A stretch of DNA of 64,000 nucleotides from Lingula anatina (lineage: Eukaryota; Animalia; Brachiopoda): positions 25,612,401-25,676,400 of the forward strand of contig CM120641.1 in assembly GCA_051362555.1 (NCBI GenBank), written 5' to 3'. The notes under the pieces were generated by a model. It was given only the letters and a program-made list of their open reading frames with translations, was not told where the DNA came from and did no database searches. This document shows positions 1 to 64,000 of this stretch, one piece after another (positions within the stretch are counted from its first letter, which is position 1; each line of letters starts with the position of its first letter). The position numbers were made by a program, and so were the translations under genes.

Positions 1-500
1 GTTAAGTCTGTGTGGTGTCTGAATAACAGGGAGAAAAAAAATTTTTTTCGTAAAAAAATTCATTTTTTTGAAAATTTTGGCCCATTTGACCTTGAAGTAA
101 AGGTCAAAGGTCAAATCCAAGGGTATATTTGAAATCTACACATATGACTTTTGGAAAGCCGTCTATAGAAATTTTTCCCATAACTCCTTCCGTAGGGTAG
201 ATAATTAGCATTTAATTTTGCCATTTTTAGACAAGGGTGCATTGCAATGAGTGCTACACCCAGACCCCAATACCGACAAAGCCCAAATTTTACGTGGAAC
301 GAGTTGAGATTATAGGTGACCTAAATCCATGAGATGGGTACGGGGGCCCTTACCGTCTAGGAGGAGAAGCGGTAACGGTAGCCATCCGGCGGAGCCGGCG
401 GAGCCGGCGGAGCCAACGGAGCCGGCGGAGCCGGCGGAACGATCCGGACGGGACCGAAACCATGTGTACCGCCAGCGCTAACGCTGGTGGTACAATAAAT
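1..500. mobile_element. End of a non-autonomous Helentron/HINE-like interspersed repeat (truncated by the window start)
   Basis: TGACCTTGA/AAGGTCAAAGGTCA motifs at 87-112, a 9-bp GGAGCCGGC tandem array at about 386-437, then a GC-rich hairpin GTACCGCCAGCG-CTAA-CGCTGGTGGTAC (466-493) followed by AATAAA. This microsatellite + terminal hairpin layout is typical of HINE/DINE-like elements. Family assignment is inference. Confidence 0.55.
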
Positions 501-741
501 GGCAAATTTGTGCATGTGCATGTTTAAAATACAGTAAAACACTCTGCATAAGGTTGAAAGTCAACCAAAGTTACTTTAAAGACTATATGCCATCTTTACC
601 CAGAATACCACTTGCTGTCAATAAATTAATCAAAACCAGTGTTCAAATTGAATATAAAATTCATATGAATAAGGATGTAGAGGCAAGGTGGTTAAAGTAT
701 AAATAAGATGAATGCTTAATTGAATATATTATCCAACTTAC

Positions 742-3700
742 TCCTCAAGATTTGTGGGTTGTGTTCCATTAACCCACATCTCAAGATTTCTCTGCCAGAG
801 ATTTTGAAAATCATGTGCCAAGTCCTCAAATTTGACATTTGCAAACATTTTCACAATTGTTTCAATATACACATTGAACTCAGCTTGATGTTTAGCCAAG
901 TTTTGATAGGTCTGGATCAGTTCAGTCCAGTCTAAGTTTCCAAGTTGGATAGATGTGTTAGAGAGAGTTTGAACCTGATAATATAAAACAAAAAATATAT
1001 ATTTATAAGATAGATGGCACTGGTACAATAGGCTTTAGAACCCATAAATGCCAGTTTCAATTCTACATATCAGCAAGATTCCCCCATCAATGAGGCACCT
1101 ACAATTTAACTCTCACTCTAACTTCCAATGATGTCTTTGAATTATGTTTACTATGCCAATCACAAATGCTTAGCTATCAGGCATTCATGGTTCGCAATTA
1201 TCACACCTGTCTAACACTTGTTAACAATCTTCATAAAACTTTACTTTAATATACAATTAAAAACTTCATTTTAAGTTTTAAAACCATGGAAAATGTTTCA
1301 GTGAGTCTTTTAAATTCTTTCAATATCTTTAAAAAACATCAAGGACATAAGACCGAGAGATAGATACAATGCTGTATTAAATTCAAAATTAAAAAGACAG
1401 ATAAGAAAAAATTGAATTAAAAAATCAAAGCACCTGATGAATCAGCTGATCAACTTTAAAAGCCTTCATCAGCTCATCATTGTAAGCAGCAGAGACATTA
1501 ATCCTACAGAGAGCATCCTGCAGCTCTTGCAAGACAGGCCGATCCTCTTCATGTGTAATCTCAAAGATGCTGATGTAGCCGGGGTCAACACAGTACAGGT
1601 GCTGGACACTGACATTCTGCTGGATTTGGGCTAACATTTCTTGGAGCTTGAAAATGAAAACAATTGTTTTTTATTTTTAATAAATATGTATATTCACATT
1701 CTTATTTCAATTCAACTGAAGGTATAAATAACATAATTTACCATCTTTGTTATATAAGCTTACTTAAAATAAAGATATTCACCAAATAATTCCACAACTA
1801 GCAGATGTATCAGAAACATTCTGAAGCCACAAAGTGAAATTTAATACAAGTTATATTCTCAAAAGTATAATTTGTTCCTTTAAGACAGTTATTGTATTGA
1901 ACAGACCTTCTTCATATTGACAGTAGAAGCAAACAGAGTATGTTGTACATAGGGTGCCAGTCTTAGGGTGGTATTGATATACTCTGCTATGGTGGTTCCC
2001 TCAGGGAAGAGGTTGTAGAATGTGATCTTTGTATCTGAAAATATAACATTTTTTTTCCATAAAACATGTCATATTACTCAAAGAAAGAAAAATTGCCTTT
2101 TAGTAGCACTGTGTCAGCATATATATATATCATATTTTACTACCAGGAAATCAACAAATTACGTATTTCTTTAAATTTTACAGTACATTGGTTGAAATAA
2201 CATGCTCAAATATTTCTGAAAAAGGAAACATGATTTTGCAGTGCATTATTCTTCTTTCACTTCTTGCTTTCTCAGTGAATAGTGATCAAGCAATTTCTTA
2301 TAAGTCAAAGTCAATAAAAAGTCAAAGGCATCTTCATCCATTTACTAAGCATGTATTTTCTGTCATTGTCATTAAAAAGTAATCATCTGTTCAGCAATAA
2401 AATGGAAACTATTTGCAAATATCATTATGTTTTGTATATATACAGTATTTATCACACTGTACATGTTTGCCAGTTCATGCAGGTGTATTAGTTTATATAA
2501 GGATTTTGTTACTTTCATTATTCATAAATGACATAACCATACCTGGAATGACTTGGAGTCCATTGCTGGTCCAGTTAGCAATGGCCTGTCCAACCTTAAT
2601 GCCCCTCTTGATGTCTGTCCACACTGGGCTGTTCTGTGTCCACTGGGTGATCAGTGGGTCAAGGTCATTCAGAAACTGACCAATGCTGGAAGCAGAATAC
2701 CAATAGTTTAATATTGTTTTTTATTCATGTTCTCAACACACTCGCATTGTAAGAATACTCTCTCTAATGATTCAATCTCACTTTTTACAAGTGCCTGTTA
2801 GAAAAAGTATAGACACTAGGTTACTTTTATTACATTTCTTACAGGTAGTGTTATTTATGAACAAAGCATAATTATCTTTTAAATAAAATCACTCCAGCAA
2901 ACCTATATTCCTGGAGGTTCCTTCTTTACACAAAACAAAATCTATATTCATGCATTTGAATTGATCTCTGCACATAAATTAGGTCACAATAATACAAACA
3001 CTAGTCAATAATGTAGCAGCTAGGATATACTCACAAACTGAAATCCATATTGCCAGAAATTGGGTTCTGCATCAACTGTATGAAGTTTGCGACATTACGC
3101 AGCCAGCCCATGGCTTCACGGAGCTGGGGGACATTGGCCATCAGTGGCTGAAGGGAGGACATGTTGGTCAAAAGTTTCATCATGGCGGCTACATCATGAA
3201 GGATTTCCATCTCTGTGATGTTAGCAATGGCTCCCGTCATCTCACTAGCCTGGAAGTGGAATGACAATATATATTGACCTTTTCAGGAAAAACATTGGGG
3301 TTTTTCTAACAATAATTAAACTAATTTTTAAATCATACCAATTTTCAAATCATACTTAATCAGACACTGCGAAAAAAAGGTGCTTCTAGTATTTACTGAA
3401 AGTAACTTCTGAAAACAGAGATGAAACATTGTACTTTTTCCTTTTTTAACCAACCAATTTCCAATCAAAAACTAAATTAACTATGAAGTGACTGTATTAA
3501 AATATAAAACCCATTTTAATATTTTATATAGCCTCCCCCCATGAATTCTTTAATTAAATTAATACAGGTTGGGTTACTATTGTGTGAAACTCTGGATCAG
3601 GATTGGTCTTGTTTCAATGCACTATGTACAGAAAGAATTTTTTCCTCACCAGATTTAAGATTTTGGTGACACTGATCTGTCGCTGCAGTTCTTCCACTAT

Positions 3701-6700
3701 CTGTGGGATAAGATCCTCATTGATGTTACACATACTGCTGCTGACAACATCCACGTCTGTTCCCCTTGGAAACAGCAGGTACTCCTTGAGACGGGTTGGG
3801 CTGCAGACTATGCCCTTGTAGTCCCTGTAGCCTATTAAGTCATAGAGCTGAATCACAAACAAAAAAGTAAAAGAAAATATTAATTAAATCATTCATATTC
3901 ATTACTGGGTTGGTATCATGTCTTCTAATTGTTGTTTTATAACATCAAATGGTTAATACACTTATATACTTAATAATTTTATTATTTATATTATCAGGTT
4001 TTGAATTCATTTATTTATTTGCTATATCACACCTTGATTTCTTTATCTGGTTTTTGTCATGGAATTAGCTTTTTTTTACAAAGTAAGGACAAAATCTTCA
4101 GAGACCATTATATAAAAGTTTGCATAAGTGTACCCTCTATCAGTTCCTATCATAGTCTGTAGTACATGATTGTATGAATTCACCCAGTTCTAATAACTTC
4201 TACTCAAGAAAATATGTGTTGTCCACTTGTCCTTAGTCCACATCTTGTCCATTCATGCTTGAATTCCACGGGGTTTTGAAGAGAAGGTTCATATTAATAC
4301 TTACACAAAAGGGTAGCCTTATTGTTGCTACCCATGGACTCACCTTACTGACATTGAGGGATGAATTTAATACGGCCTCCACAATGTCTGGAGCCAAGAC
4401 ACCCGCCTGGGTTGTCAGATAATTTTTTACATCTTCGGGACTTTTGAAAAGGTCTCTCACTTTCAAGTCAGCCTCTGGAATTAAAATATTCTTTTTGTTA
4501 TATCTATAATTGTAGGAAATGAAACTTTAAAATGTTTTTAAAATATTGAAGGTAAGGCATTCTGGCACCTGTGGCAATTCACATGAAGTCATATTTCTTA
4601 TCAATTAACCCTTTCTATTGTAAAAATTAAATTTAAGTTAATTAATGTTCTGATCAATAAATGATAAAATCTTCCCTCTACAGTACAGCAACAACAAAGA
4701 TCTGGACAATAAAATACTGCACATGCATAGGCAGATATTGTGGGAGAGGTCTTAGCTGCCCCTATTTTTTATCTTATATTATTCAATTTTATTTTACATG
4801 TAAATGTGCAGATTGAACGCTAATGGATTTTCTAACCCTAACCGTGTCTAGCAAAAATCCATCCATGCTGCTATAAAGTTTAGGTATTTACATCCAGTCA
4901 GTCTATATGATAGTTGTAATATAATACCAGATATGCAACTGAGCACAAAAGAAAATTCTATAGGAAAATGCCTTTAAAAGACTTCAGAATCAGTTTTTCA
5001 TTCTTTTTTTTACTTGTGATGTGAAATACTGGTACTACCTCACTGAGTAAACACTGGAACAAAAAAATGCATTTCTCTTTTTTTTCACACATTTTGTTCA
5101 ACATTTCAGGAATTTCATAGCAAACAAACCATTTGAATGAGACCCAAGTGAATCATTTGGGCTTCACAATTGTTAATATGAAATATCAACATAACAAGGC
5201 TCAGTATAAGGGATTGTTTGTTTGTTTGTTTTTCTGGGGGGGGGGGGGGGGGGGGAGGAGGAGTCTTCATTGAAAGCACGAAAGATTCAACAAAATGAAG
5301 GACTTTTTACATGTGTTTTTATCAGGGCTATGAGTGAAAATATGGAGATGTTATCATATGGTCCTGGCTACTCAATACTAGAGGCCAAATGAGTGATAAA
5401 ATTTATTTCATACCAAAATTTTCAGTCTCACAGTAGAAAAAATTGTTATGAATTTGTCAATATCTTGTGAAAAATCAACCTGTAGCCCTGGTGGAGGGCT
5501 GGTCCTGGCTAGGTTGAGACAGATAAAGCCCTCATCTCATTTAGAATTTGCCCAGGGAGAGATATGCTTCCTCCTAGCAGGGGCTGTTTACACAATCATC
5601 AAGAAAGTAATGAAAAAAAAATACATCCCTTATTACCAGTACATATTGCAGAAAGAACAAAAATCAAAAGTGGAATTAAAGTTGCTGAAAATCAATCCCA
5701 ATATTAGATTGAACCTACTGAGTATTTTCTGGACATCCTCATCCTGAAAAGCTTCATTTAAGGAATCCACAAGTTGCACTGTTTTCGGAAGGTCTTGCAA
5801 CACTTCTCCAGTGGTCGACTCTTTATCTAGTATGGGTTGTATTTCCTCAAAAATTTGTGAAACCCTTTTTAAAAGAAAGGAAACTGGACTTTAATCATAA
5901 AAAACTAAAATAAGTCATTTATAACATTGTATCTTCTGTGTATCAAGTTAATGTCTGAAATAGAACAGGTTAAGATAAAACCATAGCAAAATTGGGAGAG
6001 CTTTGAAGGGGGGGGGGGGGTGAATTAAGAGAAAAATTCACTTGTGAAAAAACTGTACAGGTAGTTAAGTAAAACATTTAATCTATCAAATTTAGCTTAT
6101 GTAAACTGGGATTCATAAACATTTATTCTCTTTCAATCAAATCAAAGGTGTCATGACAGATATGCCTGAAACATTTTTATTTTCAGCACCATGTACAATG
6201 TCTACCCTCTGATATCAGAGGCCCCTAAAATAGTATAAAAAATTTCACTCCTTTTCAACATTTTTTAAACAGACTAGTGCACCCTGTGGTCAGAGAGTAC
6301 CATATGTCCATCAGGAGGTGACCTTGGCAGTTTTATGTCACTGAGCAAGCATTTGGTTTCATAACTATACCGTGAAATATGATCCCTGTTATATTGTTTG
6401 ACACAGGTGTGGCAGTAAATGCTTGAATAGAAAACGTGTTAATTTTGAAGAGACATGACATTCAGAAGAAATGTCAGTTTTCTTTAATGTACAAAGAAAG
6501 CAATTTTTGACAGCTACATTAAAATTAACTAATCAACTATCCATAATATAAATTGGTACATGAAAGATAAAAAAAAATTTTTTTACAATATATTTGAAAA
6601 GTAAGTTATAGAATGTCTGCCATAAAATCATTATACTTCAAAAGTCATGTAAACTGTACATTTTTCTCTGCCCTTGTATAAGTGACCAGAGTCATGTGGT

Positions 6701-9700
6701 CAAAAGATGGGTCATAAATAAATTCATTCTTATTATGTGTACAAAAAGGCTCTACTTGTGGGAACCATGAAACCATGATAACACTACGGGGCCATGCTTC
6801 ACAATAACTGGAGGCGTAAAGTCCACAGAGGCTGTACATTGTCCACTCTTCAAACATTCCTTTTTATTGTATGACTTAGCAAATGTGACTTAAGCTAACA
6901 GTTTGTAGGTATTGTGAAATAAATGGACGAAGCTGCATATTTACAACTCCTTCAACAAGAACTGAGCAGGCCTCCACACTTACTGAAGATAAAGACATTT
7001 TTTATATAGAACAACTAATCAAGTCTCTTGGTTTTAGCATCAGAGAATTTTGGAAGTGAATCTTTATGTGTCCCATCAAAAAATGTTACCAAAATAGGTA
7101 TGTCTCACATGTGTCTTCTACTGATATCTGCTGAAAACTTCATTCAGTTTTCAATAGGGACACCAGAATGATTATTGCAATTTCAATCACAAAACCGAGA
7201 AGCATGTACCCAGGTTTATTTTTATTTTTTATACCAGTGTTGAACTGGCTATTGGCAGACTGCATATACTTGAAATAGTTTTCAAGCAATCATTGAAGAT
7301 ATTTGCGAGGTTTACACACATTTTTTATCCAACCGCTCAAAGAAATACCAAAAAGTATACTTTTATTATCTTTAGCAAATCATAAACAATTTTTTTCAAA
7401 TACACAATTTCACACCACCTCCTCCCTCAAATACACATTTGCCATTGGCATCCCAGCAGACTACTGAGGATCTTAAAAGGTTTCAAATGGTTTTCAGACA
7501 TGTTGTCACACCTGGTACACCTGAACTGTAATTAGTAACTACACATAAAAATCCTTAAGTGAAAGGAACATACTCATGATATCTCTCAGGGAACGGAATC
7601 ACACCTGCATAACTAAATAAAGTGATTTTAATCGACAACTGTAGGTGTAAATATCTTAAATCTGATCTGCAAGGAGACACCATGAAACAGACATAATAAT
7701 TTGAAAAAAATTTGTGAAACTTCTCTTTGTCATGTGCAACTCTAGTAGTTATTCAGTAAATTTTCCATAAATGAATCTTTTGAAACTCCAGCCATGTGGC
7801 TTGTATTTTTTTGTCTTTTAACTTATTAAAAATAAGCTTTTATTTTTTTATGAAACATTGAACTTTTCACCACAATTCTCTTCTGATAGCCTTTAATTAT
7901 TCAAGCCAAACTGTAGAAAGTATCAGTCCCTATATAACATGATATAATTCAAGTAAAACATTTGATACATTGGTATTTTTTTGCCAAGTCAAATACTTTT
8001 ACATTTGAAAATTGACTAATTTTTACATTTTAAAACATATTTCGTCTCAATATATTCTGAAAACATTTCCATCTTGAATTGCACAATCAACCCAAATAAT
8101 TAATAAGTAACCTAATGATTTGTTAGAGCTTTTATGTTGATGTTTGACTGTTCCTTTCTTATCTCTGTTAGTTCAACCAGAATGCGACATCATGTGGTTA
8201 AGGTTATCTGGAAAATTATCTCAGAAACTAAGTTAAGTACAAGTGTTCTTAAACCTTGCCTTTCTATTCTGTATACCCAGGCTGCCTTCGATTATCTGTT
8301 AACCACAAATTTCCTAATAAAATAGATGAAGTTTTGCATATTTAATAAGTGTGAGGTACTTCATCAGCAAATGAGTTACTAGTTTGGTATCTGTTTCCGC
8401 TTTGCTGACAAAGGTTATGAGAGTTATCTTAAATTAATCCTTTCATCCAACGGGTTTCTGCCCTAAGCAACAGCAAGATAACAATTATATGCAGTTTTAA
8501 TTGGCACCGACTGACTCAGAGGAGTTTGTTCATAACTTCAATTGATTTTCCAAAGCACACATTAACAAGCATGCGCAGTTTTATTAAGCTTCATATCAAG
8601 CTGGTTATATGGATTACTAGCTACTTCCAAACCTCGGTGCTCTTTAAGATACGTATTTGTGTACAAACCTAGCCAACAGTGGTCAACAGAATAATGCTTT
8701 CACTACAACTGAAACCCATTTTTCTTATGCAATCTTCGTGGATTGCAAAGTGAACGTTTTACAGATTATCAAAAGATGTTCATTTTGTAAGTTCATTTTT
8801 GACAAATATTCTTTTGATAAACAGCTTAGATGTGTGCTTCCAAACGTGAACATTTTCAATTTTTATTCACTTTAAGACTAAATTTTTTTACACAATATTT
8901 TGAAAGTTTTTAAGTTTCTTACTTTACTAATGGCTGTAAATAAGAATACTGTATTCTGATTCATTAACAAGGCCTGTGAATGCAACATACTCTATATACA
9001 GTCTAAGGATCTTTGATTTCGTAAGTAACTGATATCTATTATATGATAAAAATATGATAAGTAGGAGGGTGAGGTATCTATATACACCACCATACATGAC
9101 TTCTGCTGCTTATGATGCCTTTGTTTACCTGGCATTGGACTAATTCAAAGTTAAGATAAAAAGCTTAATTTAAGCAAGTTCAAGGTGCATCATGACACCA
9201 ACATGTATCAAGAATGATAATGATTACCGAGCGCTGAACTTTGAACAAAATGCAATTACGCCATAGCATGGGTGTAGGGTTAGAAAAATGCTTGGGGAGG
9301 TGGGAGGGGGGGAACAAAAATATGCAAGAAGGTTATTTGTGGCACCCATGATACTCATCTAGATGCTGATTGAAAGGAAAAAATTAACAGAGGGACTGGG
9401 AAAAAGAATTAAGTTAATACTTTACATGCTCATCTCCCAAAAAATATATTTTCAAAAATCTCTGTGGACAAGTTAGATCTACAGCTTATATTCAAAAGAA
9501 TAAGCAAGAATTCTGACAAACAAAAATCTTTTTCACATTTTCATAATTTGGCATAAACATCAGCAATATGACGAGACATATTTGCAAACATTTATAATGA
9601 AGCAAAAAATAATTTAAATCATTAAAATCATATGACACTGTTGTCTGAAATAAAGAGGGTATTACCTGGCACTGGCAAGTACGGACTCCTCCACCTGTGC

Positions 9701-12700
9701 TCTAGACTGGCATTTGTTGTCTATGTTACATACAAAAGATTGTAGAAATGGAAGAACCCCTGCACTGGGCATGGCCCGCTCTCCAAATTCACCTAAAATA
9801 GTTGAAAGAAAAAGTGTAAGAAACTTGTCAAATGTGTTGACACTTATTCCATCAATAACAAATCAAGGGCCATTTTTATGATACAGAATATTATTTGATC
9901 TGATAAAATAAGTTTGGATTTGGATTTGGTAAAAGAAACTTTCACTGGTAGATTTGGTCATTAGATGGCATGCCATCCCAAAGGGATTGAATAAAATCTA
10001 AGGTTTATCCATAAAACTAACAAAAGAGAATGGTCATTTTTGGAAAACTGCACATTTATACATCTAATTTGTAAGTAATTCACAAAATAACTCTAAAAGG
10101 AATAGCTTTGATAATGTATATTGCAGGGCAGCTCTTGAGCTCTTGCCATAGGAACAGCTCCCTCAAGTAAGATAGGTATCTGTGACAAGAAATACGAATA
10201 GAGACACATAACTGCTATTTCAAACTGCTGGACTTTATGCCAATGAAACTACCAATCTGGTAATAATTCTTGAATTGAGTAAAAAAAAAAACCAACAAAT
10301 TGTGTATATGAAAACTCCATAAAATTTCAGTTTTATTTTATCAATGCACTGATATAGATATCATCAAGGATGCATTCTTGATAACACCTAACTGTAAACA
10401 TGGACTAAGAAACCACTAATAAAAATTAAGCAATCATTTATCTATGAACTCCGTAAGCAAATCTTGCTTATCTTATTTTTTGATAACCCAGATCTTTTAT
10501 CTTCAAAGTATCAAGGGGCAAAACAATTGAACTGAAATGCTATCAAAATCCCATCTAACACAAACAGAAACGTGTTTTAGATGTCAGACAGTCTCTATTT
10601 ATAAGTTAATAAATGACATTTTATTAATTGTTGCCTTCTCATCATTTTTGTCTGCTTTCATATATTAAACACATATATCATATTTCAATGCAAACCATGA
10701 TGGGTTCTTTTCTAATCCTGACCATTAGAATAACCTCATTTTTCCATTTGAACCACTGTTGTTGTCAACAATATACGTTACACAGGAGACTTGGGCTTCA
10801 GCAAACAAAGTTATGTAAACCACAGGTGAATGATATGTACTGAGAGATAGGGGAACAATGATCCCTAATACAGGAAAAATGAAGCACACTGTAAATGGCC
10901 ATTTTTTGTACTTTTTATATGAAATCTGTGAACTTTTTCATCTTTTTTCCATGTGAAAAGGACGTAATTTTTTTTTTGAATAACCCTTCTCTCCCTCCCC
11001 ATCCCCCAATATAAAGCGCATCTGTGCCACTTTGAGTCACACCCATACACATAGGCATCTCATTTCATTGTGAAGGGGCACTCCTTGAAAAAAAAATAAT
11101 AAAAATGAAAGCAACTGCACATTCCCCTTATTTTCCCCCAATTCATGGTAGTAGAACTGTTGCAAGATTGCGAAATAAGGGATATATATATATGAATCAT
11201 TAAAAAATCCCACCCACTCAGCACTCACTCCAATCCTAAGTCCTTCGTTCAGATATATATGCCTATGGTTTATGTTTAATTTTCAAGTACCTATCCCTGG
11301 ATTTATATCTGAACATGACAGATTAAGATATAAAAAAATAAACTCTCCTAGATACATGGCCAACCAGCCCAAATATTTGGACCCTGTTCTCCTCAAGGTA
11401 TGCACATAATAGGAGATTGAGCTATACTATATTGGAAATATCCTTTCATTCCACCTGACCTCCTTAATAGACAAAAATGTATGTAAGAGGTCACATGTGT
11501 AAGGAAAGCACAAAATAACTACAGGCTGTTAATGTTCAATTTAGTGCTGTTAAAGGCTACATTAGTCTTCAATGTCCTCCCAATGCCTGGTTTTAATTCA
11601 ATACATCTTATTTACAGGCACTTGGGTGGCCCATGAAGTGGATAATCATAAAATGGACAATTAAAATCAAATCAGAATTCATCATTCATTTACTATCCAT
11701 TTCTACTCTATGACAATACAACTTCATATTAATTCTTGTTATGTCTTGCCCATTTTATTCTCCTTGTTAACTATGATTAAAATATTATTGCTATTTAAAT
11801 CACTGGATTTTAAAGACTCAGTACATATTTTAAACCACCATTGAAAAAAACTGCAGCTCTCTGGCCTCAGATGAATGGGACAACATGCTGTAAAACTGAC
11901 TCTTTGACTCTTTTCAGTTGTGCATCACTAATGTTTCCTAACAGAACCAACAGCTTGTGCAATTTTTCAGTGGCTGTACAGTTTTCCAGATGACTTTAAA
12001 AATGCACATGGACATTTAATTCGCACGCACTAAGTGAAGACTATACACACTTTGTTTATGACCAGACAAAGGACTCTGCTTAAAAGTCTAATTTGCCAGC
12101 ATGATGCAGTACATTAAGAGAAAGCTTTAAAATTTTTATACATACATGATCCAACATACTGAGGTAACGTCTGCTGTCTGATCAGAGCCACGACAACAAA
12201 TAATGCAATGGGCCACAGAATTTCCAGAAGCAAAAGAACCTGAAACAGAAGATTTTGAAAAATTTGAAAAAGATCTTAAGAAAACAAATAAATGCATGTG
12301 ACTGTGTCTTCATACTACATGGATATAAATGTGCAAATTCTACTTCCTGTATTTATCAATTCTACAAAAGATAACTTTCTTCAAAAGAAGATTCCTATCA
12401 ATCTTAAATAATTATTAAAATTTTCAATTTATCTATTAGATTCATTTAGATCTAGTGTTAAGGTTTTTTCTGAATGCATCATCCTATACAAGCAGTGTTC
12501 ATGGATCAGAAGGCTAGCTCAAATGAAAAAAAAAAGAATTCAGATAACTGAATTGACCAAGCAAATGTGGTGTCCTTTTAACAATAAATAAATTAACAAA
12601 TAAATAAATAAATAAATAAATGACAAGAACAACAATAAATAATGGCCCTTGCAGTCATGACAAACTTTCGTGACGTTAAAATAGCCTAATTTTGGAGCAG

Positions 12701-14187
12701 ACGCTGGCCAGGCCCAGATGGATAAACACATCTTTAAAAATAGCCAGTGGAATAAGTAAACATTAGTACAAGCCAGTAAGGGTGAAGAGACAAATATCTT
12801 GAAGTTTATAAACTCAATATATATTGCATAATGAATATGAGTCGATATTTCACAGGCAAAGTACATAGCCGAAGTGGAACTTTCCTACTTTCAAGGGCAT
12901 ATTCATCTTTGCCCGGCTTCGAGCCATACAAAGACGTTCAAAAACATCTCAGTAGACAGAAGCCCAATATTTACTGGATCGGTCATAATATCAAGGTGGA
13001 GGCAGCCTTTTTCACTTAATTTAAGAGTGGGCAAAGTTGTGCTGTTCAGTGTGTAAATGTGACGATGTTCCACAGTCTAAGGTCTCTATAACTTTTTCTA
13101 GGCACCATCAACATTTTGTTTCGCCTTCAAATATATCATCCAGATTTTATAAATTAATAAGTTCATTATTTCACTTAGTATTCTTATTGAATTTTTTTTC
13201 ATTTTTTATGCGTACACTGTTCCTCTAATTTTATCCATTCAACTTAAATGTCGAAAAAGTCGCTGTACAACTAGTCTCATTTCATCGCCGTAGCTTTATG
13301 TAACCAAACTGTTAACGTGCCGTCATGTCAGAGAGAAAATGAAGCATCTTTTATAAAAGATGGTTAACCAGCAAAACCTACCCTATGCTATCAGGGGTGT
13401 TTAAAAGAGTATACAAAATTAAAGTACAGGCGACTCAATAATTTTGTAACAGATTATAATTGCTTCAAAAGAGTCACAAAATGATTGTAACATACATAAG
13501 TAAAACCATTATGATTATAATGATAAATCGGCTACTGCATAAATGTAGGATCCAACTTAACTAATGATGGACTTTTGATAAAATCTATCATGAGGAGGAT
13601 TTGCAAGATCCAGATGCCAACTTTAATCTTAAACAAGAAAGAAGTAAAATAGGCCACTGCACTGGAAGAGTTCAGAGTTGCAGCAATAAACGATTTAGGG
13701 CAAGGTCTTGCAAGGGCGGTGTCAACGAAGTGAGAAGCCCATGAGCCAAATTAATTTGTGATTTGCAAACTCTGATGGGATCCTTTCGATTACTTTTTTC
13801 CAAGGCTGCATTTTGGGAACCTCTAGATAATGCAATTTTATCCAGCTGCTACTTTTTTCATGTACGGAAAACTGAATCGATCACGAATACAAAACTGTTA
13901 GTGTGAAAATGAATAGGAAACTATTACGCGCGAGGAGCAGCATATTTTTGTTTCAAAATTAAATTGCCTCTTCTTCGCTATTAAACATTTTAGATAACAA
14001 CACAGAAAGAAGTCACATTCAAATTATGCCCCCCAAAGAAAATTAAATAAATGAATAAATAAATAATAATAATAATAATAATAATAAACTTTATTTCTCT
14101 CAAACAATGTAAATTCCTTACCGGTTGTCGAAGCTTTTGCTTAAAATTCTTCTTTAATATAAGTCCAAACTGCCCGAGAGCCCCCAT
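742..14187 (-). CDS. ABC transporter subfamily A (ABCA1/ABCA2/ABCA12-like), 5' part; gene continues beyond the left edge
   Basis: Phase-consistent GT-AG exons: 14122-14187 (MGALGQFGLILKKNFKQKLRQP), 12146-12239 (VLLLLEILWPIALFVVVALIR, TM1), 9666-9792 (CEFGERAMPSAGVLPFLQSFVCNIDNKC, cf. ABCA1 [23 protein letters not shown]), 5719-5864, 4344-4474, 3650-3847, 3035-3249, 2543-2685, 1907-2034, 1434-1646, 742-974. The 66-nt and 94-nt first coding exons match ABCA1 architecture. Exact paralog is not resolvable. Confidence 0.93.
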
Positions 14188-14850
14188 GATTGGCTTGTTA
14201 GGGGGAAGTGGCGGCTTGAAACGTTTTCACAGTCTGAAAAAGTCAAAATATAAATTTAAGTTGTAAGAAAAACACACAACCCCTAATCCCCAGGAGAAAA
14301 AAAAACTTATCCAAATATAATGCTGACATCAGATGTTTACCTATGAATCGTGAAGATGATATTCTTTATAAACCAGAGCAAATAATATCAAGGTCATCAT
14401 TTTAAAACACAAAGCACGCACAGCACGTACTGCCTATTTAAGTTAAAATTTCACACAACCACGGGTTAGATAATACTACAGGGCATAAGGTTGGTTCAGC
14501 TTGGGTAAACTTGTGAAATACGGCATTTTAACTACAGCAAAGACAACTTGAAAGGGTAGTAAAATAAGTCAACTTAAAAAAAGCTTGAACAAACATCTAA
14601 TGAAATAGTTCTTTTTAGGGTTATACCGAAAAGTTATCATTTTTTTACTAAAAAATTTGCAACAGCAAACTTTTAACTATAAACTTGTTTTATAAACTTC
14701 GCTCTTCTTCTACAATCTAAGCTCTCCCATATACCCTTACCTATTCCTTTGAAAACAAACGTCGTCAAAATGTCACAAAAAGTGACATAACGAATCTGCG
14801 ACAAATGAAAATCAATACCAGCTTGCCTTTTGTCTCGTGTTCTCTGTGAA
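14188..14850 (-). promoter_or_regulatory. ABCA 5' UTR and probable non-coding first exon / promoter
   Basis: Acceptor TTTTTCAG at 14234-14241 opens the ATG exon at 14233. A strong donor AG|GTAAGG lies near 14740. The region is locally CpG-richer. TCAAGGTCA at 14388-14396. The transcription start itself cannot be placed. Confidence 0.45.
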
Positions 14851-15656
14851 GTCCGAAACTAAAATGTCCTTATAATTTATCAGATACCGCTATATAGTAT
14901 CTCTGTTTTACGTGTTGAGATGTCACAATCGCTCTAGACGTGCGTCAACACTTGACTTGTATCGTTTGTTATTCATTTACCAAATGTCCTGTGGAATTAT
15001 CATTAATACAACATCAGTACCAGAACAGGCCCTTGGGTCGCAATTGTGTTATCTTGTCTGCGATAACCCCCTCCCCTACTCCAAAAAATGAAAGAACATA
15101 AAAAAGGGGGGTTTATCAATACTTTCACATTACTGATCATGATTTTACCAAGATGATGTTATTTTACTCAAGTGTATTAACAATTTAAAGTATAAAAATT
15201 CGCGGAAGGAGTTATAAACTACAAAGGTTCGTCTATGCCAAAAAGGCAAAGTTCAAAACCTTTTCACAAATTCCTTTTTATCACTGATGATCTTATAAAT
15301 ATTTCACCTATTAGAAGTTTGCCAAAGTTTCAAGTTGGTCTAAGTCTACAACAACACTTGTGGACCTAGTATTTGCTGAGGGGAGGGGGGGGGGCGAACA
15401 AGGACAGGCCTTTCTAGAATTACGAGGGCATGCGCCACCCAACTACCAGAGTTGCACTCTTCGACAATTTTTATCGATCCCCTTCTGCATTGTAACAGGC
15501 TTCATTTTATCAAAAAAAGAAAGAAATTCGACAATTTTAGTGCTATGGTGCGACATGGATCTACACAGTCTACAACAAGAGACAAGACATGAATTACCAT
15601 TACCAAAGCATTACCAAACTAGACTAATCAATGTGTTTAACGCTTGTTTTTTCGCT

Positions 15657-15658
15657 AA

Positions 15659-15689
<31 letters not shown>

Positions 15690-15691
15690 AT
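15657..15691. repeat. (AAAT)n microsatellite
   Basis: Direct read of tandem AAAT. Confidence 0.9.
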
Positions 15692-16347
15692 ATTAAAAGA
15701 ATGCAAAATTACGGAAAACAAATAAACCAGTGAGTGGTGAGAAAACAAAATCTACGATATAAGACGTTCAGCTAAAATCCCAGCTTACGTAAAAATACAG
15801 TCAAATCAAAGACACACTCGAGGATCCCATTGGGGAGGAGTGGTAGTGATCACAGTTCACGGGAAATTAAATCATTAACTCACAAAGCACAGTAAATAAA
15901 ACTTAATTCATATCTTGCTGATAATGCAAATCGAAATCCCGAAGACTTTGTTTCACGAAAAGGGCGAAGAATAAAAAGCCGCATTCACGAGCCACGGGAA
16001 TTGGGTTCCTCATGGGTCACGCTAAATAATATGCACGTTTCACGCATCTCAGTGAAAAAAAATTGGCTGTCACGGGTAAAGAAAAAAAAACAAAACAATG
16101 GGAACCTGACACACTTGTACCCCTACACTAACCTGGGATAGATAGTTAAAATATTGATTAACATGCTTTAAATATCGTTTAGAATAAGAACAAAACTGCA
16201 ATATATTGGAGCTCAACGGAAGATGTTTCGGATTGGGGATATCGAGATCGCTCAAGTGGTGTTGTTTCCGATCCGCTGTTAAAAAAACTGACGGTAAATG
16301 TAACACAAAGTCCACATCCATTACATTCACACAGTTGAGGATAAGCG

Positions 16348-16355
16348 TGACGTCA
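16348..16355. promoter_or_regulatory. Palindromic CRE (TGACGTCA) in a CpG-richer segment upstream of the ABCA gene
   Basis: Exact TGACGTCA followed by an AGGTCA half-site at 16358. Function is untested. Confidence 0.3.
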
Positions 16356-17466
16356 GAAGGTCAAAATCTAGGACGGGGCTCACCTGTACAAATCGATGGG
16401 AACCGAACCCTGCATGACAAGGGACTCTCTCTCGGATATGACAACGATGATGTAGGCTGGGGTTGGAGATCGGGCTTCAGTCGGCATTTCAAACACCCGT
16501 TGCGTACACAGCAGACGGGGAATCTAATGTGATTAATATTTAGAAATTACTAATCAGGCTACCTAAAACAATGACCCTCTCCCTGTCTAGATCACCGAGG
16601 AAAGCTCACCGTGCAAGCAGTGGCTTTCCCCATGTCCTCCTCTTCAATCTTCAGGCCAGCGCAAGGACAGCTGGCAAGGCACTTGGTAGAACTGAACTTT
16701 TTTTATTTCAGTTGTAAAGACATGTTATAACGATTTTAAATAATGACGACCTATTGTACACTTTGTACCACAAAATGCTGTTAATCGCGGTGAAAGTTTC
16801 ACCACTTTAGTAAGGGTCATAAAAATGGGTTAATCGAAATGAAAGATTACATATTTTCCGCTGTATGTTTCAGGTGAAGAAGACCCATGGTGATAGGCCA
16901 GCCCTGGGTGTTTGGGAGAGTACATCCGTTTTATCAAAATAGTAAAATGTATATTCTGTGCACTGTCGAGTCACATAAGTGAGACAAAAATGTGACAACC
17001 AATATCTATTTTATATATCTGTGAATGAATCAGATAAAATGACATCATTTTCACACTAAAACCATCTAAAAATACATATACGGAACTATCGGGAATTATT
17101 GTTGCGTTTTTCACATCATTAATCATTAAGGGCACCAACATACCTGAGAAAAATTATTCCACCGCAAACGATCCCGGATATCAAAAAGGGGGAGTGGTAA
17201 ATTCTGTCACCTTAAATAAAAAATGACCCTACTTCTCTTGCTGTCCTATATTGCACAAGACTTCTACGCTTGTCTCTTTAGTATGTTTACACTGTGTCCA
17301 TAGCGTCACTTTTTATGATGAAGTTATGCTGGACACTAATAGCATTTTTCTGACAAATATGTGGTAAAAATCCTGAGCAGAAGTTTTCTTGTTTCGTTGA
17401 TTTTCCTTATCTATTTAGTCTCGAGCTGATTTCTTGGTCATCGTATTAAATCCAAGTGTGTTGCAG

Positions 17467-17490
17467 GTGTGTGTGTGTGTGTGTGTGTGT

Positions 17491-17523
<33 letters not shown>
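17467..17523. repeat. Compound (GT)n(GA)n microsatellite
   Basis: Direct read. Confidence 0.95.
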
Positions 17524-20500
17524 CATTGTACTTGTATTAACATAAAAATCAAATCCATTAGACATGGTAATAGTCGTTGTCAACATTACGGTGAACATAA
17601 CAAAAACACTCAACTTTATGGGCTGATTTAATAACATTGCCTTATAATACAAACTGTGTTCTGTAAATTAGGGTGCCAGTATACAAAGGAATTATTAGAT
17701 ACTTGAAGCCCCCACCTCAATATTATGCAACGTTTTATAAGTGTGTTGTGGGATAATGACATTCTCGATGCAACTGTCGATGCGTGCTATTACAAGTATG
17801 ACGTTTACCACTGCTGTCGGTCCTGTCAGGTTAGATACTCAGTAATCGGACTAGTGTATACGGAGTCGAATGCTAGAAAACCCAACTTTCAGTACATGCC
17901 GGAAACTATTGTTTCCTATCAATTTTCTGTAATATCCGCCTTGCCTACAGCGCAACACTATTTATTACTATAATTTTCAGAACTGAATTACATTATCTAG
18001 AGAGTGATACTTTCTAATTACCTGAACGACAACCGGAAAGATCGCCAATCAACTTCACCCCTTCACAACACCACTGCAATACCAGCAGGTTGACCCTACA
18101 TATAGCCCCTTTAACATTAAACCCTAAGGTGGTTCGGCATGTTATAAAATATGTTTCATTTCGGCTTCAGGAAAGGGCAACTGAAGACAAAAGGCTTCTG
18201 CTTGCACACTCTGAAGGCAGTGAAGGAGATATCTAAGGGCTAACAAGCACAGTTAGTGGTCCGAGTGTCGGACAGAATCCTGTCTGATTATTCTGTCCAA
18301 ACTTGATTAATTCCCGAAATTTACCATTCCACTAACCTAGACCTCAACCTAGACTATACATACAGTCTACAAACGCTTTCAATATCTTGAAACGCCACCC
18401 AGGGAAATATCAGGATGTACTTAGAAAGAGTATGGACCGTAAAAAACTAGTGCACTACGACTCTGTTGTCTTGGTAACTGGTGGGAAGATCTTGTTACTC
18501 CTTATTTTGTAGGCCGCAAGGCTGAATACTGAGTTGGCACTGAAAATGCCAGACACGTTCACCCCGTGTTTCTTTCAGGTCTTTTAGCATGATAGTTTCG
18601 AGACAGCTTCGAGACATACTTCCAACAATGAAGCGATACGTACTCGACGATAATTGTTAAGTGAAATGCTTATTACTGCTCTCGTTCGTGTCTTTTAAAG
18701 CACATTCACAATGGACTTACATTTATGATATTACACATTTTTATGGGTTACAGCTTATTGTTAGATATAAATCTTACATCATTGGTTTGCTTCACTGGCA
18801 GTTCAACATTGGTCGTAATGACAATCAATAATCCTCTAAAATCTAATCATGTCTAATAGCCAATATCTTCAATTGTAAATTCTAAATATTCCCAAGCGAA
18901 TTGTTATTCACCAATATAGTCGTATAGTGTATAGCAGTAGGTAAGCACGATAAACTCCGTGGCAAATTTGCACATGTGCACACTGTATATCTTGTAAATA
19001 TTCAGAAAACCACACTTTCTACCGTTTCCAGGACACCAAGCATGATACCGTAGACCTTAGAGCAGCATGGAGCAGCTGTATAATAAGGAACACAGTGACC
19101 CGTTAGCTTTACTGAAGGGCGAGTGTACATAGCATGACGCTTCCAGGAGCGTGTCGTGGGTACATGTACCTAGCTTTCTACAACCACTGACCATCAATTC
19201 TGGTCAGTGGGTCGCACGGAAGACGTCGATAAAAATATCAGACACCAGATGAATTTAATGCTCGTTTAGCAACAACATTATACTGTATAGGCATTTTATA
19301 TGACGAGCGATGCGCCTTACCTCTCAACTCCGCCGTCGAATAATAATCAGCTATAGTATGCCCATGCCCGTCCCAGTTAATCCTGTTTGTTTTCTACGGC
19401 GGATCGATCGAACGCGAAGGTTCCCAAAAGTAAACGTTTACACAAAAGCAGAACAAAGGAAAGTGCTCGTGACTGCCTCTTTACGCTGGGCGTTACTCCG
19501 TGCCAATTCTATACTCCTTGTGCTTTGCGGTTGTGAAATACTTGCGATGGTGGTGGACAATTAAGTTTCTCACATAAAAGACGCTGACCCGGTTTTTGCA
19601 CCTTGCCTGTGGTGTGAACCAGAGCGCGTTAAGAGTATTCGGTCAATATGCCCCAGAAGACACAAATAACCACGTCAGTTTTGTCTGATTGATTCGCAAA
19701 AGTTGTGTTTAGTGAGCAGATCAGAATGACCGTTATGAAAATTTTTCTCATAAACAGGAACTGGAATTGCGACGTTATGTATAAGCAGAATAAATACAGT
19801 GTACTGTAAATAGATCCTGTTCCGATAGGCTTTACCAACATGACGTCGTACCGGCGATGAAAAGATAATACATTTGGCCAATTCTTGCGAAATGACGATA
19901 CGAGGTCAACCGAGGGGGAAAAAATCATAAGTCTTATTGTACCAAGATATGATGCCCGATAAGTGACAGTGAGGCGAGATTGATATCAAGGGCCTACATC
20001 TTGAGGACGACTAAATTAAACTACGAGTATTATAGTTTATAATGATCTGATTTCTGATGTAAGCCTATGATTATTTTATTAAATCGTTATGAGGTTATAT
20101 GGTCGCTGATTTTGCATCATGATTTTTCCGTCCAGAGCGTTGTTAATTTGTTTAATTTTTATTATTTTGTTGTCATTCTCTGTACTGTACCTGTGCAGTT
20201 TATGGGAAAAATTGTACCGTGTTGTGAATCAACATTACGTTTTGTGGAGAGACACATTTTAGCACAAAAAAGTGCCAACGACAATTATTCACTTTGTTAC
20301 AAAGTTATGAAATTCATTCGGACAATTTTATATTTTCTTTACCGGGTAGTTAACTGCGCAAAACTACACTGTGTTGATCCAACTAATTCCCAGCGACTGT
20401 TTTGTGGTTGATGTGACAAGACATCAGCGCAACAACCACAATGTGTACATTTTTTGCGCGTATGTCTTCAGCCAAGTTTTACTTTTGAAGTTCCGGTGTA

Positions 20501-21345
20501 ACAAGAAATGGCAGAACATATTATGCTGAAGCGTAAATGCTAAAGCGTGAAAAAAAAATTCTCATTCATACTTCTCATTAATTACACTTCTGCTTTAAAC
20601 ACCGACTCAAGTTCCTACACATTAAATATAGACCAATTATACAAAAATATTGTATCAATATTCAAGTTTAACTAATTGGCATGTGTGAAAAAAACGTCAA
20701 CAAGTTATTTTGATAACCAAAGAAAATAGACGATGCTATCAAGTTGGATTGGCATTTAGAAAACGAATGCTGGTTTGGTCTTCGTTTGTCTTTTATTGAG
20801 TAAACCAAAATGAAGATATACAGCAGGATTTATAAATTACAACTCAGTGATAAACCATTAAAATCAGCTAGTGAACCATGAGCAAAACTGGAGAAATTAA
20901 AAAAAAAAACTCATTTTCAAAAATACTGCCACAGATCCATAAAAAAGTTGTACAAAAGAAATGAGTAGCGTTTACATTCACTTGACCATTTACATTTTGC
21001 TTGTAGTATCCACAAACATTATTTGTTGATAAAATTGCACCATGTTCAAATAAATGAATAAAAAGTCATTTTGTATAAATGTATATAAACATTTTAGCAT
21101 ATATATATATGCAAATAAACATCATTTTTTTTAATATATTCACCACTTAAAAAAGACATTCAAATCACTTTTAAAAAGACTGCATAAATGATATCAATTC
21201 TTTAAAATACTTCATGGCTGAATGAGAGCTATTACGATTTTGTTAAAAAACAAGATGACAGTCGGAAGGAAGCGTACAAAGATACTAAGGCTTGTTGAAG
21301 AAAATTCCTTGGTGTCCTTGCTTTGGGAAGGCCTCTCAAACTCTC

Positions 21346-24300
21346 TCAAGATAACTTGGAGCACTTAACTGGTTGTTCAGAATCTGTGAAAACAAATAAA
21401 ATGTCTTTTATCACTGATAATAATAAACCCAAATTTAAACGTGTATTCAAATTCAGTGTAGAAGAAATCTAAATATTTCAGCGTAGAAGAAATCTATATT
21501 ATTTCTAAAGCTAAATATTCTCTCAAAATATGATGAGAATAAGATTCATTAAGAACATTTTTTTTTTCAATATCTCATATGCACATTTGCTTGAGGTTGT
21601 TTTATTTCAGCAAATCAATTGTACTTAAATATATCCAGGCTAGGTAATTCATTTGTATGCACACTAACATTGTACCACAATGTCTATCCATTGATTTGTA
21701 ATAAGAATCCCATTCAAAACAAGTTTCACACTTCTCAAATGTCTCAAACAAATTTGTGAAGGTAAATGACTGCATACCTCTTAGAAATTGTGAAAATAAT
21801 GTCCAGAAAAGGACAGTAACATTAAGGGTGCAGTTGAAGCTAGTTGACATGTAAAATCATTGATATTAAACCTAACCAAATGCCACCATATAGTTTCCAA
21901 TAGTATAACTTAAAAAAAAAAAAAAACAACAAAAGTTATACTTTCATATTTCCTGAAAAAACATTATTTGCACAGATATTTGGTGCTTTCTTTCTGTGGT
22001 ATATATAACCTGGTTTGCTTTTGCCAACACTCATTTGAGAAATTATGTTACTGTGTATGCAGCAGTAATGTCCATACATTGCTACATCATTTGGTGGACT
22101 TTTATGAAAAGGAGGAACAGATAAGTAAGTAGAGCTTGTGAACAGAAATAAAGAGAAAGTGACGTTTTCAATTTTTTTTTGGCTGAGTGATTAATTTGGT
22201 TTATCCTTTAGCATGTGAGATTTATTCACGCCAAATAAACTGGAAAGTAGTGATTTAAATGCATTACAGGGAATCTACACTCGCTTCATATGTAACTTTA
22301 TAGCAATGTGCTGGTAAGTTTGGCACTGTGTTAAAAGGATGGAGTCATTTGGAATGCTGAAATTGCTGTAGACCTCCCCCACCATACCATTAAAAACAGC
22401 ATCTGATCCATCCAAGCAGTCCACCAACCATTCTGCAGATTCTGCAGTGCCGAGTCTGAAAAAGTGGAAGTCATATGTTTTCTTTATCAGTGTTTATTCA
22501 TCTGTCAAGAGGAGCAACAGTTGGTAGTTGCTCTTAAATAATACAGGGATTCAAAATTAGGACAAATCTTTACAAGACAATGCTTGAAATCTCCATCAGC
22601 TTCAAGTATCTTCAAGTTTCTTTTAATAAACAAGTGAAAAATTACCAAAGAAAATCAGTATATTAAAATGAAAGGCACGTTTACGAAAAAGAAATAATAA
22701 CACACTGTTAATTCAGTGCTGTGTTTGCTTAAGGCAAGTTCTGGGCTTAGAAAAAACTTTGATGTCCTTTTTTGTAAGTTGATCACTTCATCAGAATTTT
22801 ATCTAGCAACTTACTTTACTAATGCAACACTGTCCTTTTCCCTTTCACACAATTTCACTTCAACAACTTGTCCATAATTTATTAAAAATTCTCTTAATTC
22901 TTTTATGCACAGTTTTTGAGGCAATCCTTCTATTCTGCACACATGGTCTCCTTTTATGGAAAAATCAGTATCCTCTGTATTTTCAGAAAAATTTGCTTCA
23001 GCATTCTTTACATGTTTTTTCTTTGCTTTATGTCTAATTTTGCTTTTAGTCGAAGTGACTTTTGTATCACTAGGTGGTTTCTGGGCATTTGCAAGCTTTG
23101 GAAAGTCTTCTTCAGTGAATTTTGGATCAGTGTCCCTTTTTTTCACATGACCAAATCCTTGATAAGAAGATTCAAAAGGTTCTAATAAAATTGAAGAAGG
23201 CAAACTGGAATTTTGAAGACTAGTGCTGCATTTTGATAATTCCAATAAGTTTTCAGAACCACTTGCAGGAGAGGTAGATGATTTGTCTTTAGGGAACTGA
23301 AATATATTTGAAAAGAAAACAGTTATACACTTAAATATTTTGAAAATCCACTAAATGAAGTGAATGATTCACACCACACAGCAGAACTATAAAATAGAAG
23401 TAACATCTATCACATTTAAAGCACATATCTTCAAAACTTTTATGTACAATCATAGAACTTTGGTGTGAAGACCACTGCTGGAGTGAAGTTGTAAAGCACC
23501 CACAATGGAGATCATACAAGATGGCCCAAAATCTCACAACTAAGTATTAAAAAAAAAAAATCAAGTGAGATTTTGCAAGAAAATGGAGACAGAAATAATG
23601 GCAGACTAGCAACTGCAGTGAAACAACAGGTTTTTGCATGTGTTTTAGTCTCGAAGTGCAGACAGCTTCATTTAGGCTTTCTCAGATATGATTCTCATTA
23701 TTTAGACCATACTTTTTAATTTTATTGCCAACTCAAAAATATGTATAAAAATATATAACAGATATTCCTAGACTTAGTTTTTTCATTCCAGTGATACAAT
23801 GTACATGTGTACCACCTTTTATGGACAACTCATGCAATTGATATTTACCCCTAGTTTTCCTGGTTTGTGGTCAGTGTTTTGTCTTTTGTCTGTCAGTAAC
23901 CGTGCTCTTCCCTTTCCCACTTTGGGCAATAGAGCCTAAAATTAAAACAAAAAGCATTGCAGTATATCTTTTCTCATGCATATAAAATGATGGCAAAACT
24001 CTGTTTAGCAACATGTTGATAAATAACCAATGACTATGAAGATTTCAATAGACACACTTTTTTCAATAAAATCATAATTTTTGTGCATCTATTTTTTCTT
24101 TTCTTAATACTGAAAAATATAAACAGCAAAATATGGAAAATTTAAAATAAACATTTTTCCTTAGAAAGAAATACACATTCTTTAAGTGTAAGAGAAAAAT
24201 TTGAGTACAATCCATCTAACATTAAAATACGGCATACAGTATAAAATGTTAGCTATGGCATACATATGGCAATTTAATTTACAGTAAAATCTTTTTGAAA

Positions 24301-24746
24301 TATTACACCCAATTTTTTTTTTTTTTGCAATATAGTAGACAAGTGTGGTATTCTGAAGTTGTTTTCTGTAGTTTTAAGATCCATTAACCATTCTCATCCT
24401 CAACACAACAGTGTGATAATGGCATTCTTGAACTGTACCACATATCAAATTTCTATTTTAAATTCCAATGACCTATAATCTAAGGTAATTAGACTAAACT
24501 GTTACTAGTATCCCTACCATCATAAAGATATATTATGTACTATACCTGTTGCTGCTGGAGTAGCTCCACTTTCAGGGCATCTGGCAGCCTCATATCTTGA
24601 AGTCTTAGTTTACATTTTCTTTTCCCTCTTCCTGAGCAATTTAGTAGTGGAGTTGATTTTTCAAAACTTCTGTAATTGAGGGCCTCCTGCTCAGCAACGA
24701 CCTCAAAATGGAAATCTTCTTCAAACAATCTCCATCTGTCAGACAT
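21346..24746 (-). CDS. Uncharacterised 291-aa protein with low-complexity N-terminal half and C-terminal RRM domain
   Basis: Exons 24546-24746 (ATG preceded by an in-frame TAA), 23849-23935, 22815-23296, 22388-22455, 21346-21383 join in frame (876 nt). The C-terminus VCRIEGLPQKLCIKELREFLINYGQVVEVKL...SVALVKLGTAESAEWLVDCLDG fits the RNP2/RNP1 RRM pattern. A CpG-rich probable non-coding first exon has donor G|GTAAGC at about 25058. Confidence 0.75.
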
Positions 24747-25258
24747 ATTTTAAGAAGTACGGTATGGGGTCTGCAAAAAAAGACAAGACTGCATATGTAT
24801 GTGTATGTGAAACTATTCATACACATAATTCTACTAGAGCAGCATTAGTCTGTTAAGTCTGGTTCAGTGGACAATGAGTGGTGGTGCCACTGGTTTTGGA
24901 GGGGTACAGGTATGTAGAAGTCATAAATTTAACGTGTATTTCCCCGCATAAAACTCCTACTTGAGGTTTATCGTTAAGTACATATTCTACTCTTAAAATG
25001 TAAAATTTAAAGATTAAAATAATTGAATTATAGCTCATAACAAAGACGCCGGGCTTACCGTCGCCCTTCACTTGTGTACAGTCCAAATCCTGACGGCGTA
25101 CATGCAAGGATGGACCTAGCCTCGGTTTCGGGTACAATACCTCCGACGCATTTGATTCAAGTGCCACTTTAGAGCACTCTCATAAGTGGCTTTGGTGTTA
25201 TGCTGGGACCTATTTTACATGTAATAATGAGTCCAAGTACAAGTCATATGTAATGTAT

Positions 25259-25425
25259 CAGATGCGGATCCAGAGATATTTTCTGACAGTCTTTCCAATT
25301 ATCTTTATTGATCTATTCTCTATTTTTGACCGTCTTCCAACAGAAAAAATTAGGTACCCGTCAATGTAAACTTTAAAATCTGACCGTCTTCCGAAGACCC
25401 AGAAGACGGCCTAAATCCGCCCCTG
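25259..25425. mobile_element. hAT-type MITE (degenerate)
   Basis: Termini CAGATGCGGATCCAG ... CTAAATCCGCCCCTG resemble the common CAGGGGCGGAT...ATCCGCCCCTG hAT MITE TIRs. No clean 8-bp TSD. Confidence 0.5.
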
Positions 25426-26926
25426 TGTATATTCATGCTAAGATCTAATATGCCGTTTATTAGATCTTAGATTCATGTAAATAATGTTAACATTAAACTC
25501 TAGATGGAATATTTTCTATTTATAATTTGTTAATTGCAGAAACATATATAAGTGCTCATGTTTGCAAATGTATTTGAATAAAAAATTAAGTAATGTTTTT
25601 GAAATGTCTTTTTAATGTGCTGGTATTGAAACTTCTTTAGAAAATGAAATTTCACCAGTTTTCATATACGATGGAGGTTTTGTTGCAACAAAGTATGAGA
25701 TTTCTTTAAAATCAATAATACCCGAAAGATAAAAATGTCTAGTTTCAAGAATAAACAGTGTGAACAAAGTCCAAAACAGTAATAATTATTTGTCATGACA
25801 TGGACTACATGAGAAAATACTTTCCCCGATATGCCATATATTCCACTGGCAGTGTCAGTCTGCAGCATTATAACCACTGGTCCTTCGCCCGCAGCCAGGT
25901 AACTTTTGTTTGGACCAGCATATTTTTCAGAATGTGTGAATTTAGTGATCCAGCATGGCCATTAGATTTTCTCTATAAATTTTCAAAAAAGCTTTTGATT
26001 TAATTAATTTTTCAAAAATGCAACTACATGATTCTAAAAAGGAAAAAAAACAACAACAAATGTTTGGCAAAATCAAGGTCTTGTTATTACTAATATTATT
26101 GCTATAGGGCAAAATATACAGTTGAAAATGTCAAGTTGATATTTTTATTCAGGCTTGAGAATCCCGATTTGGACCAGTGGAATTTAGGTTAGTGCTAGTC
26201 CAAATGGCCAGTAAGCTGAAAAGTTTATGACTGCATTTCAATAAATATTAAGTTCTTCTGCAATGAAATAATCTGAGCCAGTCCCATTGCATGCTGATGA
26301 TGTTACTATGGTAATTAAAACCACTCAGTCATTACTTTTTGTTGTTCACATAAAAAAAAAAAAACTTGATCTGACATCCCTAGCTTGTTAAGCTGTAAAT
26401 GTCAAAGTTTGTAACATGCAGCTGATACACAATCAATTTTATTGCAATATTTCATGACAGTGCAAACTATTACAATATATTTGGTTTAGTACATGTAACA
26501 TTTTTATTCAATAACAACCTTGGAAATGGCGAGGTACAAATTACATACTCATATACAACATAACAGCTGTAATGGTTGTATAGTAACAATATATAACACA
26601 AAAAGTGAAAATATCACAGTGTGACAATTCTCCATACAGAACATTAAATAAGCAATATATTTTCATAAGTTATAAAGCAAAGTGATTAAACAACACAAGA
26701 TACTACATGTAGTAACATTTTTAAAGTTCTCATGCAGTCTGCAATGTTTGTATATGCCCCTCACTGAATGCCAATAAAATCGATGTGTGGGTCGCTAAAA
26801 TTTTAAAAATTTAAATTCAGTTTATGGCCATTGTTTCTGCTTTGTTCCAGTCTCAAGGGCCAGACAAAAGGTTAAAAGTTTTGGCACAGATTGTTCATGC
26901 CAAATAAAGGAAGTCAGGAATGAGTT

Positions 26927-28563
26927 TCACTCTGGTATTTCATCAGGTACATCTTCCATTTGCTCTGGTTTAGCTCTCCTGAACCATTCTGTCCAAGAGC
27001 CATCATAGATCTGAACATCATCTTTGCCACATAGACTTGCAGCAACAGCCAAGGTACAGGCAGTAACACCTAGAAATTTAATTCTTTTTCTAAATTTAAC
27101 GTCCCAAATCTCAGAACCATTAGATATGCAAAGTCTTTTTCTCTTATGCGCACTCAAATTTTGTTGTATAAATTAAGTTGCCTTGAACTATTTGAAAGAA
27201 ATTGAATGACATCATTTTAACAACTGTTTTCTTTCATGTTTCTAGTTAGTAGTACATAATTTTATGATGTGTTTCAGTTACTTTTAGTACATGTACCATC
27301 CAACTTTTAACTATAAAATAAATAATGTTAACTTTTTCACATGACTTGAGTTTTATGTCTACAAAAAAATAATTGTTTCTTTCTCTTATTATCATAATCA
27401 AAATCAAGTCAACTGACACGCAAACTGCTAATTCAAAAGTCAATTTTGAAATGTTGTTTTCACAAAAGAAATAAATAAATAAAAAGGGAAAATCAACAAC
27501 ATATACCTGAACCACACGAAAAAGTCACAGGTTTCTCTAGATCTACTTCAAAGTCTGCAAACATTTTCCTCAGTTCCTCTGGAGATTTCCATGTTTTGGT
27601 TGTTTTGTTCATCACATTATGGAAAGGTATATTCAGAGAACCAGGTATATGGCCAGGTTTGGTGTCTGGAAAAATAAACACAAATCATGTAGTTTGCATC
27701 AAGGCAGAAGTTACAGAGGTGTTATATGAAGTTATAAGAAATGTTTTATGAAGTTTTATGAGATGTGTGGCCTTGTGACAAGAATCCTAGCTGCTGTTTG
27801 GTCAAACATTCATACATTAGCACCCCTTCATTGTTTATTTACTATCTCTGTTACGTACCATTTGTGCTAAATACTATTTGTGTTAGCAAAAAAAGGACAT
27901 ATCAGAGAATGTAAGTAAGAGTGCTAACATATGAAGTGAACTTCATGCCACTACCCAGTATATTAATGCAGTGTCCTTACCAGCTCTTGGTTCAGGGGCT
28001 GTGCCATGAAATCTACCAGATGCTCGAGCATCCACAAGCTGGTGGTGCTTCGTCTGTATGTTCTTTTCGACATCTTCAAACCTCCAAACCAGTGACGGAT
28101 TGAACATTGCTTTAAAAATCTGTCGTTCAACTTTAGGGATTTCCGATGTTAATGAATGCCCTTCCTTGGACCACTGACATAAGCCACCATCAAGAATGGA
28201 AATTGCAGAATGTCCAAATACTCTAAAATTCCACCAACATCGCTGAGCTGAGAAAATGCCGAAGTTTTCGTTCGTGTCATAAACAATAACGTGTGTGTTA
28301 TTGTTTATACCCAAATTTCCAACATAATCTTCAAACTGTTTTGCGGAAGGAAGCATGTGAGGCAAGTCTGTCTCGTGACTGCAACATTCATCTATGTCAA
28401 AGAACAGTGCTCCTGGTATGTGCTGCTGCAAATATTCATTACTCGCAACTCTTTTGCTTGATGGAAGGTGCCAAGAACAATCCAAAACGCGTACGTTGGA
28501 CTGATTAGAAGCGATTTTCTCAGCCAGCAATTTCACAGATATGAGGGTGGATATTCTACTCAT
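26927..28563 (-). CDS. MPST: 3-mercaptopyruvate sulfurtransferase (tandem rhodanese domains), 294 aa
   Basis: Exons 27981-28563, 27507-27665, 26927-27069 join in frame (885 nt). Motifs [50 protein letters not shown]. The spliced active-site loop reads CGSGVTAC, the MPST type (TST/rhodanese has CRKGVT). Confidence 0.93.
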
Positions 28564-28930
28564 GATGCTGCCTCGTTAGCGTCTGGGTGTTGGAGGTTTC
28601 ACGCCTTTAAATATGCTCAGATTTTTGTTCTGATCATCCAACGTGACTCCGTTGAAACGTGACGTTTTTGTTGTTGCGTGCGTCCAGCAACCTTATTTGC
28701 ACCATTCACTGACCTCTCAGGAGTCAAGGCCAAATGATCAAGGTCAAACCCTTAGGATATCTTTTTTAAACAGCGATATATTTTTCATGTCTATAACACT
28801 ATTGTGTCCATAAATACGTGTTTGCGTTATATAGATGTTGGAATTTTAAATAAAGAAAAGCGAAAATGAAAATATCCCTCTTAGAATACTCTTAATTTTA
28901 ATTTGTTGTAAGCGAATGATACTTACCAAG
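28564..28930. promoter_or_regulatory. Bidirectional promoter between MPST and COPS3 (367 bp between start codons)
   Basis: Divergent ATGs at 28563 (-) and 28931 (+); CpG-richer sequence; YY1-like AAGATGGC overlapping the COPS3 ATG; TCAAGGCCA at 28724-28732 and TCAAGGTCA at 28738-28746. Confidence 0.75.
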
Positions 28931-31738
28931 ATGGCAGCTGCCTTGGAGCAATACGTGAATAATGTGAGAACTTTGTCTTCACAAGGTGAGATTGATGTTG
29001 CAAGAATGACTTAGTCTGCACAAAAAACCGCTGCAGTTTTTTTGCAATTTTCCTTTGCTGTAGATGTCAGTCGTTATATTTCATACTTTCGCTTTCCTTA
29101 TTTCGTAAAACAACTCCCTCTTCACTCAGTAGGGTGCACACATGATATTTTTCTAAGTGAGCTAGAGACTTGAAATTTTGTGCACAGATAGCCACACATT
29201 TGAGTATGAATAATCAATTTAAATTTTTAATCTATCTCATTTAGATCAAAAGTTATTCAAGTTTTAGTAACACCATGTTTGTTCTTTTTTTCAGGCGCTA
29301 TTTTCAAAAATGAGACAAAAGTTGCCCCCATCATTTTTCATCCCCTTTATATTGTCACAGACATTTGAAATTTGGCACACATTAAGTATAGAAGATTGGC
29401 ATTAACCCAAAGTTTAAATTTTGGTTCTAGCATTTTCCTAAGCAGAGTTATGTGCATGTGAATTAAGCAAAATGAAGGATTTTTTGACGGTAAATGCTAG
29501 AAAATACACGTTTCTTAGGTTTTATTAATCAACAAGACTAAAACTCTTGGCAGAATAGTTGTCTTACATATGAGTATTAGTACAAAATTAATAGTATAAG
29601 TGGCAAATTGTCATTGTGAAAAAAAACAATCATTCAAACTCAGGAACAACCCACACCCTGGGGATCATAAGGTTATTCTTGCATATGTACTCTTACTCCT
29701 TAGTATCGAACACATATATATAGTATGTACATGGCACATAATTTTCTTTTATGATAAACTTCCTGCAAAAAATAAAAATGCCCCCACTTCTGAGGATGTT
29801 ACCCCCATGCATATTTCCATCACCCCTGCTTATAAATGCTGATAAGGCAGTTTGTAATAAAATTCTCTCTCTCCAGCAGTTGTCTTGATATTAGTATAAA
29901 CCAAAATTTAATTATATATTTCATGTCAGAAAACAATATCTGGTGAGCTTGAAAGAAAATAAATCAAGCTATATACATGTAGCACCTGTGATACTACTAT
30001 TTAAACCTACTAGTAATGCATAAATGTTTTAAAGCTTAAATATCATTGAAAATTAACTTGCCATGTATGAATGATAGACTTAATTTTTTTAATTCATGTG
30101 ACTTAACAGAGTTTTCTGATCCAAGATTATATTGAAAAAGTATAAGAATTATCTGTAACAATATTTGTGCTTCCAATTTGTCTATCAATTTAAGTAAAGA
30201 ATACACAAATGTGATTTAACCTCTGTTATAGGGAATTCTTGCACCACAAAACCGATTATTTTAGTTTTAAAAAGCTGTTGGTTCAACTATACTACAGAAG
30301 TCTACATATATAAAAAGTAAATATAATATATCAATACAAATGACAGTAAGTTTTAAAAGGGAACTTGAGCTATTTTAAGTCTTTGGCACGGAGATATATA
30401 AAAACAACATTAGTAAATCACAAAAAAAAAAAAAAATGGATAACCTATTGTCTCTTGTTGGCTTCCTCAAAAAAAAAAAAAAAATTTTATTTCGATGTAC
30501 GTCCATCTCTTAAAGTTCTAGATATAAATATAATTATATACATATACTTAAATCTAAAGTTCTTCACACAAATACCTACATGTACATAGAAATTTCCAAA
30601 AGGGACTTAACAATATTCACACCTTCCAGGTCATTTGAAGTCTTTGGCAAAAATGTGTAAACAGCATACGTAAATCACACACACACCAAAAAAAAAAAAA
30701 TAAAATAATAATAATAATAATAATTAATTAATTAATTAATCAATAATAAATCTGTCAAGGCCCCATAAAGACCTTTATAATCAGACAGAGACGCTAAACA
30801 CAAGAAGTTACAACTCCTTGCTAAACCAGACAACCAAGAAGAAGAGTCAGGATTATTCAATGTATTGATGCCGCAAAACGGATGAAAACACCTGCTCAGA
30901 GTTAAATTATTATGTCAAAGTAGCTTGTCAAAGTCCACTCAGGCTTAAACTTTTTAGTGCATTTCACCATGATTCCCAACAAACTCATCACAATCAGGAT
31001 TTTCTCTGTTATTATCACTTCTAACTGATGTATGCAAGCGATGTTACATTTTTGTTAAGCGTACGCAGTAAAAATTGACCTCGACTGGCTGCGGTCAACA
31101 AGCGTGTGCGAGAGGGGGGGGTGGCGTTGAAATAAATTACAAAAAAAATATTTGCCCAAATTTGCCCAAAAATCTGAAATGTTGGTTAGAAACCTTAGTC
31201 CTTGTTCTTCTACATGGCATATATTTTGTCTTGCCGCCCTTTGCCGACTTCAAAAAATAAATCAGTTTAAAAGTTTGCCCTTAAAAATTTTCACTTCTGA
31301 CCTCTCGTAGATCGCAAAAACAATACCCAAAAGGAAGTAACAGCTGTTCTCTATCACGTGTTAAGGTAGGGTTGTTCCCAATGCAGTAGTTGAGACACGC
31401 CGTGCATTGTAAGAGCGGGTTGAAATCTGATACTCTGGGGACAGTTTTAATGGCGCTTCGCGAAATAGAACAACTAACGCCACCTAGGGACGTCTGCGCT
31501 CGCTACACTCGGTCTCATCCATCGACTCGTTGAAATTCTTGTATTTTCACTGTCTTACATTTTTGTGATTATTCAAAGGAGTGTGAGCATTTGATATTTG
31601 TAGCTGCCAAGTTAACTTAACTAGTCTTGCGGTCTCACTGAAGTCGTACTTTGTAAAATTTGCCAGCTATAGGGAATAAACTGAATATGTAATTATAATG
31701 ATGATGATGATGATGAATTGATGATGATGATGATGATG

Positions 31739-31804
<66 letters not shown>

Positions 31805-32388
31805 GACAATAAAAAATAAAGAATAAATACATTAAATGAAATCAAATATTAAAAGGCAGAGGAAAGCTTAGTGAATTATTGCAATATTAATGGGAAATGC
31901 ATTATTCAGTGAATCATGAATAAAAATTTGACAGTGCTTTAGACACTTTCCCTTCAAAATTAATGCTTAATCACGTCCTTTAAAATATACCTTGTGGATT
32001 CATTTGGAACACTACACTGTATGGGTCCATTGTAACAATATTTTTTTCTTTTCCAGGCAACTTTTCTCAGCTTTGTGAGTTCATCAGTAAAAGTGGAGAC
32101 GTTTTAGGCAAGAATGCAAGTCATCTAGATAACTTGCTGGGGGCACTGGACCTCCAGGAACACTCACTTGGAGTACTAGGAATATTGTAAGCTAGCTCTT
32201 GCTCAGTTTGTTAAAGGAAAATACCCCACATTCTTGGAAGAATATTAATTGTTTCATTACTTCTTTCACTCTCTTGAAATGACTGAGGCTTACTTTTGAA
32301 TCTTAATTACACCTTGCATAGAATTTATAACATGAAAATGAAATGTGATAAACATTATGTGACATTTGTATGTAATATCTGTTGTTGA

Positions 32389-32424
<36 letters not shown>

Positions 32425-35400
32425 ATATAAACTCTGATTGTTGATGAGACTCAATTTCATCTACAGATGCATCAAGTACAATCTCCCAAATATACCTGAC
32501 TTTGAGACGCTGTTTGTGCAGACACAGGAGTTTATTAATATGTGTAATGGAGAACAAGTGCGCTATGCCACTGATAGCTGTAAGTATCATATATAAATTC
32601 ATTTATTGCTAGGTTATGTTTTTACCATTACTTATGATTATCATTGGATTTATTTAGCACAAGATGTGTATTACTAAAAACAAATCTTAACTTTCTTTCA
32701 CTATGATGTAAAATACATCATTTGAGCAAGTTGTGATTTTTAAAACTAGAATCAGTTAATGAAAATTATTTTTCTTTGTGTTTAGTTGCTGAACTATGTC
32801 ATAGGTTTACTGAGAATCTCGTGACAAGAAGACAGGTAAATACGTCCTGGGTTTTTTGGATTGTTTGCATAGTTTTAGGACCTGGCACTGCATAATCATG
32901 GCTTTCTTATCAAGTTGTATAAAATTTATAAATTGCCATTTTTATATACTGAACTATTGGTGGTACAATTGTTTATTTAAGAGATATGACTAATTATATT
33001 ATGAATAAGGATGAAACTAAGCATTTAGCACAAGCTTTTTACATAAAGTGTTGAAAGTATGAGTTATTTTTAATATTACAATTTCAAGTGCAGACATATT
33101 ATTTTCATATCTCAATTTTTTATTTGAAATTTATAATTATTTCAGCCTATTAGAGGTATCTCTGTGTTGTGCAAAGCAGTAACCAAGATCCAGCTCCATT
33201 CCTCTCAATTAACTTCAATACATGCTGACTTATGCCAGGTGATATAATATGATAATTGAATTTTATAGCTGTAAGAATATTCAAATTTGTGACTACTTGT
33301 AAATAACTTTTTTAAGCAAGCTGAAATATTCAGCTTCTTAATAATTTTTTATGACTTTTTTTACTTCTGAGAGTATACAAATTCTGCGTTGTTAGTAAAT
33401 AACTATACTTAGGGGGAATATATATTTCAAGTTGCCTTGTCATTTTTTATAGCTTTGTCTACTAGCGAAATGTTTTAAGCCAGCATTGCAGTTTCTAGAT
33501 GCTGACATAACAGAGATCAGTAAAGAGGTGAGTTTGACAAACTCTCCCCCACCCCCCAAACAAAAAAGTATATAAAGGAAATGTTAAAAACCACTAATAC
33601 ACCAAAGTTCTTATACATTTTCTCCTGAAAAGTAGTGATGTAAACATTTCTCTTTAGGACAGAAGACAGATTAAGCCACAAGTTTTGCATTATCAGGTCA
33701 TAACTTTATATAAGTTATATTAAGACAATGTAAACCAGTTGAATTCACACATTATGTCCTATATTTTTAATGTCAATGCAAACTAATGCAACTAATGCCC
33801 CATAATAGTGACATCTGTTATGATTATAGCTACCCCCAAGTCAAGCTCCTATGTTAATGCAATATTTATACTCCAATGATTTATACAGGGAGGCCAGTAT
33901 GATGCCCGCCATTTCTTGCTTTACTATTACTATGGAGGAATGATCTACACTGGACTGAAGAACTATGACAGAGCATTATATTTCTTTGAAATAGTAGGTG
34001 TTCTTGTCTAATAATAATAATCATCATCATCATCATCTCAAGTACATGTAAAATGTTAAGAAGACTTTCACTGTTTTTAAAGTAAAACTTGTCACACTTC
34101 ATTTCCAATTACATATAATAACTGGTTATACCAATTACATATAAAGACAACTATATTTGTTGTCTACACTTACAAAGAATAAAACAAAACGTGCCGCTTC
34201 TCATAATCTCCAGGTAGCACCAAAAGTGTTATGTAGATTTATGAGGATATGTTTATCTATTCTAGGCTATAACTACTCCCAGTATGGCAGTCAGTCACAT
34301 TATGTTGGAGTCCTATAAAAAACACCTGCTAGTTGCTCTGATACTTCATGGAAAAGTAAGTAGTATGACATAATCTTATCTGATGTTACACCTGTACAGC
34401 TGCCCCTGGTGTTTAAATAAATAGCTGTAGGGAAATATATTCTTCAAAATGAATTTTCTTCAACTTGGATTAATACTAGTAAACATTTTCAGTGGTGCTT
34501 TTTATGTACCAAAGATGTTAAGGAATTGTATCCAACAGATGGTTTAAAATCTGTTAATTTGCAAACTTTGTACCAGTATTTAAAAGAAGAATCCTTTTAT
34601 ATTGGTAATTGATATTTAAATACACATTATTTTTGCAGCTTATTTTTGACCTAACTTTAACCATTTTAGGTACCCACCCTCCCTAAATACACATCTCAAG
34701 TGGTATTGAGATACATAAAGGTTTGCATTGATATCTGATATCTTTAAAGATATTATAATTTCTCAGTAAATTGAAAAGTGAGTTGGCTTCGTGCCAATTG
34801 TTGTGGGTATCTTCAATCGTGAAATAATAAATTACTGGCATGAGTGAGGAAATTGAAAATTTCCATTAGTTATTGAATATAGAAAAATAGTGATTTAACT
34901 AGCTGGCACTTAACTCTTTCATATTTAAAGTAAGAAATGGCTAGTATTCATGTTTACACCATAGTTTTTCACAGTTATATTAGTTGTACATCAAGTTTAT
35001 GTTATTTGAGTTGCACAATTTTTTTCTTTTTAAAATGTGTGATTTTATTTGAAATAAGAATTAAAAGTGCTCCTCCTTTTTCCTCCACAGCCCCTTTGCC
35101 AGGCTTATCATGATGTATGTACTGCATATGGAACTAACAATCCAACAGAATTAAGGGCAGCAGTGACCAAAAACCAGGAACAATTTACAAGAGTAAGAGA
35201 GATTTTAAATGACATATATTTGCTGGTTTTGTTTTACCTTGTCTTGTGTTTTATCACCTGATACTGGGTTCTGTTTTTAATTTAAAACTAAATATATATA
35301 ATATGGCTATGTTACATGTAAAGGCTTATCTTATGAAAGTAGATTTTTAAACATGCTCAGTTTCTTTCATGGCAAGTTTGCTCAGATATCTCAATAATTT

Positions 35401-38400
35401 TAGGACAACAACATGGGTTTAATCAAGCAGTGTATCACTTCCCTGTACAAGAAAAATATTCAAAGGCTTACCAAGGTAAGGGTATTTTAAAGAAAAATGT
35501 ATTCCCATGACAATTTCTGGTTTTATTACCCAAATAGAATAAATGACTTTTATAAATGTAATCTCATATGATTTCTGGTTTGCTTTCCCTAACAGAAGTA
35601 AATGACTTGTATTTGTGTTGAAATCAGTCTTTGCTTAGTTATTGACAGCATTTTTTTTAACTTTTGTTAAATTTTGTTCATTATTATTTTTTGTAATAAG
35701 AAGTGCCTTAAACACTTATTCTAATTTCACGCAGACTTTCCTGACTCTGTCTCTGGCAGATATGGCCAACAGGGTGCAGCTTGCAACACCAAGGGAAGCA
35801 GAAAAATATGTTCTTCATATGGTGAGATTTTTCTTCAAGAAAAAAAAAATAATGGGTTCATACATGTATGCAGTCTTGTGTTAATGGACTTACTGCAGAA
35901 AAGCCTATGCACTTTACTTACTTGAAACATTTCCTTTAGCTTATATTTGCTGTATTTATTAAACTTGCCTTCAGTTGGGATACCTAGTATTCTTAAATAT
36001 AACCAGGATACTTTGGGACTGGAAGCATGTTTGGGTTTGATGAAGTTTTGAGTTGGGAAGTGCCCATAAGTTTCAGACAATACAGAAGAAATTAATAGAA
36101 TTAAATTTTTTATGATACAATCATTTCTTTGAGTTACCGAGTATATGGGTATGAGTAATGCAGAGTTATTAACATTTTTTTTTCTTAGATTGAAGATGGC
36201 GAAATATTTGCCACCATAAATCAGAAGGACGGAATGGTTAGTTTCCTTGACAACCCAGAGAAGTACAACAGTGTGGACATGCTAATGCAGTTGGATCAGG
36301 AGGTAGGTTACAACCACTAGTGCTGACTTAACAGATGCTTGCTTTGAAGCATTTAACAAAAACATCCAGTGGAAATCATCTGAAGTAGCCCAATGTCTTG
36401 CAACTTATTAAAATCAAGCAAGATAAAGTGGGATTTGAAAGATAGTGGGGTCAGACATAATGGCAACTTCATATCTCTGTCTCAAGCAACAACTAGTCAC
36501 ACCAAGAAGCTCTTAATTCTTCAGTTTAAGATTTCCTTTTTTTAAAAATAATTTTCAATTAAAAAAATTACTAAAAAAAGAATCACTTATTTGTAGCTAT
36601 ATACATACATATATATATTTTTTTGAAAAATATTGCTGATCATTATCACCATAAGTCATATTTTTATTTTATTTTTGTCAAGTATTATATATTGTATTCT
36701 GTATTCTGTCATGCTGTTCAAGGTGAAACGTGAAACAGGGTATTTTGTAAAGGGAAGATGAACCCTATATTTTGTAATTGGTGTTTCTGGATTTGTCATT
36801 GGGTGCAAAATTTGATATTTTTGCACTGTTTGTTAAATAATATGAAAAAAAAGGGTGGTCTACAGATAAGATGATAAAAATAAAACAAGTTGATTTGGAG
36901 ACTGAATTGTTAGACGTTTGCTTTCAGATGCAGAAGTGCATTGATCTGGACAACAAGCTGAAGTCAATGGACAGAGACATTGCTGTCAATCCACAGTATG
37001 TGCAGAAGGCAAGTGATTAAACCCCCTTTACACTGGACAGCACCCTTTCTGTGTCCTATGTGCAACCATGAAACTGGCATCGCTTTGGTTGTAGAAAGGA
37101 GGCACACGCATTGCTTTGGTTGCAAAATGAATGCTCAATTATTGGCCAGTTGCTGGCATGTAAAGTATTAATTTTTCTTTCTCTCTCAAACGGGGCAATA
37201 CTGCAGGACACAGAAAGGATGCCGTCCAGTGTAAAGGGGACTTTATTGATTTCCCTGCTGATGTGGAAAGGGAAAAAAGGAGTAGTCAGAAATGTTTCTT
37301 GTAAATTTTATTGTAAGAATCAACCATTTCTCCTCACATTTTACCTTATTGTGTAAGAAAAGCTTAACTTTAATGTAATCAATAATTTTTAAGATGGCGC
37401 CGACCTATGGCGACACTCCTTTGAGAGCAAGCATTATTTTAGTATTTTATCTGTTTTTAACACTGTGTTTGTCCACTGCACCTGTGTTTTACTCAAGAGA
37501 GGAACTCCTAGCTATACGGAATGCCAATCGTGCCTCAAAATCCACTGTAACGGGACTAAACACAGAGCCTTCCATACAGCGCATTGTTTCCACTCAGAAT
37601 GACAGCAGTCATGACACTAAGACAAGAAGGAAAAGGGGTAAAAGAGGAGGTCATCTGGTGAGATCCAGGAAAAGAAACCAGCGATTAGCAGTACCTAGTA
37701 TCATCTTGGCTAATGTGCAGCGTTTATTCAACAAGGTTGAAGAACTGAAGTATCGCATTGCTAACTTTAGAGACTATACTGACTGTAATGTGTTTTGTTT
37801 TACGGAAACTTGGCTGAATGATGATCACACCAACGCTAGCTTAGAACCAGCAGGTTTTACTATGTTTAGAGCAGATCGTGATAGAGACATAACCGGGAAA
37901 AATCAAGGAGGAGGAGTATGTTTTCTTGTAAACGATCGATGGTGCACCGATGCCAGTGTAGTTTTTAACCGATGTTCCCCGGACATAGAGTACCTAACCA
38001 TCAAATGCAGACCATTTTATTTGCCAAGGGAATTCTCTTGTGTTATGCTGACCGGAGTATACACTCACCCCAGGGCGGACGCGAAGAAAGCAATGGCCAC
38101 TTTGTCATCGGCCATTAACTCCTACGAAAGCTCGCACCCTAATTGCTTATCCATTGTTCTCGGCGACTTCAACAAGACCAATTTGAAAACCGTTCTGCCA
38201 AATTACCGATCGTATGTCACTTTTCCGACCAGAGGCAAAAATACTCTAGATAACTGCTACTGCCCAGTCAAAGGAGCGTATAAAGCGATGAGGAGATCGC
38301 CTCTGGGGAATTCAGACCACTGCACAATTCTCTTGATTCCAGCATATAAACAAGAATTGAAAAGAGGGAAACCCGAATCTCATAACGTTAGCATTTACTC

Positions 38401-40871
38401 ACAATCAGCTATAGATAAATTGCAGGGCTGTTTTGAGTGTACGGATTGGTCTGTGTTGAAATGTGACAACAACATAGAGGATTACACCTTGACTGTGACG
38501 GAGTACATACGTTTCTGCGAGGAGATTTGTATACCAACTAAGACAGTGACCCGATATCCTAATGACAAGAGATGGATGAATAAGAACGTTCGCCAACTAA
38601 TAAAGAAGAAAGACCAGGCATTCTGCGAAAAACAGAATGACCCAGAGACCTATCGCAGAGCTAAACTCCAACTGAAGAAGGCGATCAAAGAAGCTAAGAA
38701 ATGCATGAAAAGCAAAATAGAGGAAAGCTTTAACACTAAGAACTCTAGGGAACTGTGGTCAAATATCTCCTTAATTACTAACTACAAGGGCTCAAAACAC
38801 TCTGCTGACAAAGGAGACGCGTCACTACCGGACAAACTGAATGACTTTTATGCACGCTTTGATAAAGACAATAGTTCTTCTACAACGGTTTTACCTCCGA
38901 CTTCCCAAGCTGACAATACTGAAGCAGTTCTGCTCACCATTCACCCCTGGCAAGTAAAACGGCAATTTATGCGCCTCAATGTTCATAAGGCGTCTGGGCC
39001 AGATGGAATTTCACCTCGTGTTCTCAAACTCTGTGCTGACCAACTTGCGTACGTCTTTACTGTCATCTACAACTGGTCTCTACAAATCCGCAAAGTACCA
39101 TTGCTCTGGAAGACGGCGTCTATCATCCCGGTACCAAAATCCAACCGAGTTACCAGCTTAAACGATCTTAGACCCGTGGCTCTGACTCCGGTGCCCATGA
39201 AAATTTTAGAAAAATTAGTTTTAAATTTTATTAAAGAAATTGTGCCAAAAACCTTGGACCCACTGCAATTCGCTTATCGATCTAACAGAAATGTTGAAGA
39301 TGCAGTTAATCTGTGCCTACACACTGTACTACAACACTTAGATAACAAAAACTCTTATGCAAGGATTTTATTTATTGACTACAGTTCAGCTTTTAACACA
39401 ATTGTGCCAAAAAAACTATATTTGAAACTTTTAAACCATCTTAAGCTACCTGTTTTTATTTGTGACTGGATTTTAGACTTTCTTTTAGATAGAAGACAAT
39501 CTGTTAAAGTTGGCTCATTTAGCTCAAAAATAACAGTCTTAAATACCGGTGCACCACAGGGATGCGTCCTTTCACCTTGTCTTTACTCCTTTTTTACTTA
39601 CGATTGCACTAGTGTAAGCGATGGGACTTTTCTCATGAAATTTGCGGACGATACTACGCTGGTGGGGCTAGTCACTGATAATGACGAGAGTACATATAGA
39701 GAATCTGTTGAGTCGTTGTTAAGCTGGTGCGAGAGTAATGATCTTATCTTGAACGTAGCTAAAACCAAAGAAATGATAGTGGATTTTAGAAGGAATCAGA
39801 ATGTAAAGGTACCACTCACCATTGGTAATGATGAAGTCAGTAGGGTAGAGGAATTTAAACTACTTGGTATACACCTTAACAGTAAATTGAATTGGAAAGA
39901 TAACACCGTAAAGAGTGTAAAGAAGGCACGGCAAAGACTGTATTTTTTAAGATCATTGAGAACTTTTACTGATAGTGTGCCTATTTTAGTCAATTTTTAT
40001 AGGTGTGTAATTGAAAGCATTCTAGCGTATGGAATTATAATATGGTATAGCGGAACAGCTGGGGAGGAAAGGAAGAAATTAGCAAACGTTGTAAAAACTG
40101 CAAGCAGGATTATCGGGCAAGATCTCCCCATGCTGGATGATATTTTTAAGGACAGGATGGAGAAAAGAATTGTCAACACCATGAAAGACGCTTCCCATCC
40201 TGCATCCTCTCTTTTTACTTTTTTACCAAGCAACAGTAGACTTTTAACTTTTAAAGGCAGTAAACGCTTTTTAAACAGCTTTTATCCAAGTGCAGTGACG
40301 CATTTTAATTTGATCTCAAAGCTAAATTCTTAATTAATTTATTTATTGTATTATTTTATTATTTTACTCTGTATATTAATGGAAAATGATTTCCGATTTT
40401 TATAATTGGCTAAATAAACTCTTATCTTATCTTATCTTCTGTTTTTGGGGTGCTATTTCCATAATTTATTGATTCATCTTTGTCAGTAATCTGAGAGAAG
40501 TATAATCAAGTTATAAGTAGAGTTGTTTGCAATTCTATAACATTAATTAGTAAGTTGTGTGCATGTCTATTATCACATGCAATGGTTTAGCATTTCATTC
40601 CATTTGCAAACTTTTCTTCTTTATTGATTTTCCTGGGAAGAAAATTGATATTTATATTTAAAATGCTATTAACACGTATCATTTGCCATGATAGTAATGA
40701 AAATAAAACCACCCAGCCTCCACATTTATTGATTTACAGAAATACATTAAGTTCAAAGTTACTTACTAAATGAAACAAAATCAAATTGTGCATTTTTTTT
40801 ATTTTCAGAGTGCCGGTCTTCACGATGAGGATATGCAGCCAGCATCAACTAGTAAAGGAACAGGATATTAA
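28931..40871 (+). CDS. COPS3: COP9 signalosome complex subunit 3, 426 aa, 15 exons
   Basis: Exons 28931-28985 ([19 protein letters not shown]), 32057-32186, 32467-32579, 32786-32835, 33146-33238 ([11 protein letters not shown]), 33453-33527, 33889-33993 ([12 protein letters not shown]), 34266-34355, 34670-34720, 35091-35192, 35404-35475, 35735-35821, 36189-36302 ([17 protein letters not shown]), 36928-37008, 40809-40871; 1281 nt in frame. The last intron has a GC donor (AAG|GCAAGT). Confidence 0.96.
29130..29600. mobile_element. Probable non-autonomous DNA transposon remnant in COPS3 intron 1
   Basis: Starts TAGGGTG and carries the repeated GAAATTTTGTGCACA / GAAATTTGGCACAC motifs common in invertebrate MITEs. 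Ends are not defined. Confidence 0.3.
31697..31803. repeat. Compound (ATG)n(AAT)n microsatellite
   Basis: Direct read; source of the poly-L/poly-H spurious ORF 31635..31832. Confidence 0.95.
37021..37242. mobile_element. PIF/Harbinger-like MITE, about 220 bp, at the start of the COPS3 last intron
   Basis: 35-bp TIRs CCCCTTTACACTGGACAGCACCCTTTCTGTGTCCT (37023-37057) and AGGACACAGAAAGGATGCCGTCCAGTGTAAAGGGG (37205-37239), 2 mismatches; TAA/TTA flanks. Confidence 0.75.
37391..40438 (+). mobile_element. Full-length non-LTR retrotransposon, Rex1/Babar (CR1-group) type, in COPS3 intron 14
   Basis: Begins AAGATGGCGCC; single intact ORF; short AT-rich 3' UTR with AATAAA (40413-40418) and a (CTTAT)n tail (40421-40438). 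No obvious TSD. Confidence 0.9.
37394..40333 (+). CDS. LINE ORF: APE endonuclease + reverse transcriptase, 979 aa
   Basis: APE motifs (ILANV, FTETWL, GDFN, TLDNCY, NSDH); RT motifs ([50 protein letters not shown]). N-terminal [10 protein letters not shown]...RKRGKRGG is characteristic of Rex1/Babar. Confidence 0.96.
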   Translation: MAPTYGDTPLRASIILVFYLFLTLCLSTAPVFYSREELLAIRNANRASKSTVTGLNTEPSIQRIVSTQNDSSHDTKTRRKRGKRGGHLVRSRKRNQRLAVPSIILANVQRLFNKVEELKYRIANFRDYTDCNVFCFTETWLNDDHTNASLEPAGFTMFRADRDRDITGKNQGGGVCFLVNDRWCTDASVVFNRCSPDIEYLTIKCRPFYLPREFSCVMLTGVYTHPRADAKKAMATLSSAINSYESSHPNCLSIVLGDFNKTNLKTVLPNYRSYVTFPTRGKNTLDNCYCPVKGAYKAMRRSPLGNSDHCTILLIPAYKQELKRGKPESHNVSIYSQSAIDKLQGCFECTDWSVLKCDNNIEDYTLTVTEYIRFCEEICIPTKTVTRYPNDKRWMNKNVRQLIKKKDQAFCEKQNDPETYRRAKLQLKKAIKEAKKCMKSKIEESFNTKNSRELWSNISLITNYKGSKHSADKGDASLPDKLNDFYARFDKDNSSSTTVLPPTSQADNTEAVLLTIHPWQVKRQFMRLNVHKASGPDGISPRVLKLCADQLAYVFTVIYNWSLQIRKVPLLWKTASIIPVPKSNRVTSLNDLRPVALTPVPMKILEKLVLNFIKEIVPKTLDPLQFAYRSNRNVEDAVNLCLHTVLQHLDNKNSYARILFIDYSSAFNTIVPKKLYLKLLNHLKLPVFICDWILDFLLDRRQSVKVGSFSSKITVLNTGAPQGCVLSPCLYSFFTYDCTSVSDGTFLMKFADDTTLVGLVTDNDESTYRESVESLLSWCESNDLILNVAKTKEMIVDFRRNQNVKVPLTIGNDEVSRVEEFKLLGIHLNSKLNWKDNTVKSVKKARQRLYFLRSLRTFTDSVPILVNFYRCVIESILAYGIIIWYSGTAGEERKKLANVVKTASRIIGQDLPMLDDIFKDRMEKRIVNTMKDASHPASSLFTFLPSNSRLLTFKGSKRFLNSFYPSAVTHFNLISKLNS

Positions 40872-43116
40872 TCACTGAAGGAAGAACTCTCAAAGATGAA
40901 ATGTGCAGTCCAGCTTTGAAGTTTAGGCTAGAACTGTGCTACCTCAGCAGGTTATGTGAAACGGTTCAGACCATATTGAGCTTGTCTTGACCATCTGTCA
41001 TTATATACTGAACCAAAATATAAATGCACGAACAAAAAAAAAAAAAAAAAGATGTAATTTTTTGTAATTATTTACAATGTATGACAAGTAATACAGTACA
41101 TATTCCTTCACAATGGAGCTTTAATTTATAGGTTTTACAATCGATTCCAAATCAATAATCCTAGAGCAATGGCATCAAGAGCACAGAAGGGTTCGATGGT
41201 CTGTGTTCACAGAAGTCTGTAAACAGTGTGTGTCCCCTAACTGGGTGGAAACACTCAAACTGGGCATATACTCACTGGGAGTGGCCAAATGAACCTGAAC
41301 CAGTTGACTGGAGCAAAACAAACCAATCAATACACAAGTAATACTGTAAATTTGAGCACATTTCATTTAAGTTAGTACTTTTTCACTCCATAGTTTGGGT
41401 TCATGTGTCAATATTTTGGTTCAGTTTAATTGAGCCTAAACATTTACTGTCTAGGTCTGGTTAGAAATCACTGACTCTGAGATAATGTAGCAATGAGTTG
41501 AGCTGTTACAGTACTAGTTGAACTGTAAATGTTTCCGGAGATGCTCCCTTCAATGATGCAGAATCATTGTGACTGCTGAAGGAATAGAAGAATCCACGCA
41601 CAGCACCTGGCATTGTGTTATAACCTGAGTGCAGTATGGATGAATACTTGGATGAATTTCAGGATACCAAACCAAATCTCTTTTAAGCTGTCCATATTTG
41701 CACATTTCCTGGTTTTGTTGGATTATGTTGGCATATTAATCATAGGGAATTGTGACATATGCTTCACTTTATTCTGAAAATATTCTTTAGTTTTCGCGAA
41801 AGATGCTGAACTCAAAACATGGATAATAAATAAATCTTTTATAATTGCATGTAAAGAATTTGTAACACGAAGACTTCCATGTTATTCTACATGCGTACTC
41901 CGATTTCAATGTTTTGGATTGTTTTATGAGAATGATTTTCTTGGATTGACCTGAATATTTTCAGTATAATCTTCACTCGTTTTAAACTGTTCTTGGGACA
42001 GGTTAAGCCATCAAATATACAAATTGAAAAAACAAACAGTATTTACTTTATAAGAATACACCTATACATGTATGAGCTTAACAGGTATTTTTCTTATTCA
42101 ACCTGAATTTGTCACCATAACATTCAAATCGGATGTTTTTCAATATTCTACAAATGGCTTTAAAAGCAATTTGAAGGCACCAGAGGACTGGAGTAATCAA
42201 ACATCAAAAATTGCTATTGATTATCTTGTACCCTGCTGTGCAATTTTCCATTACAGCTGTCAATTTTTTCAATCATTTACAAGGTGAATTGTGGGTATCA
42301 TATGTCCTCTTCAGCAGAGATATTGATTTCTGATTAAAAGCAGTGTTAACCGTTAATTAAGTATCAGTTTTTTAAACAAATCTGATGTATCAGGAAGTTA
42401 ATTGGAAGGTTAGGCTACAAAGTAGCTTCAAATATTGGTCTTACATTTTATAAGCCTGGTTGCATGCACAACAACAATAAAATATCTCATCCATCTTACA
42501 GTCTGTATCTAGGTAATTGATAACTTGATAATCATTGATATTACAAAGACCACGTTAGATTTTGACAAAAACAAATAACTAGTCTTAAACATATTTTCTG
42601 ATTAGGTTAACTAATGACCTATAAACCTCAGTGGTTAAACACTTCCCAGGATTCATTTCCCACTTTAAAATATCAGGTTCAAGTTTACACATCCTCAGTT
42701 GGTCTCAAAGTAAGCTTTATTGAATTCACCAAGAAAAATTGTTCATTGCAGCTCTCTGAACACTGGCAATAAGGACTAAATGACTTGACAAATTATTGGA
42801 AAGTGAGCCAAGCAGTGAGCACTTTTGCAGGGTTAATTTCAACCCAGCCCGGCTATTGAATCATTTAAGAACTTATTAAAGACTGAAGCTGTGTAAAGTC
42901 CTGGAAAAACATCAACTTGTAGGTGGAGTGGGGGTGGAGCGTACGAACTGCAAGGTGTTTGGTATAGAACAGACTTCCCTCTTGGCCAGAAAAGGTCAGA
43001 TCTGAATGAAAGTTCTTTGCCATTTCTCAAGTTGGGTTGACTAAAGGGTAAATGGGTCTACTTTCTCAGTAAAAAGCCCCCCCCCCCCCCTTTTGATATT
43101 GTACTTGCACATGTTG

Positions 43117-44783
43117 TTATTCAATGAGAAAATATCTCCGCAACCCAAGTTCACTTAAAACAGCATTTGTGTTATCGAACCATTTCTGCCTATATTTCTC
43201 CAAAACACTTTCTTTACTGAACACTCTACAGTTAAACTTGTATTTAGGACTGCATGTTCTGTAGTGGTACACCAGGGCCACAACTCCAGGAACCATGACA
43301 GATGTGAAACGTTCTTCATTTTGTTTACTAATGTGATGGATTCCCATCTCAAATATCCTCTCTGGTCTCACGATGCATTTGGTTCGCACACTGCTTACAT
43401 CTGCTGTTCTTTTTTCAGATGAAAGAAGAGGCTCTTTATTTTTTGGCACTTGCATGTAAGTCATTTTAATTTGGTAGCCGCAGTGTTTGCCATCGTCAAT
43501 TTTTGCCATTATTTCTTGCAAAGTTGACATGTTTTTCTGAACAGGTATGACAAACTCATCAATATCATGAAAGGAAAGATATTTTGTTCTGCCTATGTTT
43601 TTATAGAGACAGTCATGTAAAGATGCTACTTGTCCAAAGTACCACATACTTCTGCTCTTCAATGGAAAAAACCAGTAATGAAGTCTGGCAATCTTCTTCT
43701 TGCTGTAGTATTTAAGAACTCTTAAAGTCTCTGCTGAAATATTTTTTCCTTTTTCATCCATATCCTGACCCTCATAGATGTAAAAGTCAAATTTCTGAGC
43801 CCCAAGGATCAGGTTTAGTTCTATGAATTCCACCAGCCTTTCTGGTTTTACTGCACCAAAAAGAGGTGGGATACACAGGGTCATGTTGACAGAGGGGTTC
43901 AGATGGGGGACCAAGGGGATCACAGACAACTGCACACCCTCATCATCCTCTATATGGCTGGATCGCAAAACTGTTACATTCTCTGGATGTGAACTGACAT
44001 TACATGTCAATATGAACCCAGAAAACCTAGCATTATGATGTTCATTGAATTCATAGATAGCACCTTTTACAAGTTTAGGTTTGTCGTGAGGTTTTGAAAA
44101 CCTGCAGTACAAAGTGGGCGGTACACTTGGTGCAGCCCATTTTGCTTTCCTTGCATTTGGCCACATACCTAGTATGCGGACACAATGTTGGCTTTGTTTG
44201 CGAGGATCGAAAAAAGCAGAGTATAAATAAATGTCTCCAGATCCATTCAACTTGTAAAACTGCACATTCTCACTTGTCATATTGGCAAATTCATCTCTTG
44301 GCTTTTTGGGCGAATTGATTTTGGTATTCAGCTGTCTTCCAGGAGACAGTTTTTTGCCCAATGATTCTGCAATAAAAGGATTATCTCTACAAATGTTCTG
44401 ATTAAATTGTCAAATGAAGGATTTCATATGAGAATTTGACCATATCACTCCAAAGTTAAAAAGTTCAGTGCAAATTTGAAAAGGAGTACAACTAACCCAT
44501 TTTAATAATAATTAAAAACAAATGTCTTTACATCTACTAGATATCAACCTTCACACATCACTCTTAACACTGATTAAGTTATCCCATCATATCTCCTTCC
44601 TCTGCCCTTATTCGTATTATGGAAAAATTCATTACCTTTGAAACCAGCAGGTGAGTGCTGCAGTCCAGGAATAACCAGCAAAACAAGTGTGACATAAAAC
44701 CCAAGGAAACATATCATAATATTTCTAAACTGTGCAAACAAAGAAGCTTTTGCAAAAGAGCTTCTCTTTCGGTGAAGTTTCAT
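43117..44783 (-). CDS. Glycosyltransferase family 92 (DUF23; GALT-1-like beta-1,4-galactosyltransferase), type II membrane protein, about 465 aa
   Basis: Exon 44636-44783 (MKLHRKR...IMICFLGFYVTLVLLVIPGL, signal anchor; donor G|GTAATG) joins in phase 1 to exon 43117-44366. GT92 motifs LYSAFFDPR, CIPPLFG...LVEFIELNLILGA, YFGQVASLHDCLY, DxD in FHDIDEF, RTKCIVRPERIFEMGIHH, HYR. Confidence 0.88.
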
Positions 44784-46222
44784 CTTCCATTCTAACTTGT
44801 CACATTCAACAAACAAGTCTGGTAATTACTATTAGTAATCAATAGTTGAACTGCAGCAGGACAACATCTAAATGTTTTGCATGCAAACAGAATGATTGAT
44901 TACAAAAACTTGTACTGGAATTCTGAGTTTGGATTTGTATAAATACGTATATATTTCCATGACCATTTTTTGTCGTATGTCCAATGCTTTATCTTCCTAG
45001 CACCTATGCCTTATCAATAAGAGTCTGATCAATACAAAACACAACAACTCTGCTTTGATTTCTTAATCTTAATCAATTATGAATGCAAAGAAAAAATCAA
45101 TTGGACCACAAGAACAGCATCCGAACAATACACGGATTTGCACCATAATTAAATCCAATTAATACTCTTTTTGGATGGGGTCAGGAGAGAAGTGAATTCA
45201 CCCTTCCATTTTCTACTTATTTATGCTACCATAGACTAAAAGTGAACACATTTTAGGCTGTGCATCATTATTTCATAATAAAGTTAAATAAATATAAAAT
45301 AATATAATTTGTTTATTTGCAAAATAAAGTTATTCAAGGACTTGTACACAGCCTTTAAAAATACATTATGTAATAGAGGATAAAAGTTATTAAGGAAAAA
45401 AATGTCAAGCAATGACTCAACAGTTGAATCATCTCAGCAATCTTATTCCTTTTATCAAAAAAGCTGATTTCATGTCACAGTAAATTATACTTTGTGTTAT
45501 AAAGATTTAAAATGAATGTCATATACCAGAGCCTGAGCAGGGGGACGTTAGATGCTTCATTGATCATTTCTGTCTCGACTGTTTAATCACTTGTTGATAT
45601 TGATTTCTTCTAAATGATTTGTTCAATTATTTAACAAGTACTATGGCTTCCATCTGTCAAATGTCAATTCACAGCTAAATAACATAATGTTAAGTATTCA
45701 GATTGCGTATGGAAATCAGATAAGGTACTAAGTGGTATGTGCAAATTGATTTCAGTGACAAAAAACTGTCAAAATAATAAAATTATGCCTTTATTTTTAT
45801 CTTTCATCAGAGACATTTCAGTAAGTATAGATAAAACCAATATATAATTTTATTTAACAAAGTACATATGAAAATCACCCTTTTTGCACCACTTTAAATA
45901 AATATACTGCACCACACAATGTACAGTTGTTACTGTCAAAGAAATTGGCCAACTGGATGCAGTTTCTAGCATATCTGGACATAAAGGCCAACAGCAGATG
46001 GCCATTTTTTCTAAGATGTTTCTATGGGGTCACGTTCACAAAGCTATACCTAAATTTTAAAGTTTTCATGCCGTATATCTTGATATTTTGCAAACTGTCT
46101 GACCCATTTTTTCCATTCCAAGGTTGTGTTACTATGAGATGGGGATTTCCCTTATAACATGAAATGTGCTCAGAGACAAAAATAAAAATATTAAATTAAA
46201 AAATTAAAAAAAACTGCAACAC

Positions 46223-49200
46223 AGCAGACAGAGTAAGACTGAATGGCTTAACTGGAGCTGGCATCCTACCCTACAAACACAAAGAGGAAACACACAACAT
46301 TTAATTCAACTTCACAGATGCCAGTTTCCAGATGCTATTGGGGCTACAAGATTGCATACAGCTGAAATTGTTACAGCTGAGAAAGAGCATATATAGCATG
46401 AATACAACACTATACATGTTCTCAGAATGCGGGAAAAACAAATACTAGCTAATATTTAAAACACCATGTCAGACCAAGCAGCAATCTGCAAAGCCTTCAA
46501 TGAACTCCTTCAAAGGTACAGGCTTTCTATTCTGCCAGATGTATGCACTGACTGGGCCAGGTTGTCACAAGAAGAACAGGCTGAACATGGCAAAATCTAC
46601 AATTTTCTTCTGTGGCTTGCATCTCCTTGTTAATCCAGCAGAAACTACCACTAAATGAATTGTTACATTTAAACAGCAGAGTGATGTCAGTAGTCAGGGT
46701 GCTGCTGGAAGGCCAGACACCGCTTCTTTCACCAAAAGGGCTGAATCAGGAATAGTGAAGCTGGTTTGAACATCCTGCAAGGCCTTTGCAAGAGGCGCTG
46801 ATGAAAAGAATGGTTGCTGGAGGGACTTCAACACCCACATGATGGATACGTGCAACATTAAACCCAAGTTGGTTCCTTTAAGAGGAAATCGGTTTAAAGT
46901 GGTGTTTTTGGAAGCAGCACTTGTATTTCACTACTCTGAGAAGGCCAGAGACTTCTTGGAGCAGGTACATGGGGCACCCAAATTGCTGCTGAGAGCGTTG
47001 CTTGCAGACCTGATGACTCTACTTTACATAGCAGGAGCTAGAACCATGGGGTTCCTCTTGTGGAGGCTTATAGAGAGAAAAGGGCAAATCCTTGAAATAA
47101 GCAAAAATTACACCATCCTCAAGGACTTCTTCACCAAAATGGCATTAGATACATCGCCCATACTCAATGGAGAAAGCCCCTTCCCTCATGAAGTCAAGTC
47201 TCCTGATGTGGTGCTTACACATCTCTTAGAAGAAAGTGACAACAATCTAAGACAAAGCAGACAGAGTGAGACTGAATGGCTTAACTGGAGACGGCATCCT
47301 ACCCTACAAACACAAAGAGGAAACACACAACATTTAATTCAACTTCACAGATGCCAGTTTCCAGATGCTGTTGGGGCTACAAGATTGCATACAGCTGAGA
47401 AAGAGCATATATAGCATGAATACAACACTATACATGTTCTCAGAATGCGGGAAAAACAAATACTAGCTAATATTAAAAACACCATGTCAGACCAAGCAGC
47501 AATCTGCAAAGCCTTCAATGAACTCCTTCAAAGGTACAGGCTTTCCATTCTGCCAGATGTATGCACTGACTGGGCCAGGCTGTCACAAGAAGAACAGGCT
47601 GAACATGGCAAAATCTACAATTTCTTCTGTGGCTTGCATCTCCTTGTCAATCTAGCAGAAAGTACCACTAAATGAATTGTTACATTTAAACAGCAGAGTG
47701 ATGTCAGTAGTCAGGGTGCTGCTGGAAGGCCAGACACCCCTTCTTTCACCAAAAGGGCTGAATCTGGAATAGTGAGGCTGGTTAGTACTGCCAGCAAGGC
47801 CTTTGCAAGAGGCACTGACAAAAAGAATGGTTGCTGGAGGGACTTCAACATCCACATGTTGGACACATACAACATTACACCCAAGTTGGTTCCTTTCAGA
47901 GGCAATTGGTTCAATGTGGTGTTTTTGAATGCAGCATTTGTATTTCACTACTCTGAGAAGGTCAGAGACTTCTTGGAGCAGGTACATGGGACATCCAAAT
48001 TGCTGCTGAGAGCGTTGCTTGCAGACCCAATGACTCCACTTTACAAAGCAGGAGCTAGAGCCATTGGGCTCCTCCATAAATTAGTTGTATCTCACCTGTG
48101 GAGGCTTATATAGAGAAAAGGGCATATCCTTGAAATAAGCAAAAATTACACCCTCCTCAATGACTTCTTCACCAAAATGGCATTAGGTACATTGCCCATA
48201 CTCAATGGAGAAAGCCCCTTCCCTCATGAAGTCAAGTCTCCTGATGTGATGCTTACATATCTTTTAGAAGAAAGAGGAAACACACAACATTTAAGTCAAC
48301 TTCACAAATGCCAGTTTCCAGATGCTATTGGGGCTACAAGATTGTATACAGCTGAAATTGTTACAGATGAGAAAGAGCATATATAGCATGGATACAACAC
48401 TATACATGTTCTCAGAATGTGGGGAAAACAAATACTAGCTAATATTAAAAACACCATGTCAGACCAAGCAGCAATCTGCAAAGCCTTCAATGAACTCCTT
48501 CAAAGGTACAGGCTTTTCATTCTGCCAGATGTATGCACTGACTGGGCCAGGCTGTCACAAGAAGAACAGGCTGCACATGGCAAAATGTACAATTTCTTCT
48601 GTGGCTTGCATCTCCTTGTCAATCTAGCAGAAAGTACCAACAAATGAATTGTTACATTTGAACAGCAGAGTGATGTCAGTAGTCAGGGTGCTGCTGGAAG
48701 GCCAGACACTGCTTCTTTCACCAAAAGCACTGAATCTGGAATAGTGAGGCTGGTTAGTACTGCCAGCAAGGCCTTTGCAAGAGGCACTGACAAAAAGAAT
48801 GGTTGCTGGAGGGACTTCAACATCCACATGTTGGACACATACAACATTACACCCAAGTTGGTTCCTTTCAGAGGCAATTGGTTCAATGTGGTGTTTTTGA
48901 ATGCAGCATTTGTATTTCACTACTCTGAGAAGGTCAGAGACTTCTTGGAGCAGGTACATGGGGCACCCAAATTGCTGCTGAAGGCGTTGCTTGCAGACCT
49001 GATGACTCTACTTTACATAGCAGGAGCTAGAACCATGGGGTTCCTCTTGTGGAGGCTTATAGACAGAAAAGGGCAAATCCTTGAAATAAGCAAAAATTAC
49101 ACCATCCTCAAGGACTTCTTCACCAAAATGGCATTAGATACAACGCCCATACTCAATGGAGAAAGCCCCTTCCCTCATGAAGTCAAGTCTCCTGATGTGG

Positions 49201-49521
49201 TGCTTACACATCTCTTAGAAGAAAGTGACAACAACTAAGCATCAAACAAATTCTACAGTATGTAATGATGGCATGGGCCACCTACATAGCAAAGGCCATT
49301 TCAGACCATCTTTTTTGACCTCTGCGAAGCATCTGCAGAAGTCGAGGAAGAGACAGCATCTGCCTTAAATCATAACAAGTTCCCTGAGTGGGTGTTTGTC
49401 CTCCTAGATCATCTGGTGAAGGCAAGGCCCAATGCCTCAACCCTGACCAATGAGGCCTATATGATGTTTACATTAAACAAGACTGGAGAATGGTTAAAGG
49501 CAAAGACACCAGAGGGCCAGG
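46223..49521 (+). pseudogene. Three tandem ~1-kb copies of a degenerate DDE transposase fragment (CxxH-type, hAT-like; superfamily uncertain) plus its downstream part
   Basis: Units start at 46223, 47256 and about 48270. Motifs KNTMSDQAA, NFFCGLHLLVNLAE (CxxH), FRGN(R/W)FNVVF, HNKFPEWVF..LD..RPNAST. Stops and frameshifts are present. Confidence 0.85.
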
Positions 49522-50130
49522 ATCGTTATTGGTCAACTTTGAGAGTTTGTCAGTATCATCAGTTGTCAACGCCACCTTAAGGGAAATATGAGCTAGCAGC
49601 TTCAAGACAGCATTGGTGCCCCTCTCCACACAAGGAATGAGATAAACAACTTATTGTTTGGGCAAAATGGACTAGCATCTGCAGACAATGAAGTCATATT
49701 TGATCTCCGCCATGAATTTGTGCTAGAACATATCCAGAGAACAGTACCCACATTTGAAATATATTACTCTCAGAGGATCTATCCACTTCTAAAGCAAAAC
49801 CTCCAAACTGTTATGAAATGCCCAGAAGTCAACTCAGGGTGGACTAATAATAATGCAGAATCAATTAACCAAATTATGAAAATGAAGGCAGAGTGGAAAC
49901 TTCAAGATATTCCTATGGTCATCTGCTCACTCCACCAGCTGGTCCAAGGGCAATACGTGGATGTAGAAAGGGCATTTTTGGTCGAGGACAATTCAAACTG
50001 GATGCCAAATTTTCTAAGTATGCAGTGGACCAGACAGTGTGGAACTCAAAGACATCTGAACAGAAACAAAGACACATGATGAGATTTTTGAAAGCACCAA
50101 AACTGTCGATCAAAATGCCCAAACCGTAAA
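49522..50130 (+). pseudogene. MULE/Mutator-like transposase fragment
   Basis: CQRHLKGN*...LFGQNGLASAD...WTNNNAESINQIMK; CxxH plus TNNxxES around the catalytic E; frameshifted. Confidence 0.7.
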
Positions 50131-50139
50131 TGGAAACCT

Positions 50140-50581
50140 ATCATGAACTTTTCTGAGAATTTCCAGATCTTGTGAAAACTACTGGTACCCTACCGGGAGA
50201 GTATAGTATTTGTATTGACGAGTCTGTACCACCAGTTGTACACCCCGCATGCAAACTTCCTGCCACAGTCAAGCCCAAGGCAATAGCTAAATTACGTGAG
50301 ATGGAGGAAAACTGCTATATCACCAAAGTCAAAGAACCCATTGATTGGGTTAGCTCGATGATCATGTTGATACGCAATGATAAGATTCGCATTTGCATTG
50401 ACCCAAAAGACCTAAACATGGTGATCAAGCGCGAACACCACCCTATGAAAACCATAGAGGAAGTGGCCCTTGGTATCCCAAACGAGAAAGTGTTTTCATT
50501 TGGATGCGAAATTGGGATTTCTACAGATAAAGCCCGACAAGCGGTCCTCGTACTTGACAACATTCAATACACCCAGTATCG
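50140..50581 (+). pseudogene. Ty3/Gypsy reverse transcriptase fragment
   Basis: GTLPGEYSI..PVVHP..KVKEPIDWVSSM..KIRICIDPKDLNMVIKREHHPMKTIEE, frameshift into LDAKLGFLQI..SSYLTTFNTP. Confidence 0.88.
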
Positions 50582-50582
50582 T

Positions 50583-50898
50583 AGAAGTTAAGGAAGAGAC
50601 AGCATCTGCCTTAAAACATAACAAGCTCCCTGAGTGGGTGTTTGTCCTCCTAGATCACCTGGTGAAGGCAAGGCCCAATGCCTCAACCCTGACCAATGAG
50701 GCCCATATGATGTTTACATTAAACAAGACTGGAGAATGGTTAAAGGCAAAGACACCAGAGGACCAGGGTCATATTCTAGAGAAGGCAAGATGTGAGTGTC
50801 CTGTAACAAAAGTTAAATTTTGGGAGAGGTTGGTGGAAATTGAGAGAGAGAATAGTGCCAAACTGAAATCCAAGCAAGAAGCCATGGAAAGGAAGTGA
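50583..50898 (+). pseudogene. Second copy of the DDE transposase C-terminal fragment
   Basis: 50583-50767 repeats 49337-49521 (EETASALKHNKLPEWVFVLLDHLVKARPNAST...), then continues to a stop at 50898. Confidence 0.85.
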
Positions 50899-51053
50899 CC
50901 CATGTTGCAGTGGATCTGATCCCCAAATCAACTGTGATATATATTGGAAAACCTATAGGCGTTTGAACTTTTCCAGTACCACATACAGCAAAGATGGAGA
51001 GACCAGTAGGCTAAGTATCTTACCAGCAGATATTTTAAATATTCTACTGGAAG

Positions 51054-51350
51054 TTGACCAAGTTGTCTGAGGTAACGAAGTTTTCTTACTTGAAATCTCT
51101 CTTGGTTGGAGAGGCTGCAGGTGTTATTAAAGGGTTGTCGCTGACTAGCAAAAAGTATAGAGAGGCGTGTCAGTTGCTAGGAGTGAGGTTTGGTCGTAGG
51201 GAACTCATTATTTTCAGTCACATTCAATCCCTAATGACCCTTGAGGGTCAATGTAGAAATAGTTTATCAAAATTACACAGTCTGTTAGATCAGGTACATG
51301 TTCATGTGCGCAGTTTGAGTTCATTAGGTATTGAAGGCAATAGATTTAGA
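51054..51350 (+). pseudogene. BEL/Pao gag fragment (DUF1759-like)
   Basis: LSEVTKFSYLKSLLVGEAAGVIKGLSLTSKKYREACQLLGVRFG. Confidence 0.85.
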
Positions 51351-51634
51351 ACTGCAAAGTTCGCATTACACTGGGCTTACAAAGACGAAGCCATGCCATT
51401 GGACAGATTTTTTTGATTGACGCTTTGATTGACGAACAGAGGTCATGTAAAAAGCTGCTTGCCAACCGAACGCATCAAGATATCTGCCGTATTGTTTTCT
51501 TCAGAATCGTCATTTATAAATGAAGAAGGGGAGTTGAGTAACAGTTCAGGGGAAGAGGATTTTGCCAATCCAGACACAATTGACTCTGAACTGCAAAATA
51601 CTGAGGTATGTGTGTAGTGGGCATGTCAGTGTGG

Positions 51635-52242
51635 GGTTTCCGGTTGTTCAGTAAAGATGGCTTACAGTAGAACACGTGTCTGTGTCATTCTATTTCATTC
51701 TGCAGAAATACTTGACCATTAATCTTGGTCAGTACTGTACATGGTGTCAGAAGTGAAAATGCCCAAGTTCAGTCCACCAGAGCAATTTAACTTCTCATCG
51801 CCAAGTGATAGGCCGGAAGGGAAGCAAAGATCTTCGCAGTATCGACTAGCCACAAAGCTAAACGGTGAAGATCACGAGGTGCAAATTAGTGCATTGATAT
51901 ACTCAATGGGCAAAGAGGCTGAGCACATCTACAGTTCGTTTAATTTACCATGTGAGGGCTCGGGAAACGATGCAGATGGTGACAAGGAAAAAACACACAT
52001 TACGTATGAACAGGTAATGGAATGTTTCGATAATCACTTCATCCCAAAAACTAACGTGGTGCATGAGAGAGCTAAATTTCATCACCATACCCAAGGCAAA
52101 CATGAAGGGTTTGAACAGTATTTAAGATCCTTGTACGAAATTGCAGAACTTTGTAACTTTAAGGACAGAGAGGAGCATCTTAGAGATCAAACTGTGTTTG
52201 GAATTAAAGACAGGAGACTTAGTGAAAAACTACAGCTTTTAC
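51635..52242 (+). pseudogene. Gypsy LTR 3' end, primer-binding site and gag fragment
   Basis: LTR-like end ...TGTACA (51736-51741) abuts PBS TGGTGTCAGAAGTG (51742-51755, tRNA-Leu type); gag MPKFSPPEQFNFS..QISALIYSMGKEAE..FDNHFIPKTNVVHERAKF..LRDQTVFGIKD. Confidence 0.85.
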
Positions 52243-52400
52243 CAGGGCACCGTATCTCGAAAGCTTCCCTTATGGCGAGCTTGCACAAGCATGGCGAGCG
52301 TGCGCTATCCCATATCTTGAAAGCTTCACAAATCGCGGCCGTGCGCTAATGGCGAAATCACCATTACTTTCGAGGCTATTATTTGCGGCGATACAAACTA
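52243..52400. mobile_element. Possible Harbinger-like terminal fragment
   Basis: Abrupt switch to GC-rich CAGGGCACCGTATCTCGAAAGC with internal repeats (GAAAGCTTC, ATGGCGAGC). No partner TIR seen. Confidence 0.35.
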
Positions 52401-52779
52401 GTGGCAAAGGCCTCTGCATATGCATAATTCATCATTTTAATGTGTCTTTCATGTAATTAAACATGGCCACAAGTATGGGTTGCTAGTCATAATAGCATAT
52501 AACAAAAGCTATAACAAATACATGGAAACTTATAATAGATTAAATCACTCGGTACCCCTGATAGAAAAACTTGCGGTACACATTCACGTGAAGTATTTGA
52601 TACATCATTTTATATTTTCTGATGAATATAATTAATCTGTGTTGTCTGTTGATAATAATCATAAATTTTAAAAGTGTCATTTTCTACACAAAATGAAAAA
52701 GCAGAAACAAAGCATTCGGTCGCACCGACAAATTATGAAGCATAAGTATGTATTATGTGTTTATTTATGTGCTCCCCTA

Positions 52780-53740
52780 TTCATGCCATCCACCTACGTC
52801 TTCATTTATAAATGCTTTTCGGAGATTTGCAGCAAGGAGATCACTTCCTATGAAAATGATTAGTGAAAACACAACAACCTATCATTGGCTGCCAATGAAA
52901 TCACTAAACTTTTCAAAATGAAGATGTACATCATTATTTGAGTCAAAACAGAGTTAAGTGGGAATTCACTCCTAAAAGAGCACCTTGGTTTGGTGGCTTT
53001 TGGGAAAGATTGATTGGTCTGGCAAAGAACGTAATGAAAAAGACATTAGGAGGAGCTGAATCACGTTAGACAAATTTCCAGCAATAACATTGGATATAGA
53101 AGCAGCATTAAATGACTATCCCATTACATACGTCAATGATGACGAACCTTTAACTCCATCAATGCTTTTAAATGAATGTCAAATCAAAACACTACCTTAC
53201 CCACTGACTGATGAGGATGAAAAGTTGGATCCAACGTATACACAATATAGCAAAATCACTAAAGAACACTTAACAAAAAGATAGAAACACGTAAATGAGG
53301 TTAATGTACAGTTCATATAGAGATAGACCTCTGAATATCTCACTGTACTGAGAGAAAGAGAGAACATGAATGGAGCTAGTCAAAACTCTACTTAAGTTGG
53401 AGGCATATAGTACTGATTCATGAAGATATAAAACCTAGTCTTTTGTAGAATTTAGGACTTGTTACACATCTAAGCTATGGCAACGATGGAATAGTGCTAT
53501 CAGTAATATTGAAAACAAAGTATGGCACAACAAATTGCCCTATCAGGAAACTTTATCCTCCTGAAATTTCTGTTACGGAATTCTGAAACTGTCCCCGACC
53601 TAAGAGAGGTAACCTTAGCCAAAGAAAATGCTGGTAAAAACATTAACATTCCAACCTGTAACACAAGACATGGGACCCAGGAAGCAAGGAAAACATCACT
53701 AGATGAGCTCAAGAACTTATATGAAAATGAACTAAGATAA
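52780..53740 (+). pseudogene. BEL/Pao integrase and C-terminal fragment
   Basis: FINAFRRFAARRSLPMKMISEN...VKWEFTPKRAPWFGGFWERLIGLAK...IEAALNDYPITYV..EPLTPSMLL; several stops and frameshifts. Confidence 0.88.
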
Positions 53741-53814
53741 CTTGTATATGGAACTATATACTAGACTGCTTAAGGTGGGGCTGTACCCAAATAGGCTTAT
53801 AACGCGCTGTCAAT

Positions 53815-54100
53815 ATGGGTAAAAGAAAGAGAAAAGTAAACACTTAATTTTCACAAGAACATAAGAGATTTTTAAGTGCAAGTCAAAAAGGTGGATGGGA
53901 AAGGCCAAAGAATGCAGAGGACAAGAAGGAATTACTACTGAGAGGTGTAAGTGCTAGAAAACTGAAAGAAGCAGACATCGTGTATGAGAGAGACGAAGAA
54001 GTTGTCACACCCGAGCCGGAAGGATACCATATTTGGCACTGCAGCCAGTTGCAACAAAGTGTCAGTTTGTGCCATTCATGCAGAGAAGTTAGTCTTAGAT
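53815..54100 (+). pseudogene. Possible N-terminal fragment of another DNA transposase (Mutator-like zinc-finger region)
   Basis: Basic start MGKRKRK, acidic linker, then EGYHIWHCSQLQQSVSLCHSC (GYxI...CxxC). Weak family signal. Confidence 0.35.
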
Positions 54101-54184
54101 AGTAGTTTAGATCAATAAAAGGCTACAGATCAATCACTCTTTATTAAATTTTTCACCCCTGAACCGTACCCTCCCACATACACT

Positions 54185-54620
54185 ATCTGAACAAGACTAC
54201 TTTGAATGCGGTCACTGGAGTTCTAAAGAAGCATTTTGCACGCTGTGGTGTGCCAATCACCATTGAATCAGATGATGGACCTCAGTTTTCATCTAGTCAG
54301 TTTGATCAATTCACACAGAAATGGGGTGTGAAACATATTAAGTCAAGTCCACATTACCCAAAAGCCAATGGAAGGCAGAATCAGCAGTGAAAACCATAAA
54401 GCACTTTATGTATAAATGTATTGAGAGCAACCAGGATCAGTATGAAGCTTTAATGGAACTGAAAAACAACAGATAGAAAACTGGACTGAGTCCATATCAA
54501 ATGGTACTCGGGGAAACCTGTACGCACATTCTTACCATCCATTGTGAGGTAGAACAAGGATCCAGGAGTGTTGGAAAAGATAAACAGGAGAAATGAAGCA
54601 GTGAAGAAATATCATACAAG
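54185..54620 (+). pseudogene. Ty3/Gypsy integrase core fragment
   Basis: LKKHFARCGVPITIESDDGPQFSS..WGVKHIKSSPHYPKANG, frameshift into KAESAVKTIK. Confidence 0.88.
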
Positions 54621-55579
54621 GTGTACGTGACAAATGGACTCGTACCGCATGCACAAAATCTTGTCTTTGTGCAATAATGAATTCTGAAATTGCCATAACA
54701 TACCAGTTAAGCTTTTTTTTTTGGGGGGGGGGGGCATTTTGGAAATGATGACTACTGCATAAGGATCATCTGTTACTGATTCTATATCCAGATATGCTAG
54801 TAACAGTATCCATGGCAATCTAGGCACATTTCCTGCTTTATCACAAAAATGAACGATCGTGATTAATAACAGTTGTACTAACAATCCAATAATCATGTTA
54901 AAATACCAGAGATTGTTGATCCTTAGCTAATAATCTCCATTTCTTTAATAATAATTTCCTCTGAAAAATGATTATCCATCACCTTTTTCTGAGAGAACAA
55001 TGATATGAAGCAGCCTTGCTGTGTCTGAGAATACATAGCTCTCAGTGTAGCTAGCAGGCTATACAAAAAGTTTAATGCAGTTTCCTAAAAAATATAATGG
55101 AACACATTGAGGTAATACTATATTACAGAATGCAACTTATTAGATATATCCACATCAATGTAACATATGTATCACTGTCATGTCAACATCCACCATGTAC
55201 TTTACATTGTAGATAGTGTGTTGTAGTAATTGTTGGATCATACCCTTGTAAAATATTCTTGAAACAATAAATAAATAAATAATTTTAACATTTATCCCAA
55301 TTCTTTGCCCTTATATTCTGTGCCTCCCTCCCAATGAATGCAGGAACTAATATCTGCATAATGACCAGCTTTTTGATTCCTGGGATTCATGGTGCAATTA
55401 GCTTCCTTCTGTTCAAAAAGAATGGGTGTGATTTGAAAAATGTTATTTCCTTTGGCTCACAACCTTTATTCTTTAGTACAAACAACAGTCATGACAGAGC
55501 ATATCACTTCTCCTCTATGACCTCCTCCAAAGTGCTCTGTAAAAATTAAGGCTCACAGAGTGACAGCTGAGGGTGGATG

Positions 55580-57744
55580 TCACCAATCGTATTCTTCTTC
55601 AAACTTGTCAAAGTCCCTGTCTGTAAATACAGAACCTTCCTCCTTTACCACGGGTTCTGGGGGTCTGTCCTTGGCGAGTTTGCCACGGTGCTGCTCCATT
55701 ATCTGTAAATAATGAATTATAATCACTGCTCAACAAACTGTGTCAATACCTCTGATAACTATGAAAAACTTGGAGAAAAGAAAAAACTTATTTTTTATTC
55801 CTACAGCCTCAAGAAATGAATTATAATTTGCAAAAAAAATTTTCATTTAAGATGTTTTTAAATAATTTTTATGCAACTCATGATGCTGGAATAATCTGGT
55901 TTTAAAAGTATTTGGCAAAACAGAAGCAGAGTTTATTCTTCATGAATATTACTTCTTCATCACCTAGCATTCTACATTTTTGTATGTAAAACGTTCCTGA
56001 GATATTCCCATAGTGTCATTTCTGGGATCTGGTTTATTAAGCAGTTGGTTAAATATGAGAAGAGAAGTTTATTTTTCATTAATATTGTTACCCGATTACC
56101 TGATATTATACAGACCTGTGACAGCAAATTTCCCCCAAAAATATTCTCAGTAACAGTTTATATAGAGACATAATAAGGGCATATTCCCAGAGCTTTTAGA
56201 TCGATCTATCCCCGCGGGGAGTCTCACTAGATTACTGTCAGATAATCCGGCTTAAATGTCCGTCCCGTCTACAACAAACTGTAAGGGGGTAATTAACTTT
56301 CGTGCCCGCTCGGCTGACAGCTATTTAGCGTGAACCCCCAGGGAGTTAGGTTGACCTAAAGTAGATCGATCTAAGCTCTGGGAATGGGGTCTAAAAGTTT
56401 TGTTTACTGACCTTTTCCACCACAGATGAGTGAGGTTTGTGTGAGTTGGAGAGTAACTGTAGAAAATACAAATTGTCAGTGGTATTGTCCTTTGGTTTGT
56501 TTTTCCTGTACTCTTCTGTAATACAAGAACACATTCATTATATAAATTGTTGGCCACAATAAAGCTAAATGTGATGTGAATACGTTCTCTTTATACCTTT
56601 GGCATGAGAAAACTAATTGAATTCTAATAAAAAAGACCATTTATAGTGAAACATAAAACTTGATCAAAGGGAATCATACAAAGCATTAGAAATATTACAT
56701 GTTATAGATATTTGATTAAGTCAGTGTCATTCACAGTGAGCCAATCTAAAAAAAATGGGATTGTTTCTTCATAAACTTGTTATAGATATGACAATAAATA
56801 CTCACCAACTACAGACTTAAGTTTCTTTCCCTTTACAGTCACTTTGTTTTTATTTGGTTTTTGAGTCAATCGCTCTTTCTGCTTTTTGACACCTTTTTTA
56901 TTAGTGCCCAGGAGGTTTCTAGAACTTGTGCTATCTGACTTCTCTGATTTTCCTTTCTTTGGGCTATTCGAGTCTGAAAAAAATTGAACATATATTCATT
57001 TACATGATTTTTAAACAATACATTGAACTGATTTTAAACTACACCTCTATCTACTTAATTTCCACACAATGCACTAGAAGAAATACTGTCTGCATGTTTG
57101 CAGGCATCAAAAAGGATAATAGCATTTTGTGACTTACAGCTGCGAGTTTGTGATTGTAATCACCAAATTAATCGTGCTAACTTTTTACATACATTTTACG
57201 GGGGCGTCTCGATAGTCCGAAGGTTCATTGGTCCGAAGGTTCATTGGTCCGAAAAGTGGTAACATTTTCATCGATTTTTTAATCAAGGGTTCATTGGTCC
57301 GAAGGTTCTATAGTGAACATTCGGACCAATGAACCTTCGGACTATTGAACCTTCGGACTATCGCTACGGCCCCCATTTTACGTGAAATTATAATTTTGTG
57401 TTTGCAACGGAGATATAATTACGACTAATTAGATAAACAGATTGTACAATTACTTTCTGTACATGTTGGCAGTATCTGGCACTGCAGTTCTATACACAGT
57501 TGTAAGTGGGATCATTGTACGTTTACTTCTATCCCACTAATTAAAGGGCAAGCAGTGTACAAAGTACTATAAAGACTACCTACTCCGTCCAACTTGGGGG
57601 GGTGGGTTCACTTTAACCTTTTTGAGTACTCATATCCTTTTCTGAGTCAAAATGCATTATGAAATTACTTTATTACTTACCTTGAAGTGTTTCTAAGTCA
57701 TCCTTAAATAGTTCTAATCCCTTTCTTACAAGAGATGCAGACAT
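55580..57744 (-). CDS. RPS19BP1: Active regulator of SIRT1 (AROS) / RPS19-binding protein 1, 152 aa
   Basis: Exons 57681-57744 (MSASLVRKGLELF), 56806-56973, 56412-56515, 55580-55702 (EGSVFTDRDFDKFEEEYDW*); 459 nt in frame. Both termini match human AROS (MSAALLRRGLELL; EGTVFTEEDFQKFQQEY). AATAAA on the minus strand near 55465-55470. Confidence 0.88.
56183..56385. mobile_element. MITE (about 200 bp) in RPS19BP1 intron 3
   Basis: TIRs ATTCCCAGAGCTT(TT)AGATCGATCTA ... TAGATCGATCTAAGCTCTGGGAAT. Confidence 0.75.
57201..57373. mobile_element. MITE with 9-bp TSD and 15-bp subterminal repeats in RPS19BP1 intron 1
   Basis: CATTTTACG duplicated at 57192-57200 and 57374-57382; inverted arrays of GTCCGAAGGTTCATT / AATGAACCTTCGGAC; GG...CC ends. 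Confidence 0.85.
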
Positions 57745-58047
57745 TTCCGCAAACTTTTCCAAGGATAACTAGGTTTTCACATGTGTACGTCCATTAGGTA
57801 TTCTCCAAATTTCAATGTGCTTTTAAAAAAATATTCCCGTAGTTTCAAAACCATTTATAATATAAATTATTTAATTTTTTTAAATTTTATTTTATTTAGT
57901 GATTCTTTAAGATATGTACAGCAAACAAAAGTTTGAAATAGATTTAAATTCCACACGAGATTTGAGATTACTCGACCTCTGACCTTGACATGATTCTCGG
58001 CATCCATGTTTATTGAACCCGTTCAGGTTGATAGAGGCGTGAAGAAG
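57745..58047 (+). promoter_or_regulatory. Divergent promoter and probable non-coding first exon of an unidentified plus-strand gene
   Basis: Strong donor AAG|GTGAGT after 58047, about 300 bp from the RPS19BP1 ATG; TGACCTTGA at 57980-57988; candidate 13-nt exon at 58776-58788. No coding exon identified. Confidence 0.45.
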
Positions 58048-59296
58048 GTGAGTTCATCAATGGACTGTCTTGCGTTATAAAATGAGTACAAATAGACAAA
58101 AACTTTGGATGTAACATAGTCTATGTATTATCTTCAACGGGGACGACAAGTAAGAAAGACGTGCTTAACCGACAAAATAAGGTGGGCAAGTTTAAAATCA
58201 AACAACAGAAGGTCATTTTAGCCGGACAACAATTTGTGTTGTTGAAATCTTTGAAAGAAACACTCATGTAAATTGAGTAATTAAAATTTTGTAATATTGC
58301 TAGACCTCCTGTTGAGGTAACACATATATTTGAATTGCCACGATTCTATATCTAGATTTATGCTATTATAAATAATGGAGACCACGTTGCGTCTTTTTCT
58401 GCTAACTAAGTATTGGTAACTGATTTGAGCGAGAGACAATAGCCGGATCTTTTTATTCCTGGAAAGGATGCAACCTTGTCTTGGTTTTAAAATTGTAAGT
58501 CCAGATATAGATTCAATAAAACTGGCGTGAGAACTTCTCGTTGGATGGTTCTTTAGTATACGTCACAATAATATTTTTGTGATACCCCCCCCCCCCAAAA
58601 AAAAAAGCAATTTTGTCCTACTGTCTCATGCCACTGGTACAACCCTGTCCCAGGGCATGCCAGCCCTTTATAATTTGTACCTGCTGTTTCCCAACTTAGC
58701 ACTCAGCACTTTGGTGACGGAGGAGGGAAAGTTCCTGGTGGACAAATGTTCTTTTGTGTGCTTTTTGTGCTGCAGATGGGCTAGGAAGGTGAGAGTGTCA
58801 ACACCCTGTATCTATATATTATCAGTTACACTAATAAAAGAGCTGTGTGTCAACTATTAATCATGCTAGATATGCCAGACAACTAGCCTTTAAAACCAAC
58901 ATGAAACAGGGATGAGATTTTTCCTACTATCAACAGGTTTCTGACATTTTTGGAGTAAAAAATATCATCAACCTAGATGGCCCCCTTAACCCCACACCAT
59001 ATTTTGTTGCAAATTTTTTTTTAAATATATGGCAGTCTTATCCCTGCTAGAAATGGTCATTAGATGACAGGGATTTACACTTGAGCTATGGTCCAGTGAA
59101 GGTGTCATATGCGAAATTTTGATGCAAAAATACAAGTAACATATTTTTTATAATGAAGTGGAGGTTGATTTAATATTCACAAGTTACATGAATTCTTGTC
59201 TTTTTTAGCAGAATTAATAAATTTATCATATTTATACCTTCATGTATACAACACTGTGGTTTGTTTAATCCTTTCACTTTAAAGAAATTAAGAGGT

Positions 59297-59297
59297 T

Positions 59298-59367
<70 letters not shown>
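59297..59367. repeat. (CT)n microsatellite
   Basis: Direct read. Confidence 0.95.
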
Positions 59368-59370
<3 letters not shown>

Positions 59371-59507
59371 GATATCAAATGCTATTGGATGGAAGTTCAA
59401 TAGACTGACATAAGTGTCAGTTTTACAGCCAGTCCTTATTGCCATTAAGAGGAATATCATCATTTTTATACCTAAGTTTATCAGGTAAGATTTTTTTTTT
59501 TGATTTA

Positions 59508-61751
59508 CGGTAAAGTCTTGAAAATTTCGTCGTTCTTGAAAATTTCGTCGACAGACGATTTTCCGCCGAGGTAATTTTTTTCCCCTTGAAAACTTCGTCG
59601 ACCTTGAAAATGAGGTACTCAATAATTTTTGAAAAGTTCGTCACCAAATATGGCCGCGTTGTCCAGCTCAAACATGAAGGTAATGCGTCAGTTGATTCAA
59701 GACAATCATACGATCAGGATATCATTGCCGATAACACTCTCAATGGGAGATAGGAACAATAGTGCGCCCCTGCGAGCGGTTACTCACAATATAAGTGGTT
59801 AAGATGTGAATCCCCGTTCTTAATTGCGGGAACATCGGCCTTTTGTCTAAATAGTTTCATTACTATTACCTGGCTCAAGGTGCGTTATCAAGCCGGCAAA
59901 TAAAAGTCACAGGCCGCGGCTTTGTCATTTGTAACGCCGTTATTGTTATCGGCGGCTGTCCTAAATGAGGAAGACACAATGAAAAATCAAGATATTATCT
60001 CGAAGGGAAATGTACCCGTCACTTCTATTCATGTCCATGTTCAATTTAGGACCATTTAACAATTACCTGGCTCATCCATGGAGATCGTTCGCAATGCGAA
60101 TGGGACGAGATGGCAATTTTCATAGCTTCAGCAGAGAATCTTTCGCGTAATATTGTCAACAGATCGTTCGCGATCCAAACGAGACAAGAAGAAAATTTTC
60201 ATATTTATAGCAGACTCCGTTCGCGTAAGATCATCAGCGGGAGATCGTTTGCGATCCGAGCGAGACGAAAAGGCAATTTTCATGTCATCATCGGGAGATC
60301 GTTCGCGATGTAAGCAAGAATGAAATGCAATTTTCAAATTAGTGCAAGGAACTTAGTTTGCAAAAGATCGTCAGCGGGAGATCACTATTCTAACCCCCCC
60401 CCCCTTTGAATTTAATAAATAATATATATATATTTAATAAATAATATATATATATATTTTATATATATTTTCATTTTATCTTAACCCCCCCCTTCCCCGC
60501 TCATGGCATATCTTCGGCGGAGAATCGTTCGCGTAAGATAATCATCGCGGGATCGTTTGCGATGTAAGCAAGAATGAAATGCAATTTTTATATTAGTTCA
60601 AGGGATTTAGGGAACTTCGTTAACGGAAGATCGTCAGCGAGAGATCATTATTTCACTCTCCCCCCCCCCCCCCAGACACAGACACACTTTGGATTTAAAA
60701 AATATCTTTTTCATTTTATCTTTAAACAGCCCCCCCTCCCCCGCTCACGGTATATATTCGGCGGAGAATCGTTCGCGTAATATCCTCAGGACTTTGTTCG
60801 CGTTAGATCATATCAGAGGGAGATCGTTCGCGATCCTAGCTTGACGTAAAGGCAATTTTCATATCATCGTCGGGAGATTGTTCGCGATGTAAGCAATAAT
60901 AAAATGCAGTTTTCATATTAGTACAAGGAACTTAGTTTGCAAACGATCGTCAGCGGGAGATCATTATTTTAACCCCCCCTCCCCTTTGAATATTATAAAT
61001 AATATATATTTTTAATTTCATCTTTAACCCCCCCCCCCTTCCCCGCTCACGGCATACATGTATCTTCGGCGAAGAATCGTTTGCGTAATAAATCGCCAGG
61101 ACTTTGTTCGCGTAAGATCGTCAGAGGGAGATCGTTCGCGATCCGAGCGAGACGAAAAGGCAATCTTCATATCATCATCGGGAGATCGTTCAGTTTTCAT
61201 ATAAGTTCAAGAAACTTAAATTGCGGAAGATCGTCTGCGGGAGCAATTATTTTAACTCCCTGTAAATTTTTAGGAAGTTACAGATGGTACTTTTAGAAGG
61301 CCTGACATTCAATCCTGGGAAAAGCCCTGCAGGCAACAAACGTTGCCAAGTGCATAATTTTTTTTAAATATGTCGCGGCCAGGTTATAATGCAAGGAGGC
61401 AATTAAGCTTATCTTGATCCTTCTCCTCTATCAGGAGGTATTTTTCTTACCGAGAAGATAATTCTCAACACATTTTCGGGTACAGTAAGTTAAATTTAAC
61501 TTAATCGAGATGCAGTAATAAATATATTATTATTTACCACCAGAAAACGACTTAGGAAGTAGTTTTAAATATCCCACAATATAGGAGGGTCAAAGATAAC
61601 AGTCGCTAAGGATAAAAGCCCAAAGACCGGATTTTTGAAAATTTCGTCATACCCAGGAGTCGGGGAGAGGTAATTTTGAAAAATTAGTCGGATTTACACA
61701 ATTAAAAATATTAATTAATTTTTAAGCGACGAAATTTTCAAGACTTTACCG
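59508..61751. mobile_element. 2.2-kb non-autonomous Tc1/mariner(pogo)-type element with internal tandem repeats
   Basis: Perfect 25-bp TIR CGGTAAAGTCTTGAAAATTTCGTCG / CGACGAAATTTTCAAGACTTTACCG flanked by TA on both sides; no transposase ORF. Confidence 0.88.
60075..61260. repeat. Composite CpG-rich tandem repeat (GGAGATCGTTCGCGAT / GAATCGTTCGCGTAAGAT subunits, poly-C tracts)
   Basis: Recurrent blocks at about 60240, 60530, 60770-60960 and 61075-61250. Confidence 0.8.
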
Positions 61752-63149
61752 TATTGATCAATAAGGAGCGGTCTGCTGTACCTGTCCCCATTCCGCAAAT
61801 GTTAGATTGGAGATCTTGTTTTTAGTTCTGTGTCTGCTCACAACAAGTACTTATCAATATTGAACAGAAAACTTTCAGTCTTTGTCACTGCTGATGTGAG
61901 TTGATGAGCTTGTTTTTCTTGTCTTGGATAGTACTAGATAACTCGGCTTAGAGTTTACTGGATAAAGAACCTTTTTTTTTACATATAAAAAAAGTCATTG
62001 GCATTCATAACATTTGAAGGGTGATGTAGTGCAAATGTGAGCCGGTAAAATCCTGCTTTATGGTGGAAAGACAATCCAGCAAAGTCAGCAGTATACAGTA
62101 ATAGTGATTTTTATCCATGAGCAGCCAAGAAACAAAAACAGTTATGAAGGGAATAGGCCACATAGTGATCTTTCCTGAATTGATTTGTGGTGGGTACATT
62201 GGGAGATGTACACACATATTGTGCATGCTGAATGTCAAATTGAAGAAAAAATATATGTTACATACACTTTAATGAGTTCAGTACCATCTTTTTTCAGGGG
62301 ATATATTTTGTCAAACAGGAATATGGAATGTGGATTTAGGTTTCAAATAGAAATGTCATATTATTTTGTTTTAAAACAAGGTTGTTTTGTCTGGAGTGTT
62401 GGAAAATGGGATGCTTTTGGGTAACAGCCATTTTGGTTGACATGGAATTTTTCCGTTGGTTTCTTTGGAATGATGATTCATACATGATAATGGTGAAAGG
62501 GACACCTGACCACATGGAATTTTTTTTGTTTTTAAAGAAATCTTCCTGGCTAGATAGCCTGTCATTTTGTTTCAATGCATGTTTTGTCTCTTTTGGGAAG
62601 TTTTGAATTATAAAGAAACATGCATCTCTGCTAAATGAAAATGTCAGGAATGAAGATGACAGTGGTTTCAAAAAAGTCCCTTTATTTTTCTTAGGAATAA
62701 TGAAGTGAGATACAGTTGGTGCTAAAGAGACGTTGAAGAAACCAGCAAAATTTATTGATCCCGTTTATTAATTATTTTTTCATTTAAAATGTTGACATAA
62801 GTATACTGTCCTGTTTAACATGTAGGCATACTGAGTGCCCCCCCCCCCCTCCCCCAGCATTAATGTAGTTCTTTGTCTTCGTTTATATGATTTGGAACAA
62901 GGCATGATCATCCAAATTCATACTACCCAAATTAAAGCTAAATTCTTTATTTGCTTTTAAATTGTAAGGATATTAGTATATGTTATAATGAAAATAATTC
63001 ATTCGGTAATAATGTTGTGTGTGTAGTTTGTCTTGGAGAGTTCCACTAAATGTTGTATATACGAAATGTATTGTGCACTTGATGTAGATTCATATTGTTT
63101 GAATACTGAGGTAGATAAAAAAAAATGGAAGTCGGGGCTCTTAGTCCGG

Positions 63150-64000
63150 TGGCTTAAGGAAAAAATCGTGACACGGAGGATAAAAGCACCAAATTTGGCA
63201 TGTAGTTACCTTTTGACATTCTAAATCAAATTAGAGCCGTAGCCCTCTCAAACAATTTACCATTTGGTCAAAAAATCCAAAATGGCTGCCAATTTATGGA
63301 ATTCTTTAGAAAAATGTACATACCCATGTTTATTTTTATCTAATAAATTATTTTATCAGAGTTTACCACACCCTAATAACCCATTTTATTCATATATGTC
63401 AGATAGCAAACAAGTTCCCTTGGACTTCTTGAAAAAATCCAAGATGGCTGTCATATGCCATAGAAACAGCCATAGGAATACTAGTACCCAATTAATACCA
63501 GCTAGAAAGGTACGTTGTCCACTATTAAATTAAGTCTGTTTCTCAGATTTTTGTTACCCACATAATAGTTTGTGGTGAGTAACTGTGTTCTTGGGCATTT
63601 TGGAAAATCCAAGATGGCTGCCATGTGCCACAGGACTTCTAGTATACGGGGATTCAACTAATGGCAACTGGAAAGATTAATTTTCCACTATCAAATTAAG
63701 TTTGTTTCTGAGTGTTTTCCACATCCTTTCACCCACACAATATGTATGTGGTGAGTTACTAACCTTGGGCATTTTGAGAAAATCCAAGATGGCTGCCATA
63801 TGTCATAGGAAATCTTCTAGTATTACAAAGGGTTAGAACTAATGCCAGCTAGGAAAAACATAATTCACTATCAAATTCATTTTATTTTTTTAAGTGTTTT
63901 ACACATTATTATTACACTGTGGTACATATCTAGCAGGTAATAAATGTGCATATTTGATCATTTTGAGAAAATCCAAGATGGCCGTCATTGGCCATAGGAA
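63150..64000. repeat. Non-autonomous DNA element with ~160-190-bp tandem units (AAAATCCAAGATGGCTGCC), running off the right edge
   Basis: Core motif recurs at about 63272, 63434, 63604, 63779 and 63968; ACCAAATTTGGCATGTAG upstream. Confidence 0.75.

Follow-up and report, generated by a model that had tools for sequence, protein, structure and literature searches.

Drosophila flamenco, which has its own promoter and consists mainly of Gypsy ERVs, occupies hundreds of kb of pericentromeric heterochromatin and combines a single transcribed strand with antisense remains of transposable elements (TEs). Other piRNA sources lie behind genes. In the mouse, human, and hamster piC-DoGs described by Konstantinidou et al. 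(2024, PMC11615739), dense antisense TE fragments lie just past the host poly(A) site, extended RNA of the same strand covers them, and the host coding exons are intact; the top clusters exceed 50 kb and contain L1/ERV sequences. The same account gives ~15% each for sense and antisense TEs behind mouse genes, even with read-through, limits antisense enrichment to productive piC-DoGs, and mentions uni-strand antisense-TE clusters in a slug (PMC11615739). Read-through piRNA clusters are also known in mosquitoes, where the core clusters reported by Qu et al. (10.1101/2022.08.22.504762) are intergenic, begin at the end of an upstream gene, produce polyadenylated antisense RNA, are assigned a trap role, and are enriched in non-retroviral viral elements. 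In flies, antisense 3' UTR insertions are reported to be enough for piRNAs; Tirant in Drosophila Fs(2)Ket/cactus, like KoRV-A in koala, is described as a single recent insertion, proposed to be transient, in which antisense TE sequence is transcribed from a host promoter as a minor long 3' isoform (PMC13226689). No brachiopod piRNA cluster appears in the titles or abstract openings returned by literature searches.

Here we describe a candidate read-through piRNA cluster behind a gene in the brachiopod Lingula anatina, within a 64-kb stretch of DNA (the window). The traits given above for piC-DoGs (antisense fragments past the poly(A) site, same-strand RNA, intact host exons), for mosquito core clusters (position, polyadenylated antisense RNA, trap role), and for Tirant and KoRV-A (host promoter, minor long 3' isoform) are seen or predicted here as well, as are the one transcribed strand and antisense remains of flamenco. 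In contrast to piC-DoGs, however, the island is 8.4 kb long, bounded by the next gene, found in an invertebrate, and about half DNA transposon (hAT-like, MULE-like, or MITE-like), and its piRNA output is putative (compare PMC11615739). No non-retroviral viral elements are recognised in the island, and instead of one recent insertion it holds four superfamilies, represented by at least five elements, and has been rearranged. The nearest known kind therefore appears to be the read-through cluster behind a gene, as in piC-DoGs and mosquito core clusters. The label flamenco-like, given in an earlier note on this DNA, does not suit a small, mixed locus that is embedded among genes in a gene-dense region and apparently fed by the upstream gene. 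The locus is composed as follows.

43117-44786, minus strand: GT92 glycosyltransferase gene, two coding exons (Pfam Glyco_transf_92, 1e-32; exon borders by eye)
45944-46000, no strand assigned: left arm of an inverted repeat that brackets the island
46219-49545, plus strand: three tandem hAT-like transposase copies (46219-47251, 47252-48270, and 48271 onward)
49549-50117, plus strand: C-terminal fragment of a MULE-like transposase (65% identity with P0001, aa 583-726)
50142-50582, plus strand: N-terminal fragment of a Gypsy reverse transcriptase (50142-50501 matched by 35 polyproteins, best E 1e-18)
50583-50898, plus strand: hAT-like transposase C-terminal part, whose first 188 bp repeat 49337-49524
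51030-51340, plus strand: BEL/Pao gag fragment (DUF1759, 1.5e-16, at 51054-51296)
51341-51610, no strand assigned: low-copy piece with a short acidic plus-strand frame and no TE family match (X6 depth 29)
51611-52231, plus strand: Gypsy 5' end, with a probable LTR (51611-51741; TG..CA, by eye), a PBS (51742-51755), and a gag ATG at 51759
52232-52727, no strand assigned: part of a MITE-like, non-coding repeat of high copy number (X6 depth 4300-6200; single-copy level 96)
52728-53781, plus strand: BEL/Pao integrase, DUF5641 (1.5e-6), and 3' region, frameshifted (P0104 matches 52796-53577)
53782-54182, plus strand: probable BEL 3' LTR, TG..CA, with AATAAA near its end (by eye; right end within ~4 nt)
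54183-54640, plus strand: Gypsy integrase core fragment (rve, 4.6e-8; aa ~1040-1200 of Gypsy polyproteins)
54641-55464, transcribed on the minus strand: single-copy spacer (RNA depth 1.1-2.4; X6 depth 91-99)
54767-54819, no strand assigned: right arm of the inverted repeat (30-nt core 87% complementary, E 9e-6)
55465-55470, minus strand: first AATAAA after the RPS19BP1 stop, with no drop in RNA depth
55580-57744, minus strand: RPS19BP1 (AROS) coding exons (Pfam AROS on 56783-56995 and 55586-55702)

The island is a real one-way pile of broken transposons. By assigned pieces, transposon remains (hAT-like, MULE-like, Gypsy, and BEL) fill ~95% of 46219-54640; plus-strand TE sequence accounts for ~85% of the island, and minus-strand TE sequence for none. 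All 309 HSPs obtained with tblastn from 161 TE proteins against the entire 64 kb lie on the plus strand and inside 46430-54593, with baits derived from the island pieces, so that only those families are detectable; among 369 tblastx HSPs, four fall outside the island. A six-frame Pfam search found DUF1759, DUF5641, and rve in plus frames only, a TE domain in none of 15 minus-strand frames, and no RepHel domain among its matches. Outside the island, a TE domain occurs in none of 149 frames (the 148 longest stop-free frames, with a LINE frame excluded, and one RPS19BP1 exon), in a search insensitive to short decayed pieces. An intact sense LINE lies in an intron of the nearby gene COPS3. Every readable piece is on the plus strand and no island piece is a complete element, as the earlier note had stated, and Pfam likewise bears out its placing of both flanking genes, AROS/RPS19BP1 and GT92, on the minus strand. 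Its figure of seven independent fragments, co-oriented with a chance of ~1.6%, is better given as five to seven pieces, hence 1.6-6% for either strand and 0.8-3% for the antisense strand. With a modest antisense bias of 0.75, five independent pieces would all be antisense with a probability of 24%, a figure that was counted against the explanation that we prefer below.

That the pieces come from unrelated elements, as was also claimed, does not hold for all of them: the hAT-like stretch recurs in three tandem copies and 49337-49524 is repeated at 50583-50770. The tandem copies are 91-95% alike over 46219-49240 (~3 kb), and the third is a mosaic of the first two; by its sequence, then, the hAT-like piece is triplicated, with recombination. 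Among these copies pN/pS is 0.7-1.1 in most segments and nowhere significant, which indicates neutral decay. An origin of the copies from separate active elements was rejected, and they were counted as one element, since a synonymous excess was found in none of 10 comparisons. The hAT-like frame continues on either side of the MULE/Gypsy-RT insert, and the family keeps TMSD, CGLH, and later E motifs. Its tentative assignment to hAT, for which a DDE fold with a CxxH insertion domain as in Hermes would be expected, draws on the predicted fold of a full-length relative (pLDDT 71), for which Hermes was the best structure (Z 10.0, rmsd 4.5, 174 residues; next 8.9); a first model (pLDDT 52) matched no structure, and the protein had no hAT match in Pfam and, with the second model, no Foldseek match. 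A hAT profile search returned coiled coils only, and Atlas searches unnamed eukaryotic clusters only. Long relatives numbered none among 787 candidates from a word search and 10 from a near-length search. P0001, to which the MULE-like fragment was compared, is L. anatina LOC106166782 (Pfam MULE 4.7e-4, which misses the curated cut-off), and even this nearest full MULE is only 65% identical in protein.

In the remainder of the island, two LTR ends look like survivors (51611-51759 and 53772-~54180), judging by eye and from contig breakpoints and depth. A contig match of a second DNA run (X10) begins exactly at 51611, a purine tract (53772-53780, by eye) precedes the probable BEL 3' LTR, and this LTR has a depth of 224 in the DNA run X6, against 85-88 in adjoining BEL bins. 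Loose ends occur at 52727 in both X6 and X10. We take the PBS to be of the tRNA-Leu type; the 64-kb window contains no tRNA gene for comparison. At E<=0.001, relatives of the Gypsy gag piece number 4384, and many are gag-pol that also contain RT, RNase H, and integrase; the Gypsy RT piece has no sequence match in PDB. The order of Gypsy and BEL domains had been regarded as unnatural, but it fits nested insertion with deletion: Gypsy RT [BEL gag [Gypsy LTR-gag] BEL IN-LTR] Gypsy IN. Together with the LTR-like ends, the recombined triplication, and the neutral decay, this order argues for insertion followed by deletion and unequal exchange, and not for the capture of internal fragments that the earlier note had favoured over nested transposition.

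The same note reported no paired TIRs, yet a degenerate 57-bp inverted repeat brackets the island, with a score reached by 2 of 385 random window pairs and a predicted duplex of -57 kcal/mol between the paired arms. It could be the termini of one old DNA transposon, Pack-type or an internally expanded hAT-like element, whose cargo is the island, the polarity being inherited or set within it. The agreement of six of the eight bases outside the 30-nt cores (by eye) and the hAT-like frame that flanks the MULE/Gypsy-RT insert suit this origin. However, X6 gives single-copy depth (91-96) over the right arm, the arms have, apart from each other, no match in the window or among 32 related hAT-like loci, and no convincing terminal repeats surround the 18 of these 32 loci that were examined; moreover, such an element would by itself explain neither the antisense transcription nor the orientation of later inserts. 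As a full account we find this origin decidedly improbable, although such an element can be accommodated in the preferred explanation as its founding insertion.

X6, an independent DNA run of another study with a single-copy depth of 96, also bears on the integrity and copy number of the locus. Most pieces are at ~1-3 times single-copy depth (at 93% likeness, which older diverged copies would escape), so that the block as a whole is not high-copy, and the hAT-like depth of 274 (2.9x) is accounted for by the triplication alone. An assembly chimera, or repeats collapsed or expanded, might be suspected, since each of the listed contigs covers only part of the island and the hAT copies are mosaic. 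Against this, one X6 contig (54033-55720) unites the LTR, the Gypsy integrase, the spacer, and RPS19BP1, another (51921-52281) spans the gag/repeat junction, several junctions are near single-copy depth, the hAT/MULE junction recurs in variant form at one X6 joint, and the hAT depth is the ~3x expected of three copies. Further, nine runs from three studies, the best of which may be the source sample, contain 0.40-0.65 of the words of 47001-57000, of which the flank alone could give 24%. With the junctions carried by independent DNA, an artefact is very improbable. Two outcomes that the earlier note had named as fatal to its reading, a multicopy block and a chimera, were thus not seen within the data covered. 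At 93% likeness, X10 yields no coverage of the spacer or of the RPS19BP1 exon and is thus uninformative on the presence of the island.

The island begins 0.8 kb beyond the first AATAAA of RPS19BP1, and minus-strand RNA antisense to its transposons, as predicted earlier, is seen at low depth in two stranded RNA-seq runs of two studies (X12, polyA, and X15; ~6% of each run sampled, reads mapped to 46220-55720 only). Of this RNA, 96% and 100% respectively run in the direction of the RPS19BP1 mRNA, reaching 17 and 23 of 27 island bins (10 and 4 empty). With 87 and 102 reads (~0.55-0.94 per kb and million records), the level is very low but amounts to ~0.27-0.28 of the depth of the last RPS19BP1 exon, from which it continues; nine spliced reads link that exon to the exon at 56414. 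In X12, depth is 10 at 55670, ahead of the first AATAAA, and 8 at 55347, past it; X15 has a depth of 7 at 55432. Opposite-direction RNA is absent from the spacer bins 54779-55412. These short reads of low depth contain no listed joint and no pile-up of read ends from the gene into the island. The high-copy repeat is nearly free of reads (0 in X12; 0.3 and 1.0 in X15), so the signal is not inflated by reads from other loci. The minus-strand RNA is U-rich (33% U, 25% A). RPS19BP1 likely drives this read-through RNA.

From the RNA direction, the polarity, and the lack of a drop at the first AATAAA, we consider it rather probable that the one-way pile is transcribed into antisense RNA, likely by RPS19BP1 read-through, and that this RNA is likely a candidate piRNA precursor against several families. 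Polymerase would pass a weak first poly(A) signal and run at least 9 kb further, over elements that would have inserted one within another. Those facing away would be kept because their antisense RNA yields silencing piRNAs, and sense ones lost; deletions would trim each to 0.3-1.4 kb and keep the locus small between two genes, and the U-rich antisense RNA would be cut into putative 1U piRNAs. The very low RNA depth, the empty bins, and the undepleted minus-strand AATAAA count against this view, as do, with regard to live targets, the X6 depth of ~1-3 times single copy for most pieces and the distance of the nearest full MULE. A more elaborate version, which seems improbable to us, is a small transposon catalogue that prunes itself within the 3' extension of a housekeeping gene and has matured from a transient trap into a lasting multi-family piRNA source, with a short antisense sample per invader, a dose set by unequal exchange, and the repeat arms bounding the precursor.

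Instead of a piRNA source, the island may be an ordinary nested heap in a weakly transcribed gap, from which sense insertions were purged since they end or mis-splice RPS19BP1 or GT92 RNA, with leaky read-through or intron RNA and no meaningful piRNAs. The LTR-like ends, the nesting-compatible order, the neutral decay between hAT copies, and the low RNA level all agree with this, and antisense bias via termination is reported as established in human genes (PMC3517506). The island could also be part of a long intron, as a candidate 5' UTR exon of GT92 (45528-45656) has an acceptor and would be preceded by a further, first exon. On the other hand, such a heap leaves unexplained why all short TE coding remains of the 64 kb share one 8.4-kb spot and why every family is trimmed to a short piece; for an intron, ~0.27 of exon depth would be high in polyA RNA, the sense LINE in COPS3 indicates that sense insertions are not always purged nearby, and plain read-through behind mouse genes is described without antisense bias (PMC11615739). 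We regard the heap as a real rival, though the less probable reading.

If piRNAs were confirmed, a brachiopod, a lophotrochozoan, would join mammals and mosquitoes, the groups in which read-through clusters have been described so far; if there are none, the island is an ordinary transposon heap of little interest. A locus below 10 kb with single-copy flanks makes whole-locus reading in many individuals feasible, and one could follow how a cluster grows out of a single 3' UTR trap, which the fly work leaves open.

As to further poly(A) signals, minus-strand AATAAA sites lie at 45790-45849, on the GT92 side of the island, and the minus-strand motif is not depleted (two seen versus 2.6 expected from composition). 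On the plus strand the motif is scarce, with one copy versus 6.1 expected (5 of 300 shuffles).

Between the genes GT92 and RPS19BP1 lies a block of transposon remnants (46219-54640, the island), which on our analysis is a candidate piRNA source, a reading we hold with moderate confidence. Its flanking features are as follows.

43117-44786, minus strand: GT92
55580-57744, minus strand: RPS19BP1/AROS
45944-46000 and 54767-54819: arms of a degenerate 57-bp inverted repeat that brackets the island

About 95% of the island could be assigned, and it is higher in G+C than its surroundings and A-skewed (AT skew +0.14 versus -0.02 to +0.075 in the listed equal-size, non-overlapping windows). From left to right it consists of a hAT-like transposase stretch in three tandem copies, a MULE-like C-terminus, a piece of Gypsy RT, a hAT-like C-terminus, BEL gag, 270 bp without assignment, the 5' end of a Gypsy element (an LTR-like segment followed by the PBS and gag), a non-coding repeat of high copy number, a BEL integrase piece that carries a purine tract and an LTR-like segment, and the core of a Gypsy integrase. 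The earlier note read every orientable piece as plus-strand, and this was borne out: all 309 HSPs from 161 fetched TE proteins, baits taken from the island pieces, were on the plus strand and inside the island. The sole named relative among the matches is a Lingula anatina protein (to the MULE-like piece), and none of 149 frames outside the island carried a TE domain (an intact LINE, 37379-40333, was scanned separately). Plus-strand AATAAA occurs once in 46219-54640 versus 6.1 expected from shuffles (5 of 300 as low), perhaps simply reflecting the stretch's coding origin.

The predicted minus-strand RNA, antisense to the pieces, was found at a low level in both of the RNA runs analysed, out of nine listed, at a sampling of about 6% of each (87 and 102 reads). 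With the RPS19BP1 last exon as direction reference (nine spliced reads join the exon at 56414), 96% and 100% of island depth ran in the RPS19BP1 direction, which excludes DNA contamination and sense element transcription. Depth did not fall at the first AATAAA after RPS19BP1, was 1.1-2.4 over the unique spacer, and had means of 1.0 and 1.3 across the island, which is 0.27-0.28 of its value in the exon bin. Continuity from RPS19BP1 is visible at short-read level. Bins without reads numbered 10 and 4 of 27; in the polyA run X12, five fall on hAT copies 2-3, whose reads may have been assigned to copy 1, and four at 52243-53510. A candidate GT92 5' UTR exon with an acceptor lies at 45528-45656 (minus strand); as no upstream exon was located for it, a shared RPS19BP1-GT92 transcript is possible.

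We propose that transcription would read through from the RPS19BP1 promoter into the island, that selection would favour antisense-facing pieces, and that the antisense RNA would be processed into piRNAs. This function is favoured because plain read-through in mouse shows no antisense bias (PMC11615739). The low RNA level counts against it, as do the lack so far of live targets and termination, a known origin of antisense bias (PMC3517506), which makes five co-oriented pieces unremarkable; a polarised transposon heap is a possible, if less probable, account. As a proposed piRNA source, the island resembles piC-DoGs, piRNA clusters downstream of genes (PMC11615739), mosquito read-through clusters (10.1101/2022.08.22.504762), and 3' UTR traps (PMC13226689). 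Mollusc piRNA clusters are enriched in Gypsy, hAT, and BEL (PMC6128900). No brachiopod piRNA cluster was found in literature titles and abstract openings. The island is a candidate example of an already known kind of cluster. It contributes strand-calibrated RNA that can be linked to an upstream gene known by name, and it is small and has a history that can be read.

In that history, the first 3 kb are a single hAT-like piece, triplicated, with copies 91-95% alike and differing neutrally. Copy 3 is a mosaic: it agrees with copy 2 in alignment columns ~240-730 but with copy 1 in ~755-1050, a pattern that indicates unequal exchange or conversion. "hAT-like" is a fair, not a proven, label, since Hermes is the best fold match (Z 10.0; next 8.9) of a full-length relative. 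Relatives of about 1040 aa were found at three related loci:

L006, 2102-5218: hAT-like full-length relative
L008, 923-4042: hAT-like full-length relative
L012, 298-2337: hAT-like full-length relative

Their N-terminus forms a coiled coil, and a Spin/Ssty Tudor-like domain (E 9e-11 to 7e-5) lies at the C-terminus. With neither a transposase match in a Pfam scan nor clear terminal repeats, they represent a little-described transposase clade with a candidate histone-reader domain.

The MULE and Gypsy-RT insert is bracketed by a 188-bp direct repeat, and two LTR-like ends were recognised by eye; a contig match from run X10 starts exactly at the Gypsy one (51611), and the BEL LTR-like segment shows a 2.5-fold rise in depth in DNA run X6. 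If the pieces are taken as nested, BEL gag with BEL integrase and Gypsy RT with Gypsy integrase each keep their natural order, the two Gypsy pieces lacking about 500 residues between them by comparison with the proteins P0040 and P0066. Each pair may come from one element, which puts the number of independent pieces at 5-7. Insertion and deletion thus suffice to build the island, given the triplication, LTR-like ends, and nest-compatible order, and the special fragment capture suggested earlier is unneeded. The inverted-repeat arms have a predicted pairing of -56.8 kcal/mol in one RNA, equalled by 0 of 498 random pairs (arms picked post hoc). They may be old termini, possibly those of a founding element, or may stem from a local inverted duplication or chance. 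At 93% likeness all pieces except the non-coding repeat are low-copy, so the block is not the high-copy mobile unit that the earlier note had weighed. An enclosing element is unlikely.

That the island is an assembly artefact is very improbable. Words of 47001-57000 are present at 0.40-0.65 in nine runs (three studies) and at 0.12 in a tenth. A single-copy X6 contig links the BEL LTR-like end, Gypsy integrase, spacer, and RPS19BP1 last exon, a second spans the gag/repeat junction, and another X6 joint is a shortened version of the hAT/MULE junction; none of the pieces listed spans the whole island. The hAT-like depth in X6 is 2.9x single copy. X6 also carries indel variants of 230 bp (55084-55313) and 18 bp (55432-55449) in the RPS19BP1 3' region.

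Elsewhere in the window, an intact-looking, probably young plus-strand LINE (37379-40440), apparently in sense orientation in a late COPS3 intron, has one 984-aa frame encoding endonuclease and RT (RT E 1.8e-27), with no identical entry in the protein collection searched; its tail, near 40420, is a short run of TCTTA repeats. An RPS19BP1 intron contains a small MITE-like element (57190-57372) with 16-nt repeats in both orientations, and a ~320-bp unit that itself contains sub-repeats recurs in several diverged copies (67-80%) at 60080-61260, in the first intron of a plus-strand gene starting near 59651.
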